Notes under the pieces: model-generated
Databases searched by the model: none
Told to the model about the DNA's origin: nothing
What the model saw: only the letters and a program-made list of their open reading frames with translations
DNA from: Ilumatobacteraceae bacterium
Lineage (GTDB): Bacteria; Actinomycetota; Acidimicrobiia; Acidimicrobiales; Ilumatobacteraceae
Length of the DNA stretch: 31,135 nucleotides
Assembly: GCA_007122945.1 (NCBI GenBank)
Contig: SKSP01000150.1
Location: 1 to 31,135 of the forward strand
Reading direction: 5' to 3'
Shown: positions 1 to 31,135 of the stretch, in pieces
Numbering within the stretch: position 1 is the first letter of the stretch
Layout of the letters: every line of letters begins with the position of its first letter
Position numbers and translations under genes: made by a program

Positions 1-2
1 AC

Positions 3-650
3 TACGTGTACTGCTACCTCTCGTACTACGGGTGGAAGCTGGCCCGCAAGCAGATGCAGGGGTTCTGGAGCAAGGTCGACGAGCTCGGCCTCGACCCGAA
101 CCCGTACCGCTCGGGGTTCACCCAATTCATCGGCCTCGCCGACACCGACGAAGAGGCATACGAGCTCTACCGCGAGCCGGCCGAGTACTTCTTCCACCGC
201 TGCCTCCACGTGCACGGTGGCTACGCCGAACCGCCCGGTTACAAGACCGAGGCGACGATCCGCCAGGGCGTCGCCTCCCAGGTCGAGATGGCGGCGAAGC
301 AGGCCGAGCAGGCGAAGAAGCCCAAGCCGGGCTCCAAGGCGGCGATCCACTCGGTCACGTTCGAGGACATGGTCGAGCGCGGCTGGGTGCTGATCGGTTC
401 ACCGACCACGGTCGCGGAGAAGCTGCACGACATCGCCACCGAGCTCAACTGCGGTCACATGATGCTGCTGATGCACTTCGGCAACATGAGCCGCGAACTG
501 GCGATGTACAACACGACGCTGTTCGCCGAGAAGGTGCTCCCCGAGGTCGGCGACCTGTTCGACGACCAGTGGGAGGACCACTGGTGGCCCCAGGGCGCCC
601 GCGACCGCGCCGCCCTGACGCCCGCGGGCGCGGCCGGGGGTGGGACGTGA
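3..650 (+). CDS. LLM (luciferase-like) flavin-dependent oxidoreductase, 5'-truncated by the window edge
   Basis: Open frame from the window start. Its C-terminal pattern 'LIGSPTTVAEKL...HMMLLMHFGNMSRELAMYNTTLFAEKVLP' is typical of LLM monooxygenases. The TGA overlaps the next GTG (GTGA at 647-650). Confidence 0.8.
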   Translation, partial: YVYCYLSYYGWKLARKQMQGFWSKVDELGLDPNPYRSGFTQFIGLADTDEEAYELYREPAEYFFHRCLHVHGGYAEPPGYKTEATIRQGVASQVEMAAKQAEQAKKPKPGSKAAIHSVTFEDMVERGWVLIGSPTTVAEKLHDIATELNCGHMMLLMHFGNMSRELAMYNTTLFAEKVLPEVGDLFDDQWEDHWWPQGARDRAALTPAGAAGGGT

Positions 651-1468
651 GCAACGGATCCCGGACCGGAACGGCCGAAGCCACGACCCGTGTCATCGAG
701 GTCGGCACGGCGAAGGTCGCCGTCCACGAACTCGGTTCCGGAGCGGTGCTCGGCTACGTGCACGGACTCACCGGCAACCCGGTCGTCCACCCGTTCCTGC
801 ACGACCTGGCGGGCGACCACCGGGTGATCGCTCCCAGCCTGCCGGGCTTCGACGCGTCCGACGCGCCGACGGCTCGCACGCTCCACGAACGGGTCTTCCT
901 GGCGTCGGAGGCGATCGACGCGGTCGGCCTCACCGGCGCCCCGGTGGTCGCCGCGTCGGTCGGGGCGATGCTGGCCCTCGAGGTGGCCGCCATCCGGCCG
1001 GAGGCGTTCTCCTCGCTCGTGCTGCTCGCGCCGCTCGGGCTGTGGGACGACGCCGAGCCGATCCACGACGTGTGGTCCGAGCGCACCAAGGTGCAGCCCG
1101 AGTACCTGTTCGCCCATCCCGACCGCTTCGCCGAGCAGACCGCCGACCCCGAGGGGTTGTCGACCGACGAGCTGATGGAGCGTGAGATCGCCCGCTACCG
1201 GACCCGCCGCTCGGCGGCGTCGCTCATGTGGCCGATCCCCGACCACGGGTTGCGCGAACGGCTGCACCGGATCACGTGTCCGGTCCACGTGATCTGGGGT
1301 GCCGACGACCGCCTCGTGCCCCCGAGCTACGCCGAACGGTTCTGCGAGCTGTTGCCGGCGTGTCGTGGCGTGACGATCATCGACGGCGCCGGTCACGCCC
1401 TCGAGTGGGACGCCCCCGCCGAGGTCGCCGCCGCCGTCCGCAACGGCCCATCCCCGGCCCGGATGTAG
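647..1468 (+). CDS. alpha/beta-fold hydrolase
   Basis: GTG at 647 is coupled to the upstream stop. Motifs: HG oxyanion (YVHGLTG), 'APSLPGF', nucleophile elbow A-A-S-V-G, 'IWGADDRLVP' and catalytic-His region 'GAGHAL'. Confidence 0.85.
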   Translation: MSNGSRTGTAEATTRVIEVGTAKVAVHELGSGAVLGYVHGLTGNPVVHPFLHDLAGDHRVIAPSLPGFDASDAPTARTLHERVFLASEAIDAVGLTGAPVVAASVGAMLALEVAAIRPEAFSSLVLLAPLGLWDDAEPIHDVWSERTKVQPEYLFAHPDRFAEQTADPEGLSTDELMEREIARYRTRRSAASLMWPIPDHGLRERLHRITCPVHVIWGADDRLVPPSYAERFCELLPACRGVTIIDGAGHALEWDAPAEVAAAVRNGPSPARM

Positions 1469-1580
1469 CGGAAGCCGTTCCGTCTGGAGCAACCGGCAGG
1501 GACGTGACGATATGCACAGACGGGTGGGGCGGGGCTGGTCGGCCCGGCCGAGCGGTCCGTCCTCGATCACCCCGACGCGC

Positions 1581-2768
1581 TCAGTCCCCGAGGACCCCGG
1601 TCGGGCTGAAGCGGACGGGCATCGACTCGTACCCGCACACGAAGTTCGCCGTCCGCAACGGCGGTTCGGCCTCGTCGACCAGCTCGATGTCGGGGAGACG
1701 ATCGAGCAGGCGGTCGAAGACGACCATCAGCTCGAGCCGGGCGAGGGCCTGGCCGAGGCAGAAGTGCGGTCCGAACCCGAAGGCGACGTGGTCGTTCGGC
1801 GACCGGCGGATGTCGAACCGCATCGGGTCGTCGAAGACGTCCTCGTCGCGGTTCGCGGACGGGTAGAGCAACAGGGCCTGGTCGCCGGCTCTCAGGGTCC
1901 GGCCGCGCAGCTCGACGTCGGCGGTGACGGTGCGCGCCATGTTCTTGATCGGGGTGACCCAGCGGAGCATCTCCTCGACGGCACCCGGCAGGAGTGAACG
2001 GTCGGCGCGCACGTCCTCCCAGTTCTGCCGGTCGACCAACATCTGGTAGAGGCCACCGGTGATCACATGCCGAGTGGTCTCGTCGCCGCCGATCAGGATG
2101 AGCAGGGTCTCGTAGTGCAGGGCGTCCTCGCTGAGGCGGTCGCCGTTGATCTCGGCGTGGACGAGCACGCTGACCAGGTCGTCGCGGGGGTTCTCCCGCC
2201 GATCGGCGATCACCTCGGCGATGTAGGCGCTGTAGCCGAACGCTGCCTCGGCCTGCGCGTCGAGGAGCGCGGGATCGGTGTTGCCCTGCGCCTTCAACAT
2301 GTCGTCGGACCACTTGAGGAGCGTGGGGTGATCGGCTTCGTCGAACCCGAGGGCGTCTCCGATCAAGATGAGCGGCAGCCACGCGGCGATGTCCCACACG
2401 AAGTCGCACTCACCGCGCTCGCACACCCGATCGATCAAGCGATCGGCGACCGAGCGGATGTGGGGCTCCTGCTCTCGGATCCGCTTCGGGGTGAACCCTC
2501 GGTTGACGAGCTTGCGCCGCTGCCAGTGCTCGGGGTCGTCCATGTCGATCATCATCGGGATCGCACCGGAGGTCGGCCGGATGCCGCTGGCGTTCGAGAA
2601 CGTCGGTACCTGGGTGGACGCCCACTTCACGTCGTCGTACTTCGTGATCGCCCACAGACCGCTGCGTTCGTCGTAGTGGACGGGGTCGTTGGCCCGCAGC
2701 CAGGCGAGCTCCGCGTGGGGGTCGCGTCCCCACCACACACCGCTCAGCAGGTCGATCTCGGGTGCCAT
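1581..2768 (-). CDS. cyp142: cytochrome P450, CYP142-like (steroid side-chain oxidase family)
   Basis: ATG at 2768 with a GAGGAGG RBS. I-helix LIGGDETTRH, ExxR (EEMLRW) and heme motif FGFGPHFCLG. The segments 'MMIDMDDP', 'DRVCERGECDFV' and 'ETLLILIGGDETTRH' closely match CYP142 as I recall it. The subfamily needs an alignment to confirm. Confidence 0.85.
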   Translation of the reverse strand: MAPEIDLLSGVWWGRDPHAELAWLRANDPVHYDERSGLWAITKYDDVKWASTQVPTFSNASGIRPTSGAIPMMIDMDDPEHWQRRKLVNRGFTPKRIREQEPHIRSVADRLIDRVCERGECDFVWDIAAWLPLILIGDALGFDEADHPTLLKWSDDMLKAQGNTDPALLDAQAEAAFGYSAYIAEVIADRRENPRDDLVSVLVHAEINGDRLSEDALHYETLLILIGGDETTRHVITGGLYQMLVDRQNWEDVRADRSLLPGAVEEMLRWVTPIKNMARTVTADVELRGRTLRAGDQALLLYPSANRDEDVFDDPMRFDIRRSPNDHVAFGFGPHFCLGQALARLELMVVFDRLLDRLPDIELVDEAEPPLRTANFVCGYESMPVRFSPTGVLGD

Positions 2769-2882
2769 GGGGGTCCTCCTCATACTCGTCTGCTCTCGTG
2801 TGCAGCGCTGGCTGAGCCGCGACACCTGGGACCTGTCCTAGCAGCTCCGGTCGGGCGCCACCGATCCGTACGTTGCGCCCGC

Positions 2883-4328
2883 TCAGCGGTCGGGTCGGAC
2901 CTGCTCGAGCGCGTCGAGCTCGGTCGGGATGCGGTCCGCGAGCGCGTCGAGGTCGGCGACGGCGTCACGGTCGGACACCAGGCTGAGGCAGATCCGGTCG
3001 CCGATCGACATCGCGCCGACGTGCAGCGCCATGCCGTCCACCACGCCGAGGATCGGGTACATCGCCTCGACCGGCGCACCGAGCGCGTACAGCTGCTCGC
3101 TCGGGCCCGGCACCGACGTGATGGTCATGTTGAACGGCGGCATCATCCGGTCGGCGAGCGGGCTGCGCTCGAGCAGCCGCGACGCCACGATGCCGACGAG
3201 CGGGGTGCCACCGCCCAACCCGCGGATCTCGGCGACCGTCATCGCCCCGTGGCGCTCGATCGCCTCGCGGATCTGGGCGTGGACCGAGCGCAACCGGTCC
3301 GCCGGCTGGTGGAGCTGGGTGCCCAGGTTGACGACCACACCCGCGATGCCGTCGATCGCCTCCGGGTCGCTCACCGACAGCGGCACGAGCGCCTTGAGCG
3401 ACTCCTTCGGGAGCTCGTCGTGCTCCAACAGCCACCATCGCAGGGCCCCGGCGCAGGCGGCGGTGAGCACGTCGACGGTCGCCACGCCGAGGCGCTCACG
3501 GATCCCGGCGATGCGCTCGAGGTCGAGCTCGGCGGTCGCCCACCGACGGTGCGGGCCGACCCGCACGTTGAACGACGTGCGCGGCGTGATGCCGACCTGG
3601 TCGCCGATCACGATCGACCGCTGCGCGCGTTGGTTCATCAGCGCCAGCGCGGGGTTCATCACCGACCGGAGACCGGGCACCGAGTTCAGCGTGCGCGGCA
3701 CCCGCCCCAACGTGCGGAGCGGATCGATCACCGCGTTCCACCAGGCCCGCGACGAGAGGTCGAACCAGGAAGGTCCGGGCTCGGCATGCCAGCGAGGCCG
3801 ACCGGCCGCTTCGGGTACGCCGAGCAGTTCGGGGGACGGTCCGACCAGCCCGGCGTTCAGCTCGCTCCCGGTGGTGGACGACGCGAGCGCGGCGAGGTGC
3901 ATCTTGAACAGCAGGGCCGCCCGCCCGTCGGCGAGGCCCGACACGAGGTACAGCTCCCACAGCGGCCGGCCGCGATCGAGCGGTCGGCTGTGGATGCGGG
4001 CGACCAGCTCGGCCAGCGACGTCGGGTCGTCGGGGTCGGGGACGGCGATGTGGCGGAGGTGGTAGTTGAGGTCGAAGCCGGGGTGGTCGCGCCACCACGG
4101 GCGATCGAGGTTGAGCGGGACGTCGACGAGCGACTGGCGCAGGATCGGGTGCTCGTCGAGGCGGGCGGCGACCTCCTGGCGCAGCAGCGCGGCATCGAGT
4201 CGTCGCGGCGCGCTCGCGGCGTCGAGCACGGTCAGCGTCGACGTGTGGCCGAGCGCGGTGGGGGTCTCGATGGCGAGCAGGCGGGCGTCGCGGCGATCGA
4301 GTTGACGGGAGGGCATGGTGGCGGTCAC
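2883..4328 (-). CDS. WS/DGAT (wax ester synthase/diacylglycerol acyltransferase)-family protein with a degenerate catalytic motif
   Basis: Typical family segments 'LDRRDARLLAIET', 'FDLNYHLRH', 'SRPLDRGRPLWELYLV' and 'FNMTITSVPGP'. Start is GTG 4328 (GTGA overlap with the upstream stop) or ATG 4316. The HHxxxDG position reads HLAALAS. Confidence 0.85.
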   Translation of the reverse strand: MTATMPSRQLDRRDARLLAIETPTALGHTSTLTVLDAASAPRRLDAALLRQEVAARLDEHPILRQSLVDVPLNLDRPWWRDHPGFDLNYHLRHIAVPDPDDPTSLAELVARIHSRPLDRGRPLWELYLVSGLADGRAALLFKMHLAALASSTTGSELNAGLVGPSPELLGVPEAAGRPRWHAEPGPSWFDLSSRAWWNAVIDPLRTLGRVPRTLNSVPGLRSVMNPALALMNQRAQRSIVIGDQVGITPRTSFNVRVGPHRRWATAELDLERIAGIRERLGVATVDVLTAACAGALRWWLLEHDELPKESLKALVPLSVSDPEAIDGIAGVVVNLGTQLHQPADRLRSVHAQIREAIERHGAMTVAEIRGLGGGTPLVGIVASRLLERSPLADRMMPPFNMTITSVPGPSEQLYALGAPVEAMYPILGVVDGMALHVGAMSIGDRICLSLVSDRDAVADLDALADRIPTELDALEQVRPDR

Positions 4329-5149
4329 GTGCCGGCGGCGTCCGCGGTCGGACCGGTGGCACCGGCCGCCGCAGCGGGCGCGGCGTCGGCGATCCCGTGG
4401 CGCTCCACCAGGGGATCGTCGCCGCTCGGGTACAACCGTCGCAACAGCGCCGGGGGCTCGAACGGTCGCCACTCCCCGTCGGCCTGGGCGAGACGGTCGG
4501 CGACCGCCCACAGCACGGTCGGGTTGTGCCCGAGCCCGATGTGGGCGCCCCACACCTCGATGTTCTCCGCGGTCGGGCCGACCGGCTGGATGCAGGTGAT
4601 CGGGGCCACCACGGCGTCGTTGCGCGACCAGATCGACGTCGACGGCACCGGCACGTGCGTGAGGTCGTGCGGGCGGCGGCCGCGCTGCAGGCCGGTCATC
4701 CGGGCGATGCGCCGGACCCGTTCGCTCAGGTTCGCCTCCGGGTCCTCCACCCGGATCGGGCTGCCGAGCGACACCACCTGGCGGACCTGGTCGGGGTGGT
4801 GGATCGCGAGCAGCCGGCCCATCACCCCGCCGAGGCTCCAGCCCACGATGTCGATCGGTCCGCCGTTGAGGCGGACGAGCCGGTCGAGGAGGCGGAGCAG
4901 CTGGCGGACCGTCTCGTCGTCGGGCCCGACGTTGAGGCCGAGCCCCCACCGCGACGGACGGTGGCCGAGGGTCCGCAGGACCAGTCGCAGCGGTGTCGTC
5001 GAGATGTCGCCCGCCGTGAACCCCGGGAGCACGAGGACCCGTCGGCCGGTGCCCTTCGGTGCGAAGACCATCCACGGCGCCGCCATCACGAACGCGCCGA
5101 ACTCGGGGACCGCCGAGAGCTCGCAGATCGACGGTGCCGGACGCTCCAT
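4325..5149 (-). CDS. alpha/beta hydrolase (lipase/esterase-like)
   Basis: Motifs 'VLVLPGF', GWSLGG nucleophile elbow, 'SLGSP', 'SRNDAVV' and 'AHIGLGHNP'. This type is commonly found next to WS/DGAT genes. Confidence 0.85.
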   Translation of the reverse strand: MERPAPSICELSAVPEFGAFVMAAPWMVFAPKGTGRRVLVLPGFTAGDISTTPLRLVLRTLGHRPSRWGLGLNVGPDDETVRQLLRLLDRLVRLNGGPIDIVGWSLGGVMGRLLAIHHPDQVRQVVSLGSPIRVEDPEANLSERVRRIARMTGLQRGRRPHDLTHVPVPSTSIWSRNDAVVAPITCIQPVGPTAENIEVWGAHIGLGHNPTVLWAVADRLAQADGEWRPFEPPALLRRLYPSGDDPLVERHGIADAAPAAAAGATGPTADAAGT

Positions 5150-5213
5150 CCGTCAAGTCTGCTACGGATCGGTGCGCGAACCCGACACAGAGCCTCGGGA
5201 GTGTCGAGCCGGC

Positions 5214-6377
5214 TCAGGCGTCGTCGAGCAGCGATGCCAGCGACTGGGTCGCCTCGATGAACTCCTCGACCATCTCGTAGACCACCTGGGCGGCCTTCTT
5301 CGGGGTGTTCATCGTCCCGACGACCTGGCCGACGAAGTAGTTCGCCAGCTTCTCGGCGCCCGACCCGGGGGTGTGCGCGGCGCGGGCGATGCGGGCCTGG
5401 GCGGCTGCGGTCAGCACGGGTTGCAGCGGCATGCCGAGCGGGTCGGGGGTGTCGGCGCGCTCCCATTCCTCGGTCCACGACGACTTCAGCATGCGGGCGT
5501 GCTTGCCGGTCAGCGAGCGCGACCGGATCGTGTCGGCCGAGGTCGCGCCGAGCATCTTCTGCTTGACGACCGGGTGCGTCTCGGCCTCCTCGGTGGTGAG
5601 CCACACCGACCCGCACCAGACGCCCTGGGCGCCGAGCGCCATCGCCGCGGCCATCTGGCGGCCGCGGCCGATCCCACCGGCGCCGAGCACCGGGACGGGT
5701 GCGACGGCGTCGACGATCTCGGGGATCAGGACCATCGAGCCGATCTCGCCGGTGTGCCCGCCGGCCTCGTATCCCTGGGCGATGATGATGTCGACGCCGG
5801 CCTGGACGTGACGCTCGGCGTGGACGGCCCGACCGGCGAGCGCGCCGATGAGGCGGCCGGCCTCCTTGACCTTCCGGATCATGAAGTCGGGCGGCGGACC
5901 GAGCGCGTTCGCGACGAACACCGGCCGGTGGGCGAGCACGATGTCGAGCTGTGGCCCGGCGGCGGTGGCCGAGAACGGCGCGGCCGTCGAGGTGGTGTTG
6001 ACGGCGCCGACCGAGCGGCGGGCTTCCTCGGACTCGGCGTCGGTCGGGAACTCGGGAACCTCGTAGCGGCGCAGGATGTCCTCGACGAACTCCTGGGCCT
6101 CGGCGGGGATGAGGCGCCGGATGTCGTCCATCGTGTAGCCGCCGTCGGCGTCGCCGGCGTACTTGGCCGGCACGATCAGGTCGACACCGTAGGGACGGTC
6201 GCCGATCTCGTCCTCGATCCAGTCGAGGTCGATCTCGAGCTGCTCGGGCGAGTGGGCGACGGCGCCGAGCACCCCCAACCCGCCGGCCTTCGACACGGCG
6301 GCCACGACGTCGCGGCAGTGGGAGAACGCGAAGATCGGGAACTCGATCCCCAGCATGTCGGTCACGTCGGTGCGCAT
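5214..6377 (-). CDS. nitronate monooxygenase-family FMN-dependent oxidoreductase
   Basis: Start MRTDVTDMLGIEFPIFAF. Motifs 'AAVSKAGGLGVLG', 'AQGYEAGGHTG', 'VPVLGAGGIG' and 'LGAQGVWCGS'. Confidence 0.85.
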   Translation of the reverse strand: MRTDVTDMLGIEFPIFAFSHCRDVVAAVSKAGGLGVLGAVAHSPEQLEIDLDWIEDEIGDRPYGVDLIVPAKYAGDADGGYTMDDIRRLIPAEAQEFVEDILRRYEVPEFPTDAESEEARRSVGAVNTTSTAAPFSATAAGPQLDIVLAHRPVFVANALGPPPDFMIRKVKEAGRLIGALAGRAVHAERHVQAGVDIIIAQGYEAGGHTGEIGSMVLIPEIVDAVAPVPVLGAGGIGRGRQMAAAMALGAQGVWCGSVWLTTEEAETHPVVKQKMLGATSADTIRSRSLTGKHARMLKSSWTEEWERADTPDPLGMPLQPVLTAAAQARIARAAHTPGSGAEKLANYFVGQVVGTMNTPKKAAQVVYEMVEEFIEATQSLASLLDDA

Positions 6378-6492
6378 ACCCGCCAGGCTACCCACCCACC
6401 CCCACGGAGGTTCTGACGATGCTCCCGGGCGCTGGTGTTCGGCCGGTGTGATCGGCCGGTGTTTCGGCGATGTGAACAACGACCGGCCGACA

Positions 6493-6532
6493 TTGTCCGA
6501 GATCATCTGTGCGTTTACTATATGCAAGCAGA
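6493..6532 (+). promoter_or_regulatory. sigma70-type promoter of the ABC operon (TTGTCC-N17-TACTAT) overlapped by a putative MarR operator
   Basis: TTGTCC at 6493-6498 and TACTAT at 6516-6521, 17-nt spacer. 6496-6513 matches the reverse complement of 16697-16714 at 17 of 18 positions. Confidence 0.7.
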
Positions 6533-6557
6533 CGAATTTCGGGGAGGACGACGTCGC

Positions 6558-7373
6558 ATGCTCGTGAGCGAGGAGCCAGGACCGACGGTGGGCACGGGAC
6601 CGCCGATCCCACCGCCCGGCCCGGACGCGTCGGGTGTCACCGTCTCGGTGCGCGGCGTGACCCGACAGTACCGGTCCGGGTTCGTCGCGCTCCAGGGCGC
6701 CGACCTGGAGATCGCGGCCGGGGAGATGGTCGCCCTCGTCGGTCCGTCGGGGTGCGGCAAGTCGACGCTCCTCAAGATCGTCGCCGGACTGCTCTCGGCG
6801 ACCGACGGCGAGGTGGCGTTCGGCGGCCCCGGAGGTCGGCCGGAGATCGGCTACGTGTTCCAGGACCCGCACCTGCTCCCGTGGCGCCGGACGCTCCGCA
6901 ACGTCGAGCTGTTCCTCGAGGTCGACGGCATGAAGAAGGCGGAGCGGCGCCGCCGAGCGCGCGAGGCGCTCGCCCTCGTCGGCCTGGCCGATTTCGAGGA
7001 CGCCTACCCGGCCCAGCTCTCGGGCGGCATGAAGATGCGCGTGAGCCTCGCCCGAACGCTCGCCACGGATCCGCAGCTGATGCTGTTCGACGAGCCGTTC
7101 GCCGCGGTCGACGAGATCACCCGCCACCGTCTCAACAACGACCTGATCCGACTGCAGCGCGAACGTCACGTCACCGGCGTGTTCGTCACCCACTCGATCA
7201 CCGAGTCGGTCTTCCTCGCGGATCGCGTCGCGGTCATGTCACCCAGCCCGGGCCGGATCGTGGACGTCGTCGACGTCCCGTTCGGCGACGAGCGGCCGCC
7301 GTCGTTGCGGACCACGCCCGAGTTCGCCGCCGTCGCCCGGCAGATCGGCGAGATCATGGGGGTCGAGGCGTGA
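6558..7373 (+). CDS. ABC transporter ATP-binding protein, NitT/TauT family
   Basis: GGAGG RBS at 6543-6547 and ATG at 6558. Walker A GPSGCGKS, Q-loop VFQD, signature LSGG, Walker B LMLFDEPF and H-loop VTHS. Confidence 0.95.
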   Translation: MLVSEEPGPTVGTGPPIPPPGPDASGVTVSVRGVTRQYRSGFVALQGADLEIAAGEMVALVGPSGCGKSTLLKIVAGLLSATDGEVAFGGPGGRPEIGYVFQDPHLLPWRRTLRNVELFLEVDGMKKAERRRRAREALALVGLADFEDAYPAQLSGGMKMRVSLARTLATDPQLMLFDEPFAAVDEITRHRLNNDLIRLQRERHVTGVFVTHSITESVFLADRVAVMSPSPGRIVDVVDVPFGDERPPSLRTTPEFAAVARQIGEIMGVEA

Positions 7374-8170
7374 ACCGGGTGCTCGGGGTGGCGCGGGCCG
7401 TGGTGCCGCCGTTGCTCGTCTTCGTCGTGTTGATGTTCGTGTGGTGGGCGGCCGTGCGGGCGCTGCAACCGCAGGCGTACATCTTCCCGTCGCCCGGTCG
7501 GGTGTGGGAGGCCGCCGTCAACGACTCCGACCGGCTGTGGACCGGTTTCCGCAACACGCTCTACGCGTCGGTGGTCGGCTTCCTCGCCGCCACCGCGGTC
7601 GGCGTCCTCGCTGCCCTGCTGCTCAGCCTCTCCCGCACGATCGAGCGGGCCTTCTTCCCGTGGGCGGTGCTGCTGCAGACCGTGCCGGCCGTGGCCGTCG
7701 CCCCGCTGTTCGTGCTGTGGTTCGGCCCCGGCCGCGGCTCGGTGATGCTCGTCGCGTTCACGATCACGCTGTTCCCGATCCTGGCCAACAGCCTCGCCGG
7801 CCTGCGCTCGGCCGACGCCGCGCTGGTCGACCTGATCCGCCTGCGCGGCCGTCGTCCGAACTCGCTGTTCACCTTCACCAAGATCCGCATCCCGAGCTCG
7901 TTGCCGTACCTGTTCACCGGGCTGCGGATCTCGGCCGGCCTCGCCGTGATCGGCGCGATCGTCGGCGAGATCGTCGTCGGCCGGGGCGGCCCGGAAGCCG
8001 GCCTGGGGTACTGGGTCACGTTCGGCACCACCCAGCTCCGGACCGACTTCGTGTTCGCGGCGATCGCGGTCTCCTCCGCGCTCGGCATCACGTTCTTCCT
8101 CGCCGTGTCGGCGATCGGCAACCGGGTCCTGCGCAACTGGCACGACTCGGCCCGCGACGCGGAGACCTGA
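7370..8170 (+). CDS. ABC transporter permease, NitT/TauT family
   Basis: GTGA overlap with the ATPase stop. Multiple hydrophobic segments plus 'QTVPAVAVAPLFVLWFG' and the EAA-like loop followed by 'KIRIPSSLPYLFTGLRIS'. Confidence 0.92.
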   Translation: MNRVLGVARAVVPPLLVFVVLMFVWWAAVRALQPQAYIFPSPGRVWEAAVNDSDRLWTGFRNTLYASVVGFLAATAVGVLAALLLSLSRTIERAFFPWAVLLQTVPAVAVAPLFVLWFGPGRGSVMLVAFTITLFPILANSLAGLRSADAALVDLIRLRGRRPNSLFTFTKIRIPSSLPYLFTGLRISAGLAVIGAIVGEIVVGRGGPEAGLGYWVTFGTTQLRTDFVFAAIAVSSALGITFFLAVSAIGNRVLRNWHDSARDAET

Positions 8171-8246
8171 TCCCCCTACCAGCCCAGTCCAACCACCCAT
8201 GTCCCGGACCATCCGGTCCCACACCACATCCCAGGAGCACGCAGCG

Positions 8247-9395
8247 ATGAACATCCGACGCACCCGACGACGCATCGTCCCCCTCCTCGCCGCGGCCGCC
8301 CTCGTGGTCGCCGCGTGCGGCGGCGACGATGATGCCGCCACCCCGGAGGCTCCCGACGAGCCGGCCGCCGAGCCGACCGACGACGAGCCGACCGACGACG
8401 AGCCGACCGACGACGAGCCGGCCGACGACGAGCCGACCGACGAGGAGCCGGCCGCCGACGAGCCGGCCACGACGGACGCCCCGCCCCCCGCCACCGGCGA
8501 CATGACCGTCCTCGACGAGCTGACCTCGGTGTCGGTGCAGTCGGACTGGTTCCCGTCGACCGACCACGCGGCGCTGTACGCCGCCGACTTCCTCGGGTTC
8601 TTCGCCGAGCGGAACCTCGAGGTCGAGATCCGCGAGGGCGGGCCTGGTATCCGGGCGGCCAACGACGTCGTCACCGGCAACGTCACGTTCGGCATGGCGA
8701 TCCCCGAGAACATCGTGCTCGCCGCGTCGGAAGGCGCCGAGCTGACCACGTTCTTCGCCACCTACCAGGTGTCGCCGATCGGCATCATGGTGCACGCCGA
8801 GTCGGGCATCACCGGCCTCGACGACCTGACCGAGGTGCAGATGTTCCCGGGCCAGGTGTTCTGGGAGGTCCTCAAGGCCGAGAGCGATCTCGAGGTCGAC
8901 GAGATCGCCTACGACGGCTCGCAGGCCGCGTGGCTCGAGAACAAGGAGTGGGGCGTCCAGGCGTTCGCCACGACGAACCCGAACGTGGCGCGCGAGAACG
9001 GCGCCGATCCGGTGATGCTGACCGCCACCGAGCTCGGGTTCCGCTCGTACGCGACCACGATCTTCACCTCCGACGAGTACGTCGAGGAGAACCCCGACGT
9101 GGTCCGGGCGTTCGCCGAGGCGTTGCAGGCCGGCCTCGAGGCGTTCCTCGACGACCCCGACCCGGTGATCGCCTACATCAACGAGGTGTACCCCGACTTC
9201 GAGATCTCCGTCGGCGAGGCCTCGTTCCCGGTGATGGCCGAGCTCGTCGTCAGCGACACGACCGACGAGCTCGGGCTCGGCGCGATGAGCGGAGACGTCT
9301 GGGAGGACGTCGCGAGCCGCATGCTCGCGGCCGACATCATCCGCACCGAGGTCGACGCCGACTCGCTCTGGACGAACGAGTTCCTCGTCGGCTGA
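8247..9395 (+). CDS. ABC substrate-binding lipoprotein, NMT1/THI5-like
   Basis: AGGAG RBS, basic N-region, lipobox VVAA-C and an acidic linker. Then 'QSDWFPSTDHAALYAADFLGFFAERNLEVEIREGG', a ThiY/NMT1-like N-terminal pattern. Confidence 0.85.
   Translation: MNIRRTRRRIVPLLAAAALVVAACGGDDDAATPEAPDEPAAEPTDDEPTDDEPTDDEPADDEPTDEEPAADEPATTDAPPPATGDMTVLDELTSVSVQSDWFPSTDHAALYAADFLGFFAERNLEVEIREGGPGIRAANDVVTGNVTFGMAIPENIVLAASEGAELTTFFATYQVSPIGIMVHAESGITGLDDLTEVQMFPGQVFWEVLKAESDLEVDEIAYDGSQAAWLENKEWGVQAFATTNPNVARENGADPVMLTATELGFRSYATTIFTSDEYVEENPDVVRAFAEALQAGLEAFLDDPDPVIAYINEVYPDFEISVGEASFPVMAELVVSDTTDELGLGAMSGDVWEDVASRMLAADIIRTEVDADSLWTNEFLVG
8370..8459 (+). repeat. in-frame 15-bp tandem repeat (6 units, GAGCCGRCCGMCGAS) encoding an EPTDD-type linker
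   Basis: GAGCCGACCGACGAC x3 followed by three variant units, read directly from the sequence. Confidence 0.9.
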
Positions 9396-9425
9396 CGTCT
9401 GCTGACGTCGACCCACCTGGTCGCG

Positions 9426-9478
9426 CCGGCAGCCGGTGGTCCCGCCCCTGGATCCGGGGTGGGCCACCGGCTTGCCGG
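9426..9478 (+). terminator. long GC-rich stem-loop downstream of the SBP gene (terminator or mRNA-stabilising hairpin)
   Basis: CCGGCA-GCCGGTGG-TCCCGCCCC [TGGATCC] GGGGTGGG-CCACCGGC-T-TGCCGG. There is no U-tract. Confidence 0.6.
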
Positions 9479-9511
9479 ATACAACATGCGCGCTTATGAT
9501 CTGCGGGCAGA
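9472..9511 (+). promoter_or_regulatory. sigma70-type promoter of the Rieske-LLM-deaminase operon (TTGCCG-N17-TATGAT) overlapped by a putative MarR operator
   Basis: TTGCCG at 9472-9477 and TATGAT at 9495-9500, 17-nt spacer. 9478-9511 matches 16671-16704 at 25 of 34 positions by eye. A GAAGGAGG RBS follows. Confidence 0.7.
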
Positions 9512-9535
9512 GGAACGAAGGAGGAAGAATCAGAC

Positions 9536-10627
9536 ATGCTGATCAGTGAGGTCCCGGCGTTCCGCGAGTACTGGTACCCGATCGGTTACAGCGGCGACAT
9601 CGCCGACGAGCCGACACCGTTCAAGATCTTCGGTGAGGAGTACGTCGCCTGGCGCGGTGGCTCCGGTGCGGTGCACGCCGCCCGCGACGAGTGCCCGCAC
9701 CGCCATGCCCGCCTCTCGCAGGGGTGGCTCGCCGACGGCTGCCTGACCTGCCCGTACCACGGGTGGAAGTTCGGCGAGGACGGCCACTGCGTGGAGATCC
9801 CCGCAGCGGATCCCGAGCTGCCGATCCCGCCGCGCGCCCACGTCGACAAGATCCTCGCCGCTGAGCGGTACGGGCTGGTGTGGGTGTGCGTGGGCATGCC
9901 CCGCGCCGGCATCCCCGACCTCGTCGAGGCCGACGACCCCGGCTACACCCTCATCCACGAGATGATGGACGTGTGGACGGCGTCCGCGCCGCGCATCGTC
10001 GACAACGCCCTCGACGTCAGCCACGTCGCCTGGGTGCACCGCAACTCGGTCGGTTCGTCGGCCAACCCCCGTCTCGAGGCCGGCCCGGTCGAGCGCGACG
10101 GGCAGACGTTCCGCTTCTCGGTCACGTTGATCTCCCAGGTCAACGAGCAGCAGAAGCGCAACACCGGCATCACCGCCGACACGACCCGGCGCACCACGCA
10201 CGCCGAGCTCGTGCAGCCGCTCGTGTTCCGGGGCCGGATGGTCTACGAGGAGAACGGGCTCGAGCACGTGCTCTACAAGACGTGCACCCCGATCGATGAC
10301 GAGCACACGCTGTTCTGCCAGTTCATCGCCCGCAACGACGACCCACCGCCCGAGAAGTGGGACAGCATCACCGCCGTCGACCGCCAGGTCCAGGCCGAGG
10401 ACCGGGCGCTGCTCGAGAACGTCAACCCGAACTTCCCGGTCGAGATCTCGACCGAGCTGCACACCAAGGCCGATCGGATGACGCTCGAGTACCGGCGCAT
10501 CCTCGCCGAGCTGGCCGCCGAGGCGCCCGGTGTCGCTCCCGACTCGGCGTGGGCCAAACCGTTCCGACGCGACCCGGTGCGCGATGCGCCGGTGCCGTCC
10601 GGCGCGACGTCCGACGGAGACGCGTGA
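9536..10627 (+). CDS. Rieske non-heme iron oxygenase, VanA/NdmA-like (O- or N-demethylase type)
   Basis: Rieske motif CPHR-x17-CPYH, mononuclear Fe motif DNALDVSHVAWVH, 'ERYGLVWV' and C-terminal 'AEDRALLE...ADRMTLEYRR'. Confidence 0.9.
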   Translation: MLISEVPAFREYWYPIGYSGDIADEPTPFKIFGEEYVAWRGGSGAVHAARDECPHRHARLSQGWLADGCLTCPYHGWKFGEDGHCVEIPAADPELPIPPRAHVDKILAAERYGLVWVCVGMPRAGIPDLVEADDPGYTLIHEMMDVWTASAPRIVDNALDVSHVAWVHRNSVGSSANPRLEAGPVERDGQTFRFSVTLISQVNEQQKRNTGITADTTRRTTHAELVQPLVFRGRMVYEENGLEHVLYKTCTPIDDEHTLFCQFIARNDDPPPEKWDSITAVDRQVQAEDRALLENVNPNFPVEISTELHTKADRMTLEYRRILAELAAEAPGVAPDSAWAKPFRRDPVRDAPVPSGATSDGDA

Positions 10628-10628
10628 C

Positions 10629-11588
10629 GTGAAGATCGGCATCCAGACACCACCGGAGCACACCGACTTCGCCGCGCTCGAAGCGGTGTGGGACGCGATC
10701 GACGAGCTCGGGTTCGCCGCCGCGTTCACGTTCGACCACCTCGTGCCGTTGAACCCCGGCGCCCGCCCGGGTGGGCCCGGCGGCGTCCCCGACGGGCCGC
10801 AGTTCGAGGGGTGGGCGACGCTGTGCGCGCTGGCGGCCCGCACCACCAACGTCCAGGTCGGCACGCTCGTCTCCGGGGTCACCTACCGTCACCCGGCGAT
10901 GCTCGCCAAGATGGCGGTGACCCTCGACCACATCACGCGCGGCCGGGCGATCCTCGGTCTCGGCGCCGCCTGGCACGAGGCGGAGCACCAGATGTACGGC
11001 ATCGACTTCCCGGGCGTCGGCGAGCGGATGGGTCGGCTCGACGAGGCGCTCGAGGTGATCGGCCGGCTCTGCCGCGCCGACCGCGACGACACCGTCGACT
11101 TCGACGGCCGCTACTACCAGCTCCAGGGCGCACCGTTCGACCCCAAGCCGGTGCGCCCCGAGGGGCTCCCGATCCTGGTCGGCGGCAGCGGCCCGCGGCT
11201 GAAGGGCATCGCAACGCGCCATGCCACGATCTTCAACAGCTTCGCCGCACCGTGGGAGTGGCCCGAGGTCAATGCCGACCTCGACGAGCGGCTTACCGCG
11301 GCCGGTCGCGGACCGGGCGACCTCATGCGTACGGCGTTCGTGTTCTGCGAGCTCTCCGGCGATCCCACGGCCGAGGACGCCCTCGTCGCCCACTTCCAGA
11401 AGAACCGTGGCGGCACGGACGAGGAGGTGCGCCGACGGGTCGTCGTCGGCTCGCCCGACCAGATGGCCGCTGTCCTGAACGGCTACGCCGACGCCGGCAT
11501 GGAGATGGCGATCATGAACCTGCGTCCGCCCTACCCCCTCGAGGGGCTGGAGCGCTTCGCGCGCGAGGTGCTCCCCGCCCTTGGGTAG
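10629..11588 (+). CDS. LLM-class oxidoreductase, probably F420-dependent (Rv1855c-like)
   Basis: GTG 1 nt after the Rieske stop. Motifs 'FDHL', 'EGWATLCALAART', 'GTLVSGVTYRHPAMLAKMAVTLDHITRGRAILGLGAAW' and 'PILVGGSG'. The F420 cofactor is inferred from the subfamily. Confidence 0.85.
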   Translation: MKIGIQTPPEHTDFAALEAVWDAIDELGFAAAFTFDHLVPLNPGARPGGPGGVPDGPQFEGWATLCALAARTTNVQVGTLVSGVTYRHPAMLAKMAVTLDHITRGRAILGLGAAWHEAEHQMYGIDFPGVGERMGRLDEALEVIGRLCRADRDDTVDFDGRYYQLQGAPFDPKPVRPEGLPILVGGSGPRLKGIATRHATIFNSFAAPWEWPEVNADLDERLTAAGRGPGDLMRTAFVFCELSGDPTAEDALVAHFQKNRGGTDEEVRRRVVVGSPDQMAAVLNGYADAGMEMAIMNLRPPYPLEGLERFAREVLPALG

Positions 11589-12933
11589 ATCGAAGCTCCC
11601 GGTCGATCTGCTCGTCAGGGGCGGCACCGTCGTCGCCGTCGACGCCGACGACACCGTCGTGCGCGCCGATGTCGCGGTGGCCGACGGCCGCATCGCCGGC
11701 ATCGGCCGGGACCTCGACGTGGAGCCCGAGGTCGTCCTCGATGCCACCGACGCCGCGGTCGTCCCCGGGTTCGTCAACGCCCACATGCACGAGACGCTCG
11801 ACCGGGGCGTGTTCGAGGACCTCCCGTTCGTCGAGTGGCTGGAGGAGTACGCGCTCCCGAAGGACATGGCGTACGAGCCGCGGCACATGCGCGCCGCGGC
11901 GATGCTCAACCAGGCCGAGATGATCGCCGGCGGGACGACGTCGTTCATCGACATCTTCCGCCATCCCCACGAGGTCGCCGCGGTCGCCGAGCGGTCGGGA
12001 CTGCGCGCGACGATCAGCCCCCAGATCGTCGACACGCCCGCAGGCGCGGGCGAGACGGTCGCCGACGCGGTCGGTTTCGTCGAGCACTGGCACCGCCGGA
12101 TCCCCGGCCGGATCCGAGCCTGGTTCGGGCCGCACGCGCTCTACTCGTGCACCCCCGAGACGTACCGCTGCATCCGCGAGCTCACCTGCGTGTACGACGT
12201 CGGCATCCACACCCACCTCGCGGAGAGCCGGGCGGAGGCGGGCATGATCGCCGAGCAGTCCGGTGGGCTCAGCCCGGTTCGATGGCTCGACGAGTTGGTC
12301 GGCCTGGGCTCCGATGTCGTGGCGGCGCACTGCGTCGAGCTGTCCGACGACGATCTCGCCCTGCTCGTCGAGCGCGGGGTCGGCATCGCCCACTGCCCGA
12401 CCTCGAACGCCAAGCTCGGCAACGGCATCGCCCGGATCCCCGAGATGCTCGCCGCGGGTGCCGTCGTCGGGCTCGGGACCGACTCGAACATGACCAACAA
12501 CGACCTCGACATGTTCGAGGAGATGCGACTCGCCGCGCTCGTCCAGAAGCAGCGCACCGGGGATCCGACGGTCCTGCCGAGCGGGCAGGTCCTGCGGATG
12601 GCGACGATGGGCTCGGCGCGGGTGCTGGGCGTCGACCACCGGGTCGGCAGCATCGAGGTCGGCAAGGCGGCCGATCTGGCGGTGGTCGACCTGCGGGGCG
12701 CGCACGCCCGCCCGATCGTCCGGCACGGCCGCACGAACATCGTCGAGCAGCTCGTGTGGGCGTGCTCGGCGCGCGACGTCCGCCACACCGTCGTCGACGG
12801 GCGGGTGCTGATGCAGGACCGGCAGCTGCTCACGCTCGACGTGGAGGAGGTCGTCGAGCTCGCCGACCGCGAGATCGTGGATCTCCTTCGCTCGGCCGGC
12901 GTGCTCGAGAAGCGCTTCGGCCCCGCCACCTGA
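11581..12933 (+). CDS. amidohydrolase-superfamily deaminase, MtaD/Tm0936-like
   Basis: Metal ligands PGFVNAHMH, HTHLAE, AAHCV and GLGTD. Also 'EDLPFVEWL', 'GPHALYSC' and 'HCPTSNAKLGNG'. The TTG start overlaps the upstream stop, so the exact start is uncertain. Confidence 0.88.
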   Translation: MGRSKLPVDLLVRGGTVVAVDADDTVVRADVAVADGRIAGIGRDLDVEPEVVLDATDAAVVPGFVNAHMHETLDRGVFEDLPFVEWLEEYALPKDMAYEPRHMRAAAMLNQAEMIAGGTTSFIDIFRHPHEVAAVAERSGLRATISPQIVDTPAGAGETVADAVGFVEHWHRRIPGRIRAWFGPHALYSCTPETYRCIRELTCVYDVGIHTHLAESRAEAGMIAEQSGGLSPVRWLDELVGLGSDVVAAHCVELSDDDLALLVERGVGIAHCPTSNAKLGNGIARIPEMLAAGAVVGLGTDSNMTNNDLDMFEEMRLAALVQKQRTGDPTVLPSGQVLRMATMGSARVLGVDHRVGSIEVGKAADLAVVDLRGAHARPIVRHGRTNIVEQLVWACSARDVRHTVVDGRVLMQDRQLLTLDVEEVVELADREIVDLLRSAGVLEKRFGPAT

Positions 12934-12980
12934 CGAACCGTCCGCGCCGATCGGCCGGTTCCCGCCGATCGACGCGGACG
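12934..12980. terminator. stem-loop between convergent genes, containing a REP-like 25-bp repeat
   Basis: CGTCCGCG (12939-12946) pairs with CGCGGACG (12973-12980). 12934-12958 is identical to 30821-30845. Confidence 0.6.
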
Positions 12981-13012
12981 AAACGGGACTGGGCAGTGGT
13001 CGCGGGCAGTGG

Positions 13013-15292
13013 TCAGGTGAGCAGGTCGTCCGGGCGGACCGGGACGCGGTGCACCGGTGCGCCGGTCGCGGTCCGGATCGCAGCGGCGATCGCGGCCGTG
13101 GAGGAGAGTGCCGAGGGTTCGCCGACGCCCTTCAGTCCGAACGGCGCGTCGGGGTCGGGTTCCTCGATCAACGCGGCCTCGACCGGCGCGACGTCGGCCG
13201 CCGTGGGGATCAGGTAGTCCGTGAACGTGTTGTTGACGACGTGGCCGTCGCGGGTCTCGAGGTGCTCGTTGAGGGCGAGCCCGATGCCCTGGGTGATCCC
13301 GCCGAGGATCTGCCCGCGCACCTCGCGTGGGTTGAGGGCCCGCCCGACGTCCTGGGCCGTGGCGACCTGGGCGACCCGACACAGCCCGAGCTCGACGTCG
13401 ACGTCGACGATCGCCCGGTGGGCGACGAACATCCACGACACGTGCACGTCACCCTGCCCGGTCGTCGGATCGCCGCGATGGGTCCGCGGCGGCCGGTACT
13501 CGGTGGTGGCGACGATCGGCTCGTCACCGACCAGCTCGTCGAGGCTGATCAGCTCGTCGCCGACGAGCGCGCCGTCGGGGACGAGCTCGACGTCGTCGGG
13601 AGTCACGCCGGCGCGTCCGGCCGCGTCGGTGAGCAGCCGCGCCGCCACCTCGGCGGCCGCCTGACGAACCGCCGCGCCCGACATCCACGTCTGACGACTC
13701 GCCGACGACGAACCCGAGTACCCGGCCTCCGTGGTGGCCGGCTCGACCTCGACCGGCATGCCGCCGAGCGCCGCCGAGGCGATCTGGGCGAGCGCGCTCA
13801 CGATCCCCTGACCGCACTCGGCGGCGGCCGAACGGATGGTCGCGCCGTTGGCGGTGACCGTCACCGTGGCGACCGATCGCTCGGTCACACCCTCCCCGTA
13901 GAGATGGTTCTTCACCCCGAGCGCGAAACCGACGCCACGGCGGACGTGCTCGCCGTCGGTGGTGAGCCCGGTCCCGCCCGGCAGGTCGTAGGGATGGGTC
14001 GGGTCACCGGGCAGGGGTGCCGGTTCCGGCAGGGCGGTGCACCGGTCGATCAGCTCGCGCAGCGGTGCCGAGGGTCCGACCCGCTGGCCCGACGTGGGGA
14101 ACTCGTCGCCGGGTGCGAGGACGTTCCGGCGGCGCAGCTCGATCGGGTCGATCCCGAGCTCGGCCGCCAGGAGATCGACCGTCGACTCGATGCCGAAGCA
14201 GGCCTGGACGGCGCCGAACCCCCGCATCGCCCCGCACACCGGGTTGTTGGTGCGTGCCGCTCGGCCGCGGACCCGGACGACGGGGACGCGATACGGGCCG
14301 GCGGCGAAGTAGCACGCGCTGCCGAGCACCGGCCCGGACGTGCTCGCGTACGCGCCACCGTCGAGCACGATGTCGGCCTCGACGAAGCGGAACGTGCCGT
14401 CGCGGTCGGCGCCCATCCGGTAGCGCAACGTCGCCGGGTGACGCTTGGGATGGGCGAGGAACGACTCGGCGCGCCGGTAGGTGGTCTTCACCGGTCGGCC
14501 CGTGGCCAGGGCGGCGAGCGCGAGGTGGACCTGACAGGTGATGTCCTCCCGTCCGCCGAACGCACCGCCGATCCCGGACATCACGAGGCGGACCTGCTCC
14601 TCCTCGAGGCCGAGCACCGAGGCGATCTGCTCCTGGTCGGTGTGCAGGTCCTGCGTGGCGAGCACGAGCGTGACCCCACCGTCCACGTCCGGCATCGCGA
14701 GGGCGGACTCGGGGCCGAGGAAGGCCTGGTCCTGGCGGCCGGTCGACCACGTGCCCTCGACGATCACGTCGGCCGTCAGTGGCCCGTCGCCGCGCTCGAG
14801 GCACAGCTCGCGGATCACGTTGCCGTCGGGATGCACGCGCTGGCTGTCGGGCGTGAGCGCGAGGTCGGGGTCCGTCAGCGGCTCGAGCGTCTCCCACGTG
14901 ACCTCGACGAGGTCGGCCGCGCGCCAGGCCAGCTCCTGGCTGCGGGCCACCACGAAGGCGACCGGCTCGCCGACGTACCGCGCCACCCCGTCGACGAAGG
15001 GCGGCGCGTCGGCGACGATGTGCCCGGTGCGCGCCCGGGTCGGGACGTCGTCGAGCGTGAGGATCCGCACGACGCCGGGTGTCGACAGTGCCGCCGAGAT
15101 GCCGAGGTGCACGAGTCGGGCGTGTGGGTGCGGGCTGCGGACCGTCGCTCCGAAGAGCATGCCCGCGACCGAGACGTCGTTGGAGAACTCGAACGAGCCG
15201 TCGATCTTGGGTGGGACGTCCGGTCGTGGAACCGACCGACCGATGGGTGACGCACCCGTCGCGGGTGCGTCGACCAGGCTCTCGACGCTCAT
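13013..15292 (-). CDS. xanthine dehydrogenase-family molybdopterin-binding (large) subunit
   Basis: ATGA overlap with the small-subunit stop. Moco motifs GGAFGGRE, AMRGFG, ECGQG and SSSASRQT, plus C-terminal KGVGE carrying the catalytic Glu. Confidence 0.93.
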   Translation of the reverse strand: MSVESLVDAPATGASPIGRSVPRPDVPPKIDGSFEFSNDVSVAGMLFGATVRSPHPHARLVHLGISAALSTPGVVRILTLDDVPTRARTGHIVADAPPFVDGVARYVGEPVAFVVARSQELAWRAADLVEVTWETLEPLTDPDLALTPDSQRVHPDGNVIRELCLERGDGPLTADVIVEGTWSTGRQDQAFLGPESALAMPDVDGGVTLVLATQDLHTDQEQIASVLGLEEEQVRLVMSGIGGAFGGREDITCQVHLALAALATGRPVKTTYRRAESFLAHPKRHPATLRYRMGADRDGTFRFVEADIVLDGGAYASTSGPVLGSACYFAAGPYRVPVVRVRGRAARTNNPVCGAMRGFGAVQACFGIESTVDLLAAELGIDPIELRRRNVLAPGDEFPTSGQRVGPSAPLRELIDRCTALPEPAPLPGDPTHPYDLPGGTGLTTDGEHVRRGVGFALGVKNHLYGEGVTERSVATVTVTANGATIRSAAAECGQGIVSALAQIASAALGGMPVEVEPATTEAGYSGSSSASRQTWMSGAAVRQAAAEVAARLLTDAAGRAGVTPDDVELVPDGALVGDELISLDELVGDEPIVATTEYRPPRTHRGDPTTGQGDVHVSWMFVAHRAIVDVDVELGLCRVAQVATAQDVGRALNPREVRGQILGGITQGIGLALNEHLETRDGHVVNNTFTDYLIPTAADVAPVEAALIEEPDPDAPFGLKGVGEPSALSSTAAIAAAIRTATGAPVHRVPVRPDDLLT

Positions 15293-15786
15293 CCGGTGCG
15301 CTCCCGACCCGACGCATCGCGCCGGGCCTCGTCCACCCGGAGCACCGCAGCGATGATCCCCTCGTAGCCGGTGCAGCGGCAGAGGTTGCCGGCGAGGGAC
15401 TCGCGCACGCCGTGCTCCGTGAGGGGTTCCGGGTCGGCGAGAGCGGCCTCGGCCGCCACGACGATGCCCGGGGTGCAGAACCCGCACTGGACGGCGCCGT
15501 GTTCGGCGAGCGCGTCGGCGAGGTCAGCCCGTACGAAGCTGCGCACCGTGCGGATGACGCTGCCGTGGCAGACGAGAGCGGGGACGAGACACGAGCACTC
15601 CACGCGTCCGTCGATCTCGACCGAGCACGAGCCGCACTCACCCTGCTCGCACGCACCGGTCGTCGCCGTGGCACCGGCGTCGCGCAACGCCCGGAGCAGA
15701 CTGGTCGCCGGTGTCGCCTCCAGGGTGGTGTCCCTCCCGTCGAGCGTGATGGCCACCTCGAGGGCCGACGGCATGGCGTCGCTCAC
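15289..15786 (-). CDS. xanthine dehydrogenase-family 2Fe-2S (small) subunit
   Basis: CEQGECGSC...SC and QCGFCTPG...GNLCRCTGY motifs. Start is GTG 15786 (GTGA overlap) or ATG 15774. Confidence 0.93.
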   Translation of the reverse strand: MSDAMPSALEVAITLDGRDTTLEATPATSLLRALRDAGATATTGACEQGECGSCSVEIDGRVECSCLVPALVCHGSVIRTVRSFVRADLADALAEHGAVQCGFCTPGIVVAAEAALADPEPLTEHGVRESLAGNLCRCTGYEGIIAAVLRVDEARRDASGRERTG

Positions 15787-16649
15787 GCCGCCACCTCCCC
15801 GGCGGTACGCCAGAGTCGGGCGTGCGTCCGGCGGGCGAGGACCCCGAGCGCGTGGCGGCGGTAGGTCGCGCTGGCGCGGGCGTCGTCGATCGGCGACGCG
15901 CCCCGGACGACCTCGGCGGCGAACGCGTCCGCTGCACCGGGGTCGAGCAGGGCGGGCTCCGCGTCGTGGACGCGCCGGACCGTCGGCGCCGCCGAACCGA
16001 TAGCGACCCGCGCGACCCCGCTCGCCGGGTCGAGCCGAGCTGCGATCGAGCACACGCTGATCACCATCGCGTTGCGGGTCCCAACCTTGGCGAAGGCGTC
16101 GAAACCGCCGAGGGCGTGGAGGTGGACCGCGGTGATCAGCTCGTCCGGGCGGCGGACCGTCCGCTTCGGCCCGGTGGCGAACTCCTCGAGCGGGACCCGA
16201 CGCACGCCGTCGCAGGACGCCAGTTCGACGTGCGCGTCGCAGCACAGCAGGGGCGGGACGGCGTCCGCCGCCGGCGACGCCGTGGCGAGGTTGCCGCCGA
16301 GCGTGCCTGCCCGTCGGATCTGCGGGCTCCCGACCGTCCGAGCGGCCGCTGCGAGCGACGGCACCGAGTCGGCGAGCAGCGCCTCGATCTCGGCGAACGT
16401 GATGCCGGCGCCGAGCACCAGCGAGTGCTCGTCGGCGACGATGCGGCCGAGCTCGGCAACCCGCCGTAGCGACAGCCATCCGGCAACGTTGGTGCGACCG
16501 TCGTTCACGCCCACCATGGCGTCGGTTCCCCCGTTCACGACGTAGAGTTCCGGACGCTCGGCCAACAGGATCGTCGCTTCGTGGCGGGTCGTCGGCGTGG
16601 CGAACGGCGGGAGGATGGGCTCGTCCGACGGCGGGGGCATCGAGCTCAT
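15783..16649 (-). CDS. xanthine dehydrogenase-family FAD-binding (medium) subunit
   Basis: Motifs 'NGGTD', 'GSPQIRRAGTLGGNLATASPAAD', 'AKVGTRNAMVIS' and 'SPIDDARASATYRRH'. Confidence 0.92.
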   Translation of the reverse strand: MSSMPPPSDEPILPPFATPTTRHEATILLAERPELYVVNGGTDAMVGVNDGRTNVAGWLSLRRVAELGRIVADEHSLVLGAGITFAEIEALLADSVPSLAAAARTVGSPQIRRAGTLGGNLATASPAADAVPPLLCCDAHVELASCDGVRRVPLEEFATGPKRTVRRPDELITAVHLHALGGFDAFAKVGTRNAMVISVCSIAARLDPASGVARVAIGSAAPTVRRVHDAEPALLDPGAADAFAAEVVRGASPIDDARASATYRRHALGVLARRTHARLWRTAGEVAA

Positions 16650-16670
16650 CGATCGGCATCCGTCCGGGGG

Positions 16671-16714
16671 GATACAATCAGTGCGAACATGATCTGCGCA
16701 CAGATTATCTCGGA
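16671..16714. promoter_or_regulatory. putative MarR operator: two overlapping imperfect palindromes in the divergent XDH/MarR intergenic region
   Basis: ATGATCTG-CGCA-CAGATTAT at 16689-16708. A second related site, ACAATCAGTGCGAACATGAT, lies at 16674-16693 (offset 15 nt). Confidence 0.7.
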
Positions 16715-16769
16715 TCTGATGGATTCGAAAGCGTCGAACGGGTCGAACGGCTCAGAAAGGGGTGGAGTG

Positions 16770-17324
16770 ATGGCACGTCGACCGTCGGAATCCGGTGGCC
16801 GCGAGCTCGGGACGTCGTTCCCGGCGTCCTCCGCGTGGGACAAATTGGGGTTCCTGCTGTGGCACGCCACGCTGGAGTGGCAGCGTCAGGTCTCGGCGGC
16901 GCTCAAGTCGCTCGACCTCACCCACGTGCAGTTCGTCCTGCTGGCGGGCACGAACTGGCTCGAGCAGCGCTCCGGGCCGCCGTCGCAGCGCGAGTTGGCC
17001 GACCACTCCGGGACCGACGCGATGATGACCTCCCAGGTGGTGCGGGCCCTCGAGCGGGCCGGTCTGGTGCGGCGCCTCCCCGACCCCGACGACGCCCGGG
17101 TGAAGCGCGTGTCCACGACGCCCCAGGGTGCCGACCTCGCACGCCGGGCCGTCGCGCTCGTCGAGGACGTCGACCGGCGGGTGTTCGGCGAGGTCGACGA
17201 TCTCGACCGGCTCCGCATCGCCCTGCGGTCCGTCGCCGGGCGCGACGAGTTCGGCCGTCCCTTGGCCGGCACCGCTGACGCGCCAGGGGCTGGTGCCGAA
17301 CGGGCCGGTGCGACTCGAACATGA
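16770..17324 (+). CDS. MarR-family transcriptional regulator
   Basis: 'LDLTHVQFVLL', HTH 'SQRELADHSGTDAMMTSQVVRALERAGLVRR' and wing 'DDARVKRVSTTPQG'. Divergent from the XDH operon. Confidence 0.92.
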   Translation: MARRPSESGGRELGTSFPASSAWDKLGFLLWHATLEWQRQVSAALKSLDLTHVQFVLLAGTNWLEQRSGPPSQRELADHSGTDAMMTSQVVRALERAGLVRRLPDPDDARVKRVSTTPQGADLARRAVALVEDVDRRVFGEVDDLDRLRIALRSVAGRDEFGRPLAGTADAPGAGAERAGATRT

Positions 17325-18322
17325 GTGGTCAGTCGGGACGCCCGGTACCGGTGATCGTGGACACCGACGGCGGTGTCGACGACGCCGCAGCACTGTGGTT
17401 CGCGGCGACCGCACCCGATGTCGAGCTCGTCGCGGTGACGGTCGTGCACGGCAACGTCGACGTCGGCGTCGCGGCGGCCAACGTCTGTCGGGTCCTCGAG
17501 GCGGCGGGGCGTCCGGACGTCCCCGTCGTCGTCGGTGAGCCCGCGCCGCTCGGTCCGGTCCCCGTGCTGCGGCGCGCCGACTTCATCCACGGGACGGACG
17601 GGCTCGGCGAGACGCACCGGCCGCCGGCGGCGTTCGGCCCGACCGGAACGATCGTGGCCGACGCCTGGGCCGGCGCCGTGACCGACCGGCCCGACGAGAT
17701 CACGCTCGTCACGCTCGGGCCGCTCTCGAACCCGGCGTCGGTGTTCCGTCGGGACCCCGACGTGGCCACCGGATTCCGCCGCCTCGTGATCATGGGCGGC
17801 GTCGTCGGTGGGCCGGGCAACGCGCTGCCGCTCGCCGAGGCGAACATCGCCCACGATCCGGTCGCGGCCGAGGAGGTCGTCACGGCGCAGTGGGCGCGAC
17901 CACCGCTGATGGTCGGTCTCGACGTGACCCACCGGGCGACGTTCACCGCCGCCGAGGTGGCCGTGCTCGAGCGCCGGGAGACCCCGGCCGCCCGCTTCCT
18001 CGCCGAACCGCTCGCCTTCTACGGTCGCTCCGCCGGCACGTTCTGCGCCCCGGGGGAGTTCCCGTGCCACGACCTGCTCGCCGTGCTCGCAGCGGTGCGC
18101 GACGTCGTCGATGGACCCGTGCTGCCGCTCGCCGTGCAGACCGCGCCCGGCCCGGCGTGGGGCGCGACCGTGGCGGACCGCCGCGTCCCGTTCTTCGAGC
18201 GCGCCGGCGCCGGCTCCCAGCAGGGGATGCTGGAGGGTTTCGCCCCCTGGCAGATCGCCCTCACCGTCGACCCCCCCACCTTCCGCCATGCGGTTCTGAC
18301 AATGTTCTCGGTCGCTGACTGA
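17321..18322 (+). CDS. nucleoside hydrolase (IUNH family)
   Basis: N-terminal DTDGGVDD Ca-binding motif, 'HGTDGLG', 'LGPLSN', 'IMGG', 'AEANIAHDP', 'VGLDVT' and 'HDLLAV'. ATGA overlap with the marR stop. Confidence 0.92.
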   Translation: MSGQSGRPVPVIVDTDGGVDDAAALWFAATAPDVELVAVTVVHGNVDVGVAAANVCRVLEAAGRPDVPVVVGEPAPLGPVPVLRRADFIHGTDGLGETHRPPAAFGPTGTIVADAWAGAVTDRPDEITLVTLGPLSNPASVFRRDPDVATGFRRLVIMGGVVGGPGNALPLAEANIAHDPVAAEEVVTAQWARPPLMVGLDVTHRATFTAAEVAVLERRETPAARFLAEPLAFYGRSAGTFCAPGEFPCHDLLAVLAAVRDVVDGPVLPLAVQTAPGPAWGATVADRRVPFFERAGAGSQQGMLEGFAPWQIALTVDPPTFRHAVLTMFSVAD

Positions 18323-18398
18323 TCGTTCTCCACCACGGAATCCGACGAAGGGGAGGACACGGATCGAGACGCGCACCCCTTCGTCATGATCGGGGCAC

Positions 18399-18443
18399 CT
18401 GACATCACGACCACTGACATCACGAACACTGACATCCTGAACA
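18399..18443 (+). repeat. three direct 15-bp repeats (CTGACATCACGACCA / CTGACATCACGAACA / CTGACATCCTGAACA) immediately upstream of an RBS
   Basis: Read directly from the sequence, followed by GGAGGA at 18445-18450. Confidence 0.85.
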
Positions 18444-18457
18444 CGGAGGAGCTGGCC

Positions 18458-18859
18458 ATGAAGGTGCTGATCGCGACGAACGAGACCCAGGGCGACCACC
18501 CGGGTGACTACGCCTGGACGGTCGACGGCGAGTTGGTCACCCCGGTGGCGGCGGAGTGCTGCTCGCCGGGGACGTGCGGCTGCGGGCGTGGGTTCCCGGG
18601 CCTCGCCAGCGGCAAGGCCACCACGACGGCGATCGTGGTCGACCGCCCGGAGCTGACCGAGGACGACCTGCGCGACGCCGTCTGGGACTCCCTGGAGCGC
18701 TGCGGCTGGGCCGATCACCTCGACGACGACGAGTTCGGCGAACTGGTCGACGAGCACCTCGACTGCATCGCGGCGGTGTGCGAGAACTTTCCGGTCGGCA
18801 CCGTCGTCAGCCGGTGGGGGAGCAAGGTGTACGCCCGCCCGGCGTCGGCCGCCGCCTGA
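18458..18859 (+). CDS. small conserved-looking actinobacterial hypothetical protein with a C-x(4-5)-CGCGR motif (DUF7715-like, from recall)
   Basis: GGAGGA RBS and ATG at 18458. Sequence 'MKVLIATNETQG...DGELV...ECCSPGTCGCGRGFPGLASGKATTTA'. Confidence 0.65.
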   Translation: MKVLIATNETQGDHPGDYAWTVDGELVTPVAAECCSPGTCGCGRGFPGLASGKATTTAIVVDRPELTEDDLRDAVWDSLERCGWADHLDDDEFGELVDEHLDCIAAVCENFPVGTVVSRWGSKVYARPASAAA

Positions 18860-18925
18860 ACGCTCGCCGCCGATCGGGATGGCCCGATGCCCGGACGAGC
18901 CGACCCGCCGCCGTGCCCGATCGGG

Positions 18926-20497
18926 TCATCCCCGGAACGACCAACCGACCACACCGGGCGTCCGCAGGGGAGCGGAGAGTCGAGCGAACTCGCACAGGAA
19001 CGGGCGGGTGTCGCGCGGGTCGATGATCTCCTCGACGCCGAAGTCGCCGGCGGTGTTGAACGGGGACCGGATGGCGTTCATGCGCTCCTCGATCTCGGCC
19101 CGCGCCGCGTCCCGGTCGGCGGCGGCGTCGAGCTCGGCCCGGTAGGCGGCCTCGATGCCGCCCTCCAGCGGCAACGATCCCCAGTCGCCCGACGGCCAGG
19201 CCGCACGGAACTGCACCCGGGTGTGGTCCGCGTGAGCGGCGCCACCGACGCCGAACACCCGCCGCAGCACGATCGAGCACCACGGGACCCGCGCCTGGTA
19301 CACGGCCGCCAGAGCCCGTGCCCCGTGGCGGATCGTCGAGGCCCGCTCGGCCTCCACGCCGATCACGAACCCGGGCTGGTCGACGAGGTGGACGACCGGC
19401 AGGTGGAACGTGTCGGCGAGCTCGACGAACGACTCCATCTTCTGGGAGCTGTCGGCGGTGAGCCCGCCGCCGTAGAACGCCGGATCGGAGGCCAGCACCG
19501 CGACCGGCCAACCGTCGAGGCGGGCGAGCCCGGTCACGGTCGAGCGGCCCCAGCCGCGCCCGATCTCGAAGAACGTCCCGTCGTCGACCAGCGACTCGAC
19601 GATCGGACGGATCGCGTACCCCTGGCGACGGTTGCGCGGGATCGCCCCGATCAACCAGTCGTCGCGGCGCTCCGGGTCGTCGTGGGGTTCGGCCCGCTCG
19701 GCGACGTCGAACACCGACGACGGCAGGTACGACAGGAACCACCGGGCCCGCTCGAACGCCTCCTCCTCGGACGCGACCACATCGCTGACCGTGCCGTTGT
19801 GGCCGTGGATGTGGGCGCCGCCGAGCTCCTCCTTGGTGACCTGCTCGCCGAGGTGGGCGACGAGCGGCGGCCCGGCCACGAAGATCTGCGACGTTCCGGC
19901 GACCATCAGCGAGTAGTGGCTGGCGACCATCCGTGCCGCGCCGAGCCCGGCGACCGATCCGAGCCCGAGCGACACCACCGGCACGGTCGCCAGGTTGGCG
20001 ACCACCCAGTTCCAACCCGGGTTCGCCGGGATGTAGGTGCTCCCGCCGTCCTCCAACGCCTTGATCGAACCACCGCCACCGGTCCCGTCGACGAGACGCA
20101 CGATCGGCAGGCGGTACTCGTGCGCGAGCTGCTCGGCCATGATCTGCTTCTCGGCGATCGACGCGTCGGCGGCCCCGCCGCGGACGGTGAAGTCGTCGCC
20201 GCCGACCACGACCGGTCGCCCGTCGATCTCGGCTCGCCCCATCACGAAGTTGGCCGGCTGCAGCTTCCGCGTGCCGTCGGATTGGAGCACCTGCTTGCCG
20301 GCCAGCGCCCCGATCTCGTGGAACGACCCCGCGTCGACGAGTGCGTCGATCCGCTCCCGCACCGTGAGCTTGCCGAACTCGTGCTGACGGGCGACCTTCT
20401 CGGGTCCGCCCATCTGCCGGGCCGCCCGCTCCAGGCCGCGGAGCTGGGCGACCTCGGGCGCCCACGTCGGATCGTCAGCGGTGCTCTCCTCCCCCAT
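18926..20497 (-). CDS. acyl-CoA carboxylase carboxyltransferase subunit (PccB/MccB-like)
   Basis: 'MGGPEKVARQHEFGKLTVRERIDALVD', 'DDFTVRGGA', 'EELGGAHIH', 'LARLDGWPV', 'VDQPGFVIGVEAE' and 'EEIIDPRDTR'. Confidence 0.92.
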   Translation of the reverse strand: MGEESTADDPTWAPEVAQLRGLERAARQMGGPEKVARQHEFGKLTVRERIDALVDAGSFHEIGALAGKQVLQSDGTRKLQPANFVMGRAEIDGRPVVVGGDDFTVRGGAADASIAEKQIMAEQLAHEYRLPIVRLVDGTGGGGSIKALEDGGSTYIPANPGWNWVVANLATVPVVSLGLGSVAGLGAARMVASHYSLMVAGTSQIFVAGPPLVAHLGEQVTKEELGGAHIHGHNGTVSDVVASEEEAFERARWFLSYLPSSVFDVAERAEPHDDPERRDDWLIGAIPRNRRQGYAIRPIVESLVDDGTFFEIGRGWGRSTVTGLARLDGWPVAVLASDPAFYGGGLTADSSQKMESFVELADTFHLPVVHLVDQPGFVIGVEAERASTIRHGARALAAVYQARVPWCSIVLRRVFGVGGAAHADHTRVQFRAAWPSGDWGSLPLEGGIEAAYRAELDAAADRDAARAEIEERMNAIRSPFNTAGDFGVEEIIDPRDTRPFLCEFARLSAPLRTPGVVGWSFRG

Positions 20498-20532
20498 GTC
20501 GTGAGCGTGCCACACCGAGGTGCGGATCACGG

Positions 20533-21492
20533 TCAGCGGGGGAGATGGAGACCGAGCTGCCGGGAGCGGGCCACGACGCGGCCCGAGGAGTCCCACAGCG
20601 TGCCGGACTCGATCATCCGTCCGCCGTGGAGGTCGTCGCACTCGAACCGGGCACGCACCCACCCGGGGGCGGGTCGGTGGCGCACGTGCACCGTCAGCTC
20701 GATGGTGGGGACCCAGCCGACCTCGCCGAGCAACGGGTAGAGCGACGGCGGGAACGCGTCGGCGAACAACGGGAGCGCGAGCACCGACGGCGCCGTGCCG
20801 TCGGCGAAGCGGATCCAGCCGGCGATCACGGCGCGTCCGCTCCCACCGGCGACGGCGTGGTCGGGATGGATCCGCACGTCGACGCGCGACAGGATCGGCA
20901 GCTCGACGCCCTGGGCGAGCTCGCGCCGGTCGACGCACGCTTCCGGCGACGGCAGCTCGTCGGAGCCCGGAGCGGACGGCGCGAACGCCAACGGAGCGGC
21001 GTCGCCATCGTGATCGCCCCGATCGCCCCGATCGCCCCGATCGCCGTCGTCGTCGTCGCCGTCGCCATCGTGATCGCCCCGATCGCCCCGATCGCCGTCA
21101 TCGTTGCCGTCGTCGGCTTCGTCGACCGGTGCGCCGAACACGGCGGTGACGTGGAGCCGTTGCCGGTCCTCCTGCTCCAGCGCCCCGCGGACGACGCCGG
21201 TGGTCCGCCCGACGCGGATCTGCTCGGCGGTCACGACACCGTCGAGGTCGCCGGTGGCCGGCCGGAGGAAGTGGGTCGTCACCGACAGCGGGTCGGGATG
21301 GCCGGCGATCTCGCCGAGGGCGCGCAGCACCGGGGTGAGCGCGTAGCCGCCGTTCGCGGTGTCGCCGATGTGCCAGGCCGCGTGGAGGCGGGTGCTCCAC
21401 CGGCCCTCACCGTCGGCGTGCACGGCGGTCTCGTCGGCGAACGCGTCCGACGCGCCCGACGCGCCCGCCGCGCCCGACGGCGAGCCGTTCAC
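20533..21492 (-). CDS. double-hotdog acyl-CoA thioesterase-family protein (TesB-like) with an acidic repeat insertion
   Basis: GTGA overlap with the upstream stop. Motifs 'WHIGDTANGGY', 'SVTTHFLRP', 'LFADAFPP', 'WVPTIELTVH' and 'LWDSSGRVVARSRQ'. Confidence 0.85.
   Translation of the reverse strand: MNGSPSGAAGASGASDAFADETAVHADGEGRWSTRLHAAWHIGDTANGGYALTPVLRALGEIAGHPDPLSVTTHFLRPATGDLDGVVTAEQIRVGRTTGVVRGALEQEDRQRLHVTAVFGAPVDEADDGNDDGDRGDRGDHDGDGDDDDGDRGDRGDRGDHDGDAAPLAFAPSAPGSDELPSPEACVDRRELAQGVELPILSRVDVRIHPDHAVAGGSGRAVIAGWIRFADGTAPSVLALPLFADAFPPSLYPLLGEVGWVPTIELTVHVRHRPAPGWVRARFECDDLHGGRMIESGTLWDSSGRVVARSRQLGLHLPR
21001..21099. repeat. nested tandem repeat: 9-bp GATCGCCCC units inside a 60-bp-period duplication
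   Basis: 21001-21036 is identical to 21061-21096. On the minus strand it encodes DGDRGDRGDHDG. Confidence 0.9.
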
Positions 21493-22232
21493 GCCGGGCT
21501 CCAACGGGCCGCGACCCGGACGACGTCGCCCGTGGTGATCCACACGCCGGTCCCGTCGTCGCCGGCCGAGGCGCGCAGCTCGAGCGGCGCGTCCTCGGTC
21601 CCGATCGGGGCGAGGTACTCGATCTCGCCGACCCCCTCCGCGACGCCGCCGGGCCCGAGCACCTCGTGGACGACACCCCACGCGACGGCGTTGTTGACGT
21701 GGGCGAGCACGTCGAGGTCGACCTGGCGGACGGTCCACGGTCGGCGAGCCGCGTCGGTGGGCGGTGCCGGCAGCGTGAGCCGGGTGGAGACCCGTCGTCC
21801 GCCCCCGGCCTCGCCGTAGATCTGCTCGAACCCGTCACCGAGTCCGGCCGGCCGCCCGGTCGTCGGGTCGACCTGGACCCACAGCGCGGTCGCCTCGACG
21901 CGGCCGCCGCCGTCGCCCTCGACCGAGGTGCGGCGCTCGGCCCAGCTGCGTCCGGTCCCCGAGCAGAACGTCGTCAGCCGGAGGCGCTCGCCGAGTTGCG
22001 GCGCCCGGCGGACGTCGATGAGCGTGCGGCGGACCACCCACCCGAACGAGTTCTCCAGCTCGGCGTCGAGGGCGTCGTCGTTGGCGACGTCCTGCAGCAG
22101 CCGAGCGGCGGCGTCGAGGCGCAACCGGCCCGACGGGTCGACGTCTCCGAGGCGGACCGCCTGCTCGGCGACGAACCGTCGCCCGGTGGTCGGGAGCGGG
22201 ACGAGCTCGGTGGCGGGGAGGACGGCGCTCAC
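21489..22232 (-). CDS. acyl-ACP thioesterase-family protein (FatA/FatB-like hotdog)
   Basis: Motifs 'VRLGDVDPSGRLRLD', 'LLQDVA', 'WVVRRT' and catalytic 'DLDVLAHVNNA'. Confidence 0.88.
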   Translation of the reverse strand: MSAVLPATELVPLPTTGRRFVAEQAVRLGDVDPSGRLRLDAAARLLQDVANDDALDAELENSFGWVVRRTLIDVRRAPQLGERLRLTTFCSGTGRSWAERRTSVEGDGGGRVEATALWVQVDPTTGRPAGLGDGFEQIYGEAGGGRRVSTRLTLPAPPTDAARRPWTVRQVDLDVLAHVNNAVAWGVVHEVLGPGGVAEGVGEIEYLAPIGTEDAPLELRASAGDDGTGVWITTGDVVRVAARWSPA

Positions 22233-22294
22233 CCGACCATCATCTCAGCCTCGCGCGCTCGACCGTCGGTTCCGGGGCGTGCGAACCTGGGATG

Positions 22295-22618
22295 GTGAGC
22301 GAGCACGTGGAGATCCAGGTCACCTGCGGTTCGGCGGAGGAAGCGGCGGCGATCGCCCGCGCCCTGGTGGAGGCCCGACTGGTCGCCTGCGCCCAGGCCG
22401 TGCCGATCCAGAGCGTCTTCGTCTGGGACGGCGAGGTGCAGAACGACGACGAGGTGCTGCTCCTGCTCAAGACCCGGGCCGACCGCTTCGACGCGATCGC
22501 CGAGTTCGTCACCGAGCACCACTCCTACGACCTGCCGGCGATCACCGCCGTGACGCTGGGCGGCACGCGCGCCTATCTCGCCTGGGTGGACTCGTCGCTC
22601 GCCCCGCCGGTCGCGTGA
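22295..22618 (+). CDS. cutA: divalent-cation tolerance protein CutA
   Basis: 'ARALVEARLVACAQ', 'SVFVWDGEV', 'LLLKT' and 'HHSYDLPAI'. Start is GTG 22295 (6 nt after a -10-like GAACCT) or ATG 22292. Confidence 0.93.
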   Translation: MSEHVEIQVTCGSAEEAAAIARALVEARLVACAQAVPIQSVFVWDGEVQNDDEVLLLLKTRADRFDAIAEFVTEHHSYDLPAITAVTLGGTRAYLAWVDSSLAPPVA

Positions 22619-22646
22619 TCCCGGGGTCCCCCGGGGTCCCCGGGAT
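22618..22646 (+). terminator. stem-loop directly after the cutA stop
   Basis: ATCCCGGGG (22618-22626) is perfectly complementary to CCCCGGGAT (22638-22646). Confidence 0.5.
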
Positions 22647-22751
22647 TCATGTCGGCACATCTCACCGCCGACGTCGGATGTGCCGACACGAATCGCCGGT
22701 TGGCATCCCACCGGGCCGACGCGATAGGGCAAGGGGTGGAGGTGCGCCGAC

Positions 22752-23573
22752 ATGAAGGCCGATTTCGAGTCCATCTACACCGCTGCCGACCCGCGCCCGT
22801 ACTTCACCGAGCTGGCCCCGCTCGACTACCAGATCCCGGCCCACGCCGGTCGGGTGTTCGGCCGGTTCGCCGACCACCTGCACGCGCGCGGCCTCCCGGT
22901 CGTTCGGATCGCCGACCTGTGCTGCTCGTACGGCGTCAACGCCACCGTGATGAAGCACCGACGTGACTTCGGCGAGATCGTCGCCCACTACACCGACCCG
23001 GCCGTCGCCGGGCTCGACGACACCGAGATGGTCGCCCTCGACCGGGCCTACTACGCCGAGACCGCGGCGGCCGCGCCGTGGATCGAGGTCATCGGGATGG
23101 ATTCCGCCGCGCCCGCGGTCGCGTACGCCGAACGGGTCGGGATGATCGACGTCGGCCTCGCCGCCGACCTCGAGTCGGACGAGCCCACCGCAGACGTCCT
23201 CGACGCGCTGCGCGGTGTCTCGCTCGTCGCCGTCAGCGGCGGCATCGGGTACATCTCCGAGCGCACCATCGGCCGGGTCCTCGACGCGGCGTCACCGGAT
23301 GCCTGGTTCACCGCCCTGTGCCTGCGATGGGTCGACGCCACCGCGGTCGTGGCGGACCTCGAGCGGCGCGGGCTCGTCGTCGAACGCCTCGACGGCGTCA
23401 CGTTCCGCCAGCGCCGCTTCGCGGACGACACCGAGCGCGACTTCGCCCGCAGCGAGACCGACCGACTCGGCCTCGACCAGCCCCCCGACGACGGCTACCA
23501 CCACAGCGACCTCTACCTCGCCCGCCCGGCGGACGACGTCTCCCCGCCGCTCGGTCAGCTCGTCAGCTCGTAA
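22752..23573 (+). CDS. uncharacterised class I SAM-dependent methyltransferase-like protein
   Basis: GGAGG RBS. A motif-I-like 'IADLCCSYGVNA', a motif-II-like 'VIGMDSAAPAVAYA' and 'ADLE' and 'GGIGYI' segments. Function unknown. Confidence 0.6.
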   Translation: MKADFESIYTAADPRPYFTELAPLDYQIPAHAGRVFGRFADHLHARGLPVVRIADLCCSYGVNATVMKHRRDFGEIVAHYTDPAVAGLDDTEMVALDRAYYAETAAAAPWIEVIGMDSAAPAVAYAERVGMIDVGLAADLESDEPTADVLDALRGVSLVAVSGGIGYISERTIGRVLDAASPDAWFTALCLRWVDATAVVADLERRGLVVERLDGVTFRQRRFADDTERDFARSETDRLGLDQPPDDGYHHSDLYLARPADDVSPPLGQLVSS

Positions 23574-24829
23574 CGGACCGGGAGACGCTTCAGGCCACCG
23601 ACGAAGAGGGTCTTCATCAGCTCGGGCTTCCCGTCGAGCTCGATCGAGCGCAGCCGAGGGACCAGCTCGGTGAGCAGCGCGGTGATCTCCTTGCGGGCGA
23701 GCATCGCACCGAGGCAGTAGTGGACCCCGAAGCCGAACGCGAGGTGCTTGTTCGGCTTGCGGCCCACGTCGAACCGGAACGGGTCGGGGTAGACGTCCTC
23801 GTCGCGGTTCGCCGACGGGTACGACATCAACACGGCGTCGCCCGGCTCGAACCGGTGGCCGCGCAGCTCGTACGGCACGGTCGCGTTGCGCATGAAGTGC
23901 TTGACGGGGGTCACCCAGCGGATGATCTCGTCGACCGCGGTCGGGATCAGCGACGGGTCCTGTCGCAGCCGTTCGAGCTGGTCTGGGTTCTCGATCAGTG
24001 CCTGCATCCCGCCCGCCATCGCCGAGGCCGTCGTGTCGTGCCCCGCCGTCGCCACGATCACGTAGTACGAGATCGTCTCCATCAGGCCGATCGGTCGCGG
24101 TGCGCCGTGCTCGTCGGGGAGGGTGGCGTTGGCGATCGTCGACGCGAGGTCGTCGGTCGGGTTCGCCTGCCGATCCTCGGTCAGCGCCGTGAAGTACACG
24201 AAGAAGTCGTTGATCACGGCGACGAGATCCTCCATCGACGTCCCCCGGCCGAGCTCGTCGTCGGCGGCACCGAAGAGCTCCTGGGTGAGCTGCAGCATGC
24301 GCGGGTAGTCCGACTCGGGGAGGCCGAGGATCGCGAGGATGACCTGCAGCGGGTACTGCATCGCGACGTCGCGGGCGAAGTCGCAGCGCCCGTCCATCGC
24401 CGCCATCTTGTCGACGCTCTCGCGGGCGAGCTCGGCGAGGCGGGCGTCCAGCTTGGCGAGGTTCTTCGGGAGGAACCAGTCCGCCGTGACCTGCCGGTAG
24501 GCGCGGTGGTCGGGCTCGTCCATGTGGATCAACGTGCGGAGCAGGTCGCCCTGTTCCTCGCGTCGGCGATCGGCCTCGAGGTTCGACAGGACGGGCTTGG
24601 GGGCGTTGTGCCACTGCTCGTGGTGGAGCTCCACCTCGAGGACGTCGGCGTGCTTGGTGAGCACGTGGAACGGGGCGAAGTCGGGGTGCTCCACGAGGTG
24701 GATCGGGTCCTCCCGGCGGAGGACGGCGCACGCCGCGTCGAAGTACGCCTCGTCGGCGTAGGCCGCCGGGGTGACGAACACCAGCCCGGCCTCCTCGGCG
24801 GTCATGTCGGTGACGGTCTCGGCGCTCAT
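23555..24829 (-). CDS. cytochrome P450, CYP108 (P450terp)-like
   Basis: I-helix ATAGHDTT, ExxR 'DEIIRWVTPVKHFMR', 'SYPSANRDE' and heme motif FGFGVHYCLG. The C-terminal half resembles CYP108 from recall. Start could also be 24805. Confidence 0.88.
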   Translation of the reverse strand: MSAETVTDMTAEEAGLVFVTPAAYADEAYFDAACAVLRREDPIHLVEHPDFAPFHVLTKHADVLEVELHHEQWHNAPKPVLSNLEADRRREEQGDLLRTLIHMDEPDHRAYRQVTADWFLPKNLAKLDARLAELARESVDKMAAMDGRCDFARDVAMQYPLQVILAILGLPESDYPRMLQLTQELFGAADDELGRGTSMEDLVAVINDFFVYFTALTEDRQANPTDDLASTIANATLPDEHGAPRPIGLMETISYYVIVATAGHDTTASAMAGGMQALIENPDQLERLRQDPSLIPTAVDEIIRWVTPVKHFMRNATVPYELRGHRFEPGDAVLMSYPSANRDEDVYPDPFRFDVGRKPNKHLAFGFGVHYCLGAMLARKEITALLTELVPRLRSIELDGKPELMKTLFVGGLKRLPVRYELTS

Positions 24830-24850
24830 GGCCGCGACCGTACGCGCGCG

Positions 24851-25228
24851 TCAGCGCCCGGTCATGACCGGACCGGCGTGGTGGACGACGAGCTTCCAGC
24901 CGTCGTCGCCGAGCGCGAACAGGTTGGTCGCGGCCACGGTGCCCGTCGCGCCCGCATCGACGAGGTTCTCGTCGAGCGTCACCCAGGCGAGGTCGTCGTG
25001 GATCGCGACCGCCTCGTTGGTGAGGATGAACTGGTTGTTGCCCGGCCCGGTGAAGATGCGCCGCCACGACTCCTCCACGACCGGCCACGTCCGCAGGATC
25101 GGCCACCCGGGGTGAACGCACACCACCCGGTCGTCGTGCTCCCACACGGCCCGCATCGCGTCCAGATCGCGCGCTTCGTGGGCGTCGTAGAACGCCTGGT
25201 TGGCGGCCAGCACGTCGGCGATCGTCAC
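24851..25228 (-). CDS. NTF2/SnoaL-like protein
   Basis: 'ANQAFYDA...DLDAMRAVW...VCVHPGWP...ESWRRIF...ATNLF...WKLVVHHA'. GTG 25228 lies 7 nt after a TACGGT -10-like hexamer. Confidence 0.85.
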   Translation of the reverse strand: MTIADVLAANQAFYDAHEARDLDAMRAVWEHDDRVVCVHPGWPILRTWPVVEESWRRIFTGPGNNQFILTNEAVAIHDDLAWVTLDENLVDAGATGTVAATNLFALGDDGWKLVVHHAGPVMTGR

Positions 25229-25343
25229 GACGCCGACCGTAGCGCTCAACCGCACCGCGCCGGATGCCGATGAACCGGTGATGTCGTCCGCCCACCGATC
25301 CGGCCGATCCGGCGCTCGGCGACGGAGTCCCTACGATCGCCAC

Positions 25344-28292
25344 GTGGCCGATGCGCGCACGCTCCGTCGTCCGGTGGCCCTCGCAGTCGTCGTCGGTCTG
25401 CTGGCGGTCTCGGCCGCGCTCGCCGGGACGGCCCGCGCCGAGCCCCCCGCAGGTGTCGTCCCGTCGGTCGACCTCGGCGGACCGGATCCGGTCGCCGTCG
25501 ATCCGCTCGCCGTCGATCCGCTCGACATCGCGTTCGACGTGCAGGCCGTGTCGCCCGGCGCGGCGACGGGCGACCAGATCGACGACCAGTACGTCGTCGC
25601 GTTCGGGTCGGCAGCCGGACACGAGCGCGCGATGCGAGCGGTCGCGGGTCGCGGCGTCGACGTCGTCGAGGTGATCGGCGGGTCGGGCGAGCGGGCGGTC
25701 GTCCGCGCCGAGGTTGCCGTCGCCGACGCGCTGCGACGGCACCCCGACGTCGTCGCCGTCGAACCGAACCGGGTGCTGCACCTCCTCGGTGCGCCCGCCC
25801 CGGTGTCGGCGGTGCCGGGCACGTTCGCCGCCGCGACCGTCCAGGGCGACCCGCCGTGGGGGCTCGACCGGGTCGACCAGCGCGAGCTGCCGCTGTCGGG
25901 CACCTACACCGCACCGTCGTCGGGCGCCGACGTGATCGCCTACGTGATCGACGACGGCATCTGGCGTGAGCACGTCGACTTCGGCGAGCGCGTCCTGCCG
26001 GGCGCGGCCCTCGTCGGATTGGACGAACCGGACCAACCGTCGACCGACAGCCACCCGACCTGCAGCAAGCACGGCAGCCACATCGCCGGCACGATCGGCG
26101 GGACGTTCGCGGGGCTGGCCGAGCAGATCCAGCTCGTGCCCGTCCGGGTGTTCGACTGCGACGGCAGGTCGAGCACCGCTGCCGTGGTCGCCGCGATGGA
26201 CTGGGTCCGGACCGACGCCGGTCACCCGGCCGGCGTGCCTGGCATCGTGAACCTCAGCTTCGGTGGGCCGCCGTCGGAGGTGATCGATGCCGAGGTGCAG
26301 CAGCTCGCCGACGCCGGCTTCGTCGTGGTCGCCGCCGCCGGGAACTCGTCGGCCGACGCCTGCAACTACTCGCCGGCACGTTCGTCGGCCGCCGTGACCG
26401 TCGGGTCGACGACGATCACCGACGTGCGGTCGTGGTTCTCCAACATCGGGCCGTGCGTCGACCTGTTCGCGCCGGGTAGCTCGATCCTGTCGGTCGACGC
26501 GGACGGTACGTCGAGCGGGTTCACCACGATGAGCGGGACGTCGATGGCGACCCCGCACGTGGCGGGTGCGGCGGCGATGCTGCTCTCGCTCCAACACGAT
26601 CTCACGCCGGCCGAGGTGTCGCAGCGCCTCGTCGGCGACGCGACCACGAACGTGATCGCCGAAGCGGGCGCCGGTTCGCCGAACCGACTGCTCCACGTCG
26701 GCGCCCTCGACGGCTCCGACGTCGACGCCTGCTGTGACCCGCCGCCACCCGACGCACCCCCCGACCCGGGCCCGTCGGGGCCGGCCCCCGCGCCGTCGGG
26801 CGAGCCGTCGACCGGTCCGGTGCCACCGGCGAACGATGCGTTCGCCGACGCGGAGCCGCTCCCCGTCGAGACCGGGAGCGTGACCGGGACGAACGTTGCC
26901 GCGAGCGCCGAACCGGGCGAGCCCGACCACGCCGGGACGCCCGGCGGTGCCTCGGTGTGGTGGCGGTTCACCGCGCCGAGCGGCGGCACGATGACGCTGT
27001 CGACCGACGGCTCCGACTTCGACACGCTGCTCGCCGTCTACACCGGATCGTCGGTCGCGTCGCTCGACGAGGTGGCCGCCGCCGCCGACACACCCGGGAT
27101 CGCGCCGCAGAGCGAGATCACCTTCCCGGTGGTCGCAGGGGCCACGTACCGCGTCGCCGTCGACGGTCGGGCGGGCGAGACCGGCTCGATCGTCCTCGGC
27201 GCGACCTGGCACCCCGGGTTCGTGGGTCTCGGCCCGGAGCGGGCGTTCGACTCACGGGTGGCCGGCCGGCCGGGGGCGGGGGAGGTGACGGTGGTGCCGC
27301 TGACGGACCTGCCGTCGGACGCGACGGGTGTGGTGCTGAACGTGACGGCGGTGGAGGCCGCCGCGGCGGGGTTCGTGACCGTGTTCCCGTGCGTCGAGGG
27401 CGCACCGGACGGCGGGTCTCCGCCGGAGGCGTCGAACCTGAACGTCGTCGCCGGCCAGACCGTGCCGAACGCGGTGGTCTCCGAGATCGGTGTCGGGCCG
27501 GGTGGCGTCGATGCCGTGTGTGCGTTCACGTCGGTGGAGACCGACCTGCTGGTCGACGTGAGCGGTGCGCTGCGATCCGGTTTCACCGGGCTGCGACCCG
27601 AGCGCGTGCTCGACACCCGGGTGACCGGCCGGGCGGCGGCCGGCTCGGTGACGGTCGTGCCGGTCGCGGGTCGGGCGGGCGTTCCGTCGGTCTCGTCGGG
27701 TGTGGTGTTGAACGTGACGGCGGTGGAGGCCGCCGCGGCGGGGTTCGTGACCGTGTTCCCGTGCGTCGAGGGCGCACCGGACGGCGGGTCACCGCCGGAG
27801 GCGTCGAACCTGAACGTCGTCGAGGGGCAGACCGTGCCGAACGCGGTGGTGTCGGAGATCGGGGCCGCCGGCGAGGTGTGCGTGTTCACCTCCGTCGAGG
27901 CCGATCTGCTCGTCGACGTGACCGGGGCGTTCGGATCGGGGTTCGACGGGGTCGGACCGGAGCGGGTGTTCGATTCGCGCCCGTCCGGTCGGATCCCGGC
28001 CGGTGACGTCGTGATCGTGCCGGTGGCGGGCACGGCGGGCGTACCGTCGGACGCGGCGGCGGTGGTGTTGAACGTGACGGCGGTGGAGGCCGACGCGGCG
28101 GGGTTCGTGACCGTGTTCCCGTGCGTCGGCCCGCACGGCGGGGCGCCACCCGAGGCGTCGAACCTGAACGTCGTCGCCGGCCAGACCGTGCCCAACGCCG
28201 TCGTGACCGAGGTCGGCGACGCCGGCACCGTGTGCCTGTTCACCTCGGTGGAGACCGACCTGCTGGTCGACCTCGCCGCCGTGCTGCGCTGA
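25344..28292 (+). CDS. secreted S8 subtilase (aqualysin/proteinase K-like) with prodomain, Pro-rich linker, a beta-sandwich accessory domain and three C-terminal Cys-containing repeats
   Basis: Signal peptide (RTLRR, hydrophobic stretch, ARA). Triad regions VIDDGI, KHGSHIAG and SGTSMATPHVAG, oxyanion AAGNS and 'PWGLDRVDQR'. GTG 25344 lies 6 nt after TACGAT. Confidence 0.92.
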   Translation: MADARTLRRPVALAVVVGLLAVSAALAGTARAEPPAGVVPSVDLGGPDPVAVDPLAVDPLDIAFDVQAVSPGAATGDQIDDQYVVAFGSAAGHERAMRAVAGRGVDVVEVIGGSGERAVVRAEVAVADALRRHPDVVAVEPNRVLHLLGAPAPVSAVPGTFAAATVQGDPPWGLDRVDQRELPLSGTYTAPSSGADVIAYVIDDGIWREHVDFGERVLPGAALVGLDEPDQPSTDSHPTCSKHGSHIAGTIGGTFAGLAEQIQLVPVRVFDCDGRSSTAAVVAAMDWVRTDAGHPAGVPGIVNLSFGGPPSEVIDAEVQQLADAGFVVVAAAGNSSADACNYSPARSSAAVTVGSTTITDVRSWFSNIGPCVDLFAPGSSILSVDADGTSSGFTTMSGTSMATPHVAGAAAMLLSLQHDLTPAEVSQRLVGDATTNVIAEAGAGSPNRLLHVGALDGSDVDACCDPPPPDAPPDPGPSGPAPAPSGEPSTGPVPPANDAFADAEPLPVETGSVTGTNVAASAEPGEPDHAGTPGGASVWWRFTAPSGGTMTLSTDGSDFDTLLAVYTGSSVASLDEVAAAADTPGIAPQSEITFPVVAGATYRVAVDGRAGETGSIVLGATWHPGFVGLGPERAFDSRVAGRPGAGEVTVVPLTDLPSDATGVVLNVTAVEAAAAGFVTVFPCVEGAPDGGSPPEASNLNVVAGQTVPNAVVSEIGVGPGGVDAVCAFTSVETDLLVDVSGALRSGFTGLRPERVLDTRVTGRAAAGSVTVVPVAGRAGVPSVSSGVVLNVTAVEAAAAGFVTVFPCVEGAPDGGSPPEASNLNVVEGQTVPNAVVSEIGAAGEVCVFTSVEADLLVDVTGAFGSGFDGVGPERVFDSRPSGRIPAGDVVIVPVAGTAGVPSDAAAVVLNVTAVEADAAGFVTVFPCVGPHGGAPPEASNLNVVAGQTVPNAVVTEVGDAGTVCLFTSVETDLLVDLAAVLR
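27240..28289 (+). repeat. three intragenic ~360-372-bp repeats in the 3' part of the subtilase gene
   Basis: 'aacgtgacggcggtggaggcc' recurs at 27339, 27711 and 28071. 27339-27450 and 27711-27822 differ at one position out of 112. Confidence 0.92.
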
Positions 28293-28399
28293 GGCCGCCC
28301 CCACGGGCGGATCGCCCGGGCGCAGCCGGCAAGACGTTGTCCAGCTGTCATCGCCGTCCTTCACGCTGTCCGCCATGCGCGTCAGATGGCCGATGATGG

Positions 28400-28878
28400 C
28401 GGTCCTGGCGATCAAGGTGGGCAGCGGCGGCCGCGTCTGCCTGTTCAGCGACCAGACCACGCACCTGCTGGCCGACGTCGGCGGCGCGTTCCCGTCGTCC
28501 AGCGGGTTCACGTCGCTCGAACCGGCCCGGTTCCTCGACACGCGTCCCGGCGCCAGCACGTTCGACGGAGCGTTCGCCGGCGACGGCAAGCTCGCCGGCG
28601 GGAGCGAGATCGCGCTCGACGTCGGCGGGCGCGGCGAGGTCCCCGACGACGCGACCGCCGTCGTGCTCGACGTGACCGTCAACGACCCCGAGAACTTCGG
28701 CTTCGCGACGATCTACCCGTGCGGTGTCGACCGCCCGAACGCGTCGAACCTCAACTTCGTGCCCGGCCAGACCATCCCGAACGCCGTCATCGTCGGCGTC
28801 GGCAGTGGCGGCCGGGTGTGCCTGTTCAGCGACCAGACGACGAACCTGATCGCCGACGTCGGCGGCTACGTCGACTGA
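28400..28878 (+). pseudogene. orphan 3' fragment of another repeat-domain surface protein (tail of one repeat plus one full repeat)
   Basis: It begins in the middle of a repeat (KVGSGGRVCLFSDQTTHLLADVGG), then gives a full 'RFLDTR...VPDDATAVVLDVTV...FATIYPCG...SNLN...TIPNAV...VCLF...IADVGG' unit. It has no signal peptide, and the 5' boundary is approximate. Confidence 0.6.
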
Positions 28879-28916
28879 CTGACGTCGGCGGTGCGTCGAT
28901 CGGCGACACTGTGCCG

Positions 28917-30812
28917 ATGGGGACCACGCCGAAGGACGCCACCGACCACACGCGCCGAGCCAACGAGCCCGTCGAGCTCGGGTTCGACCCGGCCGACTTC
29001 GAGCGGGCCTCGAAGGGGCTCGTCGCCACCCACCCGACGGGGGCGATCGAGAGCGGCACGTCGGGTGGCCACGGCGTCGTGTGGGACATCAACCGCTACG
29101 ACTTCATCGAGCGCGACTCGCCGAACCCCGACACGGTGAACCCGAGCCTGTGGCGTCAGGCCCAGCTGAACAACATCCACGGGTTGTTCGAGGTCGCCCC
29201 CGGCATCTGGCAGGCCCGCGGGTACGACATCTCCAACATCACGTTCATCGCCGGTGACACGGGATGGATCGTGATCGACCCGCTCACCGTCGAGCCGTGC
29301 GCCCGGGCGTGCCTCGACCTCGCCAACGCCCAGCTCGGCGAGCGGCCGGTCGTCGCCGTGATCTACACGCACAGCCACACCGACCACTTCGGCGGCGTGC
29401 TCGGCGTGACCAGCCAGGCCGACGTCGACGCCGGCCGCTGCCGGGTGATCGCGCCCGAGCACTTCATGCGCGAGACGATGGGCGAGAACGTGATCGCCGG
29501 GTACTCGATGACCCGTCGGGCGATGTACCAGTTCGGGCCGCTCCTGCCGGCCGGGCCGCGCCAGCACGTCGACTGCGGTCTCGGCAAGGCGATCCCGTTC
29601 TGGCCGCCCGGGCTGATCGCCCCCACCGAGGACATCACCCACACCGGCCAGGAGCTCGACATCGACGGGGTCCGGGTCGTGTTCCAGATGACACCCGAGG
29701 CCGAGGCGCCGGCGGAGATGAACTTCTTCTTCCCCGACCACGGGTGGCTGTGCACGGCGGAGAACTGCACCCACAACATGCACAACCTGATCCCGATCCG
29801 CGGGGCGCTGGCCCGCGACTCGCTGAAGTGGTCGAAGTACATCGGCGAGCTGATCGAGCTGTGGGGCGATCAGGTGGAGCTGATGTTCGCCTCGCACCAC
29901 TGGCCCCGCTGGGGCAACGACGACGTCGTCGCCTACCTCCACCTGCAGCGCGACCTCTACAAGTGGGTGCACGACCAGACGATGCGTCACGCCAACCACG
30001 GCATGACCGCCGTCGAGATCGCCGAGGAGCTGTCGTTCCCACCCGAGCTGCGTTCCCAGTCCCACACGATCGGCTACTACGGGCACCTCGTCCACAACGT
30101 CAAGGCCGTCTACCAGCGCTACCTGAGCTGGTACGACGGCAACCCGGCGAACCTGTGGAAGCTCCCACCGGTCGAGGTCGGGAAGCGCTACGTCGAGGTC
30201 GCCGGCGGCGCCGACGACCTGCTCGCGTCCGCCCGCCGGGCCTTCGACGACGGCGACTACCGCTGGGTGGTCGAGCTGGTGAACCACCTCGTGTTCGCCG
30301 ACCCGACCAACACCGAGGCACGCGAGCTGCAGGCCGACGCCTTCGAGCAACTCGGCTACCAGAGCGAGTCGGCCACGTTCCGCAACGCCTACCTCACCGG
30401 CGCCCAGGAGCTCCGCAACGGGACGCTCCCGGCCCGGCCGGCACGCCGCAACGGCTACCTCGACGCGATGTCGCCCGACCAGCTCTTCGACGCCCTGGCG
30501 GTGCGGTTGAAGTCCGAGGAGGTCGGCGGTCTCGCCGCGACCGTGAACGTGGTGTTCGCCGATCTCGACCAGCGATGGGTGGTGCAGCTGTCCAACCGCA
30601 CCCTCCACGCCGTGCCCGGATCCCGCGACGCGCCCGACGTCACGGTCACGACCACCAAGCCGGCACTCGTCGCGATCACCTCCGACGAGCTGACGTTCGA
30701 CGACGCCGTCGCGGCCGGCACCACCACGATCGACGGCGACCGGGCCGCCCTCGACGCGATCTTGGCCCACCTCGACACCTTCATGACCCAGTTCCCCCTC
30801 GTCGAACCCTGA
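28917..30812 (+). CDS. alkyl/aryl sulfatase, SdsA1-like metallo-beta-lactamase fold
   Basis: 'NPSLWRQAQLN', 'RGYDISN', HxHxDH (THSHTDHFGG), 'SHHWP', dimerisation region 'YQRYLSWYDGNPANL' and a C-terminal SCP2-like domain. No signal peptide. Confidence 0.92.
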   Translation: MGTTPKDATDHTRRANEPVELGFDPADFERASKGLVATHPTGAIESGTSGGHGVVWDINRYDFIERDSPNPDTVNPSLWRQAQLNNIHGLFEVAPGIWQARGYDISNITFIAGDTGWIVIDPLTVEPCARACLDLANAQLGERPVVAVIYTHSHTDHFGGVLGVTSQADVDAGRCRVIAPEHFMRETMGENVIAGYSMTRRAMYQFGPLLPAGPRQHVDCGLGKAIPFWPPGLIAPTEDITHTGQELDIDGVRVVFQMTPEAEAPAEMNFFFPDHGWLCTAENCTHNMHNLIPIRGALARDSLKWSKYIGELIELWGDQVELMFASHHWPRWGNDDVVAYLHLQRDLYKWVHDQTMRHANHGMTAVEIAEELSFPPELRSQSHTIGYYGHLVHNVKAVYQRYLSWYDGNPANLWKLPPVEVGKRYVEVAGGADDLLASARRAFDDGDYRWVVELVNHLVFADPTNTEARELQADAFEQLGYQSESATFRNAYLTGAQELRNGTLPARPARRNGYLDAMSPDQLFDALAVRLKSEEVGGLAATVNVVFADLDQRWVVQLSNRTLHAVPGSRDAPDVTVTTTKPALVAITSDELTFDDAVAAGTTTIDGDRAALDAILAHLDTFMTQFPLVEP

Positions 30813-30820
30813 CCCCCGCT

Positions 30821-30872
30821 CGAACCGTCCGCGCCGATCGGCCGGATCCGGCCGATTCCGGCAGACGGTTCG
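30821..30872 (+). terminator. stem-loop after the sulfatase stop, containing the second copy of the REP-like 25-bp repeat
   Basis: CGAACCGTC (30821-30829) pairs with GACGGTTCG (30864-30872). The inner 20-nt sequence ATCGGCCGGATCCGGCCGAT (30837-30856) is a perfect palindrome. Confidence 0.65.
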
Positions 30873-30900
30873 GGGGGTGGGGTGGGTAGCGTCGCCGGCC

Positions 30901-31135
30901 GTGGGAGCTCGGCCGGTGATCGTCGCGTTCGGGGCGCTCACGGCGTGCCTCGCGGCCGGCTACGGGGTCCTGTTCACCGTGCTCGACGACTACCGCGAGG
31001 AGTACGGCATCGCGGAGGGGTCGCTCGGCGCGATCATCGGGATCGGGTTCGTCTCGGCGTTCGTCGCCCAGATCCTGCTCGCCCCGCTCGCCGACCGCGG
31101 CCACGCCCGCCGGATCGTGCTGCTCGGCGTGTTCG
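30901..31135 (+). CDS. MFS transporter, 3'-truncated by the window edge (absent from the ORF track)
   Basis: Open frame from GTG 30901: VGARPVIVAFGALTACLAAGYGVLFTVLDDYREEYGIAEGSLGAIIGIGFVSAFVAQILLAPLADRGHARRIVLLGVF. This gives two TM helices and a motif-A-like 'PLADRGHARR'. Confidence 0.8.
   Translation, partial: MGARPVIVAFGALTACLAAGYGVLFTVLDDYREEYGIAEGSLGAIIGIGFVSAFVAQILLAPLADRGHARRIVLLGVF

What the first reader, a model, noticed from the sequence alone, without database searches (positions are those of the whole stretch)
6493..18322. Candidate undescribed actinobacterial regulon for importing and degrading modified (probably N-methylated) nucleosides or nucleobases
Seen: eleven contiguous genes in four transcription units. 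These are a NitT/TauT ABC transporter with an NMT1/THI5-like lipoprotein; Rieske oxygenase + LLM oxidoreductase + MtaD-like deaminase; three XDH-family subunits; and MarR + IUNH nucleoside hydrolase. A shared operator-like motif ties them together. Known: NMT1/THI5-like proteins bind pyrimidine/purine-type ligands, IUNH enzymes cleave N-glycosidic bonds, MtaD/Tm0936 enzymes deaminate adenosine derivatives, NdmA/NdmB-type Rieske enzymes N-demethylate methylxanthines in Pseudomonas putida CBB5, and XDH-family enzymes hydroxylate purines. Inference: import, deamination, deribosylation, demethylation and Mo-dependent hydroxylation of a methylated nucleoside such as an RNA-turnover product or a methylxanthine, with an extra probable F420-dependent step. 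I do not know of this combination being characterised in Actinobacteria.
Basis: partly seen in the sequence, partly recalled or inferred. Interest (0 to 1): 0.85.

Follow-up and report, generated by a model that had tools for sequence, protein, structure and literature searches.

The report
Purine-nucleoside breakdown regulon, orphan Rieske oxygenase
An uncultured Ilumatobacter-like actinobacterium carries an eleven-gene, repressor-controlled cluster for importing and degrading a purine-type nucleoside or base; it is built around a widespread but uncharacterised oxygenase whose substrate, possibly a modified purine, is still unknown.

Summary
Eleven genes in four transcription units lie at 6558-18322, and all family assignments are confirmed. 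A 20-bp palindrome (ATnATnTGCGCGCAnATnAT) marks the promoters. It is almost unique to this cluster in the 3.96-Mb genome and sits at the same places in related genomes.

In 74 related loci the Rieske gene recurs beside nucleoside importers, deribosylating enzymes, amidohydrolases, XDH and in a few loci the uricase pathway. So this is a purine nucleoside or base catabolic regulon.

N-demethylation is not shown.
- The closest characterised relative is HpxD, the Mo-independent xanthine hydroxylase (150 bits), not NdmA (112 bits).
- The xanthine-pocket residues shared by NdmA and HpxD (F, F, N, V, F) are A, V/L, D, V/I, Q here. A, D and Q are (near-)invariant in 69 members.
- All five carrier genomes tested also have a canonical XDH. 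The window's own XDH is a diverged paralogue, and a canonical PucD copy lies elsewhere.

The oxygenase therefore probably acts on a non-canonical purine of unknown identity.

Related gene sets (the xanthine-riboswitch regulon, HpxDE, NdmH) are published; this clade and combination are not. This is a new variant of a known kind, of moderate interest. The scan had noted other putative methylpurine operons on other DNA, but not this family.

The parts
6502..6535 (.). Weak operator-like site in the 179-bp divergent region before the ABC operon
   Evidence: 4 mismatches to the palindrome. By my own count, 19 of 26 bases match the Rieske-upstream site. An equivalent site with core TATGCGCACAGAC stands before the ABC operon in L002.
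6558..7373 (+). ABC transporter ATPase (NitT/TauT type)
   Evidence: PF00005, 1.2e-31. Best NCBIfam matches are taurine, nitrate and sulfonate ATPases, all below cut-off. ATG 6558 follows a GGAGG.
7370..8170 (+). ABC permease
   Evidence: PF00528, 2.8e-19. SsuC/TauC-like. GTGA overlap with the ATPase stop.
8199..9395 (+). NMT1/THI5-like substrate-binding lipoprotein with an acidic Pro/Asp/Glu/Thr linker
   Evidence: PF09084, 4.4e-28. Lipobox VAAC after an RRR signal. Nearest solved structures are 4nmy and ThiY 3ix1, both distant. Orthologues of 71-81% identity lie next to the Rieske gene in 13 loci.
9431..9472 (+). Terminator-like hairpin ending the ABC operon
   Evidence: 17-nt arms, 82% complementary.
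9481..9515 (.). Two overlapping copies of the palindromic operator, 20 nt before the Rieske start
   Evidence: The same position is occupied in 11 related loci.
9536..10627 (+). Rieske non-haem iron oxygenase of an uncharacterised clade related to HpxD, SxtT and NdmA
   Evidence: PF00355 and PF19112. Scores: PDB SxtDIOX 131.7, NdmA 111.9, NdmB 88.2 bits; HpxD 33% identity and 150.5 bits. Clade support 100/95. Pocket residues A158, D282 and Q286 are (near-)invariant.
10629..11588 (+). Luciferase-like (LLM) oxidoreductase, probably F420-dependent
   Evidence: PF00296, 4e-42. TIGR03560 scores 202.8 bits against a cut-off of 231.4. No close solved structure. Lies next to the amidohydrolase in about 23 loci.
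11581..12933 (+). Tm0936/MtaD-type amidohydrolase (deaminase or related hydrolase)
   Evidence: PF01979, 6.6e-61. Best NCBIfam match is 5'-deoxyadenosine deaminase, 360.7 bits against a cut-off of 522. PDB Pa3170, Xcc2270 and Cv1032 score about 220 bits. Only 23% identical to E. coli SsnA and 27% to GuaD.
13013..15292 (-). XDH-family molybdopterin subunit, a diverged PucD paralogue
   Evidence: TIGR03196 scores 738 bits against a cut-off of 783.65. Motifs GGAFGGRE, AMRGFG and GVGEPS correspond, by my reading from known XDH motifs, to bovine E802, R880 and E1261. The second genomic copy on C459 scores 853.5 bits.
15289..15786 (-). XDH 2Fe-2S subunit
   Evidence: PF01799 and PF00111. XdhC/PucE-like. 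GTGA and ATGA overlaps.
15783..16649 (-). XDH FAD-binding subunit
   Evidence: PF00941 and PF03450. XdhB-like.
16674..16708 (.). Palindromic operator in the divergent XDH/MarR promoter region
   Evidence: 16689-16708 has 1 mismatch, and 16674 has 4. The site is conserved before MarR in L002, L005-L008 and L060.
16770..17324 (+). MarR-family regulator, the presumed repressor binding the palindrome
   Evidence: PF01047. It resembles generic MarRs; HucR is not among the PDB hits. Orthologues lie in 20 loci.
17321..18322 (+). IUNH-family nucleoside hydrolase
   Evidence: PF01156, 2e-67. DTDGGVDD motif. RihC/RihA-like, below cut-offs. Orthologues lie in 16 loci.

Best explanation
This is a MarR-repressed regulon for taking up and degrading a purine-type nucleoside or nucleobase that ordinary purine catabolism cannot handle directly.

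Proposed flow (family assignments and linkage are shown; the order of steps and the chemistry are inferred):
1. The NMT1-type lipoprotein ABC system imports the free base. In relatives a Bmp-type nucleoside ABC importer sits in the same operon.
2. The IUNH hydrolase removes ribose.
3. The Rieske oxygenase carries out the O2-dependent committing step on the heterocycle. This is either C-hydroxylation or oxidative dealkylation. The polar pocket (invariant Asp and Gln, Ala in place of the stacking Phe) argues for a substrate with N-H or amino groups, or a positive charge, rather than xanthine or caffeine.
4. The Tm0936-type amidohydrolase removes an exocyclic amino or alkylamino group.
5. The diverged PucD-type XDH hydroxylates the ring.
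6. The translationally coupled LLM performs a hydride step, probably with F420.

MarR binds the palindrome at the Rieske promoter, at the XDH/MarR promoter and, more weakly, at the ABC promoter, and is released by the substrate or an intermediate.

For: - All eleven families are confirmed.
- The operator is specific to this cluster genome-wide and is conserved at the same positions in relatives.
- Context in 74 loci from Actinomycetota and Alphaproteobacteria, with one locus labelled Acidobacteriota, within 10 kb of the Rieske gene (lower bounds, since many contigs end): Bmp-type ABC 47, LLM 26, this amidohydrolase 23, XDH Mo subunit 17 at 50% identity or more, MarR 20, IUNH 16, NMT1-type SBP 13, PfkB plus LOG-like nucleotide glycosidase about 20, VanB-type reductase 11.
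- Actinomadura locus: amidohydrolase-Rieske | MarR | IUNH-reductase-uricase-OHCU decarboxylase-HIU hydrolase-allantoinase-ureidoglycine aminohydrolase.
- Alphaproteobacterial operon: GntR | AKR-PfkB-LOG-like-Bmp-ABC-Rieske.
- All five carrier genomes tested have a canonical XDH, so the Rieske enzyme is not merely a substitute for XDH.
- This genome has a canonical PucD elsewhere (853 bits), while the cluster's copy is diverged (738 bits).
- The XDH keeps the purine-binding Glu, Arg and Glu.
- The pocket differs from the shared NdmA/HpxD pocket.
- In Proteobacteria, NMT1-like SBPs, Rieske/PDR oxygenases and 8-oxoguanine-deaminase-like amidohydrolases are co-regulated by a xanthine/urate riboswitch (PMC7373994).
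Against: - No substrate is identified and nothing has been assayed.
- No reductase for the Rieske enzyme was found in the window or in this 88%-complete genome.
- No uricase or other downstream ring-opening genes were found here, so the end of the pathway is unknown.
- NMT1-type SBPs and IUNH/RihA-like hydrolases also serve pyrimidines, so a pyrimidine-type substrate is not excluded.
- The related loci were retrieved with two peptide patterns, one of which contains A158. That biases the A158 column, but not D282 or Q286.
- Many loci are close relatives, so the counts are not independent.
Confidence: 0.55

Rival explanations
1. The substrate is an N-methylated purine nucleoside or base (m1A, m6A, m7G, m2,2G or a methylxanthine), and the Rieske enzyme is an NdmA/B-type N-demethylase that releases formaldehyde. 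This is a special case of the best explanation.
For: - Full-length homology to NdmA (3e-31) and NdmB (4e-24).
- One monooxygenase step that returns a modified base to normal purine catabolism fits the minimal alphaproteobacterial operon.
- The Rieske gene co-exists with canonical XDH.
- An invariant Asp in the pocket could suit a cationic methylpurine (inference).
- Hydrolytic catabolism of N2,N2-dimethylguanine was shown in 2026 (PMC13054789).
Against: - HpxD and the Sxt hydroxylases score higher than NdmA and NdmB.
- Four of the five anchorable NdmA pocket residues are replaced.
- No NdmD-type reductase is present.
- No formaldehyde- or folate-handling genes appeared in the four loci annotated with Pfam.
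Confidence: 0.2
2. Ordinary purine catabolism. The Rieske enzyme is an HpxD-like, molybdenum-independent hydroxylase of hypoxanthine or xanthine, or a C8-hydroxylase of guanine or adenine that feeds an 8-oxopurine deaminase. It works in parallel with XDH.
For: - HpxD is the closest characterised relative (33% identity, 150.5 bits).
- In the Actinomadura loci, the Rieske gene plus a VanB-type reductase are the only hydroxylase candidates in a cluster that continues into uricase, allantoinase and later steps.
- The Tm0936 group includes guanine and 8-oxoadenine deaminases (from my recollection of the Raushel-laboratory work; not checked here).
Against: - All five genomes tested already have a canonical XDH.
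- In 17 loci the Rieske gene sits beside an XDH.
- The F/F/N/V/F pocket shared by HpxD and NdmA is replaced by A/V-L/D/V-I/Q.
- The clade is separated from HpxD by a long, fully supported branch.
Confidence: 0.13
3. The substrate is a sugar-modified nucleoside such as a 2'-O-methylribonucleoside. IUNH releases a normal base, which goes through the deaminase and XDH, plus 2-O-methylribose. The VanA-type Rieske enzyme then O-demethylates the sugar or the nucleoside.
For: - IUNH-family enzymes, including one from the actinobacterium Agromyces, hydrolyse 2'-O-methylnucleosides, and the fate of the sugar is unknown (PMC12709175).
- The VanA_C family includes O-demethylases.
- A polar pocket would suit a sugar.
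- Sugar kinases, an AKR and an SDR recur in related loci.
Against: - The importer linked to the cluster here, and in 13 loci, is an NMT1-type SBP, a family known for flat heterocycles.
- The nearest characterised relatives all act on purine-like heterocycles.
- The cluster XDH is a diverged paralogue, not the housekeeping enzyme.
Confidence: 0.07
4. The coupled LLM-amidohydrolase pair is not a deaminase module. It is an F420-using analogue of YgfK-SsnA from the reductive uric-acid pathway, in which hydride reduction dearomatises a dioxopurine and the amidohydrolase opens the ring. This would replace the missing uricase route. This rival concerns only that sub-module.
For: - The reductive-pathway paper reports SsnA clusters in Chloroflexota where a luciferase-family, putatively F420-dependent enzyme replaces YgfK, and says reduction must be coupled to SsnA hydrolysis (bioRxiv 10.1101/2025.05.19.654654).
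- LLM and amidohydrolase overlap by 8 nt here and are adjacent in about 23 loci.
- No uricase was found in this genome.
- Loci with uricase lack the LLM.
Against: - The amidohydrolase is only 23% identical to SsnA. It scores 166 bits on the SsnA model (cut-off 444), against 361 bits on the 5'-deoxyadenosine deaminase model.
- The Mo subunit is closer to XdhA than to XdhD.
- No YgeW, YgeX or YqeA homologues are present in the genome.
- The uricase/LLM exclusivity rests on 3 loci and follows phylogeny.
Confidence: 0.1
5. The eleven genes are neighbours by chance and are not one functional system.
For: - The flanking NMO and DUF7715 genes are not conserved with the cluster.
- The composition of the cluster varies between lineages.
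Against: - L002 is syntenic for all eleven genes.
- The modules recur across phyla.
- The shared operator is near-unique to this cluster.
Confidence: 0.03

Closest known systems
HpxDE, the molybdenum-cofactor-independent xanthine/hypoxanthine hydroxylase of Klebsiella (annotated hpxD in Pantoea, Erwinia, Acinetobacter and Paraburkholderia)
   Same: - Same Rieske/VanA_C architecture and size.
- It is the closest characterised relative (33% identity, 150.5 bits).
- It acts in purine catabolism.
- A VanB/PDR-type reductase is adjacent in 11 related loci.
   Different: - It forms a separate clade on a long branch.
- Pocket residues F/F/N/V/F are replaced by A/V-L/D/V-I/Q.
- There is no adjacent reductase here.
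- The Rieske gene co-exists with XDH rather than replacing it.
NdmA/NdmB methylxanthine N-demethylases of Pseudomonas putida CBB5
   Same: - Full-length homology (111.9 and 88.2 bits).
- Intact Rieske and 2-His-1-Asp iron sites.
- The substrate class is purines.
   Different: - They are more distant than HpxD and SxtT.
- The hydrophobic caffeine pocket is not conserved.
- There is no NdmD-type reductase and no NdmC/E.
- The regulator, transporter and partner enzymes all differ.
Xanthine (NMT1-motif) riboswitch regulon of Proteobacteria (Yu and Breaker 2020, PMC7373994)
   Same: The gene set is similar: NMT1/THI5-like SBPs of TauA-type ABC importers, Rieske/PDR oxygenases, and amidohydrolases resembling guanine or 8-oxoguanine deaminases. 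That regulon is tied to purine oxidation.
   Different: - Control here is by a MarR protein and a DNA palindrome. No riboswitch was found in the window or the tested loci.
- XDH, LLM and IUNH are additional here.
- The functions of the riboswitch-linked oxygenases are also still unknown.
Bacillus subtilis PucABCDE xanthine dehydrogenase (TIGR03196 PucD family)
   Same: - Three-subunit Mo/FAD/2Fe-2S enzyme.
- PucD is the best model (738 bits).
- The purine-binding Glu, Arg and Glu are kept.
   Different: - It scores below the family cut-off.
- The genome has a second copy above the cut-off (853.5 bits, 51% identical), so the cluster enzyme is a specialised paralogue.
Tm0936 / MtaD / DadD group of adenosine-analogue deaminases (PDB 4gbd, 4dzh, 4f0r, 1p1m)
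   Same: - Best structural and NCBIfam relatives (about 220 bits; 360.7 bits on the 5'-deoxyadenosine deaminase model).
- The metal-binding HxH, the Trp of the EWL motif and the PHA motif align.
   Different: - It scores below every equivalog cut-off.
- The Glu that binds the ribose hydroxyls in Tm0936 (position assigned from memory of that structure) is Asp here (LPKD).
Reductive uric-acid (2,8-dioxopurine) pathway XdhD-YgfK-SsnA and its putative F420/LLM variant (bioRxiv 10.1101/2025.05.19.654654)
   Same: It also combines an XDH homologue, a reductase and a coupled amidohydrolase. A luciferase-family F420 enzyme has been proposed as the reductase in some phyla.
   Different: - The amidohydrolase is not an SsnA orthologue.
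- The XDH is XdhA/PucD-like, not XdhD-like.
- The downstream genes are absent.
- An O2-dependent Rieske enzyme is present.
NdmH, N2,N2-dimethylguanine hydrolase (Drexler et al. 2026, PMC13054789)
   Same: It shows that bacteria have dedicated amidohydrolases for methylated purine bases, and it belongs to the same superfamily.
   Different: NdmH is AtzB-like. The window enzyme matches the AtzB/8-oxoguanine deaminase structure at only 137 bits, against 222 bits for Tm0936-type enzymes.

Membership tests
NdmA/NdmB-type methylxanthine N-demethylase | Rieske CxH...CxxH cluster ligands and 2-His-1-carboxylate iron site | tested here: met
   C53, H55, C72, H75, H163, H168 and D289 are invariant in 69 family members.
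NdmA/NdmB-type methylxanthine N-demethylase | Substrate pocket F168, F174, N282, V285, F286 (NdmA numbering) | tested here: not met
   The residues here are A158, V/L164, D282, V/I285 and Q286. HpxD keeps F, F, N, V, F.
NdmA/NdmB-type methylxanthine N-demethylase | Dedicated NdmD/VanB-type reductase encoded nearby | tested here: not met
   None in the window or in this 88%-complete genome. A VanB-type reductase is adjacent in 11 related loci. It was absent, with this query, from 4 of 5 Acidimicrobiia carrier genomes.
NdmA/NdmB-type methylxanthine N-demethylase | N-demethylase activity with formaldehyde release | not testable with these tools
   Needs an enzyme assay.
HpxD xanthine hydroxylase | Orthology-level similarity and a shared clade | tested here: not met
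   33% identity. It is a separate clade with 100/100 support on a long branch.
HpxD xanthine hydroxylase | Stands in for XDH in genomes or clusters | tested here: not met
   A canonical XDH is present in 5 of 5 carrier genomes. An XDH lies in the same cluster here and in 17 loci.
Xanthine dehydrogenase (PucD type) | Mo, FAD and 2Fe-2S subunits | tested here: met
   Pfam and NCBIfam matches. The three genes are translationally coupled.
Xanthine dehydrogenase (PucD type) | Score above the TIGR03196 equivalog cut-off | tested here: not met
   738 bits against 783.65. The paralogue on contig C459 scores 853.5.
Xanthine dehydrogenase (PucD type) | Purine-binding and catalytic Glu802, Arg880, Glu1261 (bovine numbering) | tested here: met
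   GGAFGGRE, AMRGFG and GVGEPS. The correspondence was read from known XDH motifs, not from a computed alignment.
IUNH nucleoside hydrolase | N-terminal DxDxxxDD calcium/ribose motif and the full-length domain | tested here: met
   DTDGGVDD. PF01156, 228 bits. Base specificity was not determined.
Tm0936/MtaD adenosine-analogue deaminase | Amidohydrolase metal ligands and overall similarity | tested here: met
   Aligned over the full length with Pa3170, Xcc2270 and Cv1032.
Tm0936/MtaD adenosine-analogue deaminase | Ribose-binding Glu (Tm0936 Glu84) and an equivalog-level score | tested here: not met
   Asp stands at that position. 360.7 bits against a cut-off of 522.
F420-dependent LLM oxidoreductase | Subfamily model above its cut-off, and F420 biosynthesis genes in the genome | tested here: inconclusive
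   TIGR03560 scores 202.8 bits against 231.4. CofD is present. FbiC/CofH was not found in this incomplete genome but is present in 4 of 5 relatives.
SsnA ring-opening amidohydrolase | Orthology to E. coli SsnA | tested here: not met
   23% identity. 166 bits against a cut-off of 444.
Urate-responsive MarR (HucR/UrtR) | Close similarity to HucR-type regulators | tested here: not met
   HucR is not among 34 PDB matches; the best is Rv2887 at 42 bits. The four urate-binding residues were not checked.
NitT/TauT ABC importer with NMT1-like SBP | ATPase, permease and NMT1-domain lipoprotein in one operon | tested here: met

The most novel reading that the evidence does not exclude
The conserved Rieske clade would be the entry enzyme of an undescribed aerobic pathway. 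The clade has at least 474 database proteins and is present in Actinomycetota, with one nested transfer into Alphaproteobacteria. The pathway would return modified purines shed by RNA turnover, for example methylated guanines or adenines, to central purine catabolism. In this reading the enzyme recognises the substrate through an invariant Asp/Gln pocket. In Acidimicrobiia it works with a specialised XDH paralogue, a Tm0936-type hydrolase and an F420-type LLM, in genomes that lack any VanB-type reductase.
Probability: 0.3. Interest if true: 0.8.

Novelty: new variant of a known kind. Interest (0 to 1): 0.55.

Why it matters
The fate of non-canonical purines and modified nucleosides released by RNA turnover is a long-standing gap in nucleotide metabolism. 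The first dedicated bacterial enzymes were reported only in 2025-2026: NdmH, and the 2'-O-methylnucleoside demethylases.

This cluster offers a concrete, testable system:
- an orphan oxygenase clade conserved across two phyla;
- cultured carriers;
- a natural reductase partner in related clusters;
- a defined repressor and operator that could serve as a ligand sensor;
- a substrate-binding protein for ligand screening.

Identifying the substrate would also help to annotate the xanthine-riboswitch-linked oxygenases, whose function is still unknown, and hundreds of proteins now labelled 'aromatic ring-hydroxylating dioxygenase'. If the enzyme proves to be only a second xanthine hydroxylase, the finding is ordinary.

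Tried and rejected
- **Rfam.** Scans of the window and of seven alphaproteobacterial loci found no riboswitch. A search for the xanthine riboswitch RF03054 in five genomes or records found nothing, and the controls did not ring either, so it is uninformative.
- **HucR-type MarR.** Not supported.
- **SsnA, XdhD and the reductive uricolysis pathway.** The amidohydrolase and XDH are not orthologues, and ygeW, ygeX and yqeA are absent.
- **Class-wide survey.** Only 3 of 150 other sampled genomes of the class have a hit at E<=1e-80, with identities of 68%, 49% and 39%. The distribution is too patchy for genome-level co-occurrence statistics.
- **All-ORF clustering of the loci.** Antisense ORFs in high-GC DNA contaminated the clusters. 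For example, the 'GNAT' cluster is real in only about 9 loci. I relied on the tblastn tables instead.
- **SBP homologues on plasmids.** They are only 26-31% identical and uninformative.
- **Literature searches.** Searches for Rieske with modified nucleosides or 7-methylguanine, and for HpxDE, found no description of this cluster.
- **Riboflavin or pterin substrates.** I considered these because Bmp- and NMT1-type SBPs also import riboflavin. I set them aside because an N-glycosidase (IUNH or LOG-like) recurs and the XDH keeps its purine-binding residues.
- **Tree with NdmA and SxtT.** I could not include them because PDB sequences are not held as session sequences. Their relation rests on phmmer scores and printed alignments.

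Full report
**Observation**

The window has 71% GC, so raw ORF lists are noisy. A three-phase GC plot together with Pfam and NCBIfam scans resolves eleven genes between 6558 and 18322.
- An ABC importer: ATPase 6558-7373, permease 7370-8170, and an NMT1-like lipoprotein 8199-9395 with a VAAC lipobox and a long acidic linker. A hairpin at 9431-9472 ends the operon.
- A second operon: a Rieske/VanA_C oxygenase (9536-10627), a luciferase-like oxidoreductase that starts 1 nt after the Rieske stop (10629-11588), and an amidohydrolase that overlaps it by 8 nt (11581-12933).
- A convergent XDH operon whose three genes are coupled by GTGA and ATGA overlaps: FAD 16649-15783, FeS 15786-15289, Mo 15292-13013.
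- A MarR gene (16770-17324) overlapping an IUNH hydrolase gene (17321-18322).

The flanking NMO and DUF7715 genes are not conserved with the cluster.

**The operator**

The promoter regions share a 20-bp palindrome, ATnATnTGCGCGCAnATnAT.
- With up to three mismatches it occurs at 9481, 9496 and 16689, against 0.01 expected.
- The whole 3.96-Mb assembly holds only six such sites, three of them here. A reversed-sequence control gives none.
- The site before the ABC operon is weaker (6502, four mismatches). The syntenic locus L002 has an equivalent site, with core TATGCGCACAGAC, at the same place.
- The palindrome lies within about 70 bp upstream of the Rieske start in eleven other loci (about 0.3 expected from the background density). 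It also lies before MarR in L002, L005-L008 and L060.

This agrees with another first-stage note on the same stretch (e1-5298349). The regulator is a generic MarR, not a HucR-type urate sensor.

**Comparative genomics**

The Rieske protein has at least 474 database relatives at E<=1e-10, all named only generically. An alignment-based scan returned 74 loci from Acidimicrobiia, several other actinobacterial orders and Alphaproteobacteria, plus one contig labelled Acidobacteriota. Identity to the window protein is mostly 55-82%.

Within 10 kb of the Rieske gene the neighbours were counted by tblastn. The counts are lower bounds, because many contigs end inside the 10 kb.

| Neighbour | Loci |
|---|---|
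| Bmp-type (nucleoside-type) ABC importer | 47 |
| The LLM | 26 |
| This amidohydrolase, at 50% identity or more | 23 |
| A second, related amidohydrolase | about 17 |
| The XDH Mo subunit, at 50% identity or more | 17 |
| MarR | 20 |
| IUNH | 16 |
| The NMT1-type SBP | 13 |
| PfkB kinase plus a LOG-like nucleotide glycosidase | about 20 |
| VanB-type reductase | 11 |

- L002 is syntenic for all eleven genes.
- In Actinomadura the order is ribokinase-SDR | amidohydrolase-Rieske | MarR | IUNH-reductase-uricase-OHCU decarboxylase-HIU hydrolase-allantoinase-ureidoglycine aminohydrolase.
- In Alphaproteobacteria the operon is GntR | AKR-PfkB-LOG-like-Bmp-ABC-Rieske, sometimes followed by the reductase.
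- In the Aldehydirespirator-type Acidimicrobiia the order on one strand is Rieske, NMT1-type ABC, Bmp-type ABC, LLM, amidohydrolase.

The recurring logic is: import a nucleoside or base, remove the ribose, oxygenate, and pass the product to purine catabolism.

A maximum-likelihood tree shows the family as one clade (support 100/95). The alphaproteobacterial sequences form a single clade nested among actinobacterial ones. Within the class the gene is rare: 3 of 150 other sampled genomes had a hit at E<=1e-80. It therefore looks like an accessory catabolic trait.

**What the Rieske enzyme is, and is not**

By one method (phmmer, same database size) the window protein scores as follows.

| Comparison protein | Bits |
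|---|---|
| Pantoea HpxD (molybdenum-independent xanthine hydroxylase) | 150.5 |
| SxtDIOX | 131.7 |
| SxtT | 126 |
| NdmA | 111.9 |
| NdmB | 88.2 |

HpxD itself matches SxtT, NdmA and NdmB about equally. All of these therefore form one subfamily that acts on purine-like heterocycles, by either C-hydroxylation or N-demethylation.

The caffeine-contacting residues of NdmA are F168, F174, F223, L248, N282, V285 and F286 (bioRxiv 10.1101/2021.12.17.472166). Five of them can be placed relative to the iron ligands. NdmA and HpxD share F, F, N, V, F at these positions. The family here has A158, V/L164, D282, V/I285 and Q286. D282 and Q286 are invariant, and A158 is nearly so, in 69 members. One caveat applies: A158 lies inside one of the peptide patterns used to retrieve the loci.

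The pocket is therefore more polar and roomier than a xanthine or caffeine pocket.

All five carrier genomes tested hold a canonical XDH above the family cut-off. In Dactylosporangium and in 17 loci an XDH lies in the same cluster. The enzyme is therefore unlikely to be a plain XDH substitute, and it is not an NdmA orthologue. Its reaction remains open.

**The partner enzymes**

- **XDH.** The Mo subunit scores 738 bits on the PucD model, just below the cut-off of 783.65. It keeps the motifs that hold bovine Glu802, Arg880 and Glu1261 (the correspondence is read from known motifs). The genome has a second, canonical PucD-type XDH on contig C459 (853.5 bits, 51% identical). The cluster copy is therefore a specialised paralogue.
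- **Amidohydrolase.** It is nearest to the Tm0936, Pa3170 and Cv1032 adenosine-analogue deaminases (about 220 bits) and is below every equivalog cut-off. It has Asp where those enzymes have the ribose-binding Glu. It is only 23% identical to SsnA and 27% to GuaD.
- **LLM.** It is closest to the F420 subfamily TIGR03560 but below the cut-off, and far from any solved structure. CofD is present in the genome. FbiC was not found in this 88%-complete MAG, but it is present in four of five related carriers.
- **IUNH.** It has the DTDGGVDD motif.
- **Not found in this genome.** No uricase and no VanB-type reductase were found.

**Link to published work**

Yu and Breaker (PMC7373994) showed that a xanthine/urate riboswitch in Proteobacteria controls three kinds of genes: NMT1/THI5-like SBPs of TauA-type importers, Rieske/PDR and other oxygenases, and amidohydrolases like guanine or 8-oxoguanine deaminases. 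They noted that the oxygenase functions are unknown. Part of the combination in this window is therefore already linked to purine oxidation.

The reductive uric-acid pathway paper proposes a luciferase-family F420 enzyme as a substitute for YgfK, coupled to SsnA. That gives an alternative role for the LLM-amidohydrolase pair, but orthology is lacking.

NdmH (PMC13054789) and the 2'-O-methylnucleoside work (PMC12709175) show that dedicated catabolism of modified purines and nucleosides exists and is only now being uncovered.

I found no paper describing this clade or this cluster. Earlier notes of this scan describe other putative methylpurine operons on other DNA (e1-3032031, e1-5257973), but not this Rieske family.

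**Verdict**

The general reading, a regulon for a purine-type and probably non-canonical nucleoside or base, is the best-supported explanation (about 0.55).

The specific N-methyl/NdmA reading is one special case of it (about 0.2). It is weakened by the closer kinship to HpxD and by the non-conserved pocket.

The other rivals are:
- an HpxD-like or C8-hydroxylase role in ordinary purine catabolism (0.13);
- O-demethylation of 2'-O-methyl sugars (0.07);
- for the LLM-amidohydrolase pair only, a reductive ring-opening role (0.1).

This is a new variant of a known kind of system. Its value is as a well-defined entry point for identifying an orphan oxygenase family.

Noticed in passing
74 related loci (L001-L074); window 10629-11588: The LLM (26-28 loci) and a VanB-type reductase (11 loci) never occur together next to the Rieske gene. 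With the Actinomadura reductase as query, 4 of 5 Acidimicrobiia carrier genomes have no VanB-type reductase anywhere. The split follows phylogeny, so it is not independent evidence. Still, the electron donor of the Rieske enzyme in these lineages is unknown.
   Followed up: partly
own genome, contig C324 (L087:299-2765 and on to 9054): A paralogous Rieske gene (38% identical) lies divergent from a TRZ/ATZ-type amidohydrolase, directly beside urease genes (UreD, UreF, alpha subunit) and a formamidase. It may be a second N-heterocycle catabolic module.
   Followed up: partly
own genome, contig C323 (L086): A third module combines a Rieske protein (28% identical), an NMT1-type ABC importer (ATPase 50% identical), another LLM, a metallophosphoesterase and a gamma-glutamyltranspeptidase.
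   Followed up: partly
own genome, contig C459 (L090:1630-5311): A second three-subunit XDH is present. Its Mo subunit passes the PucD cut-off (853.5 bits), so it is probably the housekeeping enzyme.
   Followed up: yes
own genome, contig C120 (L088:6234-12403): A Bmp-type ABC importer is followed by an aldo-keto reductase that is 56% identical to the AKR of the alphaproteobacterial Rieske operon. It is unlinked to the window, and no palindrome was found there.
   Followed up: partly
L023-L059, e.g. L077:1399-11062: An alphaproteobacterial operon, GntR | AKR-PfkB-LOG-like (TIGR00725)-Bmp-ABC-permease-permease-Rieske, is conserved in at least 17 species of Rhodobacterales and Hyphomicrobiales. 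Its Rieske clade is nested within Actinobacteria, which suggests one inter-phylum transfer.
   Followed up: partly
window 6431-6475: Two 21-nt direct repeats (76% alike, 24 nt apart), and overlapping 13-nt repeats, lie in the divergent NMO/ABC promoter region, upstream of the operator-like site. Their function is unknown.
   Followed up: no
window 8322-8500 (SBP residues about 42-100): The mature SBP begins with a repetitive acidic linker of about 60 residues (DDEPT-type repeats) between the lipid anchor and the NMT1 domain.
   Followed up: no
window 1581-2825, 23555-24829, 18926-20938, 21489-22232: The flanks hold two cytochrome P450 genes, a carboxyltransferase, an acyl-ACP thioesterase-like gene and alpha/beta hydrolases. 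This is lipid or xenobiotic metabolism and is not conserved with the cluster.
   Followed up: no
L039, L044, L045, L048, L055, L057, L067, L072 at about 8.1-9.9 kb: In Aldehydirespirator-type loci a GNAT acetyltransferase gene lies divergent from the Rieske gene in place of MarR. A CoxG-FAD-FeS-Mo enzyme of another XDH subfamily (29-35% identical) lies upstream.
   Followed up: partly

Follow-up and report, generated by a model that had tools for sequence, protein, structure and literature searches.

A tandem 20-bp palindrome as the probable operator of a MarR-family repressor in a purine-like catabolic cluster of a soda-lake actinobacterium

In an uncultured soda-lake actinobacterium, represented by a metagenome-assembled genome (MAG), a 20-bp pseudo-palindrome is present as overlapping pairs in the three upstream regions of one catabolic gene cluster, and it is very probably the operator through which the adjacent MarR-family repressor governs the promoters of that cluster. 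The motif ties the ABC importer, the Rieske/LLM/amidohydrolase, the XDH and the marR-nucleosidase operons into one predicted regulon independently of annotation, and thereby joins the cluster's two convergent halves, as an initial annotation made from the DNA letters had proposed. A shared regulon helps to work out what the purine-like pathway degrades, and the motif defines an operator that can be tested and that might serve as a biosensor for the inducer. The picture of how MarR repressors work is unchanged by this ordinary, cleanly documented regulatory switch; what it does show is that, from one actinobacterial class to another, the regulated genes of a MarR subfamily change and its operator stays, the unusual overlapping 15-bp register included.

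Data and methods

The window is the whole stretch of DNA analysed (31,135 nucleotides). A search covering sequencing runs of any kind, not one dedicated to RNA, found it in metagenomic DNA only, from soda or salt lakes. Its own assembly comprises 3.96 Mb with 71% GC, and because it is 88% complete, regulon members elsewhere could be missed. A 20-bp weight matrix trained solely with sites from other genomes was used to scan 3,952,143 positions of this assembly, and a second matrix, built from genomes with single sites, was used for the test of the 15-nt offset. Genomes and contigs are given by our own handles where they must be told apart.

Results

The gene cluster and its regulator

The MarR gene is the only regulator gene of the cluster (Table 1). 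Its product matches PF01047 with 45.4 bits (cut-off 24.6), as well as PF12802 and PF13463, and 20 solved MarR structures match it at E<=1e-3. Hardly any residue varies within the subfamily in the wing or in the recognition helix, GTD(A/V)(M/K)MTSQV, whose conservation parallels that of the motif, and an N-terminal segment, SAW(D/E)(K/R)PGF(L/V)LWHATL, is conserved as well. Nothing relevant on a described operator or a characterised member of this subfamily was found in the literature; SCO7424 is a different MarR, from a MarR-MFS operon, and was set aside.

The best match of the molybdopterin subunit is TIGR03196 (pucD), at 738.5 bits and thus under the cut-off of 783.65; FAD and [2Fe-2S] subunits accompany it. 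This PucD-like XDH large subunit, a Rieske oxygenase near NdmA/NdmB and SxtT, an amidohydrolase similar to nucleoside deaminases, and the exchange of the nucleoside hydrolase for a nucleoside phosphorylase in a relative (G237) together suggest a pathway of purine flavour.

Table 1. Predicted genes and regulatory features of the cluster (window coordinates)
Feature	Position	Strand	Remarks
ABC-operon promoter, predicted, TTGTCC-N17-TACTAT	6493-6521	+	8/12 match, weaker; hexamers 6493-6498 and 6516-6521
Operator C	6502-6536	+	Upstream of ABC importer operon; C1 6502-6521, C2 6517-6536
ABC transporter ATPase	6558-7373	+	
ABC transporter permease	7370-8170	+	GTGA overlap
NMT1/THI5-like substrate-binding protein	8199-9395	+	
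Strong stem-loop	9426-9478	+	After binding-protein gene; divides ABC from Rieske transcription units
Rieske-operon promoter, predicted, TTGCCG-N17-TATGAT	9472-9500	+	9/12 match, 0.0 expected in shuffles; hexamers 9472-9477 and 9495-9500
Operator B	9481-9515	+	Upstream of Rieske-LLM-amidohydrolase operon; B1 9481-9500, B2 9496-9515
Rieske/VanA_C oxygenase	9536-10627	+	Nearest solved relatives SxtDIOX/SxtT and NdmA/NdmB
F420-type luciferase-like oxidoreductase	10629-11588	+	
Amidohydrolase, TRZ/ATZ / nucleoside-deaminase type	11581-12933	+	
XDH-family molybdopterin subunit, PucD-like	13013-15292	-	ATGA overlap with preceding gene
XDH-family [2Fe-2S] subunit	15289-15786	-	GTGA overlap with preceding gene
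XDH-family FAD-binding subunit	15783-16649	-	First gene of XDH operon
Operator A	16674-16708	.	Divergent XDH/MarR region; two overlapping 20-bp sites
A1	16674-16693		Weak, 12.8-16 bits
A2	16689-16708		ATGATCTGCG/CACAGATTAT (slash, dyad centre); 31-35 bits, best site of the genome
XDH-operon promoter, possible, AGATCC-N17-GATCAT	16689-16717	-	Weak match, inferred only
MarR-family regulator, 184 aa	16770-17324	+	Stop overlaps start of next gene (ATGA)
Inosine-uridine-type nucleoside hydrolase	17321-18322	+	228 bits; translationally coupled to MarR
DUF7715 protein	18386-18859	+	Probable last gene of MarR operon

A 20-bp dyad in a tandem register

The three 34-mers that had been noticed upstream of the operons are present exactly as described (at operators A, B and C), with identities of 25/34 between A and B and 21/34 between A and C, to which we add 22/34 between B and C; the match of 6496-6513 to the reverse complement of 16697-16714 is likewise 17/18. 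When whole regions were shuffled, the observed identity was matched in 0/300 (A-B), 3/300 (B-C) and 15/300 (A-C) cases, and the likeness of A to C is therefore marginal on its own. The basic unit is the pseudo-palindrome ATnATnTGCG/CGCAnATnAT, whose best-conserved columns are those of the GC-rich centre, TGCG/CGCA, and the strongest site is the one at 16689-16708 that had been singled out as the best palindrome. Paired palindromes 15 nt apart, also claimed at the outset, occur in all three upstream regions (6502/6517, 9481/9496 and 16674/16689). With the matrix from single-site genomes, a second site is found at exactly -15 in each operator (14.6, 20.8 and 20.5 bits), and within 30 nt on either side no other offset in the three operators scores above 0 bits. 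A generic repeat finder run on the three upstream regions recovered none of the motif copies; its output was limited to GC-rich repeats at 6431-6490, unrelated to the motif, and a stem-loop at 9431-9472. Folding of 9396-9480 gives -59.5 kcal/mol (z -4.9).

Specificity within the genome

The genome-wide scan that the initial annotation had suggested indicates that the motif is not frequent. With the matrix from other genomes, ranks 1-5 of the 3,952,143 positions are 16689, 6502, 6517, 9481 and 9496 (18.0-31.0 bits), the top position outside the cluster reaches 14.9 bits, and the sixth, weaker sub-site, 16674, has rank 13. Six further matches in the same genome (on C420, C534, C377, C471, C206 and C273) were rejected as regulon members: three look coding, a fourth runs across a start codon and the remaining two belong to low-GC contigs, and all score <=16.9 bits, or <=14.9 with a six-site matrix. 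Pattern scans of five whole genomes of relatives returned, at 0-1 mismatch, the cluster and two further places (G295 C1:1135021 and G448 C285:1831), and a reversed control pattern gave no match in the same scans. The G295 site and its counterpart in G459 (2 mismatches) lie 15 nt before a phosphoribosyltransferase-amidohydrolase operon.

Conservation with the MarR subfamily

Orthologous operons in relatives keep the motif upstream: five further Acidimicrobiales genomes (G240, G295, G426, G448 and G459) carry the palindrome before both MarR/XDH and Rieske, and in RYN_34, a short contig, it lies upstream of MarR alone. Site A2, 62 nt before the MarR start, has equivalents upstream of MarR at six orthologous loci, G240 has an orthologue of C2 in front of its ABC ATPase gene, and a variant, CCTAAGCGCGCTTAGG, precedes a Rieske-LLM-phosphorylase-MarR operon in G237 and G316. 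Altogether, eleven other genomes have the palindrome together with a MarR orthologue. Seven further Actinomycetota carry MarR homologues of 48-53% identity in operator-SRPBCC-MarR operons, in which the same type of dyad lies upstream of MarR via the intervening SRPBCC gene. Because the regulated gene differs in these seven, the motif belongs to MarR rather than to the pathway genes. Motif and MarR subfamily thus occur together in 18 genomes of very different gene context, always with the motif in the promoter of the operon that includes the MarR gene or lies opposite it, which supports the assignment of the palindrome to the adjacent regulator.

The tandem arrangement is less general. By matrix score, the 15-nt register is found in three of the seven SRPBCC-linked homologues; four relatives from another Acidimicrobiales family (f47) and RYN_34 have single sites only, and in G240 the second site is vestigial, so that two dimers are not a general requirement.

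Operators and promoters

Both promoters named in the initial annotation have the hexamers and the 17-nt spacer that it gave, and a scan for the sigma-70 consensus confirms the one at 9.5 kb only, the one at 6.5 kb falling below threshold; the -35 hexamers are weak. At the place equivalent to the ABC promoter, G240 has TTGCCG-N18-TACGGT. B1 occupies the spacer of the Rieske promoter, its right arm being the -10 hexamer TATGAT, and B2 spans the -10 and the probable start of transcription; correspondingly, C1 occupies the spacer and the -10 hexamer TACTAT of the ABC promoter, and C2 spans the -10 and the likely start. The same scan found no promoter in the divergent XDH/MarR region. Read in reverse complement, A has 22/34 identities with C and 21/34 with B, and on the minus strand a -10-like GATCAT stands in the same register to operator A as TACTAT does to operator C; copy A thus appears to fit an XDH promoter better on the minus strand.

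Proposed regulation

One MarR dimer would bind each 20-bp pseudo-palindrome, the recognition helices probably reading the TnTGCG arms and the wings touching the AT-rich outer ends. Paired sites overlap by 5 bp in all three control regions, a 15-bp register in which two dimers would probably occupy a stretch of about 35 bp from almost opposite sides of the helix. Two-dimer binding, proposed for each operator at the outset, is plausible for this genome, which with some of the distant homologues is alone in having a strong tandem. At the ABC and Rieske operons the pair covers the promoter from the spacer through the -10 to the start region, so that RNA polymerase should be excluded by bound MarR; for these two promoters there is good support for the predicted repression by occlusion. 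Operator A has the XDH operon on one side and the marR-nucleosidase-DUF7715 operon on the other, a position that would make MarR autoregulatory. Release of the repressor by a small pathway molecule would then turn on jointly uptake, nucleoside cleavage, Rieske/LLM oxidation, deamination and molybdenum hydroxylation. The most likely candidate inducer would be a base or nucleoside of purine type, which may be modified, a guess made from the gene content.

Discussion

The same observations bear on other readings of the motif. The shared sequence might be mere common promoter architecture of three co-evolved promoters to which no repressor binds: the 34-mers begin directly behind -35-like hexamers in the ABC and Rieske regions, relatives retain a -10-like TAnnnT in the right arm of the palindrome, and AT-rich patches, scarce in a genome of 71% GC, tend to be promoters. 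As the right arm doubles as that hexamer, part of the conservation could indeed be promoter conservation. However, dyad symmetry and a TGCG/CGCA centre are not promoter features and yet are what is best conserved, a housekeeping promoter motif would be expected hundreds of times rather than to leave nothing above 14.9 bits outside the cluster, and in distant actinobacteria the palindrome likewise occurs with MarR homologues, there in front of unrelated genes; we regard this reading as very unlikely.

Very unlikely, too, is that the palindrome serves a regulator other than MarR whose gene lies elsewhere, such as a global one for purine or nitrogen metabolism, with MarR acting on something else. 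The f47 relatives do have one further site, at the remote phosphoribosyltransferase operon, as a global regulator might, but sites are very few per genome, conservation of the recognition helix goes hand in hand with that of the motif, and in all 18 genomes the motif keeps to the promoter of the MarR-containing or MarR-facing operon. We consider it very unlikely that MarR binds without being a simple repressor at all three regions, acting for example as an activator or bidirectionally between XDH and MarR. Some MarR proteins, of the SlyA/RovA type, are activators, and no convincing promoter was found in the divergent region; against this, the ABC and Rieske sites lie over spacer, -10 and start, the classic position of a repressor, and the minus-strand register of GATCAT to operator A equals that of TACTAT to operator C. 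Repression by the adjacent MarR thus remains our preferred reading.

Its logic is the same as that of NicR (the nic cluster of Pseudomonas putida) and PicR (the pic cluster of Alcaligenes faecalis), MarR repressors of N-heterocycle clusters with molybdenum hydroxylases, in which palindromic operators lie in several promoters, an XDH-family hydroxylase is accompanied by a transporter, and a pathway intermediate is the inducer. The comparison is one of regulatory logic, and these systems differ in being proteobacterial, in acting on pyridine carboxylates and in their operator sequences. Two dimers per promoter on adjacent or overlapping pseudo-palindromes are known for MepR at mepA and for MarR at sites I and II of marO, which differ from the present operator in sequence and spacing; we know of no description of a 15-bp overlapping register for either.

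The nearest solved homologue is Rv2887 of M. tuberculosis (PDB 5hsm/5hso; E 1.1e-9, residues 25-141, 41.9 bits). This repressor regulates a methyltransferase gene, protects 27 bp overlapping a target promoter and is released by small aromatic ligands; in its crystal a single 30-bp duplex carries two dimers, chains A/B and C/D (PMC5526998). Both are actinobacterial MarR proteins with a promoter-overlapping site, and the two dimers per duplex provide a precedent, whereas the similarity is distant, the methyltransferase target contrasts with the catabolic cluster here, and the Rv2887 site is GC-rich, with a short CGATCG palindrome and indirect readout, in contrast to the clear dyad of 20 bp here, whose ends are AT-rich.

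Urate-responsive MarR proteins such as HucR had been offered as a precedent for sensing a purine ligand, and this holds as analogy only. The UrtR group (HucR, PecS, MftR) comprises urate-responsive repressors with palindromic operators in divergent regions, of consensus T-N2-CT-N8-AG-N2-A (PMC11602129). Its members are further marked by an alpha-0 helix at the N-terminus that bears an invariant Trp, by an Asp/Arg pair in alpha-2 and by a His (W24, D68, R75 and H142 of PecS). Membership of the cluster MarR was rejected on sequence rank and on operator consensus alike: HucR entries (2fbk, 5dd8, 8ylm, 7xl9) match at E 0.07-0.1 and 8ylf/8ylh, listed just as MarR-family or regulatory proteins and probably the PecS/MftR of PMC11602129, at E of about 0.05; these matches are limited to the wHTH (residues 67-142), about 45 other MarR structures score better, and in A2 6 nt separate CT from AG, a pair that is not kept in orthologues.

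A wider reading, which we offer tentatively and as rather less than probable, is that this is an uncharacterised actinobacterial MarR subfamily, usually paired with SRPBCC, whose operator consists of 20-bp dyads in a fixed 15-bp register bound by a dimer of dimers on opposite DNA faces, and which in soda-lake and other Acidimicrobiales may have been recruited to an undescribed import and breakdown of modified (e.g. N-methylated) purine nucleosides, with such a purine as inducer.

MarR homologues at 38-46% identity (L010-L023), some with high matrix scores, were set aside as evidence; two of the high-scoring loci have 36-47% GC, and their scores are therefore inflated by the GC-rich background model. 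An exception among these homologues is G140/G189, at 61-63% GC, with a site of 15.8/15.0 bits 35-50 nt before the MarR start.

Gene cluster and motif copies

The window is an entire contig (C183) of a 3.96-Mb metagenome-assembled genome (571 contigs, 88% complete, 71% GC) whose nearest named relatives are Acidimicrobiales MAGs, and its DNA is present in metagenomes from soda lakes, alkali sediment and salt lakes. Two short contigs of this genome, C206 and C273, are markedly AT-rich by appearance against the 71% GC of the whole and may be binning contaminants. Gene mapping with frame-specific GC3, Pfam and NCBIfam places four operons in the cluster; successive genes have 4-nt start/stop overlaps in three of the four, and a single nucleotide separates the Rieske stop codon from the LLM start in operon 2.

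Features of the cluster and predicted operator sites (window coordinates)
Feature	Position	Strand	Remarks
NMO-type gene, divergent	~5214-6395	-	GC3/Pfam/NCBIfam
Operator C, sites C1, C2	6502-6521, 6517-6536		before ABC operon
Operon 1: ABC ATPase	6558-7373	+
Operon 1: ABC permease	7370-8170	+
Operon 1: NMT1/THI5-like binding protein	8199-9395	+
Strong stem-loop directly 3' of binding-protein gene	9426-9478		fold of 9396-9480: -59.5 kcal/mol, z -4.9
Operator B, sites B1, B2	9481-9500, 9496-9515		before Rieske operon
Operon 2: Rieske/VanA_C oxygenase	9536-10627	+
Operon 2: F420-type LLM	10629-11588	+
Operon 2: TRZ/ATZ-type amidohydrolase	11581-12933	+
Operon 3 (convergent): PucD-like Mo subunit	13013-15292	-
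Operon 3 (convergent): 2Fe-2S subunit	15289-15786	-
Operon 3 (convergent): XDH-family FAD subunit	15783-16649	-
Operator A, sites A1, A2	16674-16693, 16689-16708		divergent XDH/MarR region
Operon 4 (divergent from operon 3): MarR	16770-17324	+
Operon 4: nucleoside hydrolase	17321-18322	+
Operon 4: DUF7715	18386-18859	+

The stem-loop lacks a T-tract and so does not qualify as a classical intrinsic terminator; the Rieske promoter's -35 (TTGCCG) overlaps with its 3' arm. The NMO/ABC divergent region contains GC-rich repeats at 6431-6490 (three copies of a ~21-nt unit, and TCGGCCGGT twice, facing ACCGGCCGA), which are unrelated to the motif described here and may represent the site of a second regulator or a stem-loop.

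The initial annotation had described a ~34-bp motif in three upstream regions as the operator of the adjacent MarR. All three 34-mers are present exactly as described, with 25/34 identities between A and B, 21/34 between A and C, and 22/34 between B and C. In shuffles of the whole regions the observed identity was reached in 0/300 cases for A-B and 3/300 for B-C, both clearly beyond chance, and in 15/300 for A-C, which is marginal, so that similarity within the window is by itself suggestive but not conclusive. The reverse-strand match of 17/18 between C and A was also recovered, and arises because the minus strand of operator A aligns with C (22/34) and B (21/34).

Conservation of a 20-bp dyad in Acidimicrobiales

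Eleven further Acidimicrobiales genomes, belonging to four families, encode orthologues of the MarR at 57-73% identity. The entire cluster is syntenic in G240, the four relatives in another family, f47 (G295, G426, G448 and G459), have MarR <> XDH(S,L) with a convergent Rieske gene, RYN_34 has XDH <> MarR, and G237 and G316 have Rieske-LLM-x-MarR. Common to the orthologue genomes is one 20-bp dyad upstream of MarR, for example ATCATATGCG followed by CACAGACTAT, the counterpart of what had been singled out as the best palindrome (16689-16708). Counted by column across 15 sites, the left half reads A-T-n-A-T-(A/C)-T-G-(C/T)-G and the right C-(G/A)-C-A-(G/T)-A-T-n-A-T. The motif is conserved upstream of other orthologous genes as well, as the dyad also precedes the Rieske gene in G240 and all four f47 genomes, and the ABC ATPase gene in G240. 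In G237 and G316 a variant, the perfect palindrome CCTAAGCGCGCTTAGG, stands immediately upstream of the Rieske gene, and its half-site CGCTTA is identical to the right arm of B1. By position, B1 is orthologous to the lone site at the Rieske promoter of the f47 genomes, where the embedded TAnnnT is kept; from the end of the site to the start codon there are 37 nt in G295 versus 35 nt in the window.

Genome-wide specificity

A symmetric matrix built from six sites, all from other genomes, was scored over 3,952,143 positions of the window's own genome. The motif is not frequent at large: the five best positions are all in the cluster (16689, 31.0 bits; 6502, 21.5; 6517, 18.9; 9481, 18.4; 9496, 18.0), and the best position outside these five scored 14.9 bits. 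Of the lesser hits that were inspected, three are in coding-looking sequence, two are on low-GC contigs and one runs across a start codon.

A degenerate 20-nt pattern was run over the whole genomes of five relatives, tolerating at most 2 mismatches; the reversed pattern, used as a control, gave 0 hits in these genomes. Hits with 0-1 mismatch fell at the cluster and at one further place each in G295 and G448. The extra G448 site is upstream of a 2OG-Fe(II) oxygenase. The one in G295 (C1:1135021; L043:8021-8040) has an orthologous counterpart with 2 mismatches in G459 (C12:306762; L044:7962-7981), and both lie 15 nt ahead of the start codon (ATG) of a gene for a 204-aa phosphoribosyltransferase; an amidohydrolase gene comes next, and smpB is adjacent. 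This operon is a remote, purine-flavoured member of the predicted regulon in f47; the window's own genome, 88% complete, yielded no orthologue of it. A tandem site pair with 15-nt spacing (11.3 and 16.8 bits) is also seen in G486 (L036:914-948), inside the Rieske coding sequence, in its 3' part, and ~340 nt ahead of the MarR gene, and may be an internal promoter/operator or due to chance.

Promoter geometry and tandem sites

Promoter-like hexamer pairs are present at both 6.5 and 9.5 kb: TTGCCG-N17-TATGAT was accepted by the promoter consensus scan (9/12), and TTGTCC-N17-TACTAT, at 8/12, was under its threshold. As had been proposed, the motif copies fill the spacer and -10 of these predicted promoters, the upstream site occupying the 17-nt spacer with its right arm forming the -10 hexamer, and the downstream site spanning the -10 and probable start. 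Aligned on its minus strand, operator A yields a weak XDH-operon promoter, AGATCC-N17-GATCAT, in the same register; the scan found no consensus promoter for the MarR gene.

The reading of each copy as two overlapping sites was examined with a single-site matrix trained only on the f47 genomes and RYN_34. In all three operators of the window this matrix detects a further site (14.6, 20.8 and 20.5 bits) whose offset is exactly -15 nt, all other offsets within +-30 scoring no more than 0 bits, so that the two-site reading is right for this genome. In G240, 15 is again the best other offset at all three operators, at weak scores (1.6-5.4 bits). The arrangement recurs in distant homologues but is not universal, since each operator is a single site in the f47 genomes and in RYN_34. 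As a 15-bp offset corresponds to ~1.4 helical turns, a pair of dimers would be expected on almost opposite faces of the DNA.

Association of the motif with the regulator

In a phylum-wide sample of other Actinomycetota, seven MarR homologues of 48-53% identity were found (L046-L052), with none of the cluster's enzymes near them. All seven share the order operator-RBS-SRPBCC protein (~138 aa)-MarR, in which most SRPBCC proteins start with MWxHEH and Polyketide_cyc2 was confirmed in the two tested; this two-gene operon probably represents the original setting of the MarR subfamily. Their operators are palindromes of the same type (13.0-30.9 bits), and three of the seven (L046, L047 and L050) have, by matrix score, a pair of sites with a spacing of exactly 15 nt. 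All 18 proteins compared have a nearly invariant recognition helix, GTD(A/V)(M/K)MTSQV(V/L)R, and a nearly invariant wing, DPxDxRxKRL. These comparisons indicate that the motif belongs to the MarR and not to the pathway genes, and the joint inheritance of regulator and motif, with target genes that are unrelated, is the strongest in-silico argument for the predicted binding. Related sites (15.8 and 15.0 bits) also occur 35-50 nt before the MarR start in G140 (L012:2049-2083) and G189 (L022:2021-2040), from another Acidimicrobiales family with MarR homologues of only 41-42% identity; G140 has a second site 15 nt upstream of the first.

The window's 184-aa protein is a bona fide MarR by Pfam, and it is not a UrtR. 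Cluster-encoded MarR repressors of N-heterocycle catabolic clusters, such as NicR and PicR, are probably closest in regulatory logic; the literature searched yielded no characterized member of this subfamily. The nearest solved homologue is Rv2887, which protects 27 bp and was crystallized as two dimers on a 30-bp duplex (PMC5526998). HucR, put forward earlier as a precedent for purine sensing, holds as a functional analogy only and not as a relative: HucR entries (E 0.07-0.1) and probable PecS/MftR entries (~0.05) match in the wHTH only and rank behind ~45 other MarR structures, and the UrtR operator consensus T-N2-CT-N8-AG-N2-A (PMC11602129) misfits the window's dyad.

Proposed mechanism and pathway

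In silico, the motif is cluster-specific, conserved and dyad-symmetric; it has been inherited together with the MarR, overlaps two predicted promoters and ties the gene cluster together. The original observation is confirmed, and its interpretation as a MarR operator is supported with qualifications. MarR dimers would bind the dyads, two per operator in the window's genome, and repress all four transcription units, including their own, until released by a pathway compound; the predicted pair of operator and repressor offers a defined means of finding the inducer.

Gene content suggests a purine/nucleoside flavour for the pathway. The large subunit of the XDH resembles PucD, at 738.5 bits, below the cut-off of 783.65; the closest NCBIfam matches of the amidohydrolase are 5'-deoxyadenosine, MTA and guanine-type deaminases, and the Rieske protein is closest to SxtDIOX/SxtT and the methylxanthine demethylases NdmA/NdmB. 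In G237 (L007:584-1408) the gene before MarR in the Rieske-LLM-x-MarR operon is a PNP_UDP_1 nucleoside phosphorylase, replacing the nucleoside hydrolase that follows MarR in the window, a non-homologous swap in which nucleoside cleavage is retained.

Follow-up and report, generated by a model that had tools for sequence, protein, structure and literature searches.

The window, i.e., the whole 31,135-nt stretch of Ilumatobacteraceae DNA analysed here, encodes a Rieske oxygenase and a luciferase-like (LLM) oxidoreductase as direct neighbors, together with an NMT1-type ABC importer, an MtaD-like deaminase, the subunits of an XDH-family enzyme, a MarR-family regulator and a nucleoside hydrolase (Table 1). 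The Rieske gene starts with an ATG preceded ~9 nt upstream by GGAGG, and its product matched the Pfam families Rieske (79.2 bits) and VanA_C (84.9 bits, cut-off 23.5), the latter across profile positions 1–193 of 193. The [2Fe-2S] ligands C53-P-H55 and C72-x-Y-H75, and the mononuclear-iron motif D156-N-A-L-D160-x2-H163-x4-H168 with E288-D289, were invariant in an alignment of 15 orthologues, in agreement with an earlier note on this DNA that had considered both motifs intact. The mononuclear-iron 2-His-1-carboxylate and bridging-Asp motif also lined up with that of SxtDIOX. Judged from its sequence, the product is a conventional VanA/HpxD/NdmA-type alpha-only Rieske monooxygenase; ESM Atlas look-ups returned generic names only.

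Table 1 Features of the oxygenase cluster in the window.
Feature	Coordinates	Strand	Basis
Operator-like 35-bp site upstream of ABC importer genes	6499..6533	.	PWM 49.0
ABC transporter ATPase	6559..7373	+	Pfam ABC_tran 110.6 bits
Putative ABC permease	7441..8250	+	Called from position; syntenic in L015, 52% identity
NMT1/THI5-like substrate-binding protein of importer	8199..9395	+	Pfam NMT1 99.1 bits
Operator-like site upstream of Rieske gene	9478..9512	.	PWM 48.3
VanA-type (alpha-only) Rieske non-heme iron monooxygenase, 363 aa	9536..10627	+	Pfam Rieske + VanA_C
Luciferase-like (LLM) oxidoreductase, probably F420-dependent, 319 aa	10629..11588	+	Bac_luciferase 146.7 bits; TIGR03560 203.1 bits
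TRZ/ATZ-family amidohydrolase (MtaD / 5'-deoxyadenosine-deaminase-like)	11581..12933	+	Amidohydro_1 206.9 bits
XDH-family molybdopterin subunit	13013..15292 (start approximate)	-	MoCoBD_1/2 + Ald_Xan_dh_C
XDH [2Fe-2S] subunit	15289..15789 (start approximate)	-	Fer2_2 80.1 bits, Fer2 32.6 bits
XDH FAD subunit	15783..16649	-	FAD_binding_5 145.1 bits + CO_deh_flav_C
Operator-like site, XDH/MarR divergent region	16671..16705	.	PWM 50.4 forward, 33.5 reverse
MarR-family regulator	16770..17324	+	MarR 45.2 bits
Inosine-uridine-type nucleoside hydrolase	17321..18322	+	IU_nuc_hydro 228.4 bits
DUF7715 protein, cluster membership uncertain	18386..18859	+	Pfam DUF7715 129.4 bits

The LLM gene follows after 1 nt, as had been described: the Rieske gene ends with a TGA at 10625–10627, and the Bac_luciferase match begins at residue 1 counted from the GTG at 10629. 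The best NCBIfam model was TIGR03560 (F420_Rv1855c), whose cut-off of 231.4 lies above the score of the window protein. The models ranked second to fifth were likewise F420-type LLM subfamilies, and the top FMN-type model reached 68.7 bits. The length of the protein is also that usual for Rv1855c-type F420-dependent oxidoreductases (~320 aa), a family in which, to our knowledge, no member has a known substrate. CofD (TIGR01819) is encoded on contig C180 (308.9 bits, cut-off 257.45), and the organism can probably make F420, judging from this one gene of the biosynthesis pathway. The label "probable F420-dependent" given in the earlier note is therefore a fair one, if short of proof. Orthologues of the LLM protein (50–92% identity) belong largely to Acidimicrobiia and unclassified Actinomycetota.

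Elsewhere in the cluster, the ABC ATPase is kept upstream of the Rieske gene in the related locus L015 (75% identity), and the putative permease had no Pfam match. The deaminase scored 360.7 bits against PRK07228, under the cut-off, and the solved structures nearest to it include 4f0r (chain named 5-methylthioadenosine/S-adenosylhomocysteine deaminase) and the unnamed amidohydrolases 4gbd, 4dyk and 4dzh. The XDH molybdopterin subunit reached 738 bits against the pucD model (cut-off 783.65), with the match beginning at residue 82 of the long ORF. No DUF7715 gene was present at the other orthologous loci compared. The Rieske-LLM pair probably belongs to a MarR-linked cluster for the uptake and breakdown of purine nucleosides or bases, a claim that shares the joint probability given below for the whole reading.

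A reductase under the operator of this cluster, which the earlier note had raised as counter-evidence, was not found by a PWM made from the three aligned 35-bp sites, which detected no further comparable site in the 3.96-Mb assembly. A loose palindrome search for operators gave noise and was uninformative. Rfam scans of the window, and of seven loci in Proteobacteria where distant homologues of the Rieske protein occur, revealed no xanthine (NMT1) riboswitch.

Rieske oxygenases require an NAD(P)H reductase chain, and the window had been noted to encode neither a reductase nor a ferredoxin. Pfam scans of all plausible ORFs across the 31 kb bore this out, detecting neither a reductase of the NAD_binding_1/FAD_binding_6 type nor a free ferredoxin; the sole redox-partner-like genes are those for the Fer2/Fer2_2 and FAD_binding_5 subunits of XDH. 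In Actinomycetota, Rieske oxygenases and P450s often have their redox partners encoded away from them, which makes a missing reductase unremarkable taken alone; two P450 genes in the window are likewise without partners. A genome search for VanB/NdmD/KshB-like reductases, as the earlier note had proposed, found no VanB-type reductase in the MAG of the window (88% complete, 571 contigs). This MAG has a generic ferredoxin reductase/ferredoxin pair and a BenC-type reductase, and the candidate donors comprise an FdR (Pyr_redox_2 + Reductase_C; contig C98) and Fer2-FAD_6-NAD_1 reductases (contigs C301 and C332). Among related genomes, the complete genome of the cultured Dermatobacter hominis (L210) has a Rieske-LLM-PNP-MarR locus (CP085840.1, at ~992 kb) and two unlinked VanB-type (FAD_6-NAD_1-Fer2) reductases, with genes near 786 kb and 3.24 Mb, and an unlinked VanB-type reductase is also present in G403. 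No Fer2-fused reductase was detected in G401 (five VanA_C genes) or in G402 (seven VanA_C genes), the latter carrying the same cluster as the window at 82% identity.

The genomic context of the oxygenase was compared across 20 orthologous loci (Rieske identity 57–82%), with neighbors judged within 10 kb. Pattern scans of genomes and metagenome contigs returned mostly distant homologues and contributed only ~13 true orthologous loci, and a phylum-wide sample of 401 genomes held paralogues only (34–49% identity) and was thus useless for context statistics. Many of the Acidimicrobiia sequences compared come from MAGs and metagenomes. In four loci, from Actinomadura (L009), Kribbella (L010), Dactylosporangium (L106) and a metagenome contig (L202), a 58–61%-identical Rieske orthologue lies ~2–8 kb from a VanB/HpxE-like reductase with NAD_binding_1 and a C-terminal Fer2 domain, and on this basis the family is one of ordinary two-component oxygenases. 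The remaining 16 loci, whose named sources are Acidimicrobiia, had no reductase within 10 kb, so that the possibility of orthologous clusters routinely including one, considered in the earlier note, holds for a non-Acidimicrobiia subset and not for the rest.

The reductase of Actinomadura is 35% identical to the PDR/VanB oxidoreductase adjoining Pantoea hpxD, and genes for uricase, OHCU decarboxylase, HIU hydrolase and allantoinase come directly after the Rieske-reductase pair. In Dactylosporangium, uricase, allantoinase and allantoicase genes are near the oxygenase, with XDH and the reductase in the same cluster, and the reductase-bearing loci of Actinomadura and Kribbella are without XDH nearby (none within 10 kb in Actinomadura). 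XDH genes are near the Rieske orthologue in the window, L015, L016, L018, L121, L105 and L026, and the Rieske-LLM operons of L201 and D. hominis have no XDH within 10 kb. The deaminase, MarR and nucleoside hydrolase genes recur among the loci: in 11 of the 20 a MarR gene is no more than 10 kb away from the Rieske orthologue, being immediately adjacent in most of these, and nine loci have the nucleoside hydrolase beside or near the Rieske orthologue. D. hominis has a PNP_UDP_1 phosphorylase in the place of the nucleoside hydrolase; its assignment as an MTA phosphorylase was rejected, as it scores as uridine phosphorylase/DeoD type.

The LLM gene is present in eight loci and is separated from the Rieske gene by 1–36 nt, or overlaps it, in seven (window, L015, L016, L121, L122, L201 and L210). 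No LLM gene is near the oxygenase in L014, L017, L105, L107 and L200, and the Ilumatobacter MAG G401 encodes an 81%-identical Rieske orthologue and no LLM orthologue. LLM linkage is scattered in the Rieske tree, where the LLM-linked L201 is the sister of the reductase-linked clade at modest divergence. An aldo-keto reductase (AKR) was found in none of the eight LLM-bearing loci and in eight LLM-less ones, three of which also have the reductase. Seven of these AKRs are conserved YghZ-like proteins, mutually 57–67% identical (420.8 bits to PRK09912), and the one in L202 is of a different subfamily; the alternation is drawn from related genomes and short contigs. The LLM and reductase genes were never seen together in one locus (8 versus 4 loci), a split that is confounded with taxonomy. 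Because the AKR is absent from the LLM loci and present in eight LLM-less ones, the pattern suggests that the LLM protein performs substrate-level hydride chemistry.

The best explanation as a whole, to which we assign a probability of roughly 0.6, is that a conventional Rieske monooxygenase operates in a purine cluster with its reductase encoded elsewhere, and that the LLM protein acts on a pathway intermediate. Since the same oxygenase has a standard reductase as its neighbor in related bacteria, the missing one is most likely encoded elsewhere in the genome. Electrons would pass from NAD(P)H to an unlinked reductase (VanB-type as in the relatives, the generic ferredoxin reductase/ferredoxin pair, or BenC-type), then to the Rieske [2Fe-2S] cluster and the mononuclear iron, which would activate O2 for the hydroxylation or oxidative dealkylation of a purine base or nucleoside. 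The translationally coupled LLM protein would not be an electron donor and would most likely use F420 for a hydride transfer involving an intermediate or co-product with a carbonyl or alcohol group, a role that the YghZ-like AKR appears to fill in other lineages. The deaminase, nucleoside hydrolase and XDH would carry the purine onward to urate. In this account, we infer which reductase, which substrate and which LLM reaction are involved, whereas the domains, the intact ligands, the genes that make up the cluster, the spread of partner genes over orthologous loci and the lack of a linked reductase are observed.

Among the electron sources weighed in the earlier note, an unlinked reductase is favored by the VanB-type enzymes beside orthologues in four loci and unlinked in D. 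hominis, and its suggestion that the LLM protein acts on a separate intermediate gains from the AKR/LLM alternation and from the oxygenase of G401. Its unusual donors (XDH FAD/Fe-S subunits or LLM/F420) fared worse, given the dedicated reductases at orthologous loci, the Rieske-LLM operons without XDH, and G401.

It is possible, though in our judgement unlikely, that the oxygenase belongs functionally to the HpxD type and hydroxylates the ring of hypoxanthine or xanthine without molybdenum, instead of dealkylating its substrate or hydroxylating a side chain. HpxD proteins, taken from PGAP-annotated plasmid records, are its best annotated relatives (33% identity over 323 residues to that of Pantoea, 152 bits), the Actinomadura pair is directly upstream of uricase with no XDH close by, and in Klebsiella hpxDE stands in for pucABCDE (PMC13751858). 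However, in trees built without NdmA, SxtT and VanA sequences, the HpxD clade (SH-aLRT 100) is separate from the window family (100), to which several paralogue groups from actinobacteria are closer. In addition, a complete XDH accompanies the oxygenase in the window and in many relatives and would make such an enzyme redundant, and simple ring hydroxylation gives no role to the recurrent LLM or aldehyde-reductase-type AKR.

We consider it less probable still that a dedicated Actinomycetes-type (HpxE-like) reductase exists within the ~12% of the genome missing from the assembly. The fragmentation and incompleteness of the MAG, and the unlinked VanB-type reductases of G403 and D. hominis, are in line with this, but two relatives with larger genomes, G401 (5.5 Mb) and G402 (6.0 Mb), have neither a match to the Actinomycetes-type reductase with an E-value below 3e-4 nor an NAD_binding_1 protein fused to Fer2.

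That LLM-bound F420H2 replaces the VanB-type reductase as Rieske reductant in Acidimicrobiia, directly or via an unrecognised mediator, would, if true, make this the first F420-driven Rieske oxygenase system, and appears very improbable. The tight Rieske-LLM spacing is also compatible with a physical complex, the mutual exclusion of LLM and reductase by locus is as replacement predicts, no VanB-type reductase was found in the window's MAG, G401 or G402, and F420 synthesis is probable in the host (CofD). However, F420 can pass on electrons as hydride only, and F420 enzymes of the LLM fold are without a one-electron cofactor to serve a [2Fe-2S] cluster. The oxygenase also occurs without an LLM orthologue in G401 and without a nearby LLM gene in five loci, D. 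hominis has its unlinked VanB-type reductases, L201 is only modestly diverged from the reductase-linked clade, and the place of the LLM gene is taken elsewhere by the YghZ-like AKR, not by a reductase. Least credible of all is the direct passage of purine-oxidation electrons from the XDH FAD/Fe-S subunits to the oxygenase: these subunits hold two [2Fe-2S] clusters and FAD, and their genes adjoin the Rieske-LLM-deaminase operon in the window and six other loci, but two Rieske-LLM operons do without XDH, in Dactylosporangium XDH shares its cluster with a dedicated reductase, the reductase-bearing loci of Actinomadura and Kribbella have no XDH nearby, and we know of no precedent for such transfer.

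The preferred reading, with a conventional oxygenase fed by an unlinked reductase, concerns a well-conserved uncharacterised family (57–82% identity) found in nucleoside/purine catabolic clusters of Acidimicrobiia and several Actinomycetes genera, and partnered with an F420-type LLM protein in one set of loci and a YghZ-like AKR in another. These features suggest an as yet undescribed oxidative reaction in the breakdown of purines or modified nucleosides, which, if true, could matter for nucleoside scavenging by Acidimicrobiia. D. hominis is a cultured, fully sequenced representative of the family.

The cluster was also compared with other known systems. NdmA and NdmB (PDB 6ICK and 6ICL), methylxanthine N-demethylases partnered by the NdmD reductase, act on purines and share with the window protein the fold, the ligand motifs and full-length alignment (E 2.8e-31 and 4.3e-24). 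The earlier description of the protein as NdmA-like stands as a remote resemblance (111.9 bits for NdmA, 88.2 bits for NdmB), and the C-terminal segments cited for it, including AEDRALLE and ADRMTLEYRR, were found in the alignment; HpxD and SxtT/SxtDIOX resemble the protein no less closely. Unlike the caffeine-degradation context of NdmA/NdmB, the window has a nucleoside hydrolase, deaminase and XDH, and no NdmD-type reductase or NdmC/E. The top-scoring solved relatives (PDB 6WN3 and 6WNC) are SxtDIOX (131.7 bits) and SxtT (126 bits), likewise alpha-only Rieske monooxygenases, which as saxitoxin hydroxylases act on C-H bonds of a guanidino N-heterocycle; these are cyanobacterial and biosynthetic, whereas the context in the window is catabolic.

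The proteobacterial xanthine-riboswitch (NMT1 motif) regulon comprises an NMT1/TauA-type ABC binding protein, Rieske and 2OG dioxygenases, guanine/8-oxoguanine-type amidohydrolases and purine oxidation (PMC7373994). The window shares this gene kit, including the NMT1-type binding protein, but has a MarR gene and operator-like repeats instead of a riboswitch, with LLM and XDH as extra components. HpxD/HpxE, described (de la Riva 2008, as cited in PMC7373994 and PMC13751858) as a molybdenum-cofactor-independent xanthine hydroxylase of Klebsiella and relatives, is likewise an alpha-only Rieske/VanA_C oxygenase of purine catabolism, and HpxD-like oxygenases are accompanied by a VanB-type partner, by rubredoxin and an FAD oxidoreductase, or by none adjacent. 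The window family differs in its separate clade, LLM coupling, accompanying XDH and, in Acidimicrobiia, the lack of an adjacent reductase. The purine-catabolic surroundings expected of HpxD are nevertheless found here as well, with XDH, deaminase and nucleoside hydrolase in the window and uricase and allantoinase beside orthologues.

Several of the best matches to the Rieske protein in annotated plasmid records (32–33% identity) bear the PGAP name 'molybdenum cofactor-independent xanthine hydroxylase subunit HpxD'. The earlier note called the enzyme NdmA-like with intact metal sites, and the ligand motifs (CPH, CxYH, DNALD-x2-H-x4-H and the ED carboxylate) are indeed invariant in 15 orthologues. 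Among solved relatives, the saxitoxin hydroxylases SxtDIOX/SxtT (E about 1e-37 to 1e-35) and the methylxanthine N-demethylases NdmA and NdmB (E = 2.8e-31 and 4.3e-24) align over the full length; the resemblance to NdmA is real but remote. In a tree of 52 sequences, the window family (16 orthologues and one near relative; support 100) was distinct from the HpxD clade (support 100); a larger clade (support 93) enclosed both, and several actinobacterial paralogue groups were nearer to the window family than HpxD. The protein thus resembles HpxD and NdmA and belongs to neither.

The window (GC ~71%; contig C183) comes from a MAG that is 88% complete in 571 contigs, and its best protein matches are from Ilumatobacter/Acidimicrobiales MAGs. 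Its gene order was taken from Pfam and NCBIfam scans.

Features of the window
Feature	Position	Strand	Basis or remark
Cytochrome P450	1581–2825	−	
Operator-like site	6499–6533		35 bp, aligned
ABC ATPase	6559–7373		Pfam/NCBIfam scans
Putative permease	7441–8250		
NMT1-type binding protein	8199–9395		Pfam/NCBIfam scans
Operator-like site	9478–9512		35 bp, aligned
Rieske/VanA_C oxygenase	9536–10627	+	Pfam/NCBIfam scans
LLM (luciferase-like) oxidoreductase	10629–11588	+	Pfam/NCBIfam scans
TRZ/ATZ amidohydrolase	11581–12933		Pfam/NCBIfam scans
Three XDH (xanthine-dehydrogenase-like) subunits	13013–16649	opposite to preceding genes	Pfam/NCBIfam scans
Operator-like site	16671–16705		35 bp, aligned; MarR/XDH intergenic, also scores on reverse strand
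MarR	16770–17324		Pfam/NCBIfam scans
IU-type nucleoside hydrolase	17321–18322		Pfam/NCBIfam scans
DUF7715	18386–18859		after nucleoside hydrolase
Cytochrome P450	23555–24829	−	

The 31 kb hold no NAD_binding_1/FAD_binding_6 reductase and no free ferredoxin, as noted earlier; the only redox-partner-like genes are the XDH Fe-S and FAD subunits. The MAG encodes four NAD_binding_1 proteins, two of membrane ferric-reductase type and two BenC-type (Fer2-FAD_6-NAD_1), the first of these being part of a cluster for a soluble di-iron monooxygenase and the second adjoining an AurF-like gene; it also encodes a Pyr_redox_2/Reductase_C ferredoxin reductase. A reductase elsewhere under the same operator was not found, as a PWM built from the three sites and scanned against the whole assembly returned none beyond those of the cluster.

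Twenty orthologous loci were gathered (Rieske protein 57–82% identical to the window's) and neighbours were mapped by tblastn. A VanB-type reductase (NAD_binding_1 with C-terminal Fer2) lies within 10 kb of the Rieske gene in Actinomadura, Kribbella, Dactylosporangium and the metagenome contig L202; for these a reductase in orthologous clusters is borne out, and for the rest of the 20 it is not. The Actinomadura order is deaminase-Rieske-MarR-nucleoside hydrolase-reductase-uricase-OHCU decarboxylase-HIU hydrolase-allantoinase; no close homologue of its reductase was found in the 88% complete MAG (best E 5.6e-5). DUF1152 genes (function unknown) occur in two reductase-type clusters, Kribbella (18675–19661) and L202 (12097–13083, between hydrolase and reductase). 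Four successive VanA_C-type Rieske genes, one orthologue and three paralogues at 36–40% identity, stand in L017 (5294–11044) and L123 (5290–11044) with no reductase within 10 kb. In L026 (10001–12348) the Rieske orthologue and downstream amidohydrolase each matched as two adjoining pieces, suggesting frameshifts or assembly errors of that MAG.

Among relatives' genomes, G401 (an Ilumatobacter MAG) and G402 have five and seven VanA_C genes, G402 with the same cluster at 82% identity, and no Fer2-fused reductase was found in either; G403 has one and the complete Dermatobacter hominis genome two, all unlinked. Proteobacterial HpxD-like oxygenases have a VanB-type partner, rubredoxin with an FAD oxidoreductase, or no adjacent partner. 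In Caballeronia and Paraburkholderia (L216, 7905–10319; L217, 5905–8328) the Rieske gene is followed by rubredoxin and an FAD-dependent oxidoreductase, with no VanB-type gene; on P. putida plasmid pKF715A (L220, 5932–10645) its neighbours are hpxO, for urate hydroxylase, and genes for a 2OG oxygenase and a binding protein of the BMP family, with no reductase beside it. Both window P450 genes lack an adjoining ferredoxin or ferredoxin reductase, their redox partner being orphan like that of the Rieske gene. Together, the reductase surveys, HpxD-like partner types and partnerless P450s indicate that, for this family and lineage, unlinking and plasticity of partners are the norm. The window enzyme belongs to an uncharacterised oxygenase family and is of ordinary architecture, with a reductase that is most likely unlinked.

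The LLM gene starts with GTG one base past the Rieske TGA, in line with the reported 1-nt spacing. Its best models are F420-type subfamilies (TIGR03560, 203.1 bits, just below the 231.4 cut-off; best FMN-type model, 68.7 bits), and CofD is encoded in the genome above cut-off, so the enzyme remains, as first described, probably F420-dependent. LLM lies directly 3' of Rieske (1–36 nt gap or overlap) in the window's locus, L015, L016, L121, L122, L201 and cultured D. hominis (Rieske-LLM-PNP_UDP_1-MarR), and within the cluster, not adjoining, in L018; the amidohydrolase comes after LLM except in D. hominis. At least 14 further Rieske/LLM match pairs, apparently each from one assembly, suggest that the pairing is common. 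A 57%-identical LLM homologue in Ca. Poriferisodalis (L211, 6551–14596) sits amid TIR, ThsB_TIR, Nmad2, DCD, MazG_C and HMUDK_hel genes, a setting that resembles an island for defence or nucleotide modification more than a purine cluster. A YghZ-like aldo-keto reductase (AKR; mutual identity 57–67%, 420.8 bits to PRK09912) is near Rieske in seven LLM-less loci; in L202 an AKR of a different kind overlaps the Rieske start. The eight LLM loci contain no AKR of either kind. LLM/AKR is a conserved partner of the oxygenase family.

The LLM/F420 system had been proposed as an electron donor, which the evidence argues against: G401 has no LLM orthologue yet keeps an 81%-identical Rieske adjoining a nucleoside hydrolase, and LLM linkage is scattered across the Rieske tree, where the LLM-linked L201 branches as the sister of the clade with linked reductases. 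F420 is, moreover, a hydride carrier, and F420 enzymes of the LLM fold are not known to contain a one-electron cofactor. The complementary distributions of LLM and AKR, and the co-occurrence of the aldehyde-reductase-type AKR with the reductase, instead argue that LLM would perform substrate-level redox chemistry. The XDH FAD/Fe-S subunits, also proposed, are disfavoured as donors, since neither the D. hominis nor the L201 locus has an XDH, and in Dactylosporangium XDH is found alongside a dedicated reductase.

The cluster context is firmly nucleoside/purine catabolism: among the structures nearest to the deaminase is a chain with the name 5-methylthioadenosine/S-adenosylhomocysteine deaminase, the XDH is pucD-like, and the nucleoside hydrolase is of the IU type. 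Because an LLM or AKR partner recurs and an XDH is present as well, we lean towards an enzyme that would hydroxylate or dealkylate a substituent, NdmA/SxtT-like; the same two points make HpxD-like hydroxylation of the purine ring less favoured. The xanthine-riboswitch regulon of Proteobacteria comprises the same gene kit as the window cluster (PMC7373994), and Klebsiella has hpxDE in place of XDH (PMC13751858). Pantoea HpxD is 33% identical to the window Rieske (152 bits), and the PDR/VanB oxidoreductase encoded beside it shares 35% identity with the reductase of the Actinomadura cluster.
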